This document shows positions 1 to 64,000 of a stretch of DNA of 64,000 nucleotides, piece after piece (the first letter of the stretch is position 1; each line of letters starts with the position of its first letter). Below the pieces are notes generated by a model. That model worked only from the letters and a program-made list of their open reading frames with translations, made no database searches and was not told the DNA's origin. The stretch lies in assembly GCA_964542255.1 (NCBI GenBank), contig CAZITV010000001.1, positions 28,860 to 92,859 of the forward strand, in the 5' to 3' direction. The DNA comes from an uncultured Victivallaceae bacterium. GTDB lineage: Bacteria > Verrucomicrobiota > Lentisphaeria > Victivallales > Victivallaceae. Position numbers and translations under genes: made by a program.

Positions 1-903
1 CATACCGGCAAAGGCCCGGAGGGATATCAGACCGGAATGATAGCCGGACATGAGCCAGCAGGGCAAATCGTCGCGTCAGGCCCAGGTTGCCGCCGCTTTA
101 AAAATGGTGATCGGGTCATTATTTATCATATTTCCGGCTGTGGCGTCTGTAACGACTGTCGCCGCGGTTATATGATTAGTTGTACCAGTGACCAATATCG
201 CCGTGCCTACGGCTGGCAGCGCAACGGCGGCATGGCGCCATATATTTTGGCAGAGGAAAAAGACCTTGTCGCATTGCCGGATACCCTGAGCTATGCCGAT
301 GGCGCACAAGTAGCCTGTGGTTTCGGTACTGTTTATGAAGCTATCGAAAAGGTTGGGGTCAGTGGCAACGATGCTGTTCTGGTGGTCGGGCTTGGTCCAG
401 TTGGGCTTGCCGCATTGATGCTATGTAAAGCCTTAGGAGCGCAACAATTAATTGGCGCTGATATTTCACCGGAACGAGTGGCTTTGGCAAGAAAGCTTGG
501 ACTTATTGACGCGGTAGCGGCGAATGCCGATGAGGTAAAGAAACTCACCGGTGGTAACGGGGTGGAACGTGCTTTTGATTGTTCCGCCGCTGATTCGGGT
601 CGGCAGTTCGCAGTGCGAGCCACGCGCAAGTGGGGTAAAATCGCATTAGTCGGTGAAGGCAACACCATGACGGTCAATCCCAGTCCAGACATGATTCACG
701 ACCAAAAAACGGTTTACGGTAGTTGGGTAACTTCAATTTGGCTCATGGAGGAATTAGTCGAACGATTGGTACGCTGGAACATTCATCCTGCCACGCTAAT
801 TACTCATCGTATGCAACTGGAAAACGCTGCACAGGCTTACGCGTTGGCGGCAGAAGCAAAATGCGGTAAAGTGGCGGTATGTTTTGATGAGGAATTATCG
901 TAA
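1..903 (+). CDS. Zn-dependent alcohol/polyol dehydrogenase (MDR family), 5'-truncated by window edge
   Basis: Frame 1 is open from nt 1 (HTGKGPEGYQTGMIAGHEPAG). GHEPAG catalytic-Zn motif, structural-Zn Cys cluster GCGVCNDCRRG, Rossmann VVGLGPVGL. Stop at 901-903. Confidence 0.85.
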   Translation, partial: HTGKGPEGYQTGMIAGHEPAGQIVASGPGCRRFKNGDRVIIYHISGCGVCNDCRRGYMISCTSDQYRRAYGWQRNGGMAPYILAEEKDLVALPDTLSYADGAQVACGFGTVYEAIEKVGVSGNDAVLVVGLGPVGLAALMLCKALGAQQLIGADISPERVALARKLGLIDAVAANADEVKKLTGGNGVERAFDCSAADSGRQFAVRATRKWGKIALVGEGNTMTVNPSPDMIHDQKTVYGSWVTSIWLMEELVERLVRWNIHPATLITHRMQLENAAQAYALAAEAKCGKVAVCFDEELS

Positions 904-905
904 TT

Positions 906-1925
906 ATGGATAACTTAACTTCAATTAATCCGGCATCAGTGCCTTTTTTTACAACCTATACTGGCGCAAAAGTACCATCAATTGGTTTTGGCACATTTGG
1001 CAGTGACCATGTCTCGCCAACACAGATGGCTGAAGCCGTGCGGCAGGCGATAATGCTTGGCTATCGACATATTGACTGCGCTGCTGTTTACGGCAATGAG
1101 CGTGAAATCGGCGTAGTGCTGCGTGAACTTTATGCTGCCGGAGTTGTTCAGCGCGAAGAGCTTTGGCTAACCTCTAAAGTTTGGAATGACCACCACGGTG
1201 ATGGCGATGTGCTGCTTTCCTGTGCCAAAAGTCTTAAAGATTTAGGCACTGATTACTTGGATTTAATGCTGATTCATTGGCCGTTTCCAAATTTTCATCC
1301 GCCCCGCTGTACGGTCGCGAGTCGCAGTCCTGACGCAAAACCATATATCCACGATGATTTTATGCGGGTTTACCGGCAACTTGAACGTTTGGCAGATATG
1401 GGACTAACACGACATATTGGAATTTCCAACGTAACGATTCCTAAACTGAAATTAATTATACGCGATTGCCGTATTAAACCGGCCGTCAACGAAATGGAGC
1501 TGCACCCGCATTTACAACAACCTGAGCTTTTTGAATTTTCACAGCAATTGGGAATTTTGAATATTGGTTATTGCCCCCTGGGTTCACCTAACCGCCCGGA
1601 ACGTGATAAGACACCCAATGATACCGTTGATATGGACGACCAGGTTATTGTAAAAATCGCTCAAGATCATAAGGTTCACCCCGCTGCTATTTGTTTAAAA
1701 TGGGCGGTACAACGCGGCAATGCGGCAATCCCGATGTCAGCAAATCCAAAAAATATCCGTGCCAATCTGGCTGCGGTATGTTCTGACCCGCTGACTGCAG
1801 CGGAAATGTCAGCAATAAATCAAATTGATCGTCAATGCCGATTGGTCAAAGGTCACGTTTTTCTTTGGAATAGTGCCAAGGATTGGAACGACCTTTGGGA
1901 CATTGATGGCTTCATAACTCAATAA
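906..1925 (+). CDS. aldo/keto reductase
   Basis: 339-aa ORF with AKR signatures GYRHIDCAAVYGNE, LWLTSKVWN, LDLMLIHWP and a C-terminal IPMSANPKNI-type motif. Starts 2 nt after the upstream stop. Confidence 0.9.
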   Translation: MDNLTSINPASVPFFTTYTGAKVPSIGFGTFGSDHVSPTQMAEAVRQAIMLGYRHIDCAAVYGNEREIGVVLRELYAAGVVQREELWLTSKVWNDHHGDGDVLLSCAKSLKDLGTDYLDLMLIHWPFPNFHPPRCTVASRSPDAKPYIHDDFMRVYRQLERLADMGLTRHIGISNVTIPKLKLIIRDCRIKPAVNEMELHPHLQQPELFEFSQQLGILNIGYCPLGSPNRPERDKTPNDTVDMDDQVIVKIAQDHKVHPAAICLKWAVQRGNAAIPMSANPKNIRANLAAVCSDPLTAAEMSAINQIDRQCRLVKGHVFLWNSAKDWNDLWDIDGFITQ

Positions 1926-1940
1926 CTTGAAGTATTTATT

Positions 1941-2957
1941 ATGAATAGTAAACAGCGTGCTTTAGCGGCAATTAATGGTAATCCGGTTGACCGTGTTCCA
2001 GTGTTCCCTTTACTGATGTTTTTCGCACAAAGCCGGCTTGGAATCACTTATCGTGAATTCGCCACTAATGGCAACGCAATGGCAGATGCACAATTACACA
2101 TCCAAAATAAATTTAATATTGATGTGATTACCGCCTGCTCCGATGCTTTTCGCATAACCGCAGATTTAGGCGCTGAAATGGCTTTTCCAGAAGACAAACC
2201 GCCTTATGCGGTTCAGCCGCTTGTCATTACTAAGGCCGACTTTAACCGGCTTTGCCGACCTGATCCGCTCAAACGCGGCTCACGCATGGCAGACCGGGCG
2301 CTTGGTGTCAAGTCAATGGTTGACGCTATTGGAGATGAATGTCTTGTTTTAGGCTGGGTCGATATGCCGTTCGCCGAGGCTTGTTCATTGTGCGGTGTTA
2401 GCGAGTTTATGTATATGCTGATTGATAATCCGCCATTGGCGCACGCCATACTCAATTTCCTTACTGCGATTGTAATTGATTTTGCCTTGATTCAGATGGA
2501 TGCCGGTGCTCCAATGATTGGTGCTGGAGATGCTGCTGCTTCTCTTGTCGCTCCAAATCAATACCGTGATTTTGCGTTACCATACGAAAAAATGGTCGTA
2601 GATGCCATCCATCAGCGCGGCGGCAAAGTTAAACTGCATATTTGCGGCAATACCACGCATTTGGTCGGAGATATGCTCAAGTCAGGAGCTGATTTGTTTA
2701 ATGTTGACCATTTGGTGGACTTTGGTGTCGCATGCGCAACTTATGGCGGTGCTGGTAAGTGTTTTAAGGGTAACCTTGACCCGGTAGCGGATTTGATGCG
2801 CGGCACGCCGGAACAGTGCCGGGAAAAATGTTTGGAGCGGTTGCGTGTTGCTGCCGGGTTACGGTATATGCTCAGTCCCGGCTGTGAAGTCCCGGCTGAA
2901 ACCTCAGACGAAGTCTTTCACGCATTTTGCGATTCCCCAAAAAGTTTTAAAGTGTAG
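1941..2957 (+). CDS. uroporphyrinogen decarboxylase (URO-D) family protein, MtaA/CmuA-like methyltransferase type
   Basis: 338 aa. N-terminal RALAAINGNPVDRVPVFP and overall length are typical of URO-D/MtaA-family proteins. The specific substrate is not inferable. Confidence 0.7.
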   Translation: MNSKQRALAAINGNPVDRVPVFPLLMFFAQSRLGITYREFATNGNAMADAQLHIQNKFNIDVITACSDAFRITADLGAEMAFPEDKPPYAVQPLVITKADFNRLCRPDPLKRGSRMADRALGVKSMVDAIGDECLVLGWVDMPFAEACSLCGVSEFMYMLIDNPPLAHAILNFLTAIVIDFALIQMDAGAPMIGAGDAAASLVAPNQYRDFALPYEKMVVDAIHQRGGKVKLHICGNTTHLVGDMLKSGADLFNVDHLVDFGVACATYGGAGKCFKGNLDPVADLMRGTPEQCREKCLERLRVAAGLRYMLSPGCEVPAETSDEVFHAFCDSPKSFKV

Positions 2958-2990
2958 CGTTTATGAATACTGCCTTTGGCTTCTAAAATG

Positions 2991-3281
2991 TTAGTGTTTT
3001 AGTTCGTCAACTGCGTCTTTGATATCTTCTTTGGTGTCGGAGCTTTTCTCGACAGTATCATCTTTAATTTCTTTGACGTTATCGGTTGTATTGCGCACGG
3101 TTTTAACGACTTTTTCGCTGATATTGGAGGCTTTTTCTTTTATGCCTGAGAATGAGTATCCAGCTTCTTCCATTTTTGGTTTTAGCAGGAACCAGCCAAG
3201 GATTGCCAGAATTGCAATAATAAGAATAAAACATCCTAGTATTTCACCAAAAGAACTGCCGCCTTTTTTTGCATCGCCCAT
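2991..3281 (-). CDS. small membrane-anchored protein (one N-terminal TM helix, K/E/D-rich helical tail)
   Basis: 96-aa ORF with hydrophobic segment ILGCFILIIAILAILGWFLL followed by a charged tail. Same strand as the nfeD-floA genes and last in that string. No family recognised. Confidence 0.5.
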   Translation of the reverse strand: MGDAKKGGSSFGEILGCFILIIAILAILGWFLLKPKMEEAGYSFSGIKEKASNISEKVVKTVRNTTDNVKEIKDDTVEKSSDTKEDIKDAVDELKH

Positions 3282-3347
3282 ATATATTTTCCTAATGATT
3301 TGCCTATATAATTAAAAAGTTAAAGTACTTGATGTAGAAATTATTGA

Positions 3348-3806
3348 TTAATATTCAAAAGCTTTGGGTTTGCCGATAATTTCTCGAAATATGATTGCAT
3401 CGCGGGATGAATTTCTAATTTTTTCAGCGTAATTTGGATGTGCAATCATGGTGCTATCCAATTTTGGTGGAGCCGGCGGCTCAGCCGCACGAGTCGAAAA
3501 TGGCGGCAACGCTTCTGATTTTGCTGTTATCGGTTCAACCGAGTTGATTGCTGTTTTCTCCACGTTAGTGATTTCCAAAGCTGTTTCGGCGGCATAGTCA
3601 TAGACAGCTGTATAATTGGGTATCAGTGACTTTGCCGGTGTTGATTTAGTGCTCTTCACTGTAACTTTCCACCAGTCATCGTTCTCGTCTTCTGTCTGGT
3701 CTGATGGCGTTTGTGGCTGTGATGCTTTATATTTGCTATACAGGTTAGCGCCAAATCCAATCAGGATTATTGCCGCAGGAATAATGATTTCTAATAATTT
3801 ATCCAT
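3348..3806 (-). CDS. small membrane-anchored protein of unknown function
   Basis: 152-aa ORF with N-terminal TM IIIPAAIILIGFGANLY followed by a polar, Pro-rich region. Starts 20 nt downstream of the floA paralogue stop. Confidence 0.5.
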   Translation of the reverse strand: MDKLLEIIIPAAIILIGFGANLYSKYKASQPQTPSDQTEDENDDWWKVTVKSTKSTPAKSLIPNYTAVYDYAAETALEITNVEKTAINSVEPITAKSEALPPFSTRAAEPPAPPKLDSTMIAHPNYAEKIRNSSRDAIIFREIIGKPKAFEY

Positions 3807-3826
3807 AAATTACGCTTTTCGTTAAA

Positions 3827-4810
3827 CTAATTTTTGGGCTTGATGGATCTTTCCGCAGGGCTGGCGATTGCATGGCGCATTTCGGTATCTGCCATAATAT
3901 TTTTCATCTTGTAATAATCAATGATACTGAGTTTTCCGGAAGCCAGTGACTCAGCAATAGCCATTGGGATTTCGGCTTCGGCATCAACAAGTTTGGCTTG
4001 CATTTCACAAACTCTGGCGCGCATTTCTTGTTCATGTGCGACCGCCATCGCCCGGCGCTCTTCAGCTTTTGCCTGGGCAATTTCCTTGTCAGCGTTGGCT
4101 TGAGCTGTTTGGAGCTGTGCGCCGATATTGATGCCGACATCAACGTCGGCAATGTCAATTGAGAGAATTTCGAATGCGGTTCCAGAGTCTAATCCTTTTG
4201 CTAACACAACTTTAGAAATACTATCTGGTTTTTCAAGAACCTGCTTGTGGTCGTTGGCTGAACCGATTGTGGTAACGATACCCTCGCCAACACGTGCTAA
4301 AACTGTCTCTTCGCCGGCGCCGCCAACCAGGCGGTCAAGATTAGTGCGCACCGTAACTCTGGCGATAGCTTTTAATTGAATACCGTTTTTCGCCACCGCG
4401 GTAACTATCGGAGTTTCGATAACTTTTGGATTTACACTCATTTTTACCGCTTCCAGTACATTGCGTCCTGCGAGGTCAATTGCGGTAGCGCGTTGAAATG
4501 ATAATTCAATGTTTGCCTTGTCTGCTGCTACTAGTGCGAAGATAACTCGAAATACATCACCACCGGCGAGAAAATGTGCTTCAAGATCATTGGATGAGAT
4601 ATTTAATCCAGCTTTTTTGGATTGAATCATTGCATTAAGCACCATCTGCGGCGGTACCCGGCGTAACCGCATTCCCACGAGTGAAAATAAACTGATGCTG
4701 ACGCCTGAAAATATTGCAGCTATCCACAACGGAATTGGAATCACTACACTGAAGATAACTAAAAAGAATATAATTGCGATAATTGCGATAACTATTAATG
4801 CTGGTGTCAT
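3827..4810 (-). CDS. floA: flotillin-like protein FloA (YqfA/UPF0365 family), paralogue 2, full-length tail
   Basis: 327 aa. N-terminal hairpin/[10 protein letters not shown] motif, core [25 protein letters not shown]...[22 protein letters not shown], coiled-coil [14 protein letters not shown]-terminal [17 protein letters not shown]. Confidence 0.9.
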
Positions 4811-4842
4811 ATTGCTAAACTCCTTATGTATGTGTTATAACG

Positions 4843-5736
4843 TCAAAATTTTACTTGATTGCTGCGAAATGCCTGGGCGATGGCAAGCGGTACCTGAGCT
4901 TCAACGTCAACCAGCTTTGCCTGCATTTCACAGATTTTGGCTTTCATCTCCTGTTCTTGCGATACCGCCATGGCGCGGCGTTCTTCCGCTTTGGCTTGGG
5001 CAATTTCTTTGTCGGCGTTTGCCTGGTCAGTTTGCAGTTCTGCTCCAATATTTCTGCCGATATTCACATCGGCAATATCAATGGAGAGAATTTCAAACGC
5101 GGTGCCGGAGTCTAATCCCTTGGCAAGAACAACTTTGGAAATGCTGTCGGGATTTTCGAGTACGTCTTTATGATTATTAGCGGAGCCAATAGTTGTTACA
5201 ATCCCCTCTCCAACACGTGCCAAAACAGTTTCTTCGCCTGCGCCACCCACTAGGCGTTCAATGTTGGTGCGTACTGTCACTCTGGCAATGGCAGTAACTT
5301 GAATACCATCTTTGGCAACCGCGGTTACCATCGGAGTTTCTATAACTTTGGGATTTACGCTCATTTTAACTGCTTCAAGCACATTTCTCCCGGCTAAATC
5401 AATTGCCGTCGCACGCTGTATGCTTAGATTCAAATTAGCCTTGCCAGCGACTACCAGCGCATCAACCACACGCAGCACATTGCCGCCAGCCAGATAGTGT
5501 GTTTCCAGAATATCAGCGGTGATGTCGTCAATACCGGCTTTGCGTGCTTGAATTAACGCGTCCACGATAATGGTTGGCGGTACCCGGCGCAGACGCATGC
5601 AAATCAGGGTAAAAATACTGATATGCACATTGGCAAATATTGCTGCCACCCAGTGCCGTACTGGAATAAATACTACAAATAAATAGAGTATAAAAATTGC
5701 ACTAAAAATCAATAAAACGACCAAAAACATTCCCAT
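4843..5736 (-). CDS. floA: flotillin-like protein FloA (YqfA/UPF0365 family), paralogue 1, shorter C-terminus
   Basis: 297 aa. The core is near-identical at protein level to the downstream paralogue. It ends ...AFRSNQVKF and lacks the DYY..KNI.ADT.MR tail. Confidence 0.9.
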
Positions 5737-5805
5737 GATATTATCCTTTTTTATTTGAGTTGATATTTATGAGCTGTCATAAAATAGTTATTATTCATTT
5801 TGAAA

Positions 5806-7389
5806 CTATATTTTTCTTACTGTTATTTTTAAGCCATCAACTTTAATAACTTCAACGTTATCACCTTTTTGAATAAAATCTCCCGCAGTGACAACATCAT
5901 AAAATTCATCGTCAATAATGACTGTCCCCGCAGGACGCAGAATCGTGTGAGCAGTCCCGTTTTTATGTAATAAATCTCTTTTTGTTTCCGCGGCAATGAT
6001 GTCGCCTGGCACAACCGGTACCGGCTGCAATTTCAATCGTTCAAATAATTTTGATTTCGGCAGTATATACATAGTGAGAAAAATAATTGCAGTTATTGAC
6101 GCGGCTAAAGCGCTGCCCACGGCATAGACTGCAGTTTCAATATTTTCGGTGCCAAACGCGCCAAAAAACGAGATGACGACACAGGATATACCGAGTACCC
6201 CAACAATGCCAAAACCTGGGATAAGAAAAATTTCAAGCATTAACAGTACCAAACCAACAAAGAAAATTACCATTGGTCCCCAATCTGATGCGCCAGAGGC
6301 AACATGCCCAAGAAAAAACAGCGTTAACGCCGTTAAACCCAGCGCACCCGAGACACCGAAGTGCGGCGACTGCATCTCAATATAAAGTCCGAGTATACCC
6401 AGTACCAACAGAATTGCAGAAACTGCCGGATGGGATAGAAATGATACTAGTTGTTCTGTAGGACTTTTGATTACTGTTTCAACTTTACATTTATCCAGTC
6501 GTAATTCGCGCAGCAAATGTTCTCGGTCGCTACAGATATAATCCACAACTTTAAGTTTTTTTGCTTCAGTTGCTGAAAGTGTCAGCGGTGAAACTTTTTG
6601 GTGTTCGATTCGGTCATCCTTCTCTGTCAGTTTTTGATATGGGTCAGCCATCGCTCTGATAACACGTTCAGGCCGGTTGTTTTTCTGTGCCAAAACTTCC
6701 AATACCTTAAAGAAAACTGTCAGAAATTTTTGATTAGATAATTTTTCATCGTTGCTCTGCTCGTTGTTTTTTTCAATAGTCTTATTATTTTGCATTTCCT
6801 TGAGGATGCGCTCTAATAGCGGTGTATAACTATTGTTGTCCTCTGGTTTGTTTTTATCTTTGTTAGCGGGTGCGGTGTCTTTATTGTCCGCATTTTTTTT
6901 ATTTTTGTCGGCATCATCAGTTTTATCGGTAATCGGTTTTATTCCGTCTGGTCTAAGTTGAATCGGCATTGCATCACCGATGACACCAGCGGGATTAATG
7001 GCAATACGGTTTGCCGCCAGCGCAATAATTAGTCCAGCCGATATTCCTTGAGGATTTACAAATGCGACAGTAGGTACTTTGGCTTTAATAAGTACTGAAA
7101 CATATTTTAGTGCAACGTCAATTCTGCCGCCGGGCGTATCAAGTTCAAATATCACCGCACGCACGTTATTGTGTTCGGCTTTCTTTAATATTTTTTTCAA
7201 AAATAATAAATCTTGCTCGGAAATTTCTTTAAAATCACTGAATTGCGGCACAAAATAGACAATATCGTTTTTGCCGGTTGGTGCAAAAATATCCATCTCG
7301 TCAACCGCATATACAGACGTCACGCAAAACATAAACAATAAAATTGGGAATAACGCAACTATAAGTTTTGATTTAAGCATCCTGCTCAT
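5806..7389 (-). CDS. NfeD-family membrane-bound serine protease (ClpP class, YqeZ-like)
   Basis: Signal/TM region, ClpP/SppA-like segment VIFELDTPGGRIDVAL, multi-TM block, C-terminal NfeD OB domain GTAHTILRPAGTVIIDDEFYDVVTAGDFIQKGDNVEVIKVDG. Start moved to the ATG at 7389 (AAGGA 4-5 nt upstream); the ORF track extends to 7452. Confidence 0.85.
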   Translation of the reverse strand: MSRMLKSKLIVALFPILLFMFCVTSVYAVDEMDIFAPTGKNDIVYFVPQFSDFKEISEQDLLFLKKILKKAEHNNVRAVIFELDTPGGRIDVALKYVSVLIKAKVPTVAFVNPQGISAGLIIALAANRIAINPAGVIGDAMPIQLRPDGIKPITDKTDDADKNKKNADNKDTAPANKDKNKPEDNNSYTPLLERILKEMQNNKTIEKNNEQSNDEKLSNQKFLTVFFKVLEVLAQKNNRPERVIRAMADPYQKLTEKDDRIEHQKVSPLTLSATEAKKLKVVDYICSDREHLLRELRLDKCKVETVIKSPTEQLVSFLSHPAVSAILLVLGILGLYIEMQSPHFGVSGALGLTALTLFFLGHVASGASDWGPMVIFFVGLVLLMLEIFLIPGFGIVGVLGISCVVISFFGAFGTENIETAVYAVGSALAASITAIIFLTMYILPKSKLFERLKLQPVPVVPGDIIAAETKRDLLHKNGTAHTILRPAGTVIIDDEFYDVVTAGDFIQKGDNVEVIKVDGLKITVRKI

Positions 7390-7694
7390 TTTTCCTTGTA
7401 AAGTTGATACGGTTTTGACAAAATTGAGCCGTATAAAAATATTCAAAATCATTTTACTGTCATCGTCTATAATTTAACAAGTCAATATTTATTATCAACA
7501 AGAAATAATCAAAAAATGAAAACATTACAAATAATTATTGATAGGCAGTTGAACAAAAGAAATAACAAAAAATATCTTTGCAGCGCATATTCATAACGAC
7601 TAATTCTTTTCTTTGAATTACTGGCAAAAGGCTTTTTGTGGTGATATATTAAATACATATGAATTTCTGAAAATAATGGTCAAAAATCAGGACA

Positions 7695-9074
7695 ATGTTA
7701 ATGAACAAAACAATTTTATGTATTGGCGCCGGTTATGTAGGTGGTCCAACCATGGCGGTAATGGCGGATAATTGCCCGGATTATAAAGTTATCGTTGTAG
7801 ATAATAACCAACAACGTATCAACGCTTGGCAGTCGGACGTGCTGCCTATTTATGAGCCAGGTCTTGATGAAGTGGTTAAACGCGCCAGGGGGCGCAATTT
7901 GTTCTTTTCAACCGATGTTTACAGCGCTATTGCCGAGGCAGATATAATTTTTGTCAGCGTGAATACGCCCACAAAAACATTCGGTGCCGGTGCCGGCAAG
8001 GCTGCTGATTTACAATTCTGGGAAAAAACAGCGCGCGATATTATTGAACATTCAACAACCGATAAAATTGTTGTTGAGAAAAGCACGCTGCCGGTTAGAA
8101 CAGCGCAGGCGATGCATAGAATTCTGCAATCGAACACTAAGGGGCTAAATTTTGACGTAATTTCAAATCCGGAATTTATGGCAGAAGGTACCGCCATAAA
8201 TGACTTGCAAAATCCTGACAGAGTGTTAATCGGGTGTATGGACTCATCCAGCGGAAAGCTTGCCATGCAGCGGTTGGTGGATATTTACCGTAATTGGGTG
8301 CCGCTCGAAAAAATTAAAACTACCAGTATTTGGAGCAGCGAATTATCAAAATTAGTTTCCAACGCGATGCTGGCGCAGCGTATATCTTCAGTGAACAGCA
8401 TTTCCGCGTTGTGCGAAAAAACTGATGCCAATATTTTGGAAGTATCTTCAGCAATGGGAATGGACTCGCGTATTGGCTCAAAATTTCTACGGGCAGGGGT
8501 AGGCTTTGGTGGTTCGTGTTTCAAAAAAGATATTTTAAATTTGGTCTATTTATGTGAATTTTATGGTTTGCCTGAAGTTGCTGCATATTGGCATCAGGTC
8601 GTCATGATGAACGATTACCAGGAGAAACGTTTTGTTGACCGAATCTCGCAAAAAATGTTTAACACCATTGCAGGTAAAAAAATTGCGGTGTTTGGGTTCT
8701 CTTTTAAAGCTGATACCGGCGATACTCGCGAATCTCCAGCTATCTATATCTGTAAAATGTTACTAGAAGAGCATGCTGAATTGGCAATCCATGATCCACA
8801 GGCCTTGGAAAACGCCGCCATCGATCTCGCCGACGTGCATGGCAAAGTATCATACCATGTTGACCCGGTTGAAGCCGCCAAAGGCGCACACGCTATTGCC
8901 GTATTGACAGAGTGGAAAGAATTCATTAATTATGATTTTCATAAAATTTATGAGGTAATGGAAAAACCTGCATTTATATTTGATGGACGTAATATTTTGA
9001 AACATAAAGAGTTGTATGATATTGGTTTCAATGTCTATCCGTTGGGGCAACCTGAGCAGTCACACCTGATTTGA
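7695..9074 (+). CDS. ugd: UDP-glucose 6-dehydrogenase
   Basis: 459 aa. Motifs IGAGYVGGPT, EKSTLPV, NPEFMAEGTA, GFGGSCFKKD (catalytic Cys), FGFSFKADTGDTRESPA. Confidence 0.92.
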   Translation: MLMNKTILCIGAGYVGGPTMAVMADNCPDYKVIVVDNNQQRINAWQSDVLPIYEPGLDEVVKRARGRNLFFSTDVYSAIAEADIIFVSVNTPTKTFGAGAGKAADLQFWEKTARDIIEHSTTDKIVVEKSTLPVRTAQAMHRILQSNTKGLNFDVISNPEFMAEGTAINDLQNPDRVLIGCMDSSSGKLAMQRLVDIYRNWVPLEKIKTTSIWSSELSKLVSNAMLAQRISSVNSISALCEKTDANILEVSSAMGMDSRIGSKFLRAGVGFGGSCFKKDILNLVYLCEFYGLPEVAAYWHQVVMMNDYQEKRFVDRISQKMFNTIAGKKIAVFGFSFKADTGDTRESPAIYICKMLLEEHAELAIHDPQALENAAIDLADVHGKVSYHVDPVEAAKGAHAIAVLTEWKEFINYDFHKIYEVMEKPAFIFDGRNILKHKELYDIGFNVYPLGQPEQSHLI

Positions 9075-9138
9075 CAGCTAAATATTGAGCGATCAATATT
9101 CGTTAAAGCATTCAAAACTAATTTAAACAAATGCTTAA

Positions 9139-10134
9139 TTATGGTCGTTTTACTGGTTTGAGCACTGGCTGTTTCTGTTTTCCTCGGACTAATGCACTAG
9201 GGTCGTCGTTGAGATAATTAACCAATTCGTTCAGTGAATCAATAGTTTGGTCAATTTTGTTGATTGTGGTCTGCAATGATTGTTTAACTTCATTAACTGA
9301 GTCAGCGGCATTGCGGAAAGATTTAGACGTTTCTGGAATTTGAGCGTTTTGTAAATCTTTTCTGGCATCAGTTGCCAGTGCGTTGATGGTTTTTAGATTG
9401 CTGTTAAGTCCATCAACAATTTCCCTCAGCTTATTTTCGGTAAAAACATTACTGATGCTGGATGTACTTTTCTCGAGATTATCGCTCATTTTTTCCATTT
9501 TTTCAATGGTGTTTTTGAGTTTTGGGTCGTCGAGCAAACGTTGCATTGATTTAAGCGTTTCAGTCATTTCATCAGAAATTTTATCAAAAGGCACACGCGA
9601 AATTTTTTCCAGCGATGTATTGATTAATTTGAGGATATCCTTGAACATTGATGGTTGTGCAGGAACATAGAAGTGGGTTTTTGAAATATTATTTGGTTCA
9701 GTGATAATATTACTGGCATTATCAATATAATAATCCAATTCAATATACTTGAGTCCAGTAATGCCGGCATATTCCAAGCGGCAGCGTAGCCCTTTGCTGC
9801 GTTCTTTTTTAAAAAAATCATAAAATTGATCTAGTGCTTTTGTCATTGGCATATTACTTTCTCCAGTAAATGCTTTTAATTCAATATCCATATCAACGCG
9901 AATAAGGTTTTCATTAATCGCAATTGAAATATCGGAAACTGAGCCTATTGGAACTCCTTTATATTTTACCTGTGTGCCAACAGCAATTCCCTGAACCGAT
10001 TCTTGAAATAAAGTAACAAAACGTGCCTTTTTCTCAAACACATCAGAAAGACCAAAGACAAAAATAACCGCGAAAAAAAGTGTTACAGCAGCGATTACAA
10101 ACATACCAAGACGAAATTTATTGGCTTCAATCAT
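9139..10134 (-). CDS. MlaD/MCE-family substrate-binding protein with long helical C-terminus
   Basis: N-terminal TM, MCE domain (GIAVGTQVKYKGVPIGSVSDI), about 150-aa coiled-coil-like tail. Immediately downstream of the ABC ATPase and permease genes. Confidence 0.8.
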   Translation of the reverse strand: MIEANKFRLGMFVIAAVTLFFAVIFVFGLSDVFEKKARFVTLFQESVQGIAVGTQVKYKGVPIGSVSDISIAINENLIRVDMDIELKAFTGESNMPMTKALDQFYDFFKKERSKGLRCRLEYAGITGLKYIELDYYIDNASNIITEPNNISKTHFYVPAQPSMFKDILKLINTSLEKISRVPFDKISDEMTETLKSMQRLLDDPKLKNTIEKMEKMSDNLEKSTSSISNVFTENKLREIVDGLNSNLKTINALATDARKDLQNAQIPETSKSFRNAADSVNEVKQSLQTTINKIDQTIDSLNELVNYLNDDPSALVRGKQKQPVLKPVKRP

Positions 10135-10152
10135 AATAAATCCTTCAAAATA

Positions 10153-10941
10153 CTAATGTTCAGGGGGAGCATTGTGGCGTTTCATGCCGGCGCGGTTTAG
10201 AAAATTTCTAACATTTTCATTCGGTGAAAATTGTTGCAGTGCCTTGGGATTGCCAGCCGCAATGATGCCTCGGGTTTCTTTACCTAAAATTATAACTCGG
10301 TCAGCAATGGCAAAAATACTGTCAAGTTCATGGCTAACAATCACAATAGTTGTACCCAAATCACGCCGCAACTGTAAAATCAACATATCAAGCTCGGCTG
10401 AAGTTATTGGGTCAAGTCCAGCTGATGGTTCGTCAAAAAAAAGTAACGACGGGTCCAAAGCCATAGCTCTTGCCAGACCAGCACGTTTACGCATTCCACC
10501 ACTAAGTTCTGACGGCATATAGTTACCACAACCACTCAAGTTTACTAATGTAAGTTTTTTCTCAATGATTTCGTCAATTTCATCTTTGGATTTATCGGTA
10601 TATTCTTCCAGCGGGAGCGCGATATTTTCGGCAACGGTCATTGAGCCGAATAACGCACCGCCCTGGTAGGTAACGCCAAATCTGCGCATTAGTCGACGTC
10701 GTTCATTTTCATTGGCGAAAACGATACTTTCGTTAAAAATACTAATATCTCCTTTGAAGGGCTGATATAAGCCGATAATGTGTTTTAAAAGAGTACTTTT
10801 CCCGCAGCCAGAACCGCCTAATATGCCGAATATTTCACCTGGTTCTATTGCAAAATTCAGATTATCTAATACCACGACATCGCCGTAGCCGATTTTTAAA
10901 TCTTTTACTTCAACAATATATTTTTGATCATTCGAGTTCAT
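10153..10941 (-). CDS. ABC transporter ATP-binding protein, MlaF-like
   Basis: Walker A GGSGCGKST, signature LSGGMRKRAGLA, Walker B LLFFDEPSAGLD, H-loop VSHEL. Confidence 0.9.
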   Translation of the reverse strand: MNSNDQKYIVEVKDLKIGYGDVVVLDNLNFAIEPGEIFGILGGSGCGKSTLLKHIIGLYQPFKGDISIFNESIVFANENERRRLMRRFGVTYQGGALFGSMTVAENIALPLEEYTDKSKDEIDEIIEKKLTLVNLSGCGNYMPSELSGGMRKRAGLARAMALDPSLLFFDEPSAGLDPITSAELDMLILQLRRDLGTTIVIVSHELDSIFAIADRVIILGKETRGIIAAGNPKALQQFSPNENVRNFLNRAGMKRHNAPPEH

Positions 10942-11754
10942 TTAATATCCCATAACTGAAAACAGTATAGTTAACACCGCATCGGCGATAACGATAAAGA
11001 ATATTGAGGTTACTACTGCTGAAGTGGTAGCTCTTCCAACGCCTTGCGCATTGCACTCCGACTGAAATCCGCGCAGACAGCCAACAACGGCAATAATTAT
11101 TGCGAAAACAAGACTTTTTATAATACCAAGGAAAAATACCATTGGCGTTAGAACTTCAATAGTACGGTTATAATATGCAACCGCTGGCAGTCCCAGCATT
11201 GTTGTCCCGACCACAAATCCGCCTAGTATGCCAATGACATCACCAAAAATAGTTAAAAGTGGGATTGTCATAATCATCGCCAGAATTTTAGGAATAACTA
11301 AAAATCTGCCTGGGGCTAATCCCATGGTTTCAAGTGCGTTAATTTCCTCATCAAGTTTCATCGAACCAATTTCAGCGGCGAATGCGGAGCCTGCCCGACC
11401 GGTGGCAATCATCGCCACCATTAACGGACCTAATTCTTTGAGAATCGAGAAGCCGACTAAATCAGCGACATATAATTCTGTGCCAAATTTCCGCATTTGT
11501 ACCGCAGCCTGAAAGCCTAAAATAATGCCCATTAGAAAACAGATCATCATTACAATTGGTAACGCTTGACTTCCGCACATATCCATATAGTAAATGGTCT
11601 CGCGCCAGCGAATTTTTTTGGGGTTGCGGATTGCCTGCCAGCAAACTTTAGCCAAGTCACCTAAAAAGCAAACCATTTCCAATAAATCAAGGAACTCCGT
11701 TTTTGCAGTGGCGCCGATTTTTTCAACGAATTCTCTAGAAGGATGACTCATCAA
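10942..11754 (-). CDS. ABC transporter permease, MlaE-like
   Basis: 270-aa polytopic protein with the MlaE-type pattern (LGPLMVAMIATGRAGSAFAAEIGSMKLDEEINALETMG). Its stop abuts the ATPase start. Confidence 0.88.
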   Translation of the reverse strand: MMSHPSREFVEKIGATAKTEFLDLLEMVCFLGDLAKVCWQAIRNPKKIRWRETIYYMDMCGSQALPIVMMICFLMGIILGFQAAVQMRKFGTELYVADLVGFSILKELGPLMVAMIATGRAGSAFAAEIGSMKLDEEINALETMGLAPGRFLVIPKILAMIMTIPLLTIFGDVIGILGGFVVGTTMLGLPAVAYYNRTIEVLTPMVFFLGIIKSLVFAIIIAVVGCLRGFQSECNAQGVGRATTSAVVTSIFFIVIADAVLTILFSVMGY

Positions 11755-11786
11755 TATCTAACCTGTGTTAAGCACACTGGGACACA

Positions 11787-12182
11787 TTAAACATGATTAT
11801 TATTGTTCTGTTGTGCTTGTTTTTCTTCAAGACGCTTAAATTTTTCTGAAAGCAGGGCTAACTCTTGTGTTAAATCTTTGATTCTTTCGGTCTGTTTTGA
11901 AATAACAATTGAATATTGAATTAATATTAGTAGTACTGCTACCATCATAAAGATAAACAGCATCGCCGGTGGGTAAGCGATGCCAACCAATCTGGATATA
12001 TAATCTAAGCCGCGTTGCCATGTGGCTAAAACCACAAAAATTGTTCCCATGAAAATCCAAATTAAAGAATAAGCCTCTTTAATCAATTGCTTGCGTATGG
12101 ATTCGATAATAAAAATCATCAGTAAAATACTGCCCAGAAAAGTGATGATTTCCAATCGGCCAATTTCATTAAGAAAATTCAT
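11787..12182 (-). CDS. small membrane protein, DUF2304-like
   Basis: 131 aa with about 4 TM segments and a C-terminal coiled coil. The ATG directly follows the GT2 stop. This GT2 plus small-membrane-protein pairing is a known arrangement. Confidence 0.6.
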   Translation of the reverse strand: MNFLNEIGRLEIITFLGSILLMIFIIESIRKQLIKEAYSLIWIFMGTIFVVLATWQRGLDYISRLVGIAYPPAMLFIFMMVAVLLILIQYSIVISKQTERIKDLTQELALLSEKFKRLEEKQAQQNNNNHV

Positions 12183-12908
12183 TTATGACTTCTCCTGTTT
12201 AATTGGCGGGCGGATTGCAACCATGATAATCGCAAACATAACTTTAATCATATAATAAACTGATTTCATCGGAGAAATTGAGGATACTCCGCCTTGACGC
12301 GGATTCATGTCAGTAAAAACCTCTTCCATTCTGAAGCCGTTGCGCCCCAATAAAATGACTTCCTCAGGTTCAGGATAGTCAAACGATGGATAGCGTCTGG
12401 CAAGAAATGACAATGCACGACGGTTATATGCACGAAAACCGGATGTGTTATCGGTAATTTTCTGGCGCACTAATATTGAATTTACAATAAAAAACATTGT
12501 TATACCGATACGGCGGAAAAAAGTAGATTTAAAGCCCTCATTCTTCTCGCAGAATCTTGAACCAATGACAACATCAGCTTTGCCATTTATTATTGGCGAA
12601 AGTAATTTGTCAATATTCTCGGCTTTATGCTGCCCATCACCGTCAAACTTAATTGCCAGTTGGTATCCGTTGCGGTGGGCATATTTTAGTCCAGTCTGAA
12701 CACCGCCGCCGATGCCCAGATTGACTGGCAAATCCAAAACGGTTTTGACCCCGCAGGCAGATGCTACGGCCGATGAATTATCCGTAGAGCAATCGTTAAT
12801 AATAATAATATCCATTTCCGGAACGTGTTTTTTTAAGGTAGCGACAACACCGGGAATATTTTTTTCTTCATTGTAACAAGGAACCAGAATCGCCGTCTTC
12901 AAAGACAT
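12183..12908 (-). CDS. family 2 glycosyltransferase (polyprenol-phosphate glycosyltransferase, ArnC/DPM1-like)
   Basis: ILVPCYNEEKNI, IIINDCSTD, FDGDGQH (DxD region) and a C-terminal TM helix. Confidence 0.88.
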   Translation of the reverse strand: MSLKTAILVPCYNEEKNIPGVVATLKKHVPEMDIIIINDCSTDNSSAVASACGVKTVLDLPVNLGIGGGVQTGLKYAHRNGYQLAIKFDGDGQHKAENIDKLLSPIINGKADVVIGSRFCEKNEGFKSTFFRRIGITMFFIVNSILVRQKITDNTSGFRAYNRRALSFLARRYPSFDYPEPEEVILLGRNGFRMEEVFTDMNPRQGGVSSISPMKSVYYMIKVMFAIIMVAIRPPIKQEKS

Positions 12909-13067
12909 ACTAATACCCTAAATTCATTGTTGATGAGCTGAACCGGAATACATTTATATATATTACTAATATCCATAAATTCTCAAGAGCACAAGATAAG
13001 CAGTAAATAAACTCAAAACCAGAGATAAGATAGCGCATTAATGATTTAATTCAACTCGGCAATTAGA

Positions 13068-14015
13068 CTATGACATTTGAATTTTGAAAGGCTGGAATGA
13101 TAATAGTTTTTCAAGTTGCCCCAGCATCTCACGGCAATCTTTAGATGCTTCAGGCCACATTGCCTGAAGATGGGTGCAGGCAAAAGTTGACATATCTGGG
13201 ATATTAATAAATAATGGAAGTTGTTGCTGTCCCAAAATAGTAGTGGCAGTATTGGCGATATCATTAATCACGGCGGCAGGCAAATGCCAGTGACCAGACA
13301 AAGCCATCTCTGTAAGAGGAGATTCCAATTTGCAATATGTTACTAAGTTGGAAAGCATAAATGTGATTTTTAGTGCTGGAAAGAGCCGGCTTATCCCTGC
13401 GAAGGTAATGACGTTATTATCAATTAATAATTTTGATTCCGGCTTCAGTGAGGATAATAATTCATTGCGGTTAAGCAACCATGGCGCTTTGCGATTTATT
13501 TGCGTAATACTTGGTTCGGGACAGTGAAGGTTGCTGACTTCACGGTGGCGGAGATGCTTAGCCAATTCAAGAAATAGTGTTGGTGATGCAGTCGTGATAT
13601 TAATTTTTTGGGCAGCATTAATAACTTGCCCTGCTAAAACTTTAGCAGTCGTTGTTGAGATACCGAGATGCTGTTCTAGAAGCGATGATATTGCAGCATT
13701 TTCCGCAGATAATAAACTTTCAAAACAGATATTTTGTTCACTGTAAATCTTGGCTGCATCGATAAACCCGCTGTTATGCAGCGCATGTACAACTGCCGCA
13801 TTAAGTTCACGTTCTGAAAAAAGATTATTTGGGCGTTTATCATGTTGTATCGCATATTCAACGGCTAACGCAATATCCTCAGCCATCCATTCATCTTGTA
13901 CTCCGGAATGGCGAAATGCTGAGACAATTCCACGCTGCAGCCACTCTGAATCAAAGTTGGAAATTGTGCCATCTCCAGCCAGCAGCTGGATCGCATTGTC
14001 AGCAATTTTTATCAT
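13068..14015 (-). CDS. hypothetical protein with N-terminal degenerate ATP-cone-like domain
   Basis: 315-aa ORF. Its ATG overlaps the nrdR stop (TAATG at 14013-14017). N-terminus GDGTISNFDSEWLQRGIVSAF resembles NrdR KRNKIREDFDREKLRRGIENAC. No family recognised for the C-terminal 220 aa. Confidence 0.6.
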   Translation of the reverse strand: MIKIADNAIQLLAGDGTISNFDSEWLQRGIVSAFRHSGVQDEWMAEDIALAVEYAIQHDKRPNNLFSERELNAAVVHALHNSGFIDAAKIYSEQNICFESLLSAENAAISSLLEQHLGISTTTAKVLAGQVINAAQKINITTASPTLFLELAKHLRHREVSNLHCPEPSITQINRKAPWLLNRNELLSSLKPESKLLIDNNVITFAGISRLFPALKITFMLSNLVTYCKLESPLTEMALSGHWHLPAAVINDIANTATTILGQQQLPLFINIPDMSTFACTHLQAMWPEASKDCREMLGQLEKLLSFQPFKIQMS

Positions 14016-14461
14016 TATTTTAGCGCTCTGATTTCTTCTATAAATTCTTCTACGTCTTTAAACTTGCGATAAACTGAGGCAAATCTTACATAGGCAACCT
14101 GGTCGAGCGATTTCAGCGCTTCCATAACTCTTCTGCCGACCTCTTGAGTTTCAACTTCCTTGTCGTATAGTCGCTGCAGTTCAATGTAAATTTCGTTTAC
14201 TGTCTGGTCAATGTCATCAGGCGTTACTGGACGTTTATAACAGGCATTTTCAATGCCGCGCCGTAATTTTTCACGGTCAAAATCTTCGCGAATTTTATTG
14301 CGTTTGATGACTTTTAACTCAGCCTGGATAATGTCTTCATAAGTGGTAAAACGGTGCCCGCAATTAAGACACTCACGCCTTCTTCTAACCCCTGCGCCCT
14401 CTTTTACTGAACGAGAATCTACGACTTTATCGTCAAGAAACTGGCATTCTGGACAACGCAT
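14015..14461 (-). CDS. nrdR: transcriptional repressor NrdR
   Basis: MRCPECQ...CLNCGHRFTTYE zinc ribbon plus ATP-cone. Start set to the ATG at 14461 (GGAGG 8 nt upstream); the ORF track extends to 14491. Confidence 0.93.
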   Translation of the reverse strand: MRCPECQFLDDKVVDSRSVKEGAGVRRRRECLNCGHRFTTYEDIIQAELKVIKRNKIREDFDREKLRRGIENACYKRPVTPDDIDQTVNEIYIELQRLYDKEVETQEVGRRVMEALKSLDQVAYVRFASVYRKFKDVEEFIEEIRALK

Positions 14462-14745
14462 ACGAAACCTCCAACAAAAACATTGTTGCATAAATTTAAG
14501 AGCAGATATAAAAATACTATTATAAATAGCTCTATATAATCAAACGGATCGTGTTTTGTAATAATATGCCGATAAATTACATTCAACTTAATTCAGATTG
14601 TTTTTATGGAATCATTATTAAAATATCTGGCTGTTAAGATACACTATAAAACAAAATGATTCAATATAAGTTCTGTACAGTTGCATAAATTTGTTCTGAC
14701 GAGAAATGCTTAAAAATCAATAAAGCAGATTATTAACGGTTATTA

Positions 14746-16128
14746 TTATTTCAGCAGGTGCATGTTTGCCATGGAAATACCGCTGAGCAATGCACCGGTA
14801 ATCCCGAGGAACCCTTGGTCAGTACCGCAGAGGTAAACATTGTTTATCGGGGTAATTCCAGTTTTGTATTTTATTGGCGAACCATAAATCGCACCATTAA
14901 TTCTAGCAGTATAACGGGTGATGGTTTTTGGAGTGAATGCATCTATAGGTCGTACAATTGTGTCAGCAGGCATTCCGGCTAGTTGCAGTGACTTAGTGAT
15001 AATATTTTCAAAAGCCTGTTGTTTATGTGCGGAATATTGCATTTTATTGTAATCGAACCATAATTGATTATTAGCCAATACCGTAGTTCGCATTAATCGC
15101 GGTGGTATAGCGTCGCCGCTGCGCATTTTAAAGTTACTTGGGAAGCAAATCACTCCGCTGTCAATGCTTATATCCTCCTTAGGATTGCGAAAAGCAAATG
15201 TGTCGGCAGAATTAAAAAATATAATGGCTGAATCAGGTATGTCTGTATTTGCTGATGGCAATACAATTGTTTCCATAAAAGCGAGTTTGCCCGGAGTTGG
15301 AGTAAAGGATGTCATTTCCGGGGAATCGCAAAGCTTCGCCGTTTCCGGTGCTCCGGCTGAAGAAAGAAAATTTGCAGCTTCGATAAATTCGCCGAAATGT
15401 GTTACAACTCCGACGGCGCGATTGTTCTTAATAATGATCTTGTCTATAGAACAATTAAGCCGCAATTCTGCACCAGTTTCACGCAGTCGTTCAATAAGTA
15501 TATTCAGCAAACCGCGAATGCCGTGTCCTGGACGAAAAAAACCTTCTTTAAAGATACTTTTGTACATAATAGCAAATTGTGAGAAGTCCATATCGTTTTC
15601 CTGTGCACTGCCATAATACATTAGCGGGCAAAAGAGCATATCGCGGAGCAGCGGATCAGTGATATATTGTCCAACAATTTCGCGAGCTGAAATAAATGGA
15701 TTATCCAAATTAACTTCATTCCAATCCATAATTTTATTATCTAGAGCAGTAAAATTATCAATTTGTAAAGGAAAGGATGTAGCAATGGATTCGCTTAGCT
15801 CCAGGAAATTATTACTAAATTTTAGCTCTGCGCCTGGGAATTTAATGATTGAATAATGTTGTTCGCGTGGTGCGATGCTATCGTATGGTATCCGCAACTG
15901 CCGTAACAATTTTAACAACGGCAAAGTTTTGGCATTACTCGAAGCAAAATTGGTCATAGCATGAAGCCCGCATTCAAGCTCAATGCCATTCCTTGAATAA
16001 TATGAATTGAGCCCGCCTATCTGAAAATGGCTTTCGCAGATGCAAACTTTTTTTTCATAATGCGCCAACCGTATTGCCGCGGCTAGCCCAGACATTCCGG
16101 CACCAATGATAACGCAATCATATTTCAT
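14746..16128 (-). CDS. NAD(P)/FAD-dependent oxidoreductase (phytoene-desaturase-like fold)
   Basis: N-terminal dinucleotide motif YDCVIIGAGMSGLAAAIRLA...E. 460 aa. The start overlaps the yihY-like stop. Confidence 0.8.
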   Translation of the reverse strand: MKYDCVIIGAGMSGLAAAIRLAHYEKKVCICESHFQIGGLNSYYSRNGIELECGLHAMTNFASSNAKTLPLLKLLRQLRIPYDSIAPREQHYSIIKFPGAELKFSNNFLELSESIATSFPLQIDNFTALDNKIMDWNEVNLDNPFISAREIVGQYITDPLLRDMLFCPLMYYGSAQENDMDFSQFAIMYKSIFKEGFFRPGHGIRGLLNILIERLRETGAELRLNCSIDKIIIKNNRAVGVVTHFGEFIEAANFLSSAGAPETAKLCDSPEMTSFTPTPGKLAFMETIVLPSANTDIPDSAIIFFNSADTFAFRNPKEDISIDSGVICFPSNFKMRSGDAIPPRLMRTTVLANNQLWFDYNKMQYSAHKQQAFENIITKSLQLAGMPADTIVRPIDAFTPKTITRYTARINGAIYGSPIKYKTGITPINNVYLCGTDQGFLGITGALLSGISMANMHLLK

Positions 16129-17453
16129 CAGATTAAATCTTTCAGTAGCCGGTTTGCGTCTGATTTCATTGCAGACTCTTTGATGCCTTCAAGTGATTGT
16201 GATACTTGAGCAAAAATATGGTTATCTGGAGCGTTAAGCAAATTTTCTCCGCTGGATTCAACCCTGTCAATTACAGTTTGTACTGTCAAAACATTTGTTG
16301 GCAGTCCTGGCACATAACGGTTCACTCCAGTATTATCGTCGCCGCTTTTTATAATTATCCCGGCATTTTGCAGCGCGAATAATATATCTCTGACTTGTCG
16401 AATTGGTAGTTTGCAGTTAGCAGCCAACGTAACGTCATCTGGCATAATTTGTTGAGTTTCAAATTGTTGTACTATGCTTGCCGCGACCTGTATCATTAGT
16501 TTTTTCTTGAACGCATAAGTAACCCTTGCTGAATTGATCTCATTTTCATAGTTGTCAATATTTTGATGCGCGAATGACACCTCTGCCCCAAATAACACAA
16601 TCAACCAGCTCAGCTGCAGCCAAATTAAAAATAATGGCAACGCTGAAAAACTGCCATAAATAGTGTTGTAGCGCGATAACGCCATTTGAATAATGATGTA
16701 GCTTTCCTGTAGTAACTGGTAGCAGGTGCCTGCGGCAATCCCGGCAATAATTGCCGATTTCCAGTTGACTTTTGTATTAGGCATAAAGCCGTATATAAAC
16801 GAAAACAGTATCCAGGCGGTCAGAAACGGCACCATTTTAATGATGGTAATTGTGAGCGGACTACCAAATGCTTTTAAAATGATAACATTATCTACCACCC
16901 GGTTAAGCTGTGCGCTGATTAATACCGTTGCACTGCCTGCCATTATAATAAGTATTGGGCAAATCACCACCAGTGACATATAGTCACTAAATTTACGGAA
17001 AAATGTACGGTCAGCCTTAACACCCCAAATATAATTAAAGGAGTTCTCAATGTTGCCGATAAGCTTAATCACAGTCCAAAACAAAATCACTATCCCCACG
17101 CCGGCAACCATACCGCTGCGTGTGTCACGCAATGTCGTTTCAGCAAAAACAAAAACTTTTTCTAATACTGCCTGATGTTCAGCGAATCGTTCAAATAATT
17201 GAGTTTTTAGTGACTGGTCGACACCGAAACCTTTGGCTATGCCAAATATCATTGCAGCAACTGGTACAATCGAAAACACTGAATAAAAAGTCAGTGCTGA
17301 AGCGCGTAGTTGGCAATGGTCATCAGCAAATCCTTTAATCGACAGAATAATTATCTTAATTGTTCTGAAAATATAAAATTCAGAATTGCTTAAATTAGAA
17401 ATGTCTTTCCGCCAAATATCTTCGGCAAAAAATAACTTTATTTTTTTATACAT
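16128..17453 (-). CDS. YihY/BrkB-family inner membrane protein with C-terminal soluble extension
   Basis: RASALTFYSVFSIVP and FLIWLQLSWLIVLFGAEV are typical of YihY. About 130 extra C-terminal residues (ASIVQQFE...LPIRQVRDILFALQNAGII) look like a winged-helix-type domain. Confidence 0.82.
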   Translation of the reverse strand: MYKKIKLFFAEDIWRKDISNLSNSEFYIFRTIKIIILSIKGFADDHCQLRASALTFYSVFSIVPVAAMIFGIAKGFGVDQSLKTQLFERFAEHQAVLEKVFVFAETTLRDTRSGMVAGVGIVILFWTVIKLIGNIENSFNYIWGVKADRTFFRKFSDYMSLVVICPILIIMAGSATVLISAQLNRVVDNVIILKAFGSPLTITIIKMVPFLTAWILFSFIYGFMPNTKVNWKSAIIAGIAAGTCYQLLQESYIIIQMALSRYNTIYGSFSALPLFLIWLQLSWLIVLFGAEVSFAHQNIDNYENEINSARVTYAFKKKLMIQVAASIVQQFETQQIMPDDVTLAANCKLPIRQVRDILFALQNAGIIIKSGDDNTGVNRYVPGLPTNVLTVQTVIDRVESSGENLLNAPDNHIFAQVSQSLEGIKESAMKSDANRLLKDLI

Positions 17454-17483
17454 TTAAAACCTCATGCAATTTAGTGCTAAAGC

Positions 17484-18782
17484 TTAGTGTGGAAAATTTC
17501 CCTTCAGCGCCCATAGTCCAAGTGCCGGATTGCTGATATAAAAAACTTCTTCTCCATTAATGATATTATACCCATCTTTTAATTGCTCAAACTTGTATTG
17601 ATGCATCACCTTATCCAGTTCGCCATATTCAAAACCTGCTGACTCTATTTCAGCGCATGAGACTTTGGCACCTGGACAATATGTGATTTTAAACCGACCT
17701 TCAGATGACCCATGAATTAAATGTGCTGCAGCACTCAAATTGTTCCTCAATTCTTCGTTTACCTTGACTGCATTTAAGGTTGCATTAGTACCACGATAAC
17801 CATATTTTCGGATTAATCTGTCTATTTCTTTGTCTTCACCAAATTCTTTTAGGGCAGGTGCCAGGACGATTAGCTCGCCATTATCGGCTATAGCCATTCT
17901 CGTGCGGTAAATTGATTTGTTCCCAAGCCAAGTACTTTTGAATTCTTCCGGGTCAAGGTAAACTATTACTTTTTTTAATGGTTTATCCAGCAACTGCAGG
18001 TTAACTTTCTGACTCAATTCGCTGGCAGCGAGAAATGCAGAATCATCATCACTGCAGTAGAAACCACGCATCACCATTTTGCTGGTATTTGCATCGCGTG
18101 CCATCACTGTCAGCATATATGTTATCGGTAATTCATTTAAAAAACTATTGACGCCGTAATTGAAGAGTTTCCGCACCGGCGTGTCGGCACGACCCATAAT
18201 TTTTTCCATATTATACACTGCACCGAGAAAATGCGATTTATTTATGGTGTCTGCACCGCCCACGCCTACCATAATGTTTTTTGTATAATTGGCCATACCA
18301 ACAACTTCATGAGGGACAACCTGACCTATAGAAATAATTTGATCATAACCAGAAAATAACAATTTGTTGACTTCAACATTTACTTCATAATCAACTTTAC
18401 CGCCTGACCACTCGCGCAATAAGTCGCTTGAAACTGTACCACGCTTAACTATGTCATTACGCCAGTCGTGAATCTTAAAGCATGACAGTGGAATTTCGTG
18501 ACCGAACATCTGGCGCAATTCATGTTCCGGCATGGCTGAATGTGTGCCTAATGCCGGCATTATATCTACGGTACATTTACCCGCGAGCATTAAATAAATC
18601 ATCGCGGTAATTGGTCCGGCATAGGAATTCGCCCTAGTCATATCAGGTGGCAGTAATAACACGCGCTGCAGTTTCTCGCCCTTGCTGTTGACTACTTGCT
18701 TGATCATCGCCGTTAGTTGCCCATCATCTATTGTCAGACTAGTTCCACCTTGTCCAGAGATTATTCCTTTAAACATATTCAT
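17484..18782 (-). CDS. lactate racemase (LarA) N-terminal domain / DUF2088-family protein
   Basis: 432 aa. The length and the pattern around GQVVPHEVVGMANYTKNIMVGVGG resemble LarA-family proteins. No larB/C/E genes in the window. Confidence 0.65.
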   Translation of the reverse strand: MNMFKGIISGQGGTSLTIDDGQLTAMIKQVVNSKGEKLQRVLLLPPDMTRANSYAGPITAMIYLMLAGKCTVDIMPALGTHSAMPEHELRQMFGHEIPLSCFKIHDWRNDIVKRGTVSSDLLREWSGGKVDYEVNVEVNKLLFSGYDQIISIGQVVPHEVVGMANYTKNIMVGVGGADTINKSHFLGAVYNMEKIMGRADTPVRKLFNYGVNSFLNELPITYMLTVMARDANTSKMVMRGFYCSDDDSAFLAASELSQKVNLQLLDKPLKKVIVYLDPEEFKSTWLGNKSIYRTRMAIADNGELIVLAPALKEFGEDKEIDRLIRKYGYRGTNATLNAVKVNEELRNNLSAAAHLIHGSSEGRFKITYCPGAKVSCAEIESAGFEYGELDKVMHQYKFEQLKDGYNIINGEEVFYISNPALGLWALKGNFPH

Positions 18783-18947
18783 TAACCTTCATCATTTTGT
18801 ATATGCGTTGGCATAATTTTTATTCGTAGTTTGTAAGTTAGCGTATTTTTGAATAAATATCAAGTTAACTACCTAAAATATCATCGGCATTGATTTTACC
18901 ATTCATAATCATTGCCACTTAACTTTCAAGGCAGTACATAGCATAAA

Positions 18948-19397
18948 TTATTGAAGTGTTCGGCGAACTCCTTCATAAAGCACAACTGCAACTGAATTCG
19001 CCAAATTAAGACTGCGGAAATATTGTCCAGTCATTGGGATAGTGTACATTTTATCACGGTAAATGTCATGAAATGACGGCGGCAGTCCAGAGCCTTCATT
19101 GCCAAATATAAAAAAAGCATTGTTATTGTATGGACACTCCCATAATGTCCGCTTCCCTTTGGTCGAAAAAAAATAAAGTTCTGCATTTGAATTTTTATCG
19201 GAGAATTCTGCCCAGTTTTCATAGATAATATATTCAACGTGTTTCCAGTAATCCATTCCGGCACGCTTAAGATATTTGTCTTCAAGAGAGAACCCAAACG
19301 GTTTAATTAGGTGGAGTATTGAGCCAGTTGAAACGCACAATCTACCAATATTACCCGTGTTTTGTGGAATTTCCGGAGCAAATAATACGACATTCAT
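18948..19397 (-). CDS. trmL: tRNA (cytidine/uridine-2'-O-)-methyltransferase TrmL (SpoU family)
   Basis: MNVVLFAPEIPQNTGNIGRLC, LKRAGMDYW, LNLANSVAVVLYE. The start overlaps the kinase stop (TAATG). Confidence 0.85.
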   Translation of the reverse strand: MNVVLFAPEIPQNTGNIGRLCVSTGSILHLIKPFGFSLEDKYLKRAGMDYWKHVEYIIYENWAEFSDKNSNAELYFFSTKGKRTLWECPYNNNAFFIFGNEGSGLPPSFHDIYRDKMYTIPMTGQYFRSLNLANSVAVVLYEGVRRTLQ

Positions 19398-21316
19398 TAT
19401 TGAGTATTTCTCCCGTCATCTTTTTGTGTATCAGTTGGAATTGCAAATTTTAAGGTCAGTATTTTTAGTAATGACGATAGCTTGATAGGTTTTGTAATAT
19501 AATCATTACAGCCAGCGGCAAGTGCTTTTTCTTGGTCACCGCTTAGCGCATAAGCAGTTTGAGCTATAATCATTACATCAGAATTAAATTGTCGAATTTG
19601 TCTTGTCGCCTCATAGCCGTTTAGTTTAGGCAACCCAATGTCAATTATGATTAAATCTATATCAGGGTTGCTGCGGCTCAATTCAACGGCTTCCGCGCCT
19701 GATGACGTCGTAATTATTTGTTTGGCAAAATTTTGTGTCATCAATGAGATGAGCATGGCAGAATGTTTATCGTCTTCTACAATTAAAATTTTTATTTTTT
19801 TCAGTTTGATATCTTTGAAATTATTCAGTGATATCTCCTCAGTCGGAACAAAAACGGAATCATTTAGCATATATGGTAGTGTAAAATAAAACGTTGAACC
19901 AGCACCGGGTTCACTTTCCATCCAAATTTTGCCTCCAAGTACTTCCACATATGCTTTGACAATTGATAATCCCAAGCCAGAGCCCTGATAGACATCTTCG
20001 CCGCCACCATGGGCACGGACAAAACGTTCAAAAACGGCATCTTGAAAATCTTTTGGAACTCCAATTCCAGTATCTCTGACAAAAAAATGCAGCATTTCAT
20101 CAATTTTTTTATAACCAAACTCGATTGACCCTTTCTCTGTAAATTTAAGAGCATTTTTAACAAGATTGGTTAATATTGCATAAAGCTTTTCCCGGTCAGT
20201 GCTAATCTTTGCTTCGGCAGTGGGAAGTCCTGGATTGCAGACGAACGTAAGTCCGCGTTTTGCTGCTTCAGGTTTAAAAAAAGTGTAAATGTATTCAAGT
20301 TGCTCGTTGACATTCGTCTGACATATTACGACGTCCATCTGCCCCGATTCAATTTTGGAAACATTGATGATGTCATTGATTGTATTGAGCATACGCGCGC
20401 CGCTTGATTCGATTATATTGATATATTTCTGCTGTTCGCTGAAGGTAAGCTGAGGCGTTTTCAGCATTTCAGCGAATCCTATAATGCCATTCATAGGTGT
20501 TCTGATTTCATGGCTCATATTAGCGAGAAACTGACTCTTGGCAATATCTGCAGCCTGAGCTTCTATTGCCAATTTGCGCGCATTAGATTCAGATATTATC
20601 AAAGATTTATTACTGGCTTCCAATTCATCTTTTTTTTGCCTCAGCAATTTAACCATTCGTGAAAGATGAGTTAAGGATGGCTTGAAAACAAAGAAAAATT
20701 CTAAAGTCAAGACAATCAATCCGAGCGCCAGAATAAAGTTTTCCATCTTTGATAAGTAGTTAACGCGTTTTTCTGATTCGGCGTCAAATTGAAAAGTAAT
20801 TGAGTCCATCAGTCGAAGGAACTCGGTTTCATTATCGCTAATAATTATGGCTAATGGTTTTGCCGCTGCCGGATTTGGTCTGGCGTTGCCATCTGTTAGT
20901 GCGGTCAGTTGATGAAGTGCTTCAACCATAGCGCTATATGTTTTATTGATTTTTGCAAAAAGCTGATTAATCTCTGTGCTATTTTCACGCGCTGGTAACT
21001 TTAGACTATTATCGCCGAACTGCAAACCTCGGTGAGCAGTTTCCCATGCAGCCAAAGAAGTTGATAGTTCCGCCCCGTATCTTTTCCACTCTGTTTCGGA
21101 TTTCGTATTAGACATTGCCAGTGCGCACTTTGTCATACGCTGGCTTAACATCCGTTGCCGACCGGACAAATTAATGATACGTGCATCACCAGTAGTATTG
21201 TTGATGGCGTATTTCATCAGCATTGTTGACGACAACATCGTCAAGGCTATAAGCGTAAGTGCGATTAAGTAAATAACTACTAACCGCTGAATGCTTTTTT
21301 GAGATAATTCTTCCAT
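19397..21316 (-). CDS. hybrid sensor histidine kinase with NarX/PilJ-type (P-box) periplasmic sensor and C-terminal receiver
   Basis: INLSGRQRMLSQRMTK P-box, second TM, H-box FLANMSHEIRTPMNGI, N/G boxes LVKNALKFT, DTGIGV, GSGLGLSIV, and REC domain ILIVEDD...IDIGLPKLNG...KP. Confidence 0.9.
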   Translation of the reverse strand: MEELSQKSIQRLVVIYLIALTLIALTMLSSTMLMKYAINNTTGDARIINLSGRQRMLSQRMTKCALAMSNTKSETEWKRYGAELSTSLAAWETAHRGLQFGDNSLKLPARENSTEINQLFAKINKTYSAMVEALHQLTALTDGNARPNPAAAKPLAIIISDNETEFLRLMDSITFQFDAESEKRVNYLSKMENFILALGLIVLTLEFFFVFKPSLTHLSRMVKLLRQKKDELEASNKSLIISESNARKLAIEAQAADIAKSQFLANMSHEIRTPMNGIIGFAEMLKTPQLTFSEQQKYINIIESSGARMLNTINDIINVSKIESGQMDVVICQTNVNEQLEYIYTFFKPEAAKRGLTFVCNPGLPTAEAKISTDREKLYAILTNLVKNALKFTEKGSIEFGYKKIDEMLHFFVRDTGIGVPKDFQDAVFERFVRAHGGGEDVYQGSGLGLSIVKAYVEVLGGKIWMESEPGAGSTFYFTLPYMLNDSVFVPTEEISLNNFKDIKLKKIKILIVEDDKHSAMLISLMTQNFAKQIITTSSGAEAVELSRSNPDIDLIIIDIGLPKLNGYEATRQIRQFNSDVMIIAQTAYALSGDQEKALAAGCNDYITKPIKLSSLLKILTLKFAIPTDTQKDDGRNTQ

Positions 21317-21430
21317 TACATTATCCGAATTTTAGAAATATTAACCAAATATATGTAACAATCTATATTGTACAATTTAAAAATCAAGTAATTAGCCGGT
21401 AATGGAGGCGACTTAACTTAAAATAAGTGC

Positions 21431-22666
21431 TTAAATACAATGAGCCCCGCAGCATTTTTTAAATTTGTTGCCGCTGCCGCAATGACATAGAGAATTTTTG
21501 CTCTGTGTGTTTGGATTTGTTAAATCAAATAATGGCAAATTATATTTGTAAGGATTGCGTTCACGTATAATTAATTGTGCCAATTCTTTGAAACGGACAA
21601 GAGTGTGTTCGTAGAATAATTTCCATCCAGCACATAATATACTGAGTTCACTAGATTTATCGCCACACCCAAACCGGTTTTTTTGACAACATCCTGCGCA
21701 TAACCTATAATAACAGCAGGTTGAGCACTGCTCTGACACAATGCTTTTTTGTTTACCAAATTTTTGATAAAGAGGAATTTCCTGTAACTTTTTCCAATTG
21801 ACGGTGTCAACTTTGCCAAGACACCATTCGGGCTGAACAAAAAAATCACAAGGAAAAATAGAACCATCATGTTCAATGACAAAATATTGGCAGCAGTTTT
21901 CTGCCAAGCTGCAAACGTTAGTAGTTCCATCAATTATTCGGGCAATAATTGAATCAAAAAGCCGAATTGAAATTAGCTGTGTATCATGCTGGTACCATTC
22001 ATCAAATATTTTGCAAAGGAATTCACCCCATTTTTCTGGCGATACGCTGAAAGGCATAATTTTCCCGTCATTGCCAAACTCAACACATTCAATATATTGA
22101 TGGAATTTGATATTAAGATCATCGCGTAAATAATGATAAATATCTAACGGTTGTGATTCATTGGATGAACTTACCAATGTTAAAACATTATATTCGACAT
22201 CGTTGCGCCTTAATGCGGTCAGGCCGCGCATAACGTCATGATGGCTGCCAGCACCGGTAAGATACACTCTGTTTGCGTTATGAATATTTTCAGGACCATC
22301 AATACTGACGCCAACTAAAAAATTATACTGACGCAAAAAACTGCACCATGCATCATCAAGTAAAATGCCGTTAGTCTGAAATCCGTTTGCTACCTGTTTG
22401 CTGCCGGCACCAAATCGCTGCATCAACGCAACTGCTTTCTTATAGAAATCGAGCCCCATCAGCGTTGGTTCTCCGCCTTGCCAGCCAAAGTTGTAACATG
22501 GCATATCAAGACTCATAAAAGATGATATTGTTTGTTCCAGCACAACATAAGGCATGCGGTGTGCCCCACTGCCGAACAAAGTTTCTTTTTTAAGGTAAAA
22601 ACAATATTTACAGCGTAGATTACAATCAAATGAATTTGGTTTTACCAATAATGAGAACGCGCGCAT
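21431..22666 (-). CDS. radical SAM/SPASM anaerobic sulfatase-maturating-enzyme-like protein with C-terminal SEC-C motif
   Basis: CNLRCKYCFY radical-SAM cluster, GGEPTL, SPASM Cys clusters (CSTCCYYRLCAGCC), C-terminal CHCGSGNKFKKCCG. Start set to the ATG at 22666 (AAAGGGG upstream); the ORF track's TTG start is at 22720. Confidence 0.82.
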   Translation of the reverse strand: MRAFSLLVKPNSFDCNLRCKYCFYLKKETLFGSGAHRMPYVVLEQTISSFMSLDMPCYNFGWQGGEPTLMGLDFYKKAVALMQRFGAGSKQVANGFQTNGILLDDAWCSFLRQYNFLVGVSIDGPENIHNANRVYLTGAGSHHDVMRGLTALRRNDVEYNVLTLVSSSNESQPLDIYHYLRDDLNIKFHQYIECVEFGNDGKIMPFSVSPEKWGEFLCKIFDEWYQHDTQLISIRLFDSIIARIIDGTTNVCSLAENCCQYFVIEHDGSIFPCDFFVQPEWCLGKVDTVNWKKLQEIPLYQKFGKQKSIVSEQCSTCCYYRLCAGCCQKNRFGCGDKSSELSILCAGWKLFYEHTLVRFKELAQLIIRERNPYKYNLPLFDLTNPNTQSKNSLCHCGSGNKFKKCCGAHCI

Positions 22667-22776
22667 AAATCCCCTTTTTAAATATCTGGATTTTATCGAT
22701 AGCGTATGAGTGCAGAGCAATAAATTTTAGCGGTAACTGCTAAAAGTTTATCACATGTTTACGCTTCCTGTTATAT

Positions 22777-23631
22777 TTATATGCTCTCAACGTGCAGATC
22801 AGGAGAAATGAATTCACGTAATTTTCCTTCAACAGTATGCTTTAGTGTTACTTGTGCAGTTGGGCATACCGCGCAGCGCCCCTTGAGCCTAACTTGAATT
22901 ATGTTATCGTGAATATCTACTAATTCAATACTGCCGCCGTCACTTTCAAGCATCGGCTTTATTTCCTTGTCAATCACTTCTTGTACCTTGATTACTTTCT
23001 TAACAATTGGCAGAGTTAAGAAGCTCGACACAGATTTATCATTTGCTGCTGAAAGTTGATTTTTCCAAATTCCTTCGATAATTTCCTGAATATCATCAAG
23101 GCATGTACCGCATGCTCCGCCTGCCTTGCAGTAATTTGTAACATCGGTTGTGGAATGCAGGTTATTTTCCTTTACTATTTTTCTGATTTTAGTGTCAGTA
23201 ATTCCAAAGCATTTGCAAACGATGCGACCTTCATGGTCAACATCATTGTTGGTTGGATTAACTATGCCGCGATAATTTGCAATGGCTGCTTGAAGTGCTT
23301 CCATTCCCATAACTGAACAGTGCATTTTCTCTTCCGGCAGTTCGCCAAGTACATCAACGATATCCTGATTGGTAACCTTGGCGGCTTCTTCTAGAGTCAT
23401 ACCTTTGACAATTTCTGTCAACACTGATGATGAGGCAATAGCGCTGGCACAGCCGAATGTTTTGAACATAGCTTCGGTGATTTTGCCGTCTTCACCGATT
23501 TTAAGCGTTAGTCTAAGTGCATCGCCGCAAGTAATATTGCCAACTTCTCCAACAGCATCAGCCTTGGCTACTTCGCCAACGTTTTGCGGTTCTAGAAAAT
23601 GCTTCATGACTTTTTCGTTATAGTCCCACAT
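22777..23631 (-). CDS. nifU: Fe-S cluster assembly scaffold NifU (three-domain type)
   Basis: IscU-like N-domain (CGDALRL, FKTFGCASAIASS, HCSV), central [2Fe-2S] Cys region (CKCFG...CGTC), C-terminal Nfu domain (GRCAVCPTAQVTL). Confidence 0.9.
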   Translation of the reverse strand: MWDYNEKVMKHFLEPQNVGEVAKADAVGEVGNITCGDALRLTLKIGEDGKITEAMFKTFGCASAIASSSVLTEIVKGMTLEEAAKVTNQDIVDVLGELPEEKMHCSVMGMEALQAAIANYRGIVNPTNNDVDHEGRIVCKCFGITDTKIRKIVKENNLHSTTDVTNYCKAGGACGTCLDDIQEIIEGIWKNQLSAANDKSVSSFLTLPIVKKVIKVQEVIDKEIKPMLESDGGSIELVDIHDNIIQVRLKGRCAVCPTAQVTLKHTVEGKLREFISPDLHVESI

Positions 23632-23647
23632 AATTCACCTCATAGTA

Positions 23648-25384
23648 TTATACGTTGTATTTTTCGAATTCATCAGCAACCAGTTGCTTCATTTTTGCAG
23701 CAACCTCAGCAATTTCTACCAATTCTGCATCTTTTTCACCACGCCGCTTTAATTCAACCTTGCCTTCTGCTAGCGTTTTGGGCGAAATAATTAATCGAAA
23801 CGGTATTCCCAACAGGTCAGCATCACTGAACATAAATCCTGCTTTTTCACCTCTGTCGTCATACAGTACTTCCAGATTGTCCGCCTGTAATTCCGCATAA
23901 AGCTTGTCAGCAGTCATTTCAACGTTGTCAACACTAGGATTCAATGAACATATATGCACTTGATAAGGAGCAATAGTAATTGGCCAAATTGGACCCCATT
24001 GGTCATAAGACTGCTCGATTACTGACGCCATCGTTCTGCCGACGCCAATACCGTAGCATCCCATAATCATCGGCTGAGTTTTTCCATTTTTATCCAGATA
24101 ACAGCAATTCATCGCAACTGAATATTTCGTGCCCAATTGAAAAATATTTCCTACTTCGATGCCGCGTTCAAGACGAAGCGGATTTCCAGTCAGCGGGCAA
24201 GGGTCGCCTTCGCGGACTGTGGCTATATCTGCGGTGATGATGCCGGGTAGACCAGATATATCCCGGTCAAAATTAAAGTTTTTGTAGTGAAAATGCGGTT
24301 CATTAGCCCCAACTACAAGATTCGATGATTCTGCGATGGAGCGGTCAACCACAATTAAAACCTTTTTGGTGTCAATGGCTAACGGAGATGCATAACCAGG
24401 TTCACAACCGGCAGCGCGAATTGCTTCGTCATTCGCAAATTTCAACTCAGAAATTTTTAATATATTTTGTAATTTGGTCTCATTAACTTCAAAATCACCA
24501 CGGATCATTGCAAAAATTACCCCACCATTAGGATTTTCATAGAAAACTGCTTTGCCGGTATTTTCAGGTTTTAATTGTAGAAATCCTGCCACGTCCTCAA
24601 TGCTTTTACATTCTGGAGTGTGAACTTTTTCCAGCATTAATGATTCTGACTTGGCGAATTGCCATGCTGCAGTGGCAATTTCACGGTTAGCACGATAACT
24701 GCCATCAGGTGAAACAAAAATTGTATCTTCGCCAAATTCGGAAATAGCCATAAATTCGTGCGATACTTTTCCGCCCATCATGCCGGAATTGGATTCAATA
24801 GATAAAACATTCTTCAGCCCAACCCGCTTAAAAATATGCGTGTAGGCGTCGTGTGCTTTATTGTAATATTCTTCAAGACAATTTTGTGTGCAGTGGAAAG
24901 AATAAGCATCCTTCATTGTGAATTCACGCACTCTGATAAGACCGCCGCGGGCTCGTGCTTCATCGCGATATTTCGTTTGGATTTGATAGAGCATCGCCGG
25001 CAATTGTTTATAACTGGTTATTTCTGTACGTGCCATGTGAACTACTGCTTCTTCGTGCGTCATTGCTAACAGCATCGCTTTGCCGTTGCGGTCTTTGAAA
25101 CGCAATAATTCATTTCCAACCGTTTTATAGCGGCCAGATTCCTCCCACAGTTCGGCCGGCAAGACTACCGGCATCAATACCTCTTGTCCATTTATCGCAT
25201 TCATCTCCTCGCGGATAATACGCTCTATCTTGCTGGTTATGCGTTTAGCAATAGGCAATAATGAGTATATCCCTGTAGAGACAGGGCGAATATATCCACC
25301 GCGGATTAAAAATTTATGGCTTGCTGTTTTTGCATCTTTAGGTTCTTCCTTGATGCGGCGCCCAACTAATTTACTCATTCTCAT
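23648..25384 (-). CDS. proS: proline--tRNA ligase (bacterial type with INS editing domain)
   Basis: 578 aa. FLIRGGYIRPVSTGIYSLLP, class II motifs (REFTMKDAYSF; GCYGIGVGR), C-terminal anticodon-binding domain. Confidence 0.95.
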   Translation of the reverse strand: MRMSKLVGRRIKEEPKDAKTASHKFLIRGGYIRPVSTGIYSLLPIAKRITSKIERIIREEMNAINGQEVLMPVVLPAELWEESGRYKTVGNELLRFKDRNGKAMLLAMTHEEAVVHMARTEITSYKQLPAMLYQIQTKYRDEARARGGLIRVREFTMKDAYSFHCTQNCLEEYYNKAHDAYTHIFKRVGLKNVLSIESNSGMMGGKVSHEFMAISEFGEDTIFVSPDGSYRANREIATAAWQFAKSESLMLEKVHTPECKSIEDVAGFLQLKPENTGKAVFYENPNGGVIFAMIRGDFEVNETKLQNILKISELKFANDEAIRAAGCEPGYASPLAIDTKKVLIVVDRSIAESSNLVVGANEPHFHYKNFNFDRDISGLPGIITADIATVREGDPCPLTGNPLRLERGIEVGNIFQLGTKYSVAMNCCYLDKNGKTQPMIMGCYGIGVGRTMASVIEQSYDQWGPIWPITIAPYQVHICSLNPSVDNVEMTADKLYAELQADNLEVLYDDRGEKAGFMFSDADLLGIPFRLIISPKTLAEGKVELKRRGEKDAELVEIAEVAAKMKQLVADEFEKYNV

Positions 25385-25819
25385 TATTATCGACCTTCCT
25401 GTGAATTATAATTAATCATTAAATTACCACTATGACAGTGCCAGAAAATTGTATATATGTCACTACTGGCTTGAGTCATCTGGTCACTATTATAAAAAGT
25501 TTTTAGCCAAATTGCAAATGTCAATTTTACTGTTGAAACTATTGTGATCTTAATATAATTCATTTAATACAGAATCGCAATCTTAAAGCTGACAAAGATT
25601 ATGAATTCCGTCTTTGAGCATATTTCGACCCATGATATCGATTTTACATCGCAACTACGCGGTATTATCACCACTTAGCTTGGCATCATTTTTTAAGAAA
25701 TTATGGATTAATTACTGTGGTTGAATGTGAAAAACAACTTTACCAAAATTAAAATCGGTTTTAGGAAGTATTGACATTTACAGGTGCTATCAGCTGCAGG
25801 TTTGAAAAACGCTAGCAGT

Positions 25820-26398
25820 TTATTTGCGGCAACGGTAAACAAATGCAGGCGGAAAATTATTCCAAACAATCTTGGATATTTCTACTGAGGAAAAATTGTT
25901 TTGAAGCAACTTTTTAAATCGTCGTGCAGAAGGTAAAAATATGCCTTGAATATATGCAAACGTAGTGAAATAACCACCATCATTTAATGCTGAGATTACT
26001 TCATTAATAATCTTATTTTGGGTTTTTTCGGAGAATACTGACCATGGCAGTCCTGAAATAACTATATCAAGATGCGGAAGTTTCTCTTTATTGATGATAC
26101 TGGTTAAATTTTCAGCGCTGTCATGGTAAATTGTTATATTTGGATGATGTTTTCTGAATTCTTCGTAAATTGTCTGGTCAAGTTCGATTGCGAAAAATTT
26201 TGAATCAGTCGTAATATTTTTTAAAATGCTGGAAGTTATTGCTCCGGTGCCTGGACCAAGTTCAGCAATATAGTGTGCTGAGGCAATATCAATGTTTTCA
26301 ACCATTACCTTGGCCAGTGCCGGTGAACTTGAACAAAGAGTTCCAACCGTACCTGGCTTTTTGATAAATTGTCGCAGCAGCAAACTTTTTCTTTTCAC
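25820..26398 (-). CDS. class I SAM-dependent methyltransferase (phospholipid N-methyltransferase / small MT family)
   Basis: SAM motif I IAELGPGTGAIT and motif ISGLPW. 192 aa. Starts 24 nt downstream of the second ArnT-like gene. Confidence 0.72.
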   Translation of the reverse strand: MKRKSLLLRQFIKKPGTVGTLCSSSPALAKVMVENIDIASAHYIAELGPGTGAITSSILKNITTDSKFFAIELDQTIYEEFRKHHPNITIYHDSAENLTSIINKEKLPHLDIVISGLPWSVFSEKTQNKIINEVISALNDGGYFTTFAYIQGIFLPSARRFKKLLQNNFSSVEISKIVWNNFPPAFVYRCRK

Positions 26399-26422
26399 AA
26401 TACAATACCTTATAAATTAGTA

Positions 26423-28072
26423 CTAAAACTTTGCGAACATCATCTCGTGATCATAAATTTCAAAATCAGCTTTTTGTCCGGAATCACGAAAATCACCGCG
26501 TATAATATGAACTAAGCTGCCCGGTTTTGCTTTCTTAACCATCTTGCCAAATTCATCTTTTGAAATAATTCTCGACTTCTGATCCTGATAATTTAGACCA
26601 TACTCAAGCTCACCACCATGATCGGCAAACAATAAATCATTACGGTGAAATTCCCATGCGGCAGCATGCATTACATTGGGATGTGCAACGATAACTGTTC
26701 CCGGCGATATATATTGGCGCCACTTTTTGAAATAGATCCCTTGTGCTTTGTTGCTCAAGACTCGATCTGGAATAACGTAATTAGCCACAAAAAAAACTGC
26801 TAACGGCGCAATCGCGAAAATCGCTGTTTTATAATACACTTTTTTAACTCTAACCACAAATAACAATCCGGCAGCCCAAATAATTACTGCAGCGACCGCG
26901 ATTATCCATTTAAATACTTCCTCGCATGAGTACAACTCAGGAAAGATGCCACGATTTGCCAGCAATTGGTAAAGAATAAAACCTGCCGCGCTTATCAGTA
27001 GTGCCCAAGCTAATATTTTGCAGGACGTGTCCAGTAGAGAAGTGCCGGCGTTTTTGCAGTAACCAAGCAAACCCCATCCTGTCAACAGTGCTAACGGCGG
27101 AAAAAGCGGCAAAGCATATGTTGCCAATTTTCCGCTGCATGCAGAGAAAAACAGCGTAGGAAATATGAACCAGCAAATAATAAATTTGATAAATGAGTCA
27201 GGAAGAGCAACACGGTGTTTCACAGTCAAGCCTTTTAATGCGCAAGGCAGTAATAACACCCATGGCAACAACCCGCCCAATATAACCGGAACAAAGAACC
27301 AAAACGGTTCTGGATGTTGTGTCCCGCGTTTTTCAAAAAAACGTTGAACATGTTCAACCCAAAAAAAATAGCGCCAAAAGTCAGGTTCACGTTGATGAAT
27401 CATTAACACCCAGGGCGCAGCAATTACAATAATAGCTAAAAGCGGTATCCATGGCAGTATAAATATATCGCGCCAGCGTTTTTCCCAGAGCAAAAACGGA
27501 ATTATAGTTACCGCCGGGACTGCGAAGGCTAGGAATCCTTTGGTGAGAAATGCCATTCCGCAGCAGGCACCACTGAGCATTAAAAATAGCATTTGCTGAC
27601 GGTTAAACCGCAATTCCTGCGTGGCTATAAAAAAGAAAACTAGCGTTCCTGTAACAAATAGTGTCGTAGGGCTGTCCAAAACTGCAAAAGTTCCAATTCC
27701 GTAAACTAGACCAGATGTCAGAAAAATTGCGGTTGTCAGCCATGCAAAAAAAAGCTGTCTTGTCGTGCGCCAGGATAGAAAGAAAATTAGCGCTGCGCTG
27801 ATTCCTGTTGCCAGTGCTGAGGCAAAACGTACAGCAAACGCATTTTCGCCAAACAATAGTATCGCAGCCGCATTTAACCAATATCCCATTACAGGTTTTT
27901 CAAAATATCTAACGCCAATTAATCGCGGTGTAACCCAATCGCCAGTTTGGATCATTTCTCGCGGAATTTCGGCATATCGAAACTCATCCGGTGCAATCAT
28001 TGGCTTGCCACCCAACGGCAGAAGATAAATTAATGCAAATATAGATATTAGTGACAGAATAAGTAGTTTCAT
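26423..28072 (-). CDS. ArnT/PMT-like GT-C glycosyltransferase (GT83/GT39-like), paralogue 2
   Basis: DEFRYAEIPREM, RYFEKPVMGYWL, FGENAFAVRF, more than 10 TM segments. Start set to the ATG at 28072 (MKLLILS), 13 nt after the upstream stop; the ORF-track extension would overlap the upstream gene. Confidence 0.85.
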   Translation of the reverse strand: MKLLILSLISIFALIYLLPLGGKPMIAPDEFRYAEIPREMIQTGDWVTPRLIGVRYFEKPVMGYWLNAAAILLFGENAFAVRFASALATGISAALIFFLSWRTTRQLFFAWLTTAIFLTSGLVYGIGTFAVLDSPTTLFVTGTLVFFFIATQELRFNRQQMLFLMLSGACCGMAFLTKGFLAFAVPAVTIIPFLLWEKRWRDIFILPWIPLLAIIVIAAPWVLMIHQREPDFWRYFFWVEHVQRFFEKRGTQHPEPFWFFVPVILGGLLPWVLLLPCALKGLTVKHRVALPDSFIKFIICWFIFPTLFFSACSGKLATYALPLFPPLALLTGWGLLGYCKNAGTSLLDTSCKILAWALLISAAGFILYQLLANRGIFPELYSCEEVFKWIIAVAAVIIWAAGLLFVVRVKKVYYKTAIFAIAPLAVFFVANYVIPDRVLSNKAQGIYFKKWRQYISPGTVIVAHPNVMHAAAWEFHRNDLLFADHGGELEYGLNYQDQKSRIISKDEFGKMVKKAKPGSLVHIIRGDFRDSGQKADFEIYDHEMMFAKF

Positions 28073-28085
28073 ATTTTGCTGATAA

Positions 28086-29738
28086 TCAGTATTCCGTAAA
28101 TAGCGTTTTGTTAATAATTGAACTGTTTTTCCCAGGGGGCAAATCTTTCCAAAGCCTCGGTGAATCAACAATTACCAGAATTTTTCCCCGGTTGGGCTGT
28201 TGTATAAGTTTAATTAAATCTTCATTGTTCAAAAAACGTCCTGCTGCTTCGGGTTTGCTAAGTCCATAGCTAAGTTCTCCGCCTTTGCCGTAAACATAGA
28301 GATTGTCGCGTTTGTAGTACCAGCAGATTGAACTAAGCAAATTTTTGTACGATACAATTATTGTCTCCGGAGTTACACGCCATTGATTAGCTCGGAGCAT
28401 TTTTTCCGGTGATTTGACGTTCAATACTAAATTGGGAATCGCTAAATTATATGCCCAGTATGCTGCCAGCATCCCAACAGTGAAAAAAATAATTTTTCTC
28501 CATTGGGAATCGGCCTTAATCGCCTTGAATATCAGGCAAAGCCATATCACAACAGCAGAAATAATCAGCAGCCATTTGAAAATTTCATCACGGCCGAAAA
28601 GAGTAAACTCAATTGTGCTTGTTAGCGATAATGTTTGCAGCAACATTAAACCGATTGCTGAAACTCCAAGCAGTACCGCAAGAATTTTTAGCGAAAGATT
28701 TATTTTGCCGCTTCGGCCATTTTCAACCGCAGAATATAAGCCAAAACTTAACAGAATTGCTAATGGCGGCATGCATGGTAAAATGTAGGTTGCAAGTTTA
28801 CCGCTGGATGCAGAAAAAAATAAAAATGGAAGAATAAACCAACAAGCGGAGTAACGTAACAGCGGTTGATTAAATGCTTCTTTCATTTTACCACGGTAAC
28901 CATCGATAATTGTAGGTAAAAACATTATCCAAGGAAAAATGCCGACAATAATCACTGGAATGAAAAACCAGAATGGTTCAGGATGTTGCGATTCCTTCTT
29001 CTCCATAAATCGCTGGACATGCTCAACCCAAAAGAAATAGTTCCAGAAATCACCATCACGAAAATGTACAATCAATGTCCATGGCAAAACTGTGAGCACT
29101 AGTGTTATTAACGGCAACCATGACAAGCAAACCGCTGATTTGAAGCGTTTTTCCCAAAAGAGAAATGGTGCAATGGCAATGGCCGGGATGACTACAGCAA
29201 GAAAACCTTTGGTAAGGAAGGCCAAACCGCAGAAAACTCCAAACAAGGACAGATAAACAATTTTTTGCAGCGTAAATTTATCTTCCTGGTAGGCGACAAA
29301 AAAACATAGCATCGCCAAAGTCAAAAAGCAGGTTAAAATTGAGTCGAGAACAGCAAATGTTCCAACAGCATACACCAATGCTGATGAGATAAACATAACC
29401 GTCCCCAATACTGCCTGACGAGCGCCAAGATAACGGTGAAGAAATGCGAGCATCGCTAATGCCGTAATCCCGGTAAGCATAGCAGAGGAAAATCTCACGG
29501 CAAAATTATTTTCACCAAACAGCATCATGGATATGGCATTCAGCCAATGTCCCATAATTGGTTTTTCAAAATAGCGTAAATTGTTGAGTTTGGGTACGAC
29601 CCAGTCCTGGTGAGCTACCAGTTCACGTCCAATTTCTGCATATCTTGTTTCATCGGGAGTCAGTAAAGGTCGAAACCCTAAAGGCAAAATATAGAGCATT
29701 AAAAATGCCGCAATAATCGCCAGATATATATTTCGCAT
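28086..29738 (-). CDS. ArnT/PMT-like GT-C glycosyltransferase (GT83/GT39-like), paralogue 1
   Basis: DETRYAEIGREL, RYFEKPIMGHWL, FGENNFAVRF. Polytopic. Start set to the ATG at 29738 (MRNIYLAII). Confidence 0.85.
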   Translation of the reverse strand: MRNIYLAIIAAFLMLYILPLGFRPLLTPDETRYAEIGRELVAHQDWVVPKLNNLRYFEKPIMGHWLNAISMMLFGENNFAVRFSSAMLTGITALAMLAFLHRYLGARQAVLGTVMFISSALVYAVGTFAVLDSILTCFLTLAMLCFFVAYQEDKFTLQKIVYLSLFGVFCGLAFLTKGFLAVVIPAIAIAPFLFWEKRFKSAVCLSWLPLITLVLTVLPWTLIVHFRDGDFWNYFFWVEHVQRFMEKKESQHPEPFWFFIPVIIVGIFPWIMFLPTIIDGYRGKMKEAFNQPLLRYSACWFILPFLFFSASSGKLATYILPCMPPLAILLSFGLYSAVENGRSGKINLSLKILAVLLGVSAIGLMLLQTLSLTSTIEFTLFGRDEIFKWLLIISAVVIWLCLIFKAIKADSQWRKIIFFTVGMLAAYWAYNLAIPNLVLNVKSPEKMLRANQWRVTPETIIVSYKNLLSSICWYYKRDNLYVYGKGGELSYGLSKPEAAGRFLNNEDLIKLIQQPNRGKILVIVDSPRLWKDLPPGKNSSIINKTLFTEY

Positions 29739-29953
29739 AAAAATCCCATTAATTAATTCAGAACATCCAGTAATAATAAAAAACAACAGTCTATATACTT
29801 TCCCTCAATTATTTTTTTTTTCAAGAAAATAATCACAATATTATCAGTTTTAATTAATATATACTTTTTTAAAGAGTAATACAAAATTCTGCTTGTAAAT
29901 TTATAATGACAGGTGTAAATTAAAAGATGTTAAGTTGCTTTTCTTTAGTAATT

Positions 29954-29981
29954 TTGCAACTAATAACAGTAATTTTATAAT
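29954..29981 (+). promoter_or_regulatory. candidate sigma70-type promoter for prs (TTGCAA-16 nt-TATAAT)
   Basis: TTGCAA at 29954-29959 and TATAAT at 29976-29981 with a 16-nt spacer. Implies a 5' UTR of about 155 nt before the prs ATG. Confidence 0.4.
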
Positions 29982-30142
29982 TACTTTTAGCCTTAATCCA
30001 TGATGGATTTATGTCTGAAAAGTTCCAGGCATACCCGCAAGGTTATCAACTCAGCATCCGTTTTCTGGATGCCTGTTGGCAATTTCCGGGAAGGAAATGA
30101 TGACTTACAGGCAACATAAATCTGGAAAAAAGGATAACGCTG

Positions 30143-31081
30143 ATGCCAGAAAGTAATATTTGTATCTATTCAGGATCTGCAAACCCAAAACTGTCTAGGG
30201 AAATTGCGGAATATCTAGGCAAACCGTTGGGCAAAGTCAATTTAACCCGTTTCCCTGATGGAGAGATTTTTGTCCAGTTTGAAGAAAATGTGCGGCGTGC
30301 CGATGTTTTTATTATTCAACCAACATCATCTCCACCAAACGAACATTTAATGGAATTGCTGATTATGCTTGATGCCGCTAAACGTGCATCTGCAGAGCGT
30401 GTGACAGCAGTTCTGCCGTTCTACGGTTATGCCCGTCAGGACCGGAAAGACAAACCCCGTGTTCCAATTACTGCAAAGCTGGTGGCTAATTTACTCACTG
30501 TCGCCGGCGCTAGCCGGATTATTGCGATGGATCTGCATTCACAGCAAATTCAAGGATTTTTTGACATTCCGGTAGACCATCTCTATGCCCGTCCAGTTAT
30601 GGTACCATATTTGAGGAAAAAATTGGGAGACGACGCCGTTGTTGTTTCCCCCGATTCTGGCAGTGTAAAAATGGCTATGGCTTATTCAAATATGCTAAAT
30701 GCCGGTTTAGCCATAGTGGCAAAACGACGTTTGAATGCTAATTCCGTTGCACTATCGCATCTTGTCGGCGATGTCAAAGGAAAAACCTGTGTCATTACTG
30801 ACGATTTAACTTCTACCGCCGGTACTATTTGTGCCGCTGCCGAAATTTTAAAGAGAGAGGGTGCCGGGAAAATTTATGCCGCAGTTTCTCATTGCCAGTT
30901 GAATGATGCCGGCAAAAAACGCGTTACCGAATGTGATGCCATTGAAGAGATGATTTGTACTGACGGTATTCCTGTCGAGGATAACCTTGGCGGAAAACTG
31001 CATGTGCTAAGTGTGGCACCGTTACTCGGCGAAGCAATCCGGCGTATCCACGAGGGAAAATCAGTTTCATCTTTATTTTAA
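30143..31081 (+). CDS. prs: ribose-phosphate pyrophosphokinase
   Basis: FPDGEIFV, YARQDRK, DLHSQQIQGFF, VVSPDSGSV, and PRPP loop VITDDLTSTAGT. Confidence 0.95.
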   Translation: MPESNICIYSGSANPKLSREIAEYLGKPLGKVNLTRFPDGEIFVQFEENVRRADVFIIQPTSSPPNEHLMELLIMLDAAKRASAERVTAVLPFYGYARQDRKDKPRVPITAKLVANLLTVAGASRIIAMDLHSQQIQGFFDIPVDHLYARPVMVPYLRKKLGDDAVVVSPDSGSVKMAMAYSNMLNAGLAIVAKRRLNANSVALSHLVGDVKGKTCVITDDLTSTAGTICAAAEILKREGAGKIYAAVSHCQLNDAGKKRVTECDAIEEMICTDGIPVEDNLGGKLHVLSVAPLLGEAIRRIHEGKSVSSLF

Positions 31082-31138
31082 ATACATTAATTCATTGAAA
31101 TGATAAATCGAACAAAACCTTAAAAGAAAAGGAATAAA

Positions 31139-31741
31139 ATGAGCAAAAAGTATGAGTTAAACGTCAAGCCAAGAAGTGACTTCGGCAAATGCGCATCGGG
31201 TCGTCTTAGAAAGGCGGGAGCAATTCCGGCCAATGTCTATGAACACGGCAAACCTTGTGTCGCTATTACCGTAGATAACGGCGAGTGGATGGCTATTAGC
31301 GGTAATGAAATCAACTTGATTACACTTATTTCTGGCAATGTCAAAACTATGTGTCTGATTAAGGAAGTTCAAGTTGACCATATGAAAAAAGTGTATCTGC
31401 ACTTGGATTTTCAAGCCGTAAAAATGGACGAGAAAATTCACTCTACAGTTCCAGTACATGCTCTCATAGGCGAACCTATTGGTGTTACGCATGGCGGCAT
31501 TTTGGAACAGCCGCTGTATGCTATTGATGTGGCGTGTACCCCGTCTGCTTTGCCGGAAGTAATCAGTGTCAATATCAAAGATTTGGATCTGGAACAAAGT
31601 TTGCATGTCAAGGATTTGATTATGCCGGAAGGCGTAACCGCAGTTACTTCTCAGGATGCAGTTGTTTTCCACATTATGAGACCGGCAGCTGAAACAGTTG
31701 CTGTGACTGCTGAAACTGAAGAAACAACAGAAAAGAAATAA
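31139..31741 (+). CDS. rplY: 50S ribosomal protein L25 / general stress protein Ctc
   Basis: 200 aa. RLRKAGAIPANVYEHGK motif. Classic prs-ctc-pth gene order. Confidence 0.88.
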   Translation: MSKKYELNVKPRSDFGKCASGRLRKAGAIPANVYEHGKPCVAITVDNGEWMAISGNEINLITLISGNVKTMCLIKEVQVDHMKKVYLHLDFQAVKMDEKIHSTVPVHALIGEPIGVTHGGILEQPLYAIDVACTPSALPEVISVNIKDLDLEQSLHVKDLIMPEGVTAVTSQDAVVFHIMRPAAETVAVTAETEETTEKK

Positions 31742-31777
31742 TTTTCACGGCTGACAGTCTTGGTCGGAGCTTGTAAA

Positions 31778-32404
31778 ATGGCAGATGATTCGGTGCAGAT
31801 ACAGTTGGTGGTTGGGCTGGGAAATCCTGGCGAAGAGTATAAGCACACCAGACATAATGCCGGATTCGATGCGATTGACATGTTTATAACCAAGTTGCCG
31901 GGTAAGTTTGAAAAAACAGAAGGAGCTAATGCAGTAGTTTGGTGCGGCAGATTTAAGGGACGTAACTTAGTTTTGCTGAAGCCAATGACTTTTATGAACT
32001 TAAGCGGCAAGGCCGTTGCCATGTTTGCTGCTAAGTACGATTTGACACCTGAATCGGTGATGCTGGTTTACGATGATGTGGATTTGCCATTGGGAAGAAT
32101 TCGCATGCGCCGCAATGGCGGCAGTGGCGGACATAATGGCGTTGAGTCAGTAATCAGCAGTCTCAATTCAAATAATTTCGCCAGATTAAGAATCGGCATT
32201 AGTCAGGCGAATGCAGGACAACAAGTTGAACACGTGCTGTCAAAGTTTACAGAATGCGAAAAAACTGTATTTGATAAAGTACTTTCAACCGTTGCTGAAG
32301 CGTTATTGTTGGCGTTAAGCCGTGGACTTGATGCCGCAATGAATAGTTATAATAGTTTTGATGTCGCCAATGGCGATAAAAATAATGAACCCGCCGGAAA
32401 TTGA
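31778..32404 (+). CDS. pth: peptidyl-tRNA hydrolase
   Basis: LVVGLGNPGEEYKHTRHNAGF, KPMTFMNLSG, GGHNG. Start set to the ATG at 31778 (GGAG upstream). Confidence 0.93.
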   Translation: MADDSVQIQLVVGLGNPGEEYKHTRHNAGFDAIDMFITKLPGKFEKTEGANAVVWCGRFKGRNLVLLKPMTFMNLSGKAVAMFAAKYDLTPESVMLVYDDVDLPLGRIRMRRNGGSGGHNGVESVISSLNSNNFARLRIGISQANAGQQVEHVLSKFTECEKTVFDKVLSTVAEALLLALSRGLDAAMNSYNSFDVANGDKNNEPAGN

Positions 32405-32424
32405 CCGGCACTAATCCAAAAACC

Positions 32425-32757
32425 ATGGAGGATTTGGTTTTGAAAAAATACGAAGCAATTTTTATTCTGGACGTCCGTAAGGTTGATGATGAAGGAAATG
32501 CGTTTAGCAAGGAACTTTCTACCTTAATCGGAGAATTCGGTGGCAAAATGGAAGAAGCAGTCTCTATTGGACGTCATCAGTTTGCCGTAGAAATTAACAA
32601 AAGAAAAACTGGAATCTATTGGGATTTCGTCTTCACCAGTTCTCCAGAAAAAATTCTGGAAATTAAAGACAAATACCGACTTGATGAACGGATCGTTCGT
32701 AACATGATCATTACTTATGACCGCCCGGATATTGTAAAGAGCGCTCAAATCGAGTAA
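32425..32757 (+). CDS. rpsF: 30S ribosomal protein S6
   Basis: KKYEAIFIL...WDF...R typical S6. The start is ambiguous: ATG at 32425, or TTG at 32440, which sits 8 nt after GGAGGA. Confidence 0.88.
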   Translation: MEDLVLKKYEAIFILDVRKVDDEGNAFSKELSTLIGEFGGKMEEAVSIGRHQFAVEINKRKTGIYWDFVFTSSPEKILEIKDKYRLDERIVRNMIITYDRPDIVKSAQIE

Positions 32758-32784
32758 CCCAACTTCTTGCATGGAGAAACAACT

Positions 32785-33405
32785 ATGCCTTCTTTGAATA
32801 AAGTATTTCTAATGGGAAATTTAACTCGTATGCCGGATTTGCGTTATTTGCCAAGCGGTATGGCTGTGTGCGAGTTTGGGATTGCGGTAAGTCGCAAGTT
32901 CACAACTGGTAATCAGCAGGATACTGTCAAAGAAGACGTCTGTTTCGTCGATATTGTGGTTTGGGGTAAAATTGCGGAAACATCCGGCAAATACCTTGAA
33001 AAAGGCGCACCAGTATTTATCGAGGGGCGTTTGCAGCTTGACCAGTGGAAAGACCGCGAAACAGGGTCAAACCGCTCGCGTCTGCGTGTGGTCGCTGAAA
33101 GAGTGCAGTTTCTTAACCGTTCCGATAAAGGTGCTGCCCATGAGGAATCTTATGAGCAGTCTGCTGATGGTTATGAGGCAGGCACTTCTCATCAGTCGGC
33201 TCCTGCATATCAGCAGGCACCGACATATCAGCAACCTGGAAATTTTAATCCGCCGCGTCAAGCTCAGAATGTGCCGCGAAATCAGCCTCAGCGTCAGCCG
33301 CCGCGTCAGCAACCGCCGATGCCGGCAGAGCGCAGCAATGTTCCACCGATGCCGGACAATAGTTTCAATGTTGGCGATGCAGCTGACGATGATATTCCGT
33401 TTTAA
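32785..33405 (+). CDS. ssb: single-stranded DNA-binding protein
   Basis: OB fold LNKVFLMGNLTR...FIEGRLQLDQW, Q/P-rich linker, acidic tip DDDIPF. Start at the ATG at 32785 (GGAGA upstream). Confidence 0.93.
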   Translation: MPSLNKVFLMGNLTRMPDLRYLPSGMAVCEFGIAVSRKFTTGNQQDTVKEDVCFVDIVVWGKIAETSGKYLEKGAPVFIEGRLQLDQWKDRETGSNRSRLRVVAERVQFLNRSDKGAAHEESYEQSADGYEAGTSHQSAPAYQQAPTYQQPGNFNPPRQAQNVPRNQPQRQPPRQQPPMPAERSNVPPMPDNSFNVGDAADDDIPF

Positions 33406-33465
33406 TCTGATTAATTTTAACATAACAACTAGTGAAATATAGCAATAACACAAAGGAACAAGGCT

Positions 33466-33702
33466 ATGGAAAGAAAAAACAATAACATGCGACGCAGAAG
33501 AAGGGTTAACAAACCCAAAACCTGTCGTTTTTGTGAAGCAGGAGCTAATTACATTGACTTCAAAGATGCTGAAACTCTGAAAAAGTTTCAGACTGAAAAA
33601 GGCAAAATTCTCTCCCGTAGAATTACCGGTACCTGTCTCGATCATCAGAAGATGCTTTGCACCGCGATCAAACGCGCTAGAATCATCAGTTTGACATTAT
33701 AA
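33466..33702 (+). CDS. rpsR: 30S ribosomal protein S18
   Basis: CRFCE...IDFKD...[16 protein letters not shown]. 78 aa. Confidence 0.92.
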
Positions 33703-33728
33703 TCAATTTTTGAGTAAGGAGTTTAGTT

Positions 33729-34181
33729 ATGGCTTTGGTAAAATTGATTTTACTCGAAGACGTTGAAAATCTCGGTTTGGCCGGCGATGAAGTTAATGTC
33801 GCCCCAGGCTATGCCAGAAATTTCTTGTTGCCGCGCGGTTTGGCATCAAAGTCAACCCCGAGCATTCTCAAAGTGCTCAACGCAAGAAAAGAAAAAATTG
33901 AAGAACACCGCCGTCAAGAATTTGAAGCGGCTAAAAAATTGGCAGAAAGCATTGCCGCAGTTGAAATTTCAATTGCAATGCAGGCATCTGACGATAATCG
34001 CCTCTTCGGTTCTGTAACAGGTCGCAATATTGCAGAACAATTTGCTGCAAAGGGTGTCATCATTGACCATCAGCGTGTCCGGCTCGAAGAGCCTATCAAA
34101 CAGCTGGGCAAATTTGAAGTGGAAATTAAACTTCATCACGACGTCTCGGTCAAGGCAAAAGTCTGGATCGTGCGTGTTTAA
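33729..34181 (+). CDS. rplI: 50S ribosomal protein L9
   Basis: VKLILLEDVENLGLAGDEVNVAPGYARNFLLPRGLA. 150 aa. Confidence 0.92.
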   Translation: MALVKLILLEDVENLGLAGDEVNVAPGYARNFLLPRGLASKSTPSILKVLNARKEKIEEHRRQEFEAAKKLAESIAAVEISIAMQASDDNRLFGSVTGRNIAEQFAAKGVIIDHQRVRLEEPIKQLGKFEVEIKLHHDVSVKAKVWIVRV

Positions 34182-34186
34182 TTGCA

Positions 34187-35677
34187 ATGGCAGAGAACCA
34201 AGACAGCAAATCTAATAGAACGAAGCAGACTGCTTTGTTGAGCGAAGACCGTCCACAGCCGCACAGTCTTGAGACTGAGCGCGCTGTGCTGGCGGCAATG
34301 CTTCGTGATCCAAAATTCTGCGTTGGAATTTCCATCGAAATTTTTGGCGGCAAGAAAACCAAAAAAATCAAAAAAAATAAATTTGATGAAGATTCCGGAA
34401 TTGAAGATGTTTTTTATTCTCCGGTGCATCGTGATTTGTACCGGACGATTTTAAAACTTTACGATGATGATGTCAAAATTGATATACTCTCTTTAGGACA
34501 TCAGCTTAAACTTCAAAAAAAATTTGATGACATCGGCGGCGATATTTTCTTGTTTGACCTTTACAATACGATTGCCACCACAGCTAATATTGAAACTTGG
34601 TGTAAAATTGTCAGAGAACACGCAATGCTGCGCCGCACGATTATTGCATGCTCCGAAACAGTTGCTAAATGTTACGACAAAGATTTAAAACCAATTGAGT
34701 TAATTGAAGATTTAGAAAAACAGATTTACGAAATCCATGCGAACAATAGTAAAAGTGAAATTGTGGAAATGAAGTCTGTTGTGGAAAATACTTTTATCAA
34801 TATAAAGGCAATAATTGATAAGAAGGTTAGTCCTGGCATCCCTAGTGGTTTGTCTGATTTAGATAGACTGGTGGTGGGATTTAAGCCGGGTGAAATGTTT
34901 GTTTTGGCAGCGCGGCCTTCAATTGGTAAAACTGCTTTGGCATTGAATATTATTCGCAATGTTGCATTGCGCGGTGAACATAAACGTTCAGTAGCATTTT
35001 TTAGTCTGGAGATGACAACTGAACAGATAACCCGTCGTTTATTGTGTACTGAGGCACAAATTTCCGAATCTTGTTTTTTTGATAATTCGTTTAAATCTAC
35101 TGATATTAATAAATTAACCACGGCAGTAAGTGCATTCCAGAATTCAAGTATTTTTCTTGATGAGACGGGTGCTCTCACTATCTCTGAATTGAGGGCTAAG
35201 GCGAGAAGGCTCAAAAGTCAAAACAAAATTGAATTGATTGTGATTGATTACCTCCAGTTAATGCGGGCAGATAATAAAAAAACCGATAACCGTCAGGAAG
35301 AGGTGGCACTTATTTCTAGCGGCATTAAAAGTTTAGCTAAAGAATTAAAAATCCCAATTTTAGTTTTGGCGCAATTGAACCGCGAAAGCGAAAAGACCAG
35401 CGGTGCCGCTTCTGCTCATCCCAAATTGAGCCATTTGCGTGAATCTGGTTCAATTGAGCAGGATGCTGATATCGTAACATTTTTGCACCGTGACCGCGAT
35501 AAAACCAAAGAAAACAACCGCGAAGCAAATAGAGCTGGCAGTGAAGCTATTTTGATTGTTGAAAAGAACCGAAACGGTCGGACTGGTTTAGTTGATTTGG
35601 TGTTTTATCCTGACCGTTTGGAATTTTGTTGTAAAGCGCGCTATGATGAGTCAGATAGACCAGGCAATGCCAGATGA
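34187..35677 (+). CDS. dnaB: replicative DNA helicase DnaB
   Basis: PHSLETERAVLAAML, Walker A ARPSIGKTALALN, IDYLQLM, QLNRE, ESGSIEQDAD. Contains a Lys-rich insert in the N-terminal domain. Confidence 0.95.
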   Translation: MAENQDSKSNRTKQTALLSEDRPQPHSLETERAVLAAMLRDPKFCVGISIEIFGGKKTKKIKKNKFDEDSGIEDVFYSPVHRDLYRTILKLYDDDVKIDILSLGHQLKLQKKFDDIGGDIFLFDLYNTIATTANIETWCKIVREHAMLRRTIIACSETVAKCYDKDLKPIELIEDLEKQIYEIHANNSKSEIVEMKSVVENTFINIKAIIDKKVSPGIPSGLSDLDRLVVGFKPGEMFVLAARPSIGKTALALNIIRNVALRGEHKRSVAFFSLEMTTEQITRRLLCTEAQISESCFFDNSFKSTDINKLTTAVSAFQNSSIFLDETGALTISELRAKARRLKSQNKIELIVIDYLQLMRADNKKTDNRQEEVALISSGIKSLAKELKIPILVLAQLNRESEKTSGAASAHPKLSHLRESGSIEQDADIVTFLHRDRDKTKENNREANRAGSEAILIVEKNRNGRTGLVDLVFYPDRLEFCCKARYDESDRPGNAR

Positions 35678-37995
35678 TTAACATACGGAGCAATAAAGTG
35701 TTTTTTAATAAAATTTTGGTTATAATTTCTGTTGGGCTGTTTTTGCTGCCCGCAATTAACGCCGCAAAAATTGAAAAACTTGATTTCGTTCAAATTGGCG
35801 GCTACCAGTTCCCGGAAAAAATGCTATTATTCAACGTTCAGCAAAAAGTTGGTTCTGAATATGACGAGCAAATTCTTAATGCAGACATCAAACGGCTTTA
35901 TGAAACCGGATATTTCTCCGATGTGGTTTCTGAAACCAAAAAAATATCTCCTGCAACCGTTGAAGTAATCATTAAAGTCAGCGTTAAACCTAGAGTTAAG
36001 TTCATCGAAATTAAGGGTAATCAGAAGTTTAATACTGAAGAACTGCGTAAAGAAATTACAGTTAATTCTGATATGCCGCTAAATGACAATAAATTACGTG
36101 AAAGTACTCAAAAACTTCGCGATTTTTATAAAAGCAAAGGATATAATGAGGCAACTATCACTCCAGTCATCAAAACCGTAAATACCAATGATATTAACGT
36201 CGTATTTGAAATTCAGGAAAATTTACGCAAAAAAGTTAACGATGTCACTTTTGAAGGCGCTACAGTCTATACAGCATGGACATTGAAAAATGCTATTGCC
36301 AACCGTCACTCTTACCTAAGTCGTTTTCTTGAATTTGGATTATTTAACCCGGATGAACTAGAAAATGATAAGGCTAGAATTAGAGAATTATACTGGGATA
36401 AAGGTTTTTTAGATTTCAAAGTTGAGAAGATTACTTTAACTCCGGATAAAGATGACCCTGAATATTTGAATATTAATTTTAAGGTTTTTGAAGGTGAGCC
36501 ATATAAAGTAGGCAAAATTACAGTCAATGGTAATCTGCTTTTCCCGAAAGAACAACTGCTGCGCTTGATAAAAGTTGAAACCGGCAAAATTTTTGAGTTA
36601 AAACTAGAACAGGATTCAAAAACAGCAATTACTAATCTTTACGAGTCAATGGGATATGCGGATATGTTCTGCAAGGTCAACCGCATCGCAGAATTCAAAA
36701 ATCATATAGTTGATTTGGACTTCATCGTTTCTGAAGGGAAAAAATACAACGTAAAAGATGTGATTATCACTGGTAACATGCGCACTAAAGATAAAGTTAT
36801 CCGGCGCGAATTAGCTATCCAACCAGGTGACCCTCTTGATAAAAACCGCATCAAAGCCAGTAAGGCAAGACTAATGGGAATGGGATACTTTGAAGACGTA
36901 AAAGCAGTCGCAGTCGGTACAGATGATGTTGGCAAAAAAAATGTGCAGTTTGATGTTAAAGAAAAAGAAACTTTTAAGGTTAAAGTTGGCGGCGGATTTT
37001 CGGACACGGATAGCCTGGTCGGTATGGTTGAAGTTGGTAATAATAATTTTGACATTCTTGACCCAATGAATTATTTCTATGGCGGTGGTCAGCGTTTCCG
37101 TGTACAGGGGTTATTCGGTCTTGAACGCCAAGGCGTTAATGTGGACTTTTCTGAACCTTGGCTCTTCGATATGCCGTTGCGGTTAGATATGTCAGGTTAT
37201 TTAAATCAGGTTGAATATGAACACTGGGATGAGACCCGTGTAGGTGGCAAGTTTGCTCTAACTCATAAAGTATTTGATGATTTTACAAGTATTACCGGAG
37301 GTTACAAATTTGAGCAAGTCAATGTCTCAGATATGTCCAGTAGCGCTTCACCTGAATTGAGAAGTCAGAGCGGTCGTGAATGGGTAAGTCAACCTTCTTT
37401 ATTGTTGAATCGTGATACCCGCGACAGTCTTATTGAGCCCACATCGGGTTATTTAACAAGCGCTACTGGCGCAGTTTCGCCTAAAGTAATTGGCTCCAGT
37501 ACCAACTTCTACCGGCTCGAAAGTAAAAATAGCTATTACTTCTCACTGCTGGAAAAAGCTTTAATCTTCCACCTTGGCGGTAAAATTGGCACAGTCGCAT
37601 GTTTTGACCGTAACGATATGGCACCGCTATACGAAAGATACTTCCTGGGTGGTGGCGATAGTCTGCGTGGCTTCTCTTATCGTGATGTCTCACCGGTTGA
37701 TAACAACGGCACCCCCATCGGCGGACAAACTATGCTCCTGCTAACTACGGAAATGACCCACCCCATTTGGAGTTTTATCCGCGGTGCAATTTTTGTTGAT
37801 GCCGGCGGAGTAGGGCGTAGTTCCTACAGCATGGGATTGAGTAATATGAATGTTGGTACCGGTTACGGTTTGCGTATTAAAGTACCGTATTTAAATGCTC
37901 CGGTTAAAGTTGACTTGGCATATCCGGTAGTCTGCAATCAGGAAGATTATGACAGGAAATTGCGCGTCCATTTTAATATGGGCTTCACTTGGTAA
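35674..37995 (+). CDS. bamA: outer membrane protein assembly factor BamA
   Basis: Signal peptide, about five POTRA-like repeats (GN..F....L), C-terminal Omp85 barrel (YFLGGGDSLRGF) ending ...HFNMGFTW. The ATG overlaps the dnaB stop (ATGA). Confidence 0.9.
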   Translation: MINIRSNKVFFNKILVIISVGLFLLPAINAAKIEKLDFVQIGGYQFPEKMLLFNVQQKVGSEYDEQILNADIKRLYETGYFSDVVSETKKISPATVEVIIKVSVKPRVKFIEIKGNQKFNTEELRKEITVNSDMPLNDNKLRESTQKLRDFYKSKGYNEATITPVIKTVNTNDINVVFEIQENLRKKVNDVTFEGATVYTAWTLKNAIANRHSYLSRFLEFGLFNPDELENDKARIRELYWDKGFLDFKVEKITLTPDKDDPEYLNINFKVFEGEPYKVGKITVNGNLLFPKEQLLRLIKVETGKIFELKLEQDSKTAITNLYESMGYADMFCKVNRIAEFKNHIVDLDFIVSEGKKYNVKDVIITGNMRTKDKVIRRELAIQPGDPLDKNRIKASKARLMGMGYFEDVKAVAVGTDDVGKKNVQFDVKEKETFKVKVGGGFSDTDSLVGMVEVGNNNFDILDPMNYFYGGGQRFRVQGLFGLERQGVNVDFSEPWLFDMPLRLDMSGYLNQVEYEHWDETRVGGKFALTHKVFDDFTSITGGYKFEQVNVSDMSSSASPELRSQSGREWVSQPSLLLNRDTRDSLIEPTSGYLTSATGAVSPKVIGSSTNFYRLESKNSYYFSLLEKALIFHLGGKIGTVACFDRNDMAPLYERYFLGGGDSLRGFSYRDVSPVDNNGTPIGGQTMLLLTTEMTHPIWSFIRGAIFVDAGGVGRSSYSMGLSNMNVGTGYGLRIKVPYLNAPVKVDLAYPVVCNQEDYDRKLRVHFNMGFTW

Positions 37996-38010
37996 ATCCC
38001 AATATTTTCT

Positions 38011-38277
38011 ATGCAAGACCTAAATTTACAGCAATTGATATTTCCAGTAAAATGGCACTACAAAATTATTACAGATGCTAATACTGAAAATATTTTAGAT
38101 GACATTAATCGCATACTATCTGAACACGGCGTAACTCATCAAGCACAATCGGGCAATTTTTCATCTAACCGCAAATATTTGACTTATAAAGTTACCGTAG
38201 AATTTTTTTGCCGTGAAGAAATGGAACGATTAAGTCTCGCTCTTCGGAATATATCAGGTGTAAAATACCTAATTTGA
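38011..38277 (+). CDS. DUF493 (YbeD-like) small protein
   Basis: 88 aa. FPVKWHYKIIT...SSNRKYLTYKVTV...L..ISGVKYLI matches the YbeD/UPF0250 pattern. Confidence 0.68.
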   Translation: MQDLNLQQLIFPVKWHYKIITDANTENILDDINRILSEHGVTHQAQSGNFSSNRKYLTYKVTVEFFCREEMERLSLALRNISGVKYLI

Positions 38278-38536
38278 AATTTACCCAGCAGTAAACCGGA
38301 TCATCAGTGTCCTTGTAATTCCCTAACCCAACTTCATCAAGCTATACTGTGTTATTGAGCATTGTCCAATAATGTCAGAATATCTCAGGAACTTTTATAT
38401 TTAACCGTACGCGTGAAACTGGATTATCTCCAAGGCAGCCTCTGTGACATCCGGTACCAGCGATTGATGGATACTCTGCGTGATGCTAAATTTGAAATGA
38501 TAGTAGTATCACGTTATCTGATTGTGTTAAAAAAAG

Positions 38537-39076
38537 CTACTTGTTCCAGTTTACTCCAACCATAAATGGAAATCTGCCATTTTTATTGAAGTTAACCAAA
38601 CCAAGCTGAAAATCAATGTTATCTGCATGATTAACTATGCCGAATTGCCAGCCACTTTTTTTCCCAACGTTGACTATGCCAATCTGCGCGCCAACAAGAT
38701 CTTTTTCAATGATATTTACTAATGACATTTGAACGCCATATAACTGATTGGATATGCTTGGTGCCAGCATTGCCCATTGAAATCCATTGACATTGTCCGT
38801 GGTACAGCAGAATCCCCATTCAAAACCGACTACCTTGCCTTTACCTGATGAAATTGGCAAACCTAGTTTAAGTCCTGAAACGTTTGCTGTTTCAATTGAT
38901 GTTGGCGCATTAAACCAAAATCCTGCAAGCATTCCATCCCAACGCTCATTCTGTACAGTATTAGTAGCGTTATTTTTAGAGTCAGTAGCGGGAACAACAG
39001 TATCCTGAGCTGGGCAAAGTGCAGCAGCAAAACATAAAGTCACCATAACTGCACAACTGATTAATGACGTTTTCAT
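38537..39076 (-). CDS. secreted protein made of short G-x-Q-x-G-x-x-N repeats
   Basis: Signal peptide MKTSLISCAVMVTLCFAAALCPA, then units of about 17 aa (VNGFQWAML, LYGVQMSLVN, LVGAQIGIVN, SGWQFGIVN, IDFQLGLVN). Start set to the ATG at 39076 (AAGGA upstream). Reminiscent of spirochaete/Bacteroidota surface-repeat proteins (from memory). Confidence 0.62.
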   Translation of the reverse strand: MKTSLISCAVMVTLCFAAALCPAQDTVVPATDSKNNATNTVQNERWDGMLAGFWFNAPTSIETANVSGLKLGLPISSGKGKVVGFEWGFCCTTDNVNGFQWAMLAPSISNQLYGVQMSLVNIIEKDLVGAQIGIVNVGKKSGWQFGIVNHADNIDFQLGLVNFNKNGRFPFMVGVNWNK

Positions 39077-39202
39077 CCTTTTATTCCTTTTTTTGTTTTT
39101 CTTTGCTAAAATATAAATCTTAGCTAAAGTATTAATATTTAAAATGATACAGGCAGGCATCGCCAAATGCAGTGCATACTTGTATTTTATATCAAATTTA
39201 GG

Positions 39203-40258
39203 TTATTCGTCATCGTTAATGTGTTTGGTTTTGCCTAATATATCTTCAGGATTAACTGGTGTGTGATTTAGGCTGATATTAATATGTTCATGCTTAACTA
39301 CTGGTACTGATTTTAGATCCAGTTCTGGTCGCGCGGTTAATGAATTTAGCGAAATATGCGCATTGTCAATAGAAGATTTTGATAACGCCGGATGAGGTTG
39401 CGGGGTGAATTGCACCGTTTTTTTTAAACCTTCTTCTGAACTGTGTGGAAATGGTTGTTTAGCGCTCTGATGATCAGTTTTATCAACTGTATTTGCAGGC
39501 ATAGGCATTGCTGGACGATGAGTGTGATGAGGTGGCATAGCAGGAGTTTTATCTTTTTCAATAACGCCTGGAGGCAGTGGCGGTGTTGTTTTGTTCAGTG
39601 GGGTAGGCAAATCGTTTTTAACTTGAATTTTAGCATGTTCTTGAATTGGATGCCTTAAGCTGCCAGTTGCAGGCTCAAGACACTGCTCAGGCTTTACTGG
39701 CTGGATTACCACATTACTGCCGGACTCAATATGTGACTTTGCGGCAATGGTTGACATTGAATGTTTTGCCTGATGCGGTGCAGATTGCCCAATGTCAGGA
39801 TTGTCTAGATTGCTAACGTATAATTTATTATTAGTTTGGTGCATCCCGGCAGAAAAATATTCATTTACTGGGGCATTGTCTGAATTTGCATTGTTTGCGA
39901 CTGTAGGCGAAACGATACTCGTTGGCGTTTTATTAATATCCATTTTATTATGGCGCAAAATGTCTTCGGTGTAAAATTCTGTTTCAACAATATCCGAAAC
40001 ACCGTGCTTGCCCATTCTAATTTCATAAAGTAGCTTATTGGCACGTTGCAGTTCAACAATTACCTCGGCAAATGAACCATCAAATTTCTTTGCGTGCCAA
40101 ATAATGCTGTTTAATTCGACATCACTTGTTTCTCTGAATTTATCAAATTCAAAGATTAACTTTCCTAATCGAATGATTAGAGTTAAAAAAATTATACACG
40201 TTATTATGCTGACTACGACAAGCGCCACCAGCAAGACTGGTAATGTCAAATCTCCCAT
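39203..40258 (-). CDS. membrane-anchored protein with Pro/His/Thr-rich C-terminal half, unknown function
   Basis: 351-aa ORF with N-terminal TM LPVLLVALVVVSIITCIIFLTLII and a low-complexity P/H-rich region (PPHHTHRPAMPMPAN). No family recognised. Confidence 0.5.
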   Translation of the reverse strand: MGDLTLPVLLVALVVVSIITCIIFLTLIIRLGKLIFEFDKFRETSDVELNSIIWHAKKFDGSFAEVIVELQRANKLLYEIRMGKHGVSDIVETEFYTEDILRHNKMDINKTPTSIVSPTVANNANSDNAPVNEYFSAGMHQTNNKLYVSNLDNPDIGQSAPHQAKHSMSTIAAKSHIESGSNVVIQPVKPEQCLEPATGSLRHPIQEHAKIQVKNDLPTPLNKTTPPLPPGVIEKDKTPAMPPHHTHRPAMPMPANTVDKTDHQSAKQPFPHSSEEGLKKTVQFTPQPHPALSKSSIDNAHISLNSLTARPELDLKSVPVVKHEHINISLNHTPVNPEDILGKTKHINDDE

Positions 40259-40395
40259 GTCCCTAACCTCCAGGTTCAGGCTAATATACCTTCTATGTTA
40301 TCTTAAATTATCTCAAAATACTTAAATGTCAATTAAATTGAGTAAATTTCATTTTTTTTTGTAAAATAAACAAAATCATAATGATTGAAAAATAT

Positions 40396-40428
40396 GTAAT
40401 GCACCCATTGACAAATGGGGAGCATTAC
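40396..40428 (-). terminator. candidate rho-independent terminator after the rlpA-like gene
   Basis: The minus-strand transcript reads GTAATGCTCCCCATT-tgtc-AATGGGTGCATTAC, a 13-bp stem with one mismatch and one bulge, followed by ATATTTTTC. Confidence 0.45.
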
Positions 40429-40481
40429 ACAATAGCTCGTATTATGCTTGTGATGCAGTTATGAGGAATTGGGCTCTTTTA

Positions 40482-41216
40482 TTATTTATCTGAAAACCAT
40501 TCCGGCAAAGTGATTTTTGCGGCATTTGCACTGATTTTATTTTTTGAATATATGGTGACTGGTGCTGTACCGTTATGAATAATATCTAGCCTGGCGGCGG
40601 CAGCATTGGTCAAGTCTATGTCTCTACCGGAGATAAACGGTCCGCGGTCGTTTATTCTGACAACAAGTCGCCGATGATTATTGTTGTTCACTACAAGCAC
40701 AAGAGTCCCAAGAGGTAGTGTGCGGTGTGCAGCAGTATAAAATGGTCCAGGTAAAAATAAATTTCCTGAAGCGGTGCGGTTAAAATAAAACCCCTTGCCG
40801 TAATGTGATGCTACACCCTGCTCAACATAGTACCATGTTCCCCAGTCAAAAGGTGGAGTGAAAAAGTAGTAGTAAAGAATTGCTGCGATAAATGAGCTAA
40901 AAAGAAAGAATCTTCTGGCAATTGCTGAATTGTCACATTTTTTTCTAGTGAACAATCCCAACAGCCAAAATATGATAAATAGATAATAACAAATTTGACC
41001 GATGGTATAAAAAAATGATTTAATTATACAGCATATTTTGTGGCATGACTTAATATTACAAAAAACATCTAAAGCTCTCTTTAACAGATTAAAAATTGCT
41101 TTAATGGTTAGAATAATGATTTTTACTGTGAAGCGGAAGAACTCCCACCAAATTATTCCAATTAAATCAAATATTTTAAGTAGCGCGCTATTTGTTTTTT
41201 CTTTCATCATATACAT
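40482..41216 (-). CDS. rlpA: RlpA-like (DPBB domain) septal lytic transglycosylase family protein with N-terminal membrane region
   Basis: GVASHYGKGF...RTASG...TAAHRTLPLGTLVLVVN...VVRINDRGPF..GRDIDLTNAAAARL is the RlpA double-psi beta-barrel signature. Several N-terminal TM segments. Confidence 0.82.
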   Translation of the reverse strand: MYMMKEKTNSALLKIFDLIGIIWWEFFRFTVKIIILTIKAIFNLLKRALDVFCNIKSCHKICCIIKSFFYTIGQICYYLFIIFWLLGLFTRKKCDNSAIARRFFLFSSFIAAILYYYFFTPPFDWGTWYYVEQGVASHYGKGFYFNRTASGNLFLPGPFYTAAHRTLPLGTLVLVVNNNNHRRLVVRINDRGPFISGRDIDLTNAAAARLDIIHNGTAPVTIYSKNKISANAAKITLPEWFSDK

Positions 41217-41311
41217 TTGTTTAGGAAATAATTACTATGCCTGCATGCAGCGGTGAGATAATATATTTATTATTTTGAGAAATTTTCGTAGTTTATTTGA
41301 GTATCTAATTA

Positions 41312-41359
41312 AATAAAAAATACCGACTATGAATTCATGTTATTTCAAAAGTCGGTATT
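41312..41359 (-). terminator. rho-independent terminator after tkt
   Basis: Minus strand: AATACCGACT (10-bp stem), a 21-nt loop containing ATGAATTCAT, AGTCGGTATT, followed by TTTTTATTT. Confidence 0.65.
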
Positions 41360-41388
41360 AATCAGAAAACGATATAATTTAACAAAAA

Positions 41389-43419
41389 TTATTCGCAGCA
41401 GCCACAGTCCGAACTGCAATCGCATTCACAAGAAAAGTGTTTTCTTATGTTTTCTACGACTTGATCCGGTGTGAAGCCAAATTTTTCTGCTAAAACTTTA
41501 TACGGTGCGGATGCACCAAAAGTATCAAGCCCGATTGCCAATCCGTCATTGCCGATGAAACGATGCCAGCCAAATGTTGATGCTGCTTCAATTGACACTC
41601 TCGCATCACATTCTGACGGCAATACCGACTCTTGATACTCTTTGTTTTGTTTTAGGAATAATTCCTGCGAAGGCATTGAAACAACTCGGACTCCGCAACC
41701 TTTTGACCGAATTATCTCAGCAGATTTTAATGCTAGATTAACTTCAGAACCAGTGGCGATTATAATCAGTTGATAATCTTTATCATCACTTAATATGTAT
41801 GCTCCTCTGGCAACATCAACAAGTTTTGCTTGTTCTGCAGATAGAGGTTCCAAGTCTTGGCGTGTAAGCATAATTGCTACTGGGCCATTTGCCTTTAACG
41901 CGACTGCCCATGCGTGCGCGGTTTCATAAGCATCAGCAGGACGAATGGATATCAGGTTTGGAATACTGCGCAGCATTGCTAAATGTTCCACAGGCTCATG
42001 GGTTGGACCATCTTCGCCAACATAAAATGAGTCATGGGTGAAAACATAAATTTCATGTAATCCTTGAATCGCCGCCAAACGAATAGCTGGTTTCATGTAA
42101 TCTGAAAACACGAAAAAAGTAGATGTGTAAGGAATGATTGTTTCATACAACGCCATTCCGTTTCCAGCAAGTCCCATCGCCAATTCGCGTACGCCAAAAT
42201 GGAAATTCGCGCCACCGCGATTTTCCGGAGAAAAACTTGGTGTGTCTTTAATATTTGTCTTGGTTGATGGTGAAAGATCAGCAGCACCTCCTACTAATGA
42301 CGGTACCAATGCGGCAGCACGCTGAAGAATTTCTCCGCCTGAAACACGGCTTGCTACTGGCTTGCTAATAGGCGCAACTTTTATTAATTCTTCAAGAATA
42401 TTATCCGGAACAGAACGATTAATCATTTTGCTGATAAGTTCTGCCTTATCACTGTTCATGTCTAAATACTCTTGGAACTTCTTATTCCAGATGGCAGCTT
42501 CATTTTTTAAATTTTCCACTCTGGCGTCAATAAACTTTTGCACTTCCGGCATTACTGAAAATGGAGCTTCTGGCATTCCTAAATTTTTCTTTGCAGACTC
42601 AACTTCTTCTTGACCAAGAGGTTCGCCGTGGGCAGATGATTTCCCTTGTTTATTAGGAGCGCCAAATCCGATTTTTGTTTTACCAATTATCAAAGTTGGG
42701 CGACCGTCTGAAATAACTGCTGTTGCCAAAGCCTTATCACATTGCTCAATATCGTTGGCATCGTTGACATGGATAACGCGCCAGTTATAGGCGGCGAATC
42801 GGGCACCGACATTTTCAGAAAAAGCCAAATTAGTTGAGCCTTCGATGGTAATTGAATTGTCATCATAGAAGCAAATCAACTCATCAAGTTTTTGATGTCC
42901 AGCCAAAGATGCAGCTTCAGATGTGGCACCTTCCATCATACAGCCATCACCGCAAATAATAAAAATTTTATTATTTAGCAGGTCGGTTTTATCGAGTCCT
43001 GTTTTTGCAGCAAAGTAGTTATTTGCCATTGCCATCCCAACTGCGGATGCAAAACCGCTGCCGAGCGGCCCCGTGGTAATATCAACTCCGGCGGTATGGT
43101 TATATTCAGGATGTCCAGGAGTTTTACTGCCCCATTGACGGAATTGCTGAAGCTCTTCCATTGATAATCCATAACCGAAAAGATGTAGTAATGAATACTC
43201 AAGCATTGAACCATGGCCTGCGGAGAGTATAAAACGGTCACGTCCAAGCCATTTAGGGTTGGCAGGGTTATGCCGCATATATTTGTGCCATATCATAAAG
43301 GCAATGTCGGCACATCCCATTGGCATGCCTGGATGTCCAGATTTTGCCTTTTGTACCGCTTCAGCCGAGATGACTCTTATTGTATTTGCTGCCAATTTTG
43401 ATAATGCTAAATCATTCAT
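41389..43419 (-). CDS. tkt: transketolase with Cys-rich C-terminal extension
   Basis: SGHPGMPMG, GDGCMMEG, HDSFYVGEDGPTHEP, and C-terminal domain. Ends with the extra tail HFSCECDCSSDCGCCE. Confidence 0.95.
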   Translation of the reverse strand: MNDLALSKLAANTIRVISAEAVQKAKSGHPGMPMGCADIAFMIWHKYMRHNPANPKWLGRDRFILSAGHGSMLEYSLLHLFGYGLSMEELQQFRQWGSKTPGHPEYNHTAGVDITTGPLGSGFASAVGMAMANNYFAAKTGLDKTDLLNNKIFIICGDGCMMEGATSEAASLAGHQKLDELICFYDDNSITIEGSTNLAFSENVGARFAAYNWRVIHVNDANDIEQCDKALATAVISDGRPTLIIGKTKIGFGAPNKQGKSSAHGEPLGQEEVESAKKNLGMPEAPFSVMPEVQKFIDARVENLKNEAAIWNKKFQEYLDMNSDKAELISKMINRSVPDNILEELIKVAPISKPVASRVSGGEILQRAAALVPSLVGGAADLSPSTKTNIKDTPSFSPENRGGANFHFGVRELAMGLAGNGMALYETIIPYTSTFFVFSDYMKPAIRLAAIQGLHEIYVFTHDSFYVGEDGPTHEPVEHLAMLRSIPNLISIRPADAYETAHAWAVALKANGPVAIMLTRQDLEPLSAEQAKLVDVARGAYILSDDKDYQLIIIATGSEVNLALKSAEIIRSKGCGVRVVSMPSQELFLKQNKEYQESVLPSECDARVSIEAASTFGWHRFIGNDGLAIGLDTFGASAPYKVLAEKFGFTPDQVVENIRKHFSCECDCSSDCGCCE

Positions 43420-43670
43420 GAGTTTTAAAACATCCTTTCAATAATTAATGAATTGTGACTTAAAAAATATATATTAAGATAATTTCATATTGTGTCATTT
43501 TCAATGGATATTTGAAAATTATTTCGTTTAATAAAGTCAGTTAGTAAAAATATTAAAAATGTTTTGCAGTCTGCTAAGAATTAAATGATATTTAGGCTAT
43601 ATTATATTATTAATTTACATTTCAGGATATAATTTTATGCAATTTTTGAAGATTAAGGGTGGATATTTAT

Positions 43671-44705
43671 ATGGCTGAACGTTTTATTACCTCAACTTTG
43701 AATAAAAAAGACGTTACTATCGACAATACCTTGCGTCCAGTTAGATTTACTGATTTCCCAGGACAGGACAAAGTTAAAGAACGTTTGGAATTATATGTGA
43801 AGGCCGCCATGGGAAGGAATGAACCATTAGGGCATCTGCTGCTAAGTGGCCCACCAGGATTGGGCAAAACAACTTTGGCATACCTCATCGCAAATGAAAA
43901 GGGTGCCAATATAAAATCTTCCAGTGGTCCGGTCATTGAAAAACCTGGAGATTTAGCTGGATTGCTCACATCTTTGCAGGATGGCGACATCTTGTTTATT
44001 GATGAAATTCATCGTTTAAACGCGACTGTTGAAGAATATTTATATAGCGCGATGGAAGACTTTTTTATAGATATCATGTTGGATCAAGGTCCTGGCGCCC
44101 GTTCTGTGCGTCTTAACGTTCCACATTTTACATTGCTTGGCGCAACTACCCGTTCAGGTATGTTATCGTCTCCATTACGTTCACGTTTTGCTTTGTCTTG
44201 CCGGTTAGATTATTATGAGGTTGAACCTTTGACGGCTATTATTAAGCGTTCTGCCAATATTCTGAATATCGAAATTGACCATGCAGGAGCAGCAGAGATT
44301 GCGCGGCGCTGCCGTGGCACGCCACGTATCGCCAATAATTTATTAAGCTGGGCGAGGGACTATGCGCAAGTACGTGCAGACCGGGCTATTACCGGTTTGA
44401 CTGCATCAGCGGCGTTGGCGATGCTTGATATTGACGACGACGGACTTGATGAAATGGATAATCGAATACTTGAAGTAATAATTGCAAATTATAACGGTGG
44501 TCCTGTTGGAATTAAGACTATAGCTGTTGCCGTTGGAGAAGAAGAGGGAACTCTTGAAGAGGTATACGAACCATTTTTAATCCAAGGTGGCTATTTGATG
44601 CGGACTGCACAGGGGAGGGTGGCAACAGATAAAGCAAGGTTGAAACTGGGATTGCCGGTTACCAATAATCAAATCAAACCAGAGCATCCAGATATATTTG
44701 GATAG
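43671..44705 (+). CDS. ruvB: Holliday junction branch migration helicase RuvB
   Basis: LRP..F.DF.GQ, Walker [35 protein letters not shown]. Start set to the ATG at 43671 (AAGGGTGG upstream); the ORF track's GTG is at 43659. Confidence 0.95.
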
Positions 44706-44769
44706 ATATCGGAATAATAATTTTATTTTGTGTATATTTGAACAGTAAATAAATAATGGGAGCATCACG

Positions 44770-45477
44770 ATGAATTGGTTTAACGGGTTACTTGAACTTC
44801 AGATGGTTGATATGCGATTGCGCAATTTAAAGTTACGTCAAGAAATATTGCCGGGAGAAATAAAGGCACTTGAACAGGATATTATTGATATCAATAATAA
44901 ATTAAAAAATGACCATGAATGTATTAAAAAAACTGAGTTGGAAATAAAAAAAATTGAAGGTAATATCGGTCAAATTAATGAGACTATCCGTAAAATTCAA
45001 GCAAATTCAGCGATGGTGAAAAAAAATAATGAATATCAGGCAATGCTCCATGAAATTGAACAGCACAAGCTTGCCATCAGCAACTTTGAAAGCAAAGAAA
45101 TTGAACTGCTTGACATTTTAGAGCTACAAAAAAAATCCTATCGTGATGCTGAAAAAGATTCTAAGGAAAGGATTAAAAACAATATTGATAATCAAGCAGA
45201 ATTGAAGCAGTTGATCACTGAAGTTTGCGAAGAAATTAATACCTTAAACTCAAGTCGAGAAGAAAAATCCAGTATTGTTCCGGCAGAACTTTTATCGCAC
45301 TATAACCGTTTGGTTAAGTCAAAGGGGACTCCGCTTGTAGCAGTAAATAATGGCACCTGTGGTAATTGTCATTTAAAACTTACGCCTCAGACATTAGCAG
45401 AATCCAAAAAAGGCGCTACTGCCATTTGTGATAATTGCCAACACTTGTTATATTTTGCAGAGACACAAAATATCTGA
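44770..45477 (+). CDS. coiled-coil protein with C-terminal C4 zinc ribbon (COG1579/DUF164-like)
   Basis: 235 aa. Long heptad-rich region, then GTCGNCHLKL...CDNCQHLLY. Confidence 0.78.
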   Translation: MNWFNGLLELQMVDMRLRNLKLRQEILPGEIKALEQDIIDINNKLKNDHECIKKTELEIKKIEGNIGQINETIRKIQANSAMVKKNNEYQAMLHEIEQHKLAISNFESKEIELLDILELQKKSYRDAEKDSKERIKNNIDNQAELKQLITEVCEEINTLNSSREEKSSIVPAELLSHYNRLVKSKGTPLVAVNNGTCGNCHLKLTPQTLAESKKGATAICDNCQHLLYFAETQNI

Positions 45478-45636
45478 TACTCAATATAGAATTTATAAAT
45501 ATTGATATTCTACGCATCCTTTGATGCCATGACATACATGGCATAAATTGCATCAGTTAAATCCGATAGAGCGCAATCCTGCAGGTGTGCGAAAGGTCAT
45601 TTATAAGTTTATTGTGTAACGACGCCTCTGCGATCC

Positions 45637-47748
45637 CTACACTTGAATATTCAACCATGTTTTTATTATCGGGGCATATTTAATAATTGCCGGGACGATC
45701 ATTATCAGCAACATTGGAACAGCAAACAATAAGATATGTATAGCAGGGTTCTGGTAATCAAGATATGGCAGCCTTGATTGATTGTCATAGAGACATGCAT
45801 TGTTGATTTCATTCCCTGCTATTGATGTTGGATTCATTGTTAGCAAAATGCCGCAGAAGAGCATTCCTACAATCAGACCAATAGCACCGGGAACTCCGAG
45901 AAAAATTGAAGCAATTACTGGTATATTTAAAACAATAAATGCTGTCACGAACATATTCTTCCCTGCCCGGACATGATTTTCAACCGATGGCTTTAATAAT
46001 GCATGCATAAAAAATGGCAACATTACCCCAATAAGCATTCCTGCCAATAGAAAAGGATTGAGAATGAACATTTGATAGAGTAGCATAAAGTCTGGGATAG
46101 ATGAATTCGCTAACTCTTCAGCAGTGACATCAAGACCAACAATATCAGATTGTTGTATTAATTCCATACAGGATGTTTTTGCAGTCAAAACAAACACTGC
46201 CGGCAAGGTTAATCCACTCATGGCTGCAGCAACTGCTGAATAGCTTCTGCTCAAGTTGGCAGGACTCTGTTCAATGACTGCTAACGCAGATACATTATCA
46301 ATGGTTATTTGCGGCAATGATGACATTTTGGCAATATTGGCAGCATTTGATACGACTGAGTTGCTAATTGCTGCCGCCAGTGGAATGATGCTGCCGGCAA
46401 GCAGGCCAGTAGCTGCGAGTGCTATCCCGTAGAACCCAGAATAAAAATCTGCAAAGCCGCCAGCAAATCCGAAAGAACAAAGCAGAGTTGCGGATAAAAG
46501 TATCGCATTTTGACCTAACGGAGGTGGCAAAACGGAAAGTTTCGTGGCACGTAATATTTTAACAAAATAGTAGTCATCACTTTGCCCTATCAAAATTCCT
46601 GCCACTATTCCTGTAACAGCAGCTAAATACATTCCCCAATCGATAAAATTCATATATACCAAGTAAGACATTGCTATAGCAACAGTAATATTCGCTCCAG
46701 CAAAACATGCTAATAGGCAACGCCGCATATTGCGCTGCAGTTCAGAGTCCTTAAATTTTACCATACTAAGCACAAGCATGGAAATTATTATACCGAATCC
46801 CGCAATTAACATTGGTGTCACAAATCTGCTGGCAGCTTCGTCAATATCACCTGACGCGATAGGCAGCACTGTTCCGATTGCACTGGTTGCAGTGATTGCG
46901 GTAACAAATGCTGTGAAAATATTTGCATTCATGCCAAAGATGTAATGGTGGCGATTGCCGGCACCGCTAATTCCGGCAAAAAGAGACTGCACGCTGGCAC
47001 CAAATGAAAATAGCAAAAGCAGGTTAGCTATAAAAGTAAATTTATCTTCAGGGGATAAATTCATTGGTACTATACAAATGCCAAACCATTCAACACCAGA
47101 TTGTAAGTTTGCTGAAGTAAATACAAATAAATCAAGAAAGCAGTACCATCCGCAAATGCCTAGCATTGCGATTCCGATAATGGCTAGTCCTGCAGCAGTT
47201 CCTATCCGTAAAACCAAATTAAGACCGCCACTTTGCCCGTTTTGATGACACGCTTGAACTACAGGTGCTGCCGTAGATGATATAAGTTGAAAACATATTT
47301 TGTTGGCCAGTAGCACGAGAATGCCGCCTGAAACGAAAGCGAAAGGGGCGAGCCCTGATTGCAGGCCAAAAAACGACATTGCCAGCAAAACAATAAAAAT
47401 AATTAATGACGTAGCAAAGCCAGCTTGGTATTGTGCAATAGTTCCTTTGGAAATATCAGCATTAATAAATACAGCGGTGCTGTTTACCTTTGCATCTACA
47501 TTTTTATTTTTTGTGATTGTTTTAAAAATCGACACACAAGTTAACAGCGCCAACAATGCCGCCAATGGTACGATCCACCATAAATCAGGAATTTGCTGAG
47601 CTTGCTCAAGGAGGATTGTTGATGTGCTGTCCATTGCCTGATTGCTGTATAATGGCGAAGAATCTACCGGCTGCGAAGAAATGTTATTATTTTGTCCTAA
47701 AAGTGTTACAACCGAAAAAGTAATCATTGTAAGTAACAGCAACTTCAT
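45637..47748 (-). CDS. membrane-integral pyrophosphatase (H_PPase)-like polytopic protein lacking the catalytic acidic/basic motifs
   Basis: 703 aa, about 16 TM segments. By-eye collinear matches to M-PPase blocks (FGASVQSLFAGISGAG; WGMYLAAVTGIVAGILIGQSDDYY; GFYGIALAATGLLA; AAAISNSVVSNAANIAKM; NPFLLAGMLIGVMLPFF; PTSIAGNEINNACLY), but with the conserved Asp/Lys replaced. Confidence 0.65.
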   Translation of the reverse strand: MKLLLLTMITFSVVTLLGQNNNISSQPVDSSPLYSNQAMDSTSTILLEQAQQIPDLWWIVPLAALLALLTCVSIFKTITKNKNVDAKVNSTAVFINADISKGTIAQYQAGFATSLIIFIVLLAMSFFGLQSGLAPFAFVSGGILVLLANKICFQLISSTAAPVVQACHQNGQSGGLNLVLRIGTAAGLAIIGIAMLGICGWYCFLDLFVFTSANLQSGVEWFGICIVPMNLSPEDKFTFIANLLLLFSFGASVQSLFAGISGAGNRHHYIFGMNANIFTAFVTAITATSAIGTVLPIASGDIDEAASRFVTPMLIAGFGIIISMLVLSMVKFKDSELQRNMRRCLLACFAGANITVAIAMSYLVYMNFIDWGMYLAAVTGIVAGILIGQSDDYYFVKILRATKLSVLPPPLGQNAILLSATLLCSFGFAGGFADFYSGFYGIALAATGLLAGSIIPLAAAISNSVVSNAANIAKMSSLPQITIDNVSALAVIEQSPANLSRSYSAVAAAMSGLTLPAVFVLTAKTSCMELIQQSDIVGLDVTAEELANSSIPDFMLLYQMFILNPFLLAGMLIGVMLPFFMHALLKPSVENHVRAGKNMFVTAFIVLNIPVIASIFLGVPGAIGLIVGMLFCGILLTMNPTSIAGNEINNACLYDNQSRLPYLDYQNPAIHILLFAVPMLLIMIVPAIIKYAPIIKTWLNIQV

Positions 47749-48035
47749 TCCTACACCTCGTAATTATTATAAGTGAAATACATTAATATTTAAGCTAATT
47801 TCAAAACTATTTCGTGACATTCGTGTCTTTTTTGAGTTTTTGGCGACTTAAGCTCATCTTGCGTAACGCTGCCAAGCTCGATTTCGCTCATAATCGTCAA
47901 AACCTTCAAAAAATCCTGAGAAACTTCATTTTAAAATAGTTTAGCAATTACCTCTATTTAAATAAAAAAAATTACAATACTTCGAATAATACGCGTTATT
48001 AAACGGAGTTATGGTAATACAAACATTATGCGAAA

Positions 48036-48947
48036 TTATATGCACTGAATTTTATTGTTTTTATACTTAATCCAATTATCTCGCAGAAGTTTGCCCTGAG
48101 AAAATTCCGATTCAAGTTTATCAAACTCACCACTGCTGATAATTTGTCGCAAATTACAAAGACGTTTCTCTGCATCGGTAACAGCCGACAAAACTGCAGA
48201 ACGATTATTTTCAATAATTTCGCGCCACATTTTGGGTGATGATGAGGCTATTCTTGATGTGTCACGAAAACCTGAGGCACAGCCTGAATAACGTAGTGAA
48301 AATTCGTTCTCAGGACAATCTAGTACAACTTGAGTTAAGGCTAACGCCATAATATGTGATAAATGGCTTGTGTAGGCAACGATAATATCATGATGTTCTG
48401 TGGAAATTATTACAACATCAGTTTTGATACTTTGCCACATTGATGCAACTTTGTTGAGTGCCTCGGGATTACTGTTTTTTGTCGTAGTTACAAATACCTC
48501 GGCATTTTGATAAAGAGTTGGAAATGCAGCTTGATGACCAGATTTTTCAGTGCCTGCCATTGGATGACTGCCAACAAAATGAATACCGCGCGGAGCCAGA
48601 ATTGTTTCACCTAAATCAACAATTGCTCTTTTGACACTACCCACGTCAGTGATAACTGCACCAGGACGCCAGGCAGAGGCATAATATTCAATATGGTGTA
48701 TTATTTCTGGTATCGGCAAACACAAGACAGTGATATCAGCCTGGAATAAAATATCTTCTATTCCATCTGCAGTTTCATCAATTATCTTATGGTTAATGCA
48801 CCATTCACGTACTTCAGTGCGTCTTGTCCAGCCCAAACGATGATATACGTCCGGATTCAACGCCATCGCAAGTGAGGTGCCGAGTAGACCCAGACCAATA
48901 ATTGCAACTTTGGGTTTCTCTTGAAAAGCTAAAACTCTTTTTTCCAT
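48036..48947 (-). CDS. tyrA: prephenate/arogenate dehydrogenase
   Basis: VAIIGLGLLGTSLAMAL Rossmann motif, DVGSVK, GSHPMAG, HD...AYTSHLSH. Confidence 0.85.
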   Translation of the reverse strand: MEKRVLAFQEKPKVAIIGLGLLGTSLAMALNPDVYHRLGWTRRTEVREWCINHKIIDETADGIEDILFQADITVLCLPIPEIIHHIEYYASAWRPGAVITDVGSVKRAIVDLGETILAPRGIHFVGSHPMAGTEKSGHQAAFPTLYQNAEVFVTTTKNSNPEALNKVASMWQSIKTDVVIISTEHHDIIVAYTSHLSHIMALALTQVVLDCPENEFSLRYSGCASGFRDTSRIASSSPKMWREIIENNRSAVLSAVTDAEKRLCNLRQIISSGEFDKLESEFSQGKLLRDNWIKYKNNKIQCI

Positions 48948-49235
48948 AGTTATCTAAATGTAAGAAGTTATTCTGATATCTTCATTAAGGAATAATATCT
49001 CAATGATAATTATGAATACACCTGTAAACAACGTTAGTCAAATTAGTATCGGCATTTATTCAGATTCTTGTTGTGAATTTCCTCTTTAAAATTAAGCTTT
49101 ATGGTGTATATTATTTAGAGTGTGTGTTTAAGAATAGCAGGTATTTTATAAATTACCTCAAATACAGCACTAAGAGTAACAAAGTGCCTTTGGGATAATC
49201 TTTATGTTAACGCAAAAGTTAAAGGTTGGTTTATT

Positions 49236-50525
49236 GTGAAAGAAATTAAAATTGGAATCATCGGCTTTGGTACAGTTGGGGCTGGAGTGGCGGCGAACCT
49301 GATTAATAATGGTGATGTAATTACTAAGCGTACAGGAGTTAAATTATCTTTAACCAGGATCGCCGATATTGATATCAAGCGGGACCGCGGTGTAAATGTT
49401 CCCAAATCAATTTTAACTACTGATGTGGTGAAATTAATCAATGAAGTTGATGTTGTGGTAGAGTTGGTTGGCGGTACTACGGTTGCTAAAGACTTTATCC
49501 TGGCAGCGTTAAAGCAGGGGAAACCTGTAGTTACTGCCAATAAAGCCCTCCTGGCTTTAAAGGGAGAGGAACTATTCGCCGCCGCACAACAATACAAAGC
49601 TGACATTTACTATGAGGCTAGTGTTGCTGGCGGAATACCAATTATTAAGGCTCTGCGCGAAGGTTTGGTCGCCAATAGAATTAGAAAAATTTATGGTATT
49701 ATGAATGGTACCTGTAACTATATTTTAACGCGTATGGAACGGGAAGGATTGGACTTTAGCGAAATTTTAATTGATGCTCAAGCTCTTGGTTATGCAGAAG
49801 CTGACCCAACGTTGGATGTTGATGGTTTTGATACAGCTCACAAGGCAGCTATTCTTGCATCTCTTGCCTACGGGGAGTGGTTTGGTGTTGCCCCTGTGCA
49901 TATAGAAGGTATAAGAGGTGTTGAATTAAAGGATTTATATTTTGCCAATGAGCTTGGTTACCGCATAAAGTTGCTGGCAATTATAAAGCAGGAAAATGAA
50001 GATGTGCAGATTCGCGTTCACCCTGCATTAGTGCCTAAAACGGCATTATTGGCAAATGTTATGGAGGTGTTCAACGGAGTTATGGTGAATGGTGATGCAG
50101 TTGGTGATATGCTGCTTTATGGTCGCGGTGCAGGTCGAGATGCCACTGCCAGTGCAGTCGTTGCTGACCTTGTTGATGTAGCGTTGAATTTAAAATTTGG
50201 TGCTCACCATCGAGTTCCAGCATTTCGCATAGGGCGTCAATACCGTAATATTTTACCAATGGATGAAATAGAAACCCGTTATTATTTGCGATTGCAAGTC
50301 AAGGATAAGCCAGGTGTGATTGCGGCTATTGCAGCGATTTTGGCTAAGAAGCGGATAAGTATTTCCAGTTTTATTCAAAAAGAGAGCCAGGACGAAAATA
50401 ATGTCAGTTTGTTAATACTGACTCATTTGGCTAAGGAAAAAAAGGTTAAGAGTGCGATTAAGGAAATAGAAACACTTAATGAAGTTCGTGATAACGTTAA
50501 ACTTTTAAGAATTGAGGACATCTAA
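49236..50525 (+). CDS. hom: homoserine dehydrogenase
   Basis: GTG start. IGIIGFGTVGAGV, VTANKAL, EASVAGGIPII, NGTCNYIL, and C-terminal ACT domain (YYLRLQVKDKPGV). Confidence 0.93.
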   Translation: MKEIKIGIIGFGTVGAGVAANLINNGDVITKRTGVKLSLTRIADIDIKRDRGVNVPKSILTTDVVKLINEVDVVVELVGGTTVAKDFILAALKQGKPVVTANKALLALKGEELFAAAQQYKADIYYEASVAGGIPIIKALREGLVANRIRKIYGIMNGTCNYILTRMEREGLDFSEILIDAQALGYAEADPTLDVDGFDTAHKAAILASLAYGEWFGVAPVHIEGIRGVELKDLYFANELGYRIKLLAIIKQENEDVQIRVHPALVPKTALLANVMEVFNGVMVNGDAVGDMLLYGRGAGRDATASAVVADLVDVALNLKFGAHHRVPAFRIGRQYRNILPMDEIETRYYLRLQVKDKPGVIAAIAAILAKKRISISSFIQKESQDENNVSLLILTHLAKEKKVKSAIKEIETLNEVRDNVKLLRIEDI

Positions 50526-50526
50526 T

Positions 50527-51927
50527 ATGCCTGGTAAACATACGGTTGAGAAGATTGGCGGAACATCAATGAGTCAATTCGGCGATGTAATGAAGAATGT
50601 TATTATAGGTAACCGCACTAAAGCTGCGTTGTACAATAGGATTTTTGTGGTTTCAGCTTATGGCGGTATTACTAATTTGCTTTTAGAAGACAAAAAGACG
50701 GGTGATGCTGGTGTATATGGCATTTTTGCTAAAGGCGGCAAAGAATGGGAAGCTGCTTTGGAGCGGGTGCGTGAAGCAATGATTAAATTTAATCGTTCAT
50801 TCGAAAATATTGGTTTATGTCAAGAAGATGCCGATAATTTTATTAATGAACGTCTTGATGGCATTAAAGTGTGTTTGAAGGATTTAGCTCGTTTGCGCAC
50901 CTTTGGTCATTTTACACCTAAAGAATACTTGCCTGCTACCCGTGAATTTCTCAGTGCTGTCGGAGAAGCTCATAGTGCTTATAATTCAGTGCAAATTTTA
51001 AAAAGTAACGGCATTAATGCAGTTTTTACTGATTTATCTGGTTGGAAAGAGAGCGATGCATGTTCAATAGAGCAAACCATCATGAGAAATTTAGAAAATA
51101 TTGATTTCAGCAGCTCCATGCCGATAGTTACAGGCTACGCAAAATGTGAAGAAGGCATTATGAACCGTTTTGACCGGGGATATAGTGAGATTACCTTTAG
51201 TAAAATAGCTGTATTAACCGATGCTGCAGAGGGCATTATACATAAAGAATTTCATCTTAGCACTGGTGATCCAAAGCTTATTGGTGTTAACAATGTAAGG
51301 ATTATTGGTAACACAAACTTTGACATTGCCGACCAATTGGCGGATATGAGTATGGAAGCAATTCATCCTAAGGCATCGAAGGAAATGGAGTTGAAAAATA
51401 TTCATATTCGTGTAAAAAATGTGTTTGACCCGGAGAATCCCGGCACGTTGATTAGCAAAGATTATGTTTCACCTGAACCGCGGGTAGAAATGATTTGCGG
51501 CTTGAAGGATATTGTCGCTATTGAAGTTTTTGACCCTGAAATGGTTGGTCAAAGTGGCTATGATTTTAAATTAGTTGAAAGTTTGGCAAAATTCAAAATC
51601 AGCTATATCGCTAAAAATACCAATGCTAATACGATTACCCATTATGTTAGCAAAAAAGCTAAAGATTTAACAGCTTGTATTGACAATATTACATCACGGT
51701 TTCCTGGTGCAACCATTACCAGCAGGGACGTTGCCATTGTTTCTGTTATTGGCTCCAATATGAAGATTCCTGGTTTTCTTTCCCGGGCCGCAGGCGTTTT
51801 GGCACGTGCTAACATTAATATTTTAGCGTTAGACCAATGTATGCGCCAAGTCAATATGCAGTTCATTATTGACCAGGCTAATTTTAATGAAGCCCAGCAG
51901 GTTTTGCATAAAGAATTTGTTGAATAA
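50527..51927 (+). CDS. ask: aspartate kinase (long monofunctional type beginning TVEKIGGTSM)
   Basis: VEKIGGTSM, VVSAYGGITN, and C-terminal ACT-like region. The ATG at 50527 is 1 nt after the hom stop, with GAGGA 9 nt upstream; the ORF-track TTG start is at 50512. The N-terminus resembles ectoine-cluster-type aspartokinases (from memory). Confidence 0.88.
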   Translation: MPGKHTVEKIGGTSMSQFGDVMKNVIIGNRTKAALYNRIFVVSAYGGITNLLLEDKKTGDAGVYGIFAKGGKEWEAALERVREAMIKFNRSFENIGLCQEDADNFINERLDGIKVCLKDLARLRTFGHFTPKEYLPATREFLSAVGEAHSAYNSVQILKSNGINAVFTDLSGWKESDACSIEQTIMRNLENIDFSSSMPIVTGYAKCEEGIMNRFDRGYSEITFSKIAVLTDAAEGIIHKEFHLSTGDPKLIGVNNVRIIGNTNFDIADQLADMSMEAIHPKASKEMELKNIHIRVKNVFDPENPGTLISKDYVSPEPRVEMICGLKDIVAIEVFDPEMVGQSGYDFKLVESLAKFKISYIAKNTNANTITHYVSKKAKDLTACIDNITSRFPGATITSRDVAIVSVIGSNMKIPGFLSRAAGVLARANINILALDQCMRQVNMQFIIDQANFNEAQQVLHKEFVE

Positions 51928-52176
51928 TTGATTTGCTGGAAACCGCAATAATGTAAATTATAGGTTATTGCGACAAAGCATTAATTTAATTTGAACAAAT
52001 GCGTTATTTCTTATTGCCTTGATTCAAGTACTAAAATTGATCATTGTCAAGATTCTTCAGCACTTTGTTTGTCTGAATAATTAACATTAAGGCTTGAATT
52101 GCCGAGACTATCACGGCAGTTTATTGATGTCAGCTTAATCAAAAATCTATCATGATAATGCCTATTGGAGTAAATT

Positions 52177-52851
52177 ATGGATATCTTTTTTTTGATATTA
52201 GTACTTCCTGCATTGATATTTTCACTTTTCGCCCAGTTTAAAGTTAAATCAACGTTTAAGCGATTTAGTCAACTAAATAGTAGACGCGGATTTAGCGGAG
52301 CAGACGCTGCACGAAAAATTTTGGATGAAAAAGGACTGAGTAATATCAGGGTTGAAGTTATTGACGGTGATTTAACTGACCATTATGACCCAGTGAGTCG
52401 TGTTTTAAGATTATCACAAACAACATATAGCTCTACGTCAATTGCAGCAATTGGTGTGGCCGCTCATGAGGCGGGGCATGCACTCCAACATAAAGATATG
52501 TATTTGCCTTTGACTATGCGCAGTATACTGGTGCCGGCAGCTAATATTGGTTCATCTTTTGGCCCAATTATGGCGATGGCCGGTTTGTTAATGCGATGGT
52601 CATTGCTCATACATTTAGGGATTATCTTATTTGCTTTTGCAGTCGTATTTTATATGATTACCCTACCAGTAGAGTTTAATGCAAGCAATCGTGCTATTGC
52701 TGTACTGAGCCGCAGTGGAATCTTAGAAGAAGATGAGTTGAATCCTGCACGTGAAGTACTTAATGCAGCTGCAATGACTTATGTTGCTTCGGCATTGGTG
52801 GCAATAGCTAGTTTATTGCGGTTGATATTTATTTCCAGGCGTAACAACTGA
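52177..52851 (+). CDS. membrane zinc metallopeptidase (YugP / Zn_peptidase_2 family)
   Basis: 224 aa. N-terminal TM, DHYDP....L.LS, HEAGHALQH zinc motif, C-terminal TM helices. Confidence 0.85.
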   Translation: MDIFFLILVLPALIFSLFAQFKVKSTFKRFSQLNSRRGFSGADAARKILDEKGLSNIRVEVIDGDLTDHYDPVSRVLRLSQTTYSSTSIAAIGVAAHEAGHALQHKDMYLPLTMRSILVPAANIGSSFGPIMAMAGLLMRWSLLIHLGIILFAFAVVFYMITLPVEFNASNRAIAVLSRSGILEEDELNPAREVLNAAAMTYVASALVAIASLLRLIFISRRNN

Positions 52852-52941
52852 TTTATGAGCTAATCTTAAAGGCCTTAGGGATTTCTTAGCGCAGCTTAAT
52901 TCAGTTCGAAGCTGGTGAGTTTAGAGCGTTTTTGACCTGGT

Positions 52942-53892
52942 TTATAGCCTTATTGTGCCACTTTTTTTCATCTCACGATATTCAGCAATAGTTTTAGCGA
53001 TCCCCTCATCAAGAGATACTTTTGGAGTAAACCCAATATTTTTAAGCTTGGAAATGTCCATGCATTTTTTTAGCATCCCATCAGGCTTGGTTGAATCCCA
53101 AATTATTTTTCCGTTAAATCCTGCCGCATTTGCAATTTTTATTGCAAGTTCCTTGATGCTGATGTCGTAACCTGCACCAATATTGACAAACTCAGGGGAA
53201 TTCCAATTTTGCGTTAGGAAGTAAACCGCATCAGCCAAATCATTAACGTGCAAAAACTCCCGTCTGGCAATGCCGGTTCCCCACACCGTAACTTCATTAA
53301 GATTATCGTCAGCGGCGTCAGCAAACTTTCTGATAAATGCCGCTAATACATGCGAATCATTCAAATCATAATGGTCATTGGTGCCATATAGGTTGCAGGG
53401 CATGAGCGAAATAGTATTAAAGCCGTATTGTTCCGCATAATATTGGCAAAGTTTATAGCCTGCAACTTTGGCAATCGCATACCCCTCATTGGTTGGTTCA
53501 AATGGACCAGAAAGCAGATACTCTTCTTTGATTGGTTGAGGACATTGACAAGGATAAATACACGAACTGCCTAGAAAACAAAATTTTTTAACTTGTGCCT
53601 CAAACGCCTCGCCGATAACGTTATTTTGTATTTCAAGATTTTCAATCAGGAATTCGGCGCGATGTTTTAGATTATTCAAGATACCGCCAACCTTAGCAGC
53701 AGCCAAAATTACAATATCTGGCGACTCAGCGGCGAAAAAACTTTTTACAGCAATTTTATCGCGTAAATCTAACTCGTGACGGCTCCGCAAAATTAAATTA
53801 TTATAGCCTTTTTCCTTGAATTTTCTGACTATGGCTGAACCGACCATGCCTTTATGACCAGAGATAAATATTTTGTAATCTTTGCTCAACAT
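52942..53892 (-). CDS. fcl: GDP-L-fucose synthase
   Basis: IFISGHKGMVGSAI, AAAKVGGI, SSCIYP, YAIAK, and PDG. 316 aa. Confidence 0.93.
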   Translation of the reverse strand: MLSKDYKIFISGHKGMVGSAIVRKFKEKGYNNLILRSRHELDLRDKIAVKSFFAAESPDIVILAAAKVGGILNNLKHRAEFLIENLEIQNNVIGEAFEAQVKKFCFLGSSCIYPCQCPQPIKEEYLLSGPFEPTNEGYAIAKVAGYKLCQYYAEQYGFNTISLMPCNLYGTNDHYDLNDSHVLAAFIRKFADAADDNLNEVTVWGTGIARREFLHVNDLADAVYFLTQNWNSPEFVNIGAGYDISIKELAIKIANAAGFNGKIIWDSTKPDGMLKKCMDISKLKNIGFTPKVSLDEGIAKTIAEYREMKKSGTIRL

Positions 53893-53923
53893 ATTTTATT
53901 TCCCAAAAACGGCATTGCCCAAA

Positions 53924-54946
53924 TTATTTCTTTGCATTGACCACAATGATTTTTTCATGTTCAGCTATTTGCATATCTGAATCGACCATCATCTTAACCA
54001 AACCGTCGAACGAAACGGAAGGCTGCCAATTTAGCTTTTGTTTGGCTTTACTGCAGTCGCCGAGTAGAAGGTCAACTTCAGCCGGGCGGAAATAAACCGG
54101 ATCAATTTTTACATATTTTTGCCAGTCCAAATCCAGGTAGCCGAAAACCTTTTCGAGAAATTCGCGTACAGAATAAGTTTCGCCCGTAGCAATAACATAA
54201 TCATCGGGCTCGTCTTGTTGGAGCATCAACCACATTGCCTTTACATAGTCACCAGCAAAACCCCAGTCACGTTTAGACTCAATATTTCCTAAAAATAACT
54301 CATTTTGCAGACCAAGCTTAATTCTTGTCGCTGCCCGGGTAATTTTTCTCGTTACAAACGTCTCGCCGCGTCTTGGGCTTTCATGATTGAATAAGATCCC
54401 GTTGGCAGCGAACATTCCATACGATTCGCGATGATTAACCGTTTGCCAGAAACCATAAACTTTTGCGCAGGAATAAGGACTGCGGGGATAGAAAGGCGTT
54501 GTCTCTTTTTGCGGGGTTTCAACAACCTTGCCATACATTTCTGATGATCCAGCTTGATAAAATCTGATTTGTTTCCCGGCTCTAGGCATGAAATCGCGTA
54601 CCGCTTCAAGTAGCCGTAAAGTGCCAACCGCAACAGTGTCCACAGTGTACTCAGGTTCATCGAAAGATACTTTGACGTGAGACTGTGCACCGAGATTATA
54701 CACTTCATCAGGATTGACTTTTTCGATAATATGGCGAAGGCTGCTTGAATCACACAGATCGCCGTAGTGCAGAAACATCTTTGCCCGTGTGTCGTGAAAA
54801 TCCTTCAGATTATGATCAATTCTTCCAGTATTAAAACTGCTGGAACGGCGAATAATACCATGTACTTCGTAACCTTTTTCAAGGAGGAAATCAGCTAGAT
54901 ACGAACCATCTTGTCCGGTTATTCCGGTTATCAGTGCTTTCTTCAT
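53924..54946 (-). CDS. gmd: GDP-mannose 4,6-dehydratase
   Basis: [55 protein letters not shown]. Confidence 0.95.
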
Positions 54947-55109
54947 GCAAAACCTCGTCAGCTAGTTATTATTTTGAAAACATAATACTATATATCATCC
55001 AATATAATAATTCAATTAATTATGGCAAAGAAAAATGATATCACAAGTTAGTTATTTGTATTTAAAAGTGTTACCTCACATCAAATTACAATTACTTAAT
55101 GATATCAAT

Positions 55110-55169
55110 CTGCAGGCCAGATATATACAATCTTAATCCAATAAAAATGCGTTGTATATTGGGCTGCAG
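55110..55169. repeat. imperfect inverted repeat in the gmd / 989-aa-gene divergent intergenic region
   Basis: CTGCAGGCCAGATATATACAA (55110-55130) and TTGTATATTGGGCTGCAG (55152-55169). About 17 bp can pair, with 1 mismatch, a 3-nt bulge and a 21-nt spacer. Confidence 0.6.
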
Positions 55170-55287
55170 TTTGATTTATAGCTTGCATTCGCTAAATTAT
55201 AGCATTATGCATTTATCGCTAAAAGTTAATGTACAACTAGAATATAGTAAGAAATCCTAGTTTCGTTCGTTGAATTAATATAATTAA

Positions 55288-58257
55288 ATGGTGTTTATGA
55301 AGAAGTATTTATATGCAATCTTGTTTATCTCAATCCTGCTATTTGTAAATTGTTTATCTGCTGGCGATTGGATGTTGGATGACTTTGAATCAGGAGGGAA
55401 AAACTGGTATTTTCCTTCAGGTACTCAGACGGCTAGAATCGAATCAAGTGGTGATGAACATGGTAATGTTCTGCTGATGATTGCAGATAATAGTAACTTG
55501 GCAGTTAGTAGTCCAATAATCAAATTAGGACAGGAACTGAGTACAACGGAATCTTATGAATTATTTTATGAGGTTAAGTTAAACTCAATTACTGCCGGAA
55601 AACTTTCTGTATCACTGGTTTTTTCTGATGTTAATAACAAGTTTATAAAGCAATATTTTATAAAGAATTTTGAGGAGAATCAAACTACTGCAGGGTGGCA
55701 ATTTTATAATACCGTGTTTGGTAATAATACTGAAATGCCTTTTCCAGAAGGCGCATCTACGCTGCAAATTCGTTTTTCATTTTGGAACACAAATGGTATC
55801 AGCTCAGGCCAGGCGATGTTTGATCATATTAGGATTATTTCTTCCTCCACTTATAATCGTATTGCAAGAGATACTGTAAAAAATACTGATGCCGAAATTA
55901 TTGAACCACGTTTTGAAATTAACAATGAACACCATTATTACTGGATTGAGGCAGAAAAATTAGCTCCTGCCGATGCGTTTTATGGAAGTTTTAAATATCG
56001 CCATGCCTGGTCGAAAGTAAAAAACAGTATGCAAAATGAATCGGGTGATTGTGCATTAATACGGCCAATGATGCGCACTCAGGCTCAAGCAACTGCTGCA
56101 TTTCGCACCGGAAGAAGCGGATATTATAATATGTGGCTCAGAGCTAAATCTACCAAATCGACAGTACCTGCAGGAATCACTTGCGATTGGAATGGACGGA
56201 TGTTCGATATCCACATTCCTTCAACCGAAGCTAATTATTCGGAAAATTATAGCTGGATCAAGGTAAATCCTACAGCAGTTAAAATTAAAAGAACAAAGAC
56301 CAATATAGTTAAGTTTAGCAATAACCTAAATCCGGCGCAAAATTTATTGATAGACGCGTTTCTGGTCACGGATGACTTAAACTATGTGCCGCCTGAAAAG
56401 CTTCCACCACATCAATATTTTTCTGTTTTACCATATTCTGGAAACTCGATTTGTGCTACATTTTGGCATCCTGCCAGGTTAAATACCTCCTTATATATAT
56501 GCCGTGATTCATCTCAAAATTTTTTGATGCAATTACGAAATATGTGCAGTACTCCGTTGAATAATTTTGCCATTGAAATTACATTGCCTGAAGGAATAAC
56601 GATAGACAATCCAATCAATAGTACATTCCCGGCAAATTATGCCGGATTAAATGGCGTCTTCACAAGCTCGATCCCTAATGAATTTAATGAACAGAAAGTT
56701 TCAATCGAAAATAGGATATATAACAGGTATATTTTAAAATATAAAAAGGATATTCAACCATACGATCTTGAAAATAATTTGCGTTCATTATTTTTTCTTG
56801 TTCTTAATGCAGATAAAAAAATAGTGGAAGGTTCTTATCAGGTTGCTATCAAAGTTTTAGGTGATAAAATTACTCCCGGCAATTATATTCAAAATATTGA
56901 AATCATCCCTGAATTGGAGGCGGCTAAACCACGACTATATGAATGGGGAGTGGACGCAATATATTCTCCATTGTTGAACATAACCTCGCAAAAAAAAATT
57001 ATGCAGTCATTCGAACGTGCCGGGGTAACGGTGTGGGCTGAACGTATAACTGCTGGTGATCCGATCTTGTCAGCTAAAAATCGTGAACAGTGGAAAATGC
57101 TTGTCGGCAGTAAGAATATGCGTCTAGTTAATTGGGGTGATTGGTGGTGGCCAGGATGTTATAATAATGAATCAAGCAGAGATTATTTGCGGCGGCATCC
57201 AGATGCAATTGGTGCTTGGCGCAACGATGAAATCGGAAATGCATTAGCTGGAAAACTTCTTTGCCCGCAATATCTCATTCAGGGTTCAGGTGAATCATAT
57301 ATCCGAGAGCACCTTGAAAAAATGGTCGCGGAACTGCTTGATAATGGAGCGCGGGAATATATCGAGAATCTAGAGTGTTCCAATCCGGAGTCTTTTTGTT
57401 TTTGTCCAAACTGTAAACAGGAATTCTCGGAATTTAGCGGCATACCGATTCAATTAATTAAGGATTTAAACGCAGACAGGCTACTGCTTCTGCATAAAAA
57501 TAAATGGACTGAATTTCGCTGTAGACAAAATGCTAAAATCGTAGATAAAATAACAACAATGGCGCGACAAATCAATCCGGAAATTACCATCAGAGTTTTC
57601 GGAGATTTGCCTAACTCTATTGCTAAAACGCGTTTTGGCACCGACTGGCAACGCTTGCTGAAAATTAAGAATATCGAAGGTATTTATGCTGGCGGCAATA
57701 CTTATTTAGCAGAACATCTAGCAGAATTGTCAGAAATGTGCCGCCAGGAACGTAAATCGTTGGTCACTTTAGTTAAGTCAACATTGGGTATGCCATTTGG
57801 CAATAATGATTTAGGGCTGCGTAACCAGGCATACCTTGAAGCAAAAATTATTCACGATATAATGTGTGGCTCCAATGGTGTTTATATTTGGTGGTGGGGC
57901 ACTCTTGACGGGCGCTGTCTTACTGCCATAGCCAATGCGTCAAAAATTGGCGAGGAATTTGGTGATATCATTCTTGGCGGTCAACGTACTATTAAAAAAA
58001 TAGGGGTAACATCAGAATTTGTTTTAATAACAGTTGCAAACAACCGGGGCAAACTGGTTGCGCTGGTCAATCCTTCACTTTATTCTGAAGATATGATATT
58101 GGAGCCTGCACAAGTGCTTGGAGTATTTCCGGAAAAAACTGAAATAACAAATCTAATTACCAGAAAAATTGAAAAAAATGATACAATCAGGGCAAGAGTC
58201 GATGGGGTTTTCCGTCAGGGTGATTTTGCAATTTGGTATATTCCATGCGTGAAATAA
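55288..58257 (+). CDS. large secreted multidomain protein (CBM-like N-terminal modules plus putative TIM-barrel glycoside-hydrolase-like C-terminal region)
   Basis: Signal peptide MKKYLYAILFISILLFVNCLSA (alternative start at 55297). DWMLDDFESGG...NW is a CBM-like opening. The WIEAEKL...YNMWLRAKS module and the FCFCPNCKQEFSEF Cys cluster resemble those in GH42-type barrels (from memory). Confidence 0.6.
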   Translation: MVFMKKYLYAILFISILLFVNCLSAGDWMLDDFESGGKNWYFPSGTQTARIESSGDEHGNVLLMIADNSNLAVSSPIIKLGQELSTTESYELFYEVKLNSITAGKLSVSLVFSDVNNKFIKQYFIKNFEENQTTAGWQFYNTVFGNNTEMPFPEGASTLQIRFSFWNTNGISSGQAMFDHIRIISSSTYNRIARDTVKNTDAEIIEPRFEINNEHHYYWIEAEKLAPADAFYGSFKYRHAWSKVKNSMQNESGDCALIRPMMRTQAQATAAFRTGRSGYYNMWLRAKSTKSTVPAGITCDWNGRMFDIHIPSTEANYSENYSWIKVNPTAVKIKRTKTNIVKFSNNLNPAQNLLIDAFLVTDDLNYVPPEKLPPHQYFSVLPYSGNSICATFWHPARLNTSLYICRDSSQNFLMQLRNMCSTPLNNFAIEITLPEGITIDNPINSTFPANYAGLNGVFTSSIPNEFNEQKVSIENRIYNRYILKYKKDIQPYDLENNLRSLFFLVLNADKKIVEGSYQVAIKVLGDKITPGNYIQNIEIIPELEAAKPRLYEWGVDAIYSPLLNITSQKKIMQSFERAGVTVWAERITAGDPILSAKNREQWKMLVGSKNMRLVNWGDWWWPGCYNNESSRDYLRRHPDAIGAWRNDEIGNALAGKLLCPQYLIQGSGESYIREHLEKMVAELLDNGAREYIENLECSNPESFCFCPNCKQEFSEFSGIPIQLIKDLNADRLLLLHKNKWTEFRCRQNAKIVDKITTMARQINPEITIRVFGDLPNSIAKTRFGTDWQRLLKIKNIEGIYAGGNTYLAEHLAELSEMCRQERKSLVTLVKSTLGMPFGNNDLGLRNQAYLEAKIIHDIMCGSNGVYIWWWGTLDGRCLTAIANASKIGEEFGDIILGGQRTIKKIGVTSEFVLITVANNRGKLVALVNPSLYSEDMILEPAQVLGVFPEKTEITNLITRKIEKNDTIRARVDGVFRQGDFAIWYIPCVK

Positions 58258-58444
58258 TTTAATTTATTTTAACATAGTCTTGACGTGATTTCGAGCAATA
58301 TCAAAAAATTACTATGGAAGCATAATATGAATATTTTGGTACTGTAATGAAATGTAATGTTATCATTTAATAAAAATTATAACAACTGCAGTGCGGTCGT
58401 TTTAAGATTAAACAGTTTCATTTACAACATAGGATGTTTATTTT

Positions 58445-59461
58445 ATGGCTAAAATTATTTGCATGAGTGCCGCTGACATTGCTTGGAAAAAAATGGTTGC
58501 TCTACTGTTCAAACCTTTTTGTTTTACGAAGTGGTTTTATCTAGGCTTCTGTGTTTGGATGGCTACACTGCTCGACGGCAGCAGTAATTTTTACAATTAC
58601 CGTGTGCCGCAAAAAAATGAAAAAAATGAGAGCTCGAGGGAATTTATTAATGCGCTGGACAGGATTTTTAATGGCGAATCCGGCACGTTTTTATCTAGGA
58701 GTTCGGCTGAACTAAAAATTCCTGAACAATACATTACACTAATCATTGCTTCGATAATCATTTTTCTAGTTATACTCCTTTTAATAACAGTCATCTTGAT
58801 TTGGTTTCGTTCAAGATTTAAACTAATTTTATTAGATAACTTAATTCATGATCAAACTGAAATTATATCCGCATGGCGTAAGTTCAGGGCAGGCGGCAAT
58901 AATATATTTAGTTGGTATATCATTTTAGGTGTCATCGCAATTTTACTTTATAGTGTCTGTTTTATCGTTGCCGCGTTTGGATTTATCCCTTGGTTTCGAG
59001 CTTGTTTGCTTAATCATAAGCTATTGACTCCAGAAGCATTTCATATATTTTTAATGGCAACTGCCATGTCATTTATGTGTATTATTACTATAGCCTTTGC
59101 TTTAATTAATTTTATATTTGATGAATTAGTGATACCTGTTATATATTGGACTGGAAGTAGTGTAATGCCTGCTTGGGTAAAAATAGGGATATTATTAAGA
59201 GCTAACTTGGGTAGTTTTTGCCGCTATCTATGTTTATATTTAATTTTTTCAATAATAGCCGGCAGTGCAATAATTCTCGCAGGATTATTGACCTGCTGTC
59301 TGGGATTATTATTATTGTTGATCCCGATAATTGGTACCGTGATTATTTTACCTGTTCCAGTATTCTTTAAATTTTTCAGTTTAGAATTTCTTGCCGCAAT
59401 GGATAACAGTATGCAGTTGACAACAAATAACGCAGCGCTTGATATCGAATTAATGCATTAG
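58445..59461 (+). CDS. polytopic membrane protein of unknown function
   Basis: 338-aa ORF with about 6 TM segments. N-terminus LLFKPFCFTKWFYLGFCVWMA. Same strand as the 989-aa gene, 187 nt downstream. Confidence 0.55.
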   Translation: MAKIICMSAADIAWKKMVALLFKPFCFTKWFYLGFCVWMATLLDGSSNFYNYRVPQKNEKNESSREFINALDRIFNGESGTFLSRSSAELKIPEQYITLIIASIIIFLVILLLITVILIWFRSRFKLILLDNLIHDQTEIISAWRKFRAGGNNIFSWYIILGVIAILLYSVCFIVAAFGFIPWFRACLLNHKLLTPEAFHIFLMATAMSFMCIITIAFALINFIFDELVIPVIYWTGSSVMPAWVKIGILLRANLGSFCRYLCLYLIFSIIAGSAIILAGLLTCCLGLLLLLIPIIGTVIILPVPVFFKFFSLEFLAAMDNSMQLTTNNAALDIELMH

Positions 59462-59634
59462 TGTTTTTACAACAAAATCAACTCAAAGAGCCACATGCAA
59501 TGTCCTAAACGCATTAAGCGCAAGGCGATGTTGGTGGAATGGTAGTAGTGCCATGAAAGCGAAATAGGCTGTTGTGTTTGTCAGAAGTATTATCGTAACT
59601 GGCTTATTTTAATTTCGCTAATAAATAATTCTAA

Positions 59635-61932
59635 CTAGTCATGTAAATCTAATTTTTTGGATTTAAAAGCTGCTTTCATTAGCTCTGTTACCTCAGCAGC
59701 ATTCTGTTTACGAAGAGATTTTTTTAATAACGATTTGCACTCGTCAAATGAAAACGCGCCGATTGCACTTCTAATTTTAGGCATCAATTTTGGCGGCATA
59801 CTCAACTCATAAATACCTGCTCCGAGCAATAAAGGTGCAGCTAATGCGTTGCCTGCCATCTCACCACATACAGAAAGACCTTTTTCTGGATGCTTGCTTA
59901 ACGTTTTAGCAACTCTTACAAGCGTTTCCAGAAAAAGTGGGTTCAGGCAGTCATGCGCAGACTCTTTTGCTCTCCCGCGTTCAGCCGCAAAAAGGTATTG
60001 CTGTAAATCATTTGTTCCGATACTGAAAAAGTCAACATGTGGAATAAAATGACGCAATCCGGTAAGCACAACAGGTACCTCCAGCATCATGCCAAACTGA
60101 TAATTGGAAGAGAAATTAATGTTTTCCTTGGTGAGCTCATTTTCAACATCTTGCAATAATACGCGTATTGCCAGCAGTTCATCAACGCTTGAAATCATTG
60201 GGAATAATATTTTTAATCGGCTATTCACTCCAGCCCTGAGGATTGCTCTAAGATGAGTTTTGAATATGTCAGGGTAACTCATCAACAAGCGAATGCCGCG
60301 AACGCCCAGTGCCGGATTCTCCTCGTGTGGCATATTTAGAAAATTAAGCTGTTTGTCACCGCCAGCATCAAGTACCCTCAATGTAATTTCTCCTTTGCAT
60401 GCAGCAACAACTTTTGAAAAAACTTTATACTGTATATCTTCTGCTGGTTGATATTCTCTAATTATGAAAAGAAATTCAGTTCGGTACAGACCTATACCGT
60501 CTGCACCATATTTTTGCAGTAATGGAGTTTCGCATATTAACGAAATATTTGCACGGAGAAAAACTCTGACACCGTCCGATGTGACGCATGCGCCGGTAGC
60601 AATCTTAGGTTCTGGTTCTGACGCAGCCGATAATAGTTCATTGAAATTCGACTTTAATTTTTCACTAGGATTTATATAAACTCTCTCAGCGTGACAATCA
60701 AGAATAATCTGGTCAAAATTATTGACCTGATCCATAATCCCTGCCGCACCTAGTAACGCGGGGATTTCGAGAGCTCTGGTCAAAATTGCAACATGACTGG
60801 TTGCACCGCCTTTTTCGCAAATTAGCCCGGCGATTTGTTCAACTGGTAAGCGCAGCAGGTCGGATGGTAAAAGTTCTTTTGCAACTAAAATCATTTTTTG
60901 CGAGTGAAAGTCAAAGCTCTGTTGTTCATTTGAGCTTTCACGCAAGAAATGTACCGCTTCGAGCAGTCGGAGCATAACATCTTTAAAGTCCATTAGACGG
61001 TCACGAAAAGTCCTGTCATTGATACTCAAAAATTTACGTTCAAAGCGCCTGTATACCATTGCAATGCTATATTCTAAAGTATGACCTTCATCAGTTATCT
61101 CCCGCCTGATTTCGTCCAAAATTGTTTTATCTTCAAGGAAAAGCAAATGGGCGTTAAAGATTGACGCATCAGCCTCAGAAATAATCGACAATGCCCTGTT
61201 TTCTAAATCAATTGTATTAGCTTTTGTCAATGTTATAGAATAGTTTAATAATTCTAGCTCATCGTGCAGATTGGAGTGATTGCAATGCTCAATTTCATCA
61301 AGCATTTCTCTTGCTTCAAATTTAAACACTTCACCGATGACAACACCACTGTTGACTGCCGTGCCGCTGATGACGATATTGTCTGCAACTTTATCATTTG
61401 TCTTGGCTGACTGTAGTGGCAATGCAAGATTTTTCAAAATTCCAGCATTGATAATCAAATTTGCCAGTTGAGGTGCCAGACTTTTCGCCATGTCAACAAT
61501 TGCTGGCGAAAAAATTGCCGACTCTTTGCGCTGCAAAGTCATAACACCAACATTTTTTCCAGAACAAACTAGTGGCACCCCGAAAAAAGAATTATAAGAA
61601 TCTTCACCGGTTTTTTTAAAATAAATAAAATCTGGATGACTGGCTGGGTTGACTATGTTGATGATAGAGTTATTTTTGAAGCAACTTCCGGTTAATCCCT
61701 TGCCTGACATCATTTTGACGTTACCGATTGAGTCAGGATTCAAGCCGCAGGTGGCAGTTAAAATAATTTCATCAGTAACTGAGTTATATTCATAGATTGA
61801 GCAAACATCAACTTCGAGATTTACTGCAAGAATATTTACGATTTTTTGTAAGATTTCACCACTGTCGTCAACATTCGCAATCATTTCCGCGATATTTCTT
61901 AGGACAGTTAAAAGTTTTTCTGATATAACCAT
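59635..61932 (-). CDS. ptsP: phosphoenolpyruvate-protein phosphotransferase PtsP (GAF domain plus Enzyme I)
   Basis: N-terminal GAF (VDVCSIYEY...GLTG), phospho-His region GGATSHVAILTRALEIPA, GIGLYRTEFLF, FFSIGTNDLQQY. 765 aa. Confidence 0.9.
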   Translation of the reverse strand: MVISEKLLTVLRNIAEMIANVDDSGEILQKIVNILAVNLEVDVCSIYEYNSVTDEIILTATCGLNPDSIGNVKMMSGKGLTGSCFKNNSIINIVNPASHPDFIYFKKTGEDSYNSFFGVPLVCSGKNVGVMTLQRKESAIFSPAIVDMAKSLAPQLANLIINAGILKNLALPLQSAKTNDKVADNIVISGTAVNSGVVIGEVFKFEAREMLDEIEHCNHSNLHDELELLNYSITLTKANTIDLENRALSIISEADASIFNAHLLFLEDKTILDEIRREITDEGHTLEYSIAMVYRRFERKFLSINDRTFRDRLMDFKDVMLRLLEAVHFLRESSNEQQSFDFHSQKMILVAKELLPSDLLRLPVEQIAGLICEKGGATSHVAILTRALEIPALLGAAGIMDQVNNFDQIILDCHAERVYINPSEKLKSNFNELLSAASEPEPKIATGACVTSDGVRVFLRANISLICETPLLQKYGADGIGLYRTEFLFIIREYQPAEDIQYKVFSKVVAACKGEITLRVLDAGGDKQLNFLNMPHEENPALGVRGIRLLMSYPDIFKTHLRAILRAGVNSRLKILFPMISSVDELLAIRVLLQDVENELTKENINFSSNYQFGMMLEVPVVLTGLRHFIPHVDFFSIGTNDLQQYLFAAERGRAKESAHDCLNPLFLETLVRVAKTLSKHPEKGLSVCGEMAGNALAAPLLLGAGIYELSMPPKLMPKIRSAIGAFSFDECKSLLKKSLRKQNAAEVTELMKAAFKSKKLDLHD

Positions 61933-61959
61933 TACTTACCTGAAAATTTCATATTTTAC

Positions 61960-61987
61960 TTGCAATCTATAAATAACAAGTTATAAT
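61960..61987 (+). promoter_or_regulatory. candidate sigma70-type promoter for lpxB (TTGCAA-16 nt-TATAAT)
   Basis: TTGCAA at 61960-61965 and TATAAT at 61982-61987 with a 16-nt spacer, about 95 nt upstream of the lpxB ATG. Confidence 0.4.
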
Positions 61988-62080
61988 CTAACTTCACAAA
62001 TCATTATTTCAATGCTGTTGAACTAATTTTGAAATTATATTGAGTTTCCAGATGAAATATTGTTAAGGCTAAAAAAAAAT

Positions 62081-63304
62081 ATGACAAAAATTGGTCTTTA
62101 TAAAATATGGATTTTCGCAGGAGAAGCTTCTGGTGACATATATGGAGCTAGACTGTCTGAAGAACTACAGCTAACCGCTGCGAAAAACAACTGCGATATA
62201 ATAATATCTGGTATGGGTGGCCCAGAGATGCGGAAATCCGGGGTAAATATTATTGTTGACTCAACTGAATTGGGTGTCGTTGGCTTGATTGAAGTTTTTA
62301 AACATATTTTTAAATTTATTTATCTTTTTCTTACCCTTGTGCTGCGTGCTAAAAAAGAACGACCTGACGCTGTTGTTTTAATCGACTATCCTTTTTTTAA
62401 TCTCCGATTTGCGACAGTAATGAAATTTTACAACATCCCGGTTATTTGGTACGTTAGCCCGCACGTTTGGACTTGGGGAAAGCACCGCATTCATAAACTG
62501 GCCAAATATTGCCGCCGGATGCTGGTTATATTTCCATTTGAAACTGAAGTGTACGCCTCATCTGGATTGCCGACAGAATTTGTTGGTCATCCGTTAGTTG
62601 ATATCGTAACTTCACGGTTTGATAGTACGATTGTCAGGGATAATGATACGGTGCTTTTGCTGCCTGGAAGTAGGTCAATGGAAATTAGCCGTTTGCTTAT
62701 TCCAATGCTGCAAACTGCGATACTGCTTTACCAGAAACATCCACAATTAAAATTTATCATCTCAACTCCTCGAGAAAAAGTAAAATTAATGTGTCAGAGC
62801 ATACTAACAAATTTTCATAACGCAAATAAACACAATAAACTACCTGAAATTAAAATTACATGTGGAGAAACTGCGTTTTGGCTGCAAAAAGCTGGAACGG
62901 GTTTGGCTGCGTCAGGCACAATTACCGTAGAATCGGCAATCGCCGGACTGCCGCTGGTGGTAGCATATAAACTTAACTTGGCAACTTTACTTGTAGCTGG
63001 ATTGCTGGTTAAACTTTATCGGGGTTATTTCACAATGACAAACATTATTGCCAACAAACAAGTTTTTGAAGAATTTCTGCAATGGCGCGCCAGCCCAAAA
63101 AATATGGCAGATGCACTGACTAGGATTCTGCCCGGAGGAGAACGCCGTACAGAGGTCGAACAAGACTTATTGAATATTACTGCTATGTTGCGTTGCGGCA
63201 GTGCCGGCGCATGCGCCAAGGCTGCAAATTCGTGTTATGATTTTATAATAACAAACAGACAAAAGCAATTAAACATTGTTGAATCCTCTCAAAATAAACT
63301 ATAG
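62081..63304 (+). CDS. lpxB: lipid-A-disaccharide synthase
   Basis: IWIFAGEASGDIYGARL, IDYPFFNLR, YVSPHVWTWG, LPGSR, SGTITVESA. Start set to the ATG at 62081; the ORF-track TTG is at 62060. Confidence 0.9.
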   Translation: MTKIGLYKIWIFAGEASGDIYGARLSEELQLTAAKNNCDIIISGMGGPEMRKSGVNIIVDSTELGVVGLIEVFKHIFKFIYLFLTLVLRAKKERPDAVVLIDYPFFNLRFATVMKFYNIPVIWYVSPHVWTWGKHRIHKLAKYCRRMLVIFPFETEVYASSGLPTEFVGHPLVDIVTSRFDSTIVRDNDTVLLLPGSRSMEISRLLIPMLQTAILLYQKHPQLKFIISTPREKVKLMCQSILTNFHNANKHNKLPEIKITCGETAFWLQKAGTGLAASGTITVESAIAGLPLVVAYKLNLATLLVAGLLVKLYRGYFTMTNIIANKQVFEEFLQWRASPKNMADALTRILPGGERRTEVEQDLLNITAMLRCGSAGACAKAANSCYDFIITNRQKQLNIVESSQNKL

Positions 63305-63315
63305 GATGCTGAATA

Positions 63316-64000
63316 ATGAGTGATTTCATAAATCCTTTTGGCACTAACGCAACTTGTTATAAAGCAAACTTACACACTCACAGTACCACCTCGGATGGCA
63401 AATTATCAGTTGAAGAGCTGTGCCGTGCTTACCGCAAACGTAAATATGATATTATCGCTGTGACTGACCATTACCGCAGCAATGCGGTAAGCGCCCTGAT
63501 TGGTTCTGAAATTACTGTTATTAATGGTATGGAATTTCATCCGCAAGGACCACGCAATATTCTTTTCCATATTGTTGCGCTCAATATTCCTGAAAATTTC
63601 AAGCATCCGTCTTCGCTTACATGCCAAGACGGTATTAAGAGGGTGATTGCTGCCGGTGGCGAATGTTTTCTAGCCCATCCCTACTGGAGCGGTTTTACAG
63701 TTGCTGATATTCTGCCTTTGAACGGGTTGATAATCGGGATAGAGGTGTTTAACAGCGCAAGCCGATACATCGGCAAGTCTTTCAGTATGCAGATATGGGA
63801 TGATTTACTTGATGCGGGCATGATGGTTCCAGCGTTCGCAGTGGATGACACTCATAATCCACGTGATATGTTTCGCGGTTGGACAATGATTTGTGCCAAA
63901 GATAAATCGGCAACGGCAGTAATGGAAGCCATCAAACATGGACATTTTTATTCAACAATGGGACCTGAATTTCATAAGATTTCACTCAAGGGAAGAACAT
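63316..64000 (+). CDS. PHP-domain metallophosphoesterase, 3'-truncated by window edge
   Basis: Not in the ORF track because there is no stop before the window end. From the ATG at 63316 it reads MSDFINPFG...KANLHTHSTTSDGKLS...IIAVTDH...FLAHPYW...DDTHN, the His/Asp metal motifs typical of PHP domains. Confidence 0.72.
   Translation, partial: MSDFINPFGTNATCYKANLHTHSTTSDGKLSVEELCRAYRKRKYDIIAVTDHYRSNAVSALIGSEITVINGMEFHPQGPRNILFHIVALNIPENFKHPSSLTCQDGIKRVIAAGGECFLAHPYWSGFTVADILPLNGLIIGIEVFNSASRYIGKSFSMQIWDDLLDAGMMVPAFAVDDTHNPRDMFRGWTMICAKDKSATAVMEAIKHGHFYSTMGPEFHKISLKGRT

Follow-up and report, generated by a model that had tools for sequence, protein, structure and literature searches.

A membrane pyrophosphatase homologue of Victivallaceae that has lost its catalytic residues and is under purifying selection

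The locus and its features

The window analysed here (the whole stretch of DNA, 64 kb long, from an uncultured Victivallaceae bacterium) contains on its minus strand an ATG-started open reading frame of 703 amino acids plus stop codon, the product of which is named "Na+/H+-translocating membrane pyrophosphatase" by JGI. A preliminary description had proposed that it is a homologue of the membrane-integral pyrophosphatases (M-PPases, gene hppA) with the fold kept and the active site erased. The following features (residue numbers in the 703-aa protein) were assigned:

45637..47748, minus strand: complete coding sequence of the stripped M-PPase homologue (open reading frame list, PF03030 at 104 bits, full-length collinear alignment to canonical PVC-type M-PPases)
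47754..47759, minus strand: ribosome-binding site GAGGTG, with the ATG 5 nt downstream (sequence reading and conservation)
47692..47748, minus strand: residues 1-19, predicted signal-peptide-like hydrophobic helix or extra TM0 (AlphaFold helix 2-19)
47587..47691, minus strand: residues 20-54, Ser/Gln/Pro-rich tail, little conserved, predicted to be disordered and periplasmic (pLDDT, clade conservation)
45655..47586, minus strand: residues 55-698, predicted M-PPase body of 16 transmembrane helices (AlphaFold2 model, Foldseek)
47053..47121, minus strand: residues 210-232 (FTSANLQSGVEWFGICIVP), a periplasmic insertion that forms a beta-hairpin between TM4 and TM5 and marks the PVC-type subfamily (alignments)
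46939..46974, minus strand: residues 259-270 (GISGAGNRHHYI), remnant of loop 5-6, with R5.50 changed to G259, D283 to N265 and D287 to Y269 (alignments, residue table)
46912..46923, minus strand: residues 276-279 of TM6, the former ion gate, with D6.50 changed to N276, E6.53 to T279 and the adjacent S6.54 to A280 (residue table; gate according to PMC5150537)
46507..46539, minus strand: residues 404-414 (LSVLPPPLGQN), left over from loop 9-10, which has lost 17 residues (alignment, conservation)
46243..46374, minus strand: residues 459-502, formerly DxxGPxxDNAGG...DALDxxGNTT...GKG, now AAISNSVVSNAANIAKM...SALAVIEQSPANLSRS (residue table)
45955..45996, minus strand: residues 585-598 (LKPSVENHVRAGKN), all that is left of loop 13-14, from which about 35 residues (EEVRRQF...DYxxCVxIST) have been deleted (alignments)
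45724..45834, minus strand: residues 639-675, what remains of loop 15-16, with its GGAWDNAKKY block either deleted or substituted, and the start of TM16 (alignments, residue table)

The CGAGGT core of the ribosome-binding site and the ATGAAG start are kept in the loci L001, L003 and L004 of relatives. Rfam, searched at a permissive threshold in the window and in L001, revealed neither a riboswitch nor a leader RNA near the gene (only chance matches, E > 0.6), and in a consensus scan promoter and terminator sites were no more numerous than in shuffled sequence. The signal-like helix at the N-terminus is indeed present, as had been noted, but it is not distinctive of the stripped protein, since the canonical relative P0050 has a comparable one; similar N-termini, ending in ..LCAQ or ..LYAQ, are found in P0002 and P0003. 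In the tail that follows only 14% of the positions are invariant within the clade, and pLDDT is below 50 at residues 18-41.

The protein belongs by homology, far beyond chance, to the M-PPase superfamily (PF03030, H_PPase), which it matches in three stretches with 104.4 bits (E = 8.4e-30; Pfam gathering cut-off 29.7), as compared to about 590-660 bits for canonical members. phmmer found the solved structures of Vigna radiata (VrPPase, 4A01; E = 5e-6) and Thermotoga maritima (TmPPase, 4AV3; E = 1e-5), and BLASTP aligned residues 57 to 701 collinearly with the canonical enzyme of Victivallis (E = 5e-75). Canonical enzymes of the PVC (Planctomycetes-Verrucomicrobia-Chlamydiae) group are matched end to end with E values of about 1e-71 to 1e-75. 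Collinearity with the H+/Na+-pyrophosphatases, on which the first reading had been built, is thereby established. The curated equivalog models stay far below their cut-offs (NF001954, the best score, 130.9 bits versus 894; TIGR01104, 66.8 versus 651.9).

The proposed retention of the fold of about 16 transmembrane segments agrees with an AlphaFold2 model that, when the alignment includes canonical sequences, predicts 16 helices after the signal-like helix (pTM 0.83); an alignment of nothing but the three clade sequences gave pLDDT 32 and pTM 0.22, so that the fold evidence is not independent of the canonical sequences. With this model Foldseek matched M-PPase structures only (TM-score 0.66-0.71, E down to 6e-17), the next fold following at E = 0.12. 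The hairpin insertion between TM4 and TM5 (predicted strands 219-221 and 224-227) is common to the canonical enzymes of Victivallis, Akkermansia-like bacteria and Verrucomicrobia, and so is the C-terminal tail, which reads IKYAPIIKTWLNI against IKYSPVIQDWLGI in the comparison with the canonical Victivallis enzyme; other M-PPases have neither.

Losses in the hydrolytic centre, the ion gate and the cytoplasmic loops

The comparison, made column by column, covered 29 catalytic and gate positions at which 36 canonical sequences show no or hardly any variation. All three clade sequences have 27 of the 29 substituted or deleted and keep only N508 and D731 (as D or E). The hydrolytic centre (K250, D253, D257, D283, D287, D507, D691, K694, D727, K730 and D731 in VrPPase numbering) has been deleted or neutralized at 10 of its 11 positions, D731 being the exception; the Mg-coordinating aspartates that were checked (D253, D257, D283, D507, D691, D727) and the PPi-binding lysines (K250, K694, K730) are all gone. 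The table thus bears out the claim that neutral residues stand where the family coordinates Mg2-PPi, and with 27 invariant residues lost there is no acidic/lysine cage to hold this substrate.

Within residues 459-502 the losses are D500A, D507S/A, E514K, D527S/C, D530A/S, N534Q and K541R, the stretch IEQSPANLSRS being invariant in the clade. Residues 639-675, for which pLDDT drops below 50 at 640-665, contain D723N/K, D727L and K730L/M, together with the retained D731 as D664 (E in relatives). Some of the motif assignments made at first sight had to be revised. The pairing of GISGAG with RVGGGI stood, but it is the second DNVGD repeat that NRHHY matches, following a deletion of 35 residues. 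The terminal GDTxGDPxKD, believed to be missing, is in fact substituted (DNQSRLPYLD), with the last Asp alone kept. The Asp and Lys of the WDNAKK block are gone, as had been stated; the block itself is deleted in the MAFFT alignment and substituted in the HMMER alignment.

In the ion gate and coupling funnel R5.50 is replaced by G259, D6.50 by N276, E6.53 by T279 (A in relatives) and S6.54 by A280, and in TM16 N16.46 by H671 and K16.50 by F675; the pair K12.50 (now R501) and D16.39 (D/E664) is retained. The gate residues of M-PPases are those defined in PMC5150537. "Active site erased, fold kept" held in every test that was run; the accompanying suggestion of a repurposed ion channel is weakened by these replacements, which neutralize the gate and the funnel charges.

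Four cytoplasmic loops, 5-6 (the lid), 9-10, 13-14 and 15-16, have been cut out, in total about 110 residues relative to the canonical PVC enzymes. In loop 5-6 a 35-residue deletion has removed TKAADVGADLVGK...IADNV and leaves, in the AlphaFold2 model, helices 233-262 and 266-297 joined by a turn of 3 residues. In canonical enzymes this lid closes the substrate pocket and is required for directional pumping (PMC5150537). Of the remnant, residues 259-270, 92% of the positions are invariant within the clade, and the remnant of loop 9-10 contains the clade-specific, invariant PPPLGQN. The deletions in loops 9-10 and 13-14 and the completeness of the gate loss go beyond the preliminary description.

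Could PPi still be hydrolysed or bound at a rebuilt, non-canonical site, for example a His/Arg cluster formed by NRHH and D664? D731, one of the two nucleophile-coordinating aspartates, and N508 are kept, and a new conserved basic motif, GNRHHY, occupies the former DNVGD site. However, every mPPase is absolutely dependent on Mg2+ (review), all the aspartates and lysines named above that coordinate Mg or bind PPi have disappeared, and the lid that closes the pocket is deleted. We therefore consider such a site highly improbable.

Orthologues, selection and origin of the gene

Four intact orthologues from independent assemblies have open reading frames of equal length, share every loss and share all deletions, which are in frame. 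The dN/dS values of the stripped gene, at unsaturated dS, are 0.060, 0.077 and 0.053; the same pairs gave 0.053 for ProRS, 0.053 for an aminoacyl-tRNA synthetase (aaRS), 0.065 for a DEAD helicase and 0.129 for TauE. Purifying selection on the gene is thus as strong as on the neighbouring aminoacyl-tRNA synthetases. Over a longer distance the protein evolved faster, by a factor of about 2.3, than did ProRS or NifU (dN 0.25 versus 0.10-0.11). An identical protein is present on 7 public contigs from several sources, including the NCBI MAG GCA_044344165.1. The distribution is narrow: clustering at 50% identity places the clade in a single cluster out of 1.84 billion representatives, and a scan of genome contigs found one species representative only, the Victivallaceae MAG CAYMSF01. 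Metagenome contigs scanned with the clade alignment (two back-translated peptide patterns, a narrow probe) gave no confirmed relative.

The extreme divergence, the loss of all that activity is known to depend on and the narrow distribution might be taken as signs of a slowly decaying pseudogene or of a mis-assembled or mis-called open reading frame without function. This reading is ruled out by the dN/dS values, equal to those of essential neighbours, and by the intact reading frames of four assemblies, with ribosome-binding site and start conserved; in-frame, shared deletions, the recurrence of the identical protein on 7 contigs and new motifs of 8-14 residues that are invariant across orthologues of 64% identity leave it a negligible probability. 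The search for relatives that had been recommended turned up common substitutions and no frameshift decay. The protein is a pseudoenzyme, a homologue of an enzyme family without the catalytic residues and under purifying selection, and we are confident that its gene is a selected, catalytically dead derivative of hppA.

The motifs invariant across the 64%-identical orthologues are GAGNRHHY, QACHQ, NMRRCLLACFAGAN, PPPLGQN, IEQSPANLSRS and YQNPAIHILLF. Helix by helix, conservation within the clade peaks in TM8-TM11 and TM13, with invariant fractions of 0.92 in TM11, 0.86 in TM10, 0.86 in TM13 and 0.82 in TM8, next to 0.69 in TM5, 0.67 in TM6, 0.62 in TM12 and 0.67 in TM15 (0.92 in the loop 5-6 remnant); the fractions rest on essentially two independent sequences of 64% identity, and the peak at TM10 and TM13 is suggestive only.

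These numbers bear on a passive channel or secondary transporter in which the inner-ring helices TM5, 6, 11, 12, 15 and 16 would line a neutral polar path, independent of PPi, for another solute or ion. The path would be formed by N276, N463, N468, N471, Q494, S495, N498, H671, Q666 and N667; many polar residues at the former funnel and gate are clade-invariant, TM11 is the most conserved helix, the R501-D/E664 pair has survived, and the modelled fold is a transporter fold. Yet all gate charges are removed, a bulky Phe stands in place of K16.50, the inner-ring helices except TM11 are no better conserved than the outer ring, and no transport-related neighbours or regulators were found at the loci examined. 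We regard transport as unlikely.

As to the origin of the gene, a conserved operon partner was not found, the gene context differing between the window and the relatives. In L001, L003 and L004 the stripped gene adjoins an aaRS gene whose counterpart stands beside the canonical hppA of Lentisphaerota WC36G, the one genome that served as canonical comparison locus; the contexts in the window and in Victivallis sp. Marseille-Q1083 differ. In L001 and L004 the gene is divergent from a class-II aaRS that is 65% identical to the hppA-neighbouring aaRS of WC36G and has the same orientation. Because of this shared neighbour the stripped gene looks like the lineage's own hppA. Its product is 25-29% identical to the canonical PVC enzymes, among which identity is 72-78%, a difference that suggests a rate burst in the stripped lineage and that we count as evidence for the origin. 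The gene thus appears to be the remodelled hppA orthologue of the lineage rather than an additional paralogue.

Pseudoenzymes are frequently regulators of active paralogues, and the stripped protein might accordingly be a non-catalytic, regulatory partner in a heterodimer with a canonical M-PPase encoded elsewhere, exploiting the obligate dimer and the half-of-the-sites behaviour of the family. The interface helices TM10 and TM13 belong to the best conserved segments, TM13 is the helix closest to the distant canonical consensus (0.50 identity), and both Victivallis and Lentisphaerota WC36G have canonical enzymes of this subfamily. But the ancestral hppA locus seems to be occupied by the stripped gene itself, a second, canonical hppA was found neither within the 64-kb window nor in the relatives' loci, which span 12-22 kb, and the interface would have had to co-evolve with its partner at 25-29% identity. 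A heterodimer is therefore quite improbable.

The proposed role of the scaffold and its relation to known M-PPases

Nearly all residues and loops that bind PPi or move ions are lost and the copy is selected; hence the membrane scaffold of the pump now serves another job in this gut-type Victivallaceae bacterium, under strong selection. We propose that in a low-GC lineage of the family hppA has been converted to a gene for a non-catalytic membrane protein that functions as a PPi-independent, dimeric scaffold or binding protein (probability of the whole statement about 0.6). The specific mechanism of scaffolding or binding is put forward tentatively. The protein would neither hydrolyse PPi nor use the ancestral channel for pumping Na+ or H+, and the membrane body, of which TM8-TM11 and TM13 are best conserved within the clade, would carry its function. 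In canonical M-PPases TM10 and TM13 (PMC5150537), with TM15, form the interface of the homodimer; since TM10 and TM13 are conserved in the clade, dimerisation is expected to have been kept. The remodelled cytoplasmic vestibule with its new invariant motifs probably contributes. That these motifs are invariant across 64%-identical orthologues points to neofunctionalisation, in the sense of a site for a new ligand or partner, and less to passive loss.

A second, unrelated group of PF03030 proteins, P0146, P0226 and P0222, consists of full-length M-PPase homologues that have lost the motifs and are intact and syntenic at 45% identity. Three of the same four loops are affected by shortening or removal: 9-10, 15-16 and, in part, 5-6. 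The proteins of this group differ from the Victivallaceae protein in lineage (about 55% GC) and in their periplasmic insertion, and in having kept D6.50 and K16.50, so that their ion gate may survive. Judged from shared indels, their stripping appears to be independent of the Victivallaceae event; the neighbour-joining tree was not used for this purpose because long branches were pulled to its base (long-branch attraction). Other PF03030 proteins, P0095, P0108, P0081, P0092 and P0091, are partially degenerate. P0077, the best match outside the clade in the exhaustive search, was considered as a possible intermediate and set aside, being a singleton on a 3.4-kb contig without close relatives. 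The two groups together raise a possibility to which we give less than even odds: that "stripped pumps" form a class of membrane proteins not recognised before, with more than one origin (in Victivallaceae and, independently, in the P0146/P0226/P0222 lineage), each time by excision of the cytoplasmic catalytic superstructure, and with a scaffold whose rebuilt vestibule may now carry some other activity that does not depend on PPi, such as binding of a ligand, passive transport or signalling. If upheld, the convergence would indicate a general evolutionary route and probably one shared function.

To our knowledge, the described subfamilies of M-PPases differ in the transported ion and in K+ dependence, never in being catalytic. 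Literature searches returned no paper on inactive, pseudo- or paralogous non-catalytic M-PPase homologues, in line with the earlier impression that the class is undescribed, and no description of P0146/P0226/P0222 or other degenerate PF03030 proteins was found in the searchable literature. According to reviews, mPPases lack homologues among the known ion pumps, and they are regarded as a family of primary pumps that stands alone; a selected non-catalytic descendant means that the 16-helix scaffold is useful beyond PPi-driven pumping. The stripped protein also offers a natural minimal scaffold for the study of folding and dimerisation without the catalytic superstructure. The pump name given by JGI is a systematic annotation error, by which metabolic reconstruction would wrongly credit these bacteria with PPi-based energy conservation.

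The closest known systems are the canonical PVC-type, K+-dependent M-PPases of the Na+ class from Victivallis sp. Marseille-Q1083 (P0314 with 762 aa and P0308, a 799-aa form), WC36G (P0263), Akkermansia-like bacteria (P0004-P0044), Pontiella and Kiritimatiellia. With these the stripped protein shares collinearity over the full length (E = 5e-75 to 1e-90), the 16 helices, the TM4-TM5 hairpin and the amphipathic C-terminal tail and, in the loci of the relatives, with the WC36G gene the divergent aaRS neighbour; it differs from them in the loss of 27 of 29 catalytic and gate residues, the excision of four loops and the new clade-specific motifs. The Na+-PPase of T. maritima (4AV3, 5LZQ, 8B21) and the H+-PPase of V. 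radiata (4A01, 5GPJ) are the best and only structural matches of the model. Hydrolytic centre, coupling-funnel charges, ionic gate and lid loop are all absent from the stripped protein, which makes the defining chemistry of these two enzymes impossible. By analogy only, since fold and family are unrelated, it resembles the iRhoms, inactive rhomboid proteases in which a polytopic enzyme fold is under selection, the catalytic residues are gone and a new, non-catalytic role has been taken on.

Homology, fold and active site

45637..47748, minus strand: M-PPase-like coding sequence, 703 aa, ATG start

The product of this gene, here called the stripped protein, is by its sequence a membrane pyrophosphatase (M-PPase) homologue over its full length. 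It matched Pfam PF03030 with 104 bits (E = 8e-30; cut-off 29.7) and 11 NCBIfam M-PPase equivalogs, all far under their cut-offs (best 131 bits versus 894). Among 5.8 billion proteins the closest canonical enzymes scored about 260 bits (E about 1e-71, 27% identity, 92% query coverage), and in BLASTP the enzyme of Victivallis sp. Marseille-Q1083 was collinear with residues 57 to 701 (E = 5e-75). Against solved structures phmmer found the H+-PPase of Vigna radiata (VrPPase; E = 5e-6, residues 264-651) and the Na+-PPase of Thermotoga maritima (TmPPase; E = 1e-5, residues 55-233). The preliminary description had recognized a collinear M-PPase homologue with about 16 transmembrane segments, and the PF03030 match bears it out.

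An AlphaFold2 model from a 39-sequence alignment (pTM 0.83) predicts an N-terminal signal-like helix, as had been noticed at the outset, followed by 16 membrane helices. Foldseek of the model against the PDB yielded 35 matches, all of them M-PPases (TM-score 0.66-0.71) and alone significant (next fold E = 0.12), in keeping with the proposal that the fold is retained. When only the three clade sequences were used, the model collapsed to pLDDT 32; the claim to an M-PPase fold thus rests on sequence homology and on the model informed by canonical enzymes.

A table was made of 29 positions at which 36 canonical sequences vary little or not at all (VrPPase numbering from the phmmer alignment). Two of them, N508 and D731 (the latter as D or E), were kept in all three clade sequences; the other 27 were deleted or replaced, which bears out the loss of the catalytic Asp/Lys residues noticed at the outset. 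Deleted are K250, D253, D257, K261, E268, D279, D691, K694 and K695. The hydrolytic centre carries D283N, D287Y, D500A, D507S/A, E514K, D527S/C, D530A/S, N534Q, K541R, D723N/K, D727L and K730L/M, and gate and funnel (helix.position numbers) carry R5.50G, D6.50N, E6.53T/A, S6.54A, N16.46H and K16.50F. In the alignment with canonical enzymes four cytoplasmic segments are excised in frame, from loops 5-6 (35 residues), 9-10 (17), 13-14 (about 35) and 15-16 (about 24). Loop 5-6 forms the lid, which must close for pumping to be directional (PMC5150537). The block comparisons made earlier were essentially right, with two corrections: the counterpart of NRHHY, past the deletion, is the second copy of DNVGD, and the terminal GDTxGDPxKD, described as apparently missing, is there in substituted form. 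The stripped protein lacks an Mg/PPi cage, a lid and a charged gate. We infer that PPi hydrolysis and ion pumping have been lost; retention of a non-canonical PPase activity is unlikely.

Its homology places the protein in the H_PPase superfamily. It failed on each of the features tested that define a functional M-PPase, and annotating it as one is therefore unwarranted. The JGI/IMG names, 'Na+/H+-translocating membrane pyrophosphatase' for the protein and 'K(+)-stimulated pyrophosphate-energized sodium pump' for its fragments, are functional mis-annotations due to domain-level matching. In full-text literature searches no account of M-PPases that are inactive or pseudoenzymes came up, in line with the initial impression of an undescribed class, and the reviews consulted make no mention of non-catalytic members; according to one of them, no known ion pump is homologous to mPPases. 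The protein should interest those working on M-PPases and on pseudoenzymes, narrow and uncultured as its host range is.

Selection, ancestry and gene surroundings

The stripped clade comprises three clusters at 90% identity (P0001, P0002 and P0003). DNA of relatives came from Logan assemblies (loci L001/L002 and L003) and from the uncultured Victivallaceae MAG CAYMSF01 (L004), and seven public contigs, MAG GCA_044344165.1 among them, carry a protein identical to that of the window. In all loci the open reading frames are intact and of equal architecture, with every deletion and substitution in common.

Table. dN/dS by Nei-Gojobori for the stripped protein and its neighbours
Stripped protein, L001-L003: 0.060 (dS 0.59)
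Stripped protein, L001-L004: 0.077
Stripped protein, L003-L004: 0.053
ProRS, L001-L003: 0.053
Aminoacyl-tRNA synthetase (aaRS), L001-L003: 0.053
DEAD helicase, L001-L003: 0.065
SerA, L001-L003: 0.034
TauE permease, L001-L003: 0.129

Purifying selection is strong: since the reading frames are intact and dN/dS resembles that of the neighbours, the protein is constrained as its essential neighbours are. The low dN/dS (0.053-0.077) and the intact frames of shared architecture exclude a pseudogene for practical purposes; the decay by frameshift in relatives, for which the preliminary description had asked to look, was not seen, and the substitutions are conserved. The window organism is rather closely related to the CAYMSF01 MAG, with 85% identity in ProRS, 82% in NifU and 63.5% in the stripped protein. 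Between the window and L001, where dS is saturated, dN was 0.25 for the stripped protein versus 0.10-0.11 for ProRS and NifU.

The stripped protein shares a TM4-TM5 insertion, a periplasmic beta-hairpin, and a C-terminal tail with canonical enzymes of Lentisphaerota, Verrucomicrobiota and Kiritimatiellota, and therefore descends from M-PPases of this PVC (Planctomycetes-Verrucomicrobia-Chlamydiae) type. In the residue table that group has Glu at 6.53, which according to a review marks Na+-transporting and K+-independent M-PPases as against K+-dependent H+-PPases. Among themselves the canonical PVC-type enzymes of the three phyla show 72-78% identity, and with an archaeal enzyme 47-49%. Identity of the stripped protein to each of these is no higher than 25-29%, and with 250-268 bits it is equally far from them all.

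In L001, L003 and L004 the gene is divergent from an adjoining 504-aa class-II aaRS. Lentisphaerota bacterium WC36G, whose genome is complete, likewise has its canonical M-PPase gene, hppA, divergent from an adjoining 507-aa aaRS, the two synthetases being 65% identical. The common neighbour, in this single comparison genome, speaks for the stripped gene being the hppA of the lineage itself, in its ancestral position; the hppA context differs in Victivallis Q1083, and the window locus is rearranged. That hppA would have changed rapidly for a time before becoming stable again. Positional orthology with hppA weakens the alternative that the protein is a putative heterodimeric regulator of a canonical M-PPase.

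A ribosome-binding site (GAGGTG) lies 5 nt 5' of the gene, its core and the ATGAAG start being kept in the three related loci. There is no compositional break around the gene (window mean GC 39.8%). The surroundings are ordinary Gram-negative core chromosome: RuvB, a CT398-like zinc-ribbon protein, prephenate dehydrogenase, homoserine dehydrogenase, transketolase and BamA, further DnaB, ribosomal proteins, LpxB, the Mla transporter, NifU and ProRS. The 64-kb window holds no further pyrophosphatase gene, and window and relatives' loci offered no functional clue from an operon partner, riboswitch or promoter feature. The convergent stops of the CT398-like and stripped genes are separated by a 159-nt spacer with a short inverted repeat at 45524-45544 (ATGCCATG-TATGTC-ATGGCAT), which could be a bidirectional terminator; a consensus terminator scan made no call there. 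Other features of the window are:

3348-3806, minus strand: 152-aa ORF without Pfam match (E up to 1e-3)
3827-7452, minus strand: two tandem FloA flotillin-like genes (327 and 297 aa), then a 548-aa membrane protein of the NfeD family; the set resembles a flotillin/NfeD module that has been duplicated
13068-14491, minus strand: NrdR (158 aa, zinc ribbon and ATP-cone), then directly a 315-aa ORF whose sole Pfam match is a weak ATP-cone (E = 3e-5) and which may be a second ATP-cone regulator
26423-29786, minus strand: two tandem, slightly overlapping PMT-family membrane glycosyltransferase genes (dolichyl-phosphate-mannose protein mannosyltransferase-like; 582 and 566 aa)
38537-39166, minus strand: 209-aa ORF without Pfam match (E up to 1e-5)
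39203-40258, minus strand: 351-aa ORF without Pfam match (E up to 1e-3)
55288-58257, plus strand: 989-aa ORF without Pfam match (E up to 1e-3)
58445-59461: DUF7544 protein, 3' of the 989-aa ORF

Conserved motifs and proposed role

New motifs, 8-14 residues long and for the most part cytoplasmic, are invariant across the 64%-identical orthologues: GAGNRHHY, QACHQ, NMRRCLLACFAGAN, PPPLGQN, IEQSPANLSRS and YQNPAIHILLF. Conservation within the clade peaks in TM11 and the loop 5-6 remnant (0.92 each), TM10 and TM13 (0.86 each) and TM8 (0.82), and is lowest in the N-terminal tail (0.14). TM10 and TM13 form the dimer interface of canonical M-PPases (PMC5150537). The stripped protein probably still dimerises. 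Its action probably depends on the membrane body together with a cytoplasmic vestibule that has been rebuilt and would bind a new ligand or partner. Passive transport of a new substrate is possible, many polar residues of the inner ring being kept, but a Phe now stands at the gate and the ring shows no special conservation. In falling order of our confidence the alternatives are passive transporter, heterodimeric regulator, residual PPase and pseudogene.

Distribution and other degenerate PF03030 proteins

When 1.84 billion representatives at 50% identity were searched exhaustively with a profile, one stood for the stripped clade (next match 265 versus 1392 bits), and one GTDB species representative carries the gene, so that the clade is narrow. 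The canonical relatives of 757 aa (P0031, P0047), which prevailed among the matches of the first search, are encoded in loci of about 63% GC (L005-L007), between ackA-pta and homologues of Amuc_1100 and Amuc_1102 (Akkermansia pilus cluster), which indicates Akkermansia-like Verrucomicrobiota as hosts. P0077 (690 aa, NCBI, 3.4-kb contig) is an M-PPase of PVC type that stands as a singleton; it shares about 60% identity with canonical enzymes, with loops 13-14 and 15-16 deleted and several catalytic residues substituted (DAYGPVAGIAGGNARM, LASLGKATT). A search found no close relatives, and either recent pseudogenization or faulty assembly may account for it.

The exhaustive search also revealed other full-length PF03030 proteins without most of the motifs. 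P0081, P0092, P0091 and P0136, with an 'IYDxNFxGLG' insertion, have lost 8 or 9 of 9 diagnostic motifs (PF03030 about 310-360 bits). P0115, P0117, P0129 and P0099 (about 1020-1095 aa) have 0-1 of the 9 by regular expression and some 300 extra C-terminal residues without Pfam match. P0093 (1051 aa) carries CarboxypepD_reg and OmpA domains C-terminal to the pump; a review mentions an OmpA-like C-terminal extension in some m-PPases (PMC11210485).

A second degenerate clade (P0146, P0226, P0222; 646-670 aa, PF03030 61-116 bits), unrelated to that of the window, is encoded in loci of about 55% GC by genes that are intact at 45% identity and syntenic between rpoB/GH57 and RpiA:

L008, 10001-12013: P0226 gene
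L009, 10001-11941: P0222 gene

One branch, with the periplasmic insertion 'LVWGxxxIDxVAARxAxYxDL..WYQ' in common, forms an apparent graded series from canonical P0227 via partly degenerate P0095 and P0108 to loop-stripped P0226, P0146 and P0222, which looks like snapshots of a stepwise loss of catalysis. In the second clade nearly all M-PPase motifs are gone, loops 9-10 and 15-16 removed and 5-6 shortened. Three of the same cytoplasmic loops are thus shortened or removed in the second clade and in the window protein, but P0146, P0226 and P0222 keep D6.50 and K16.50, which the window protein does not.
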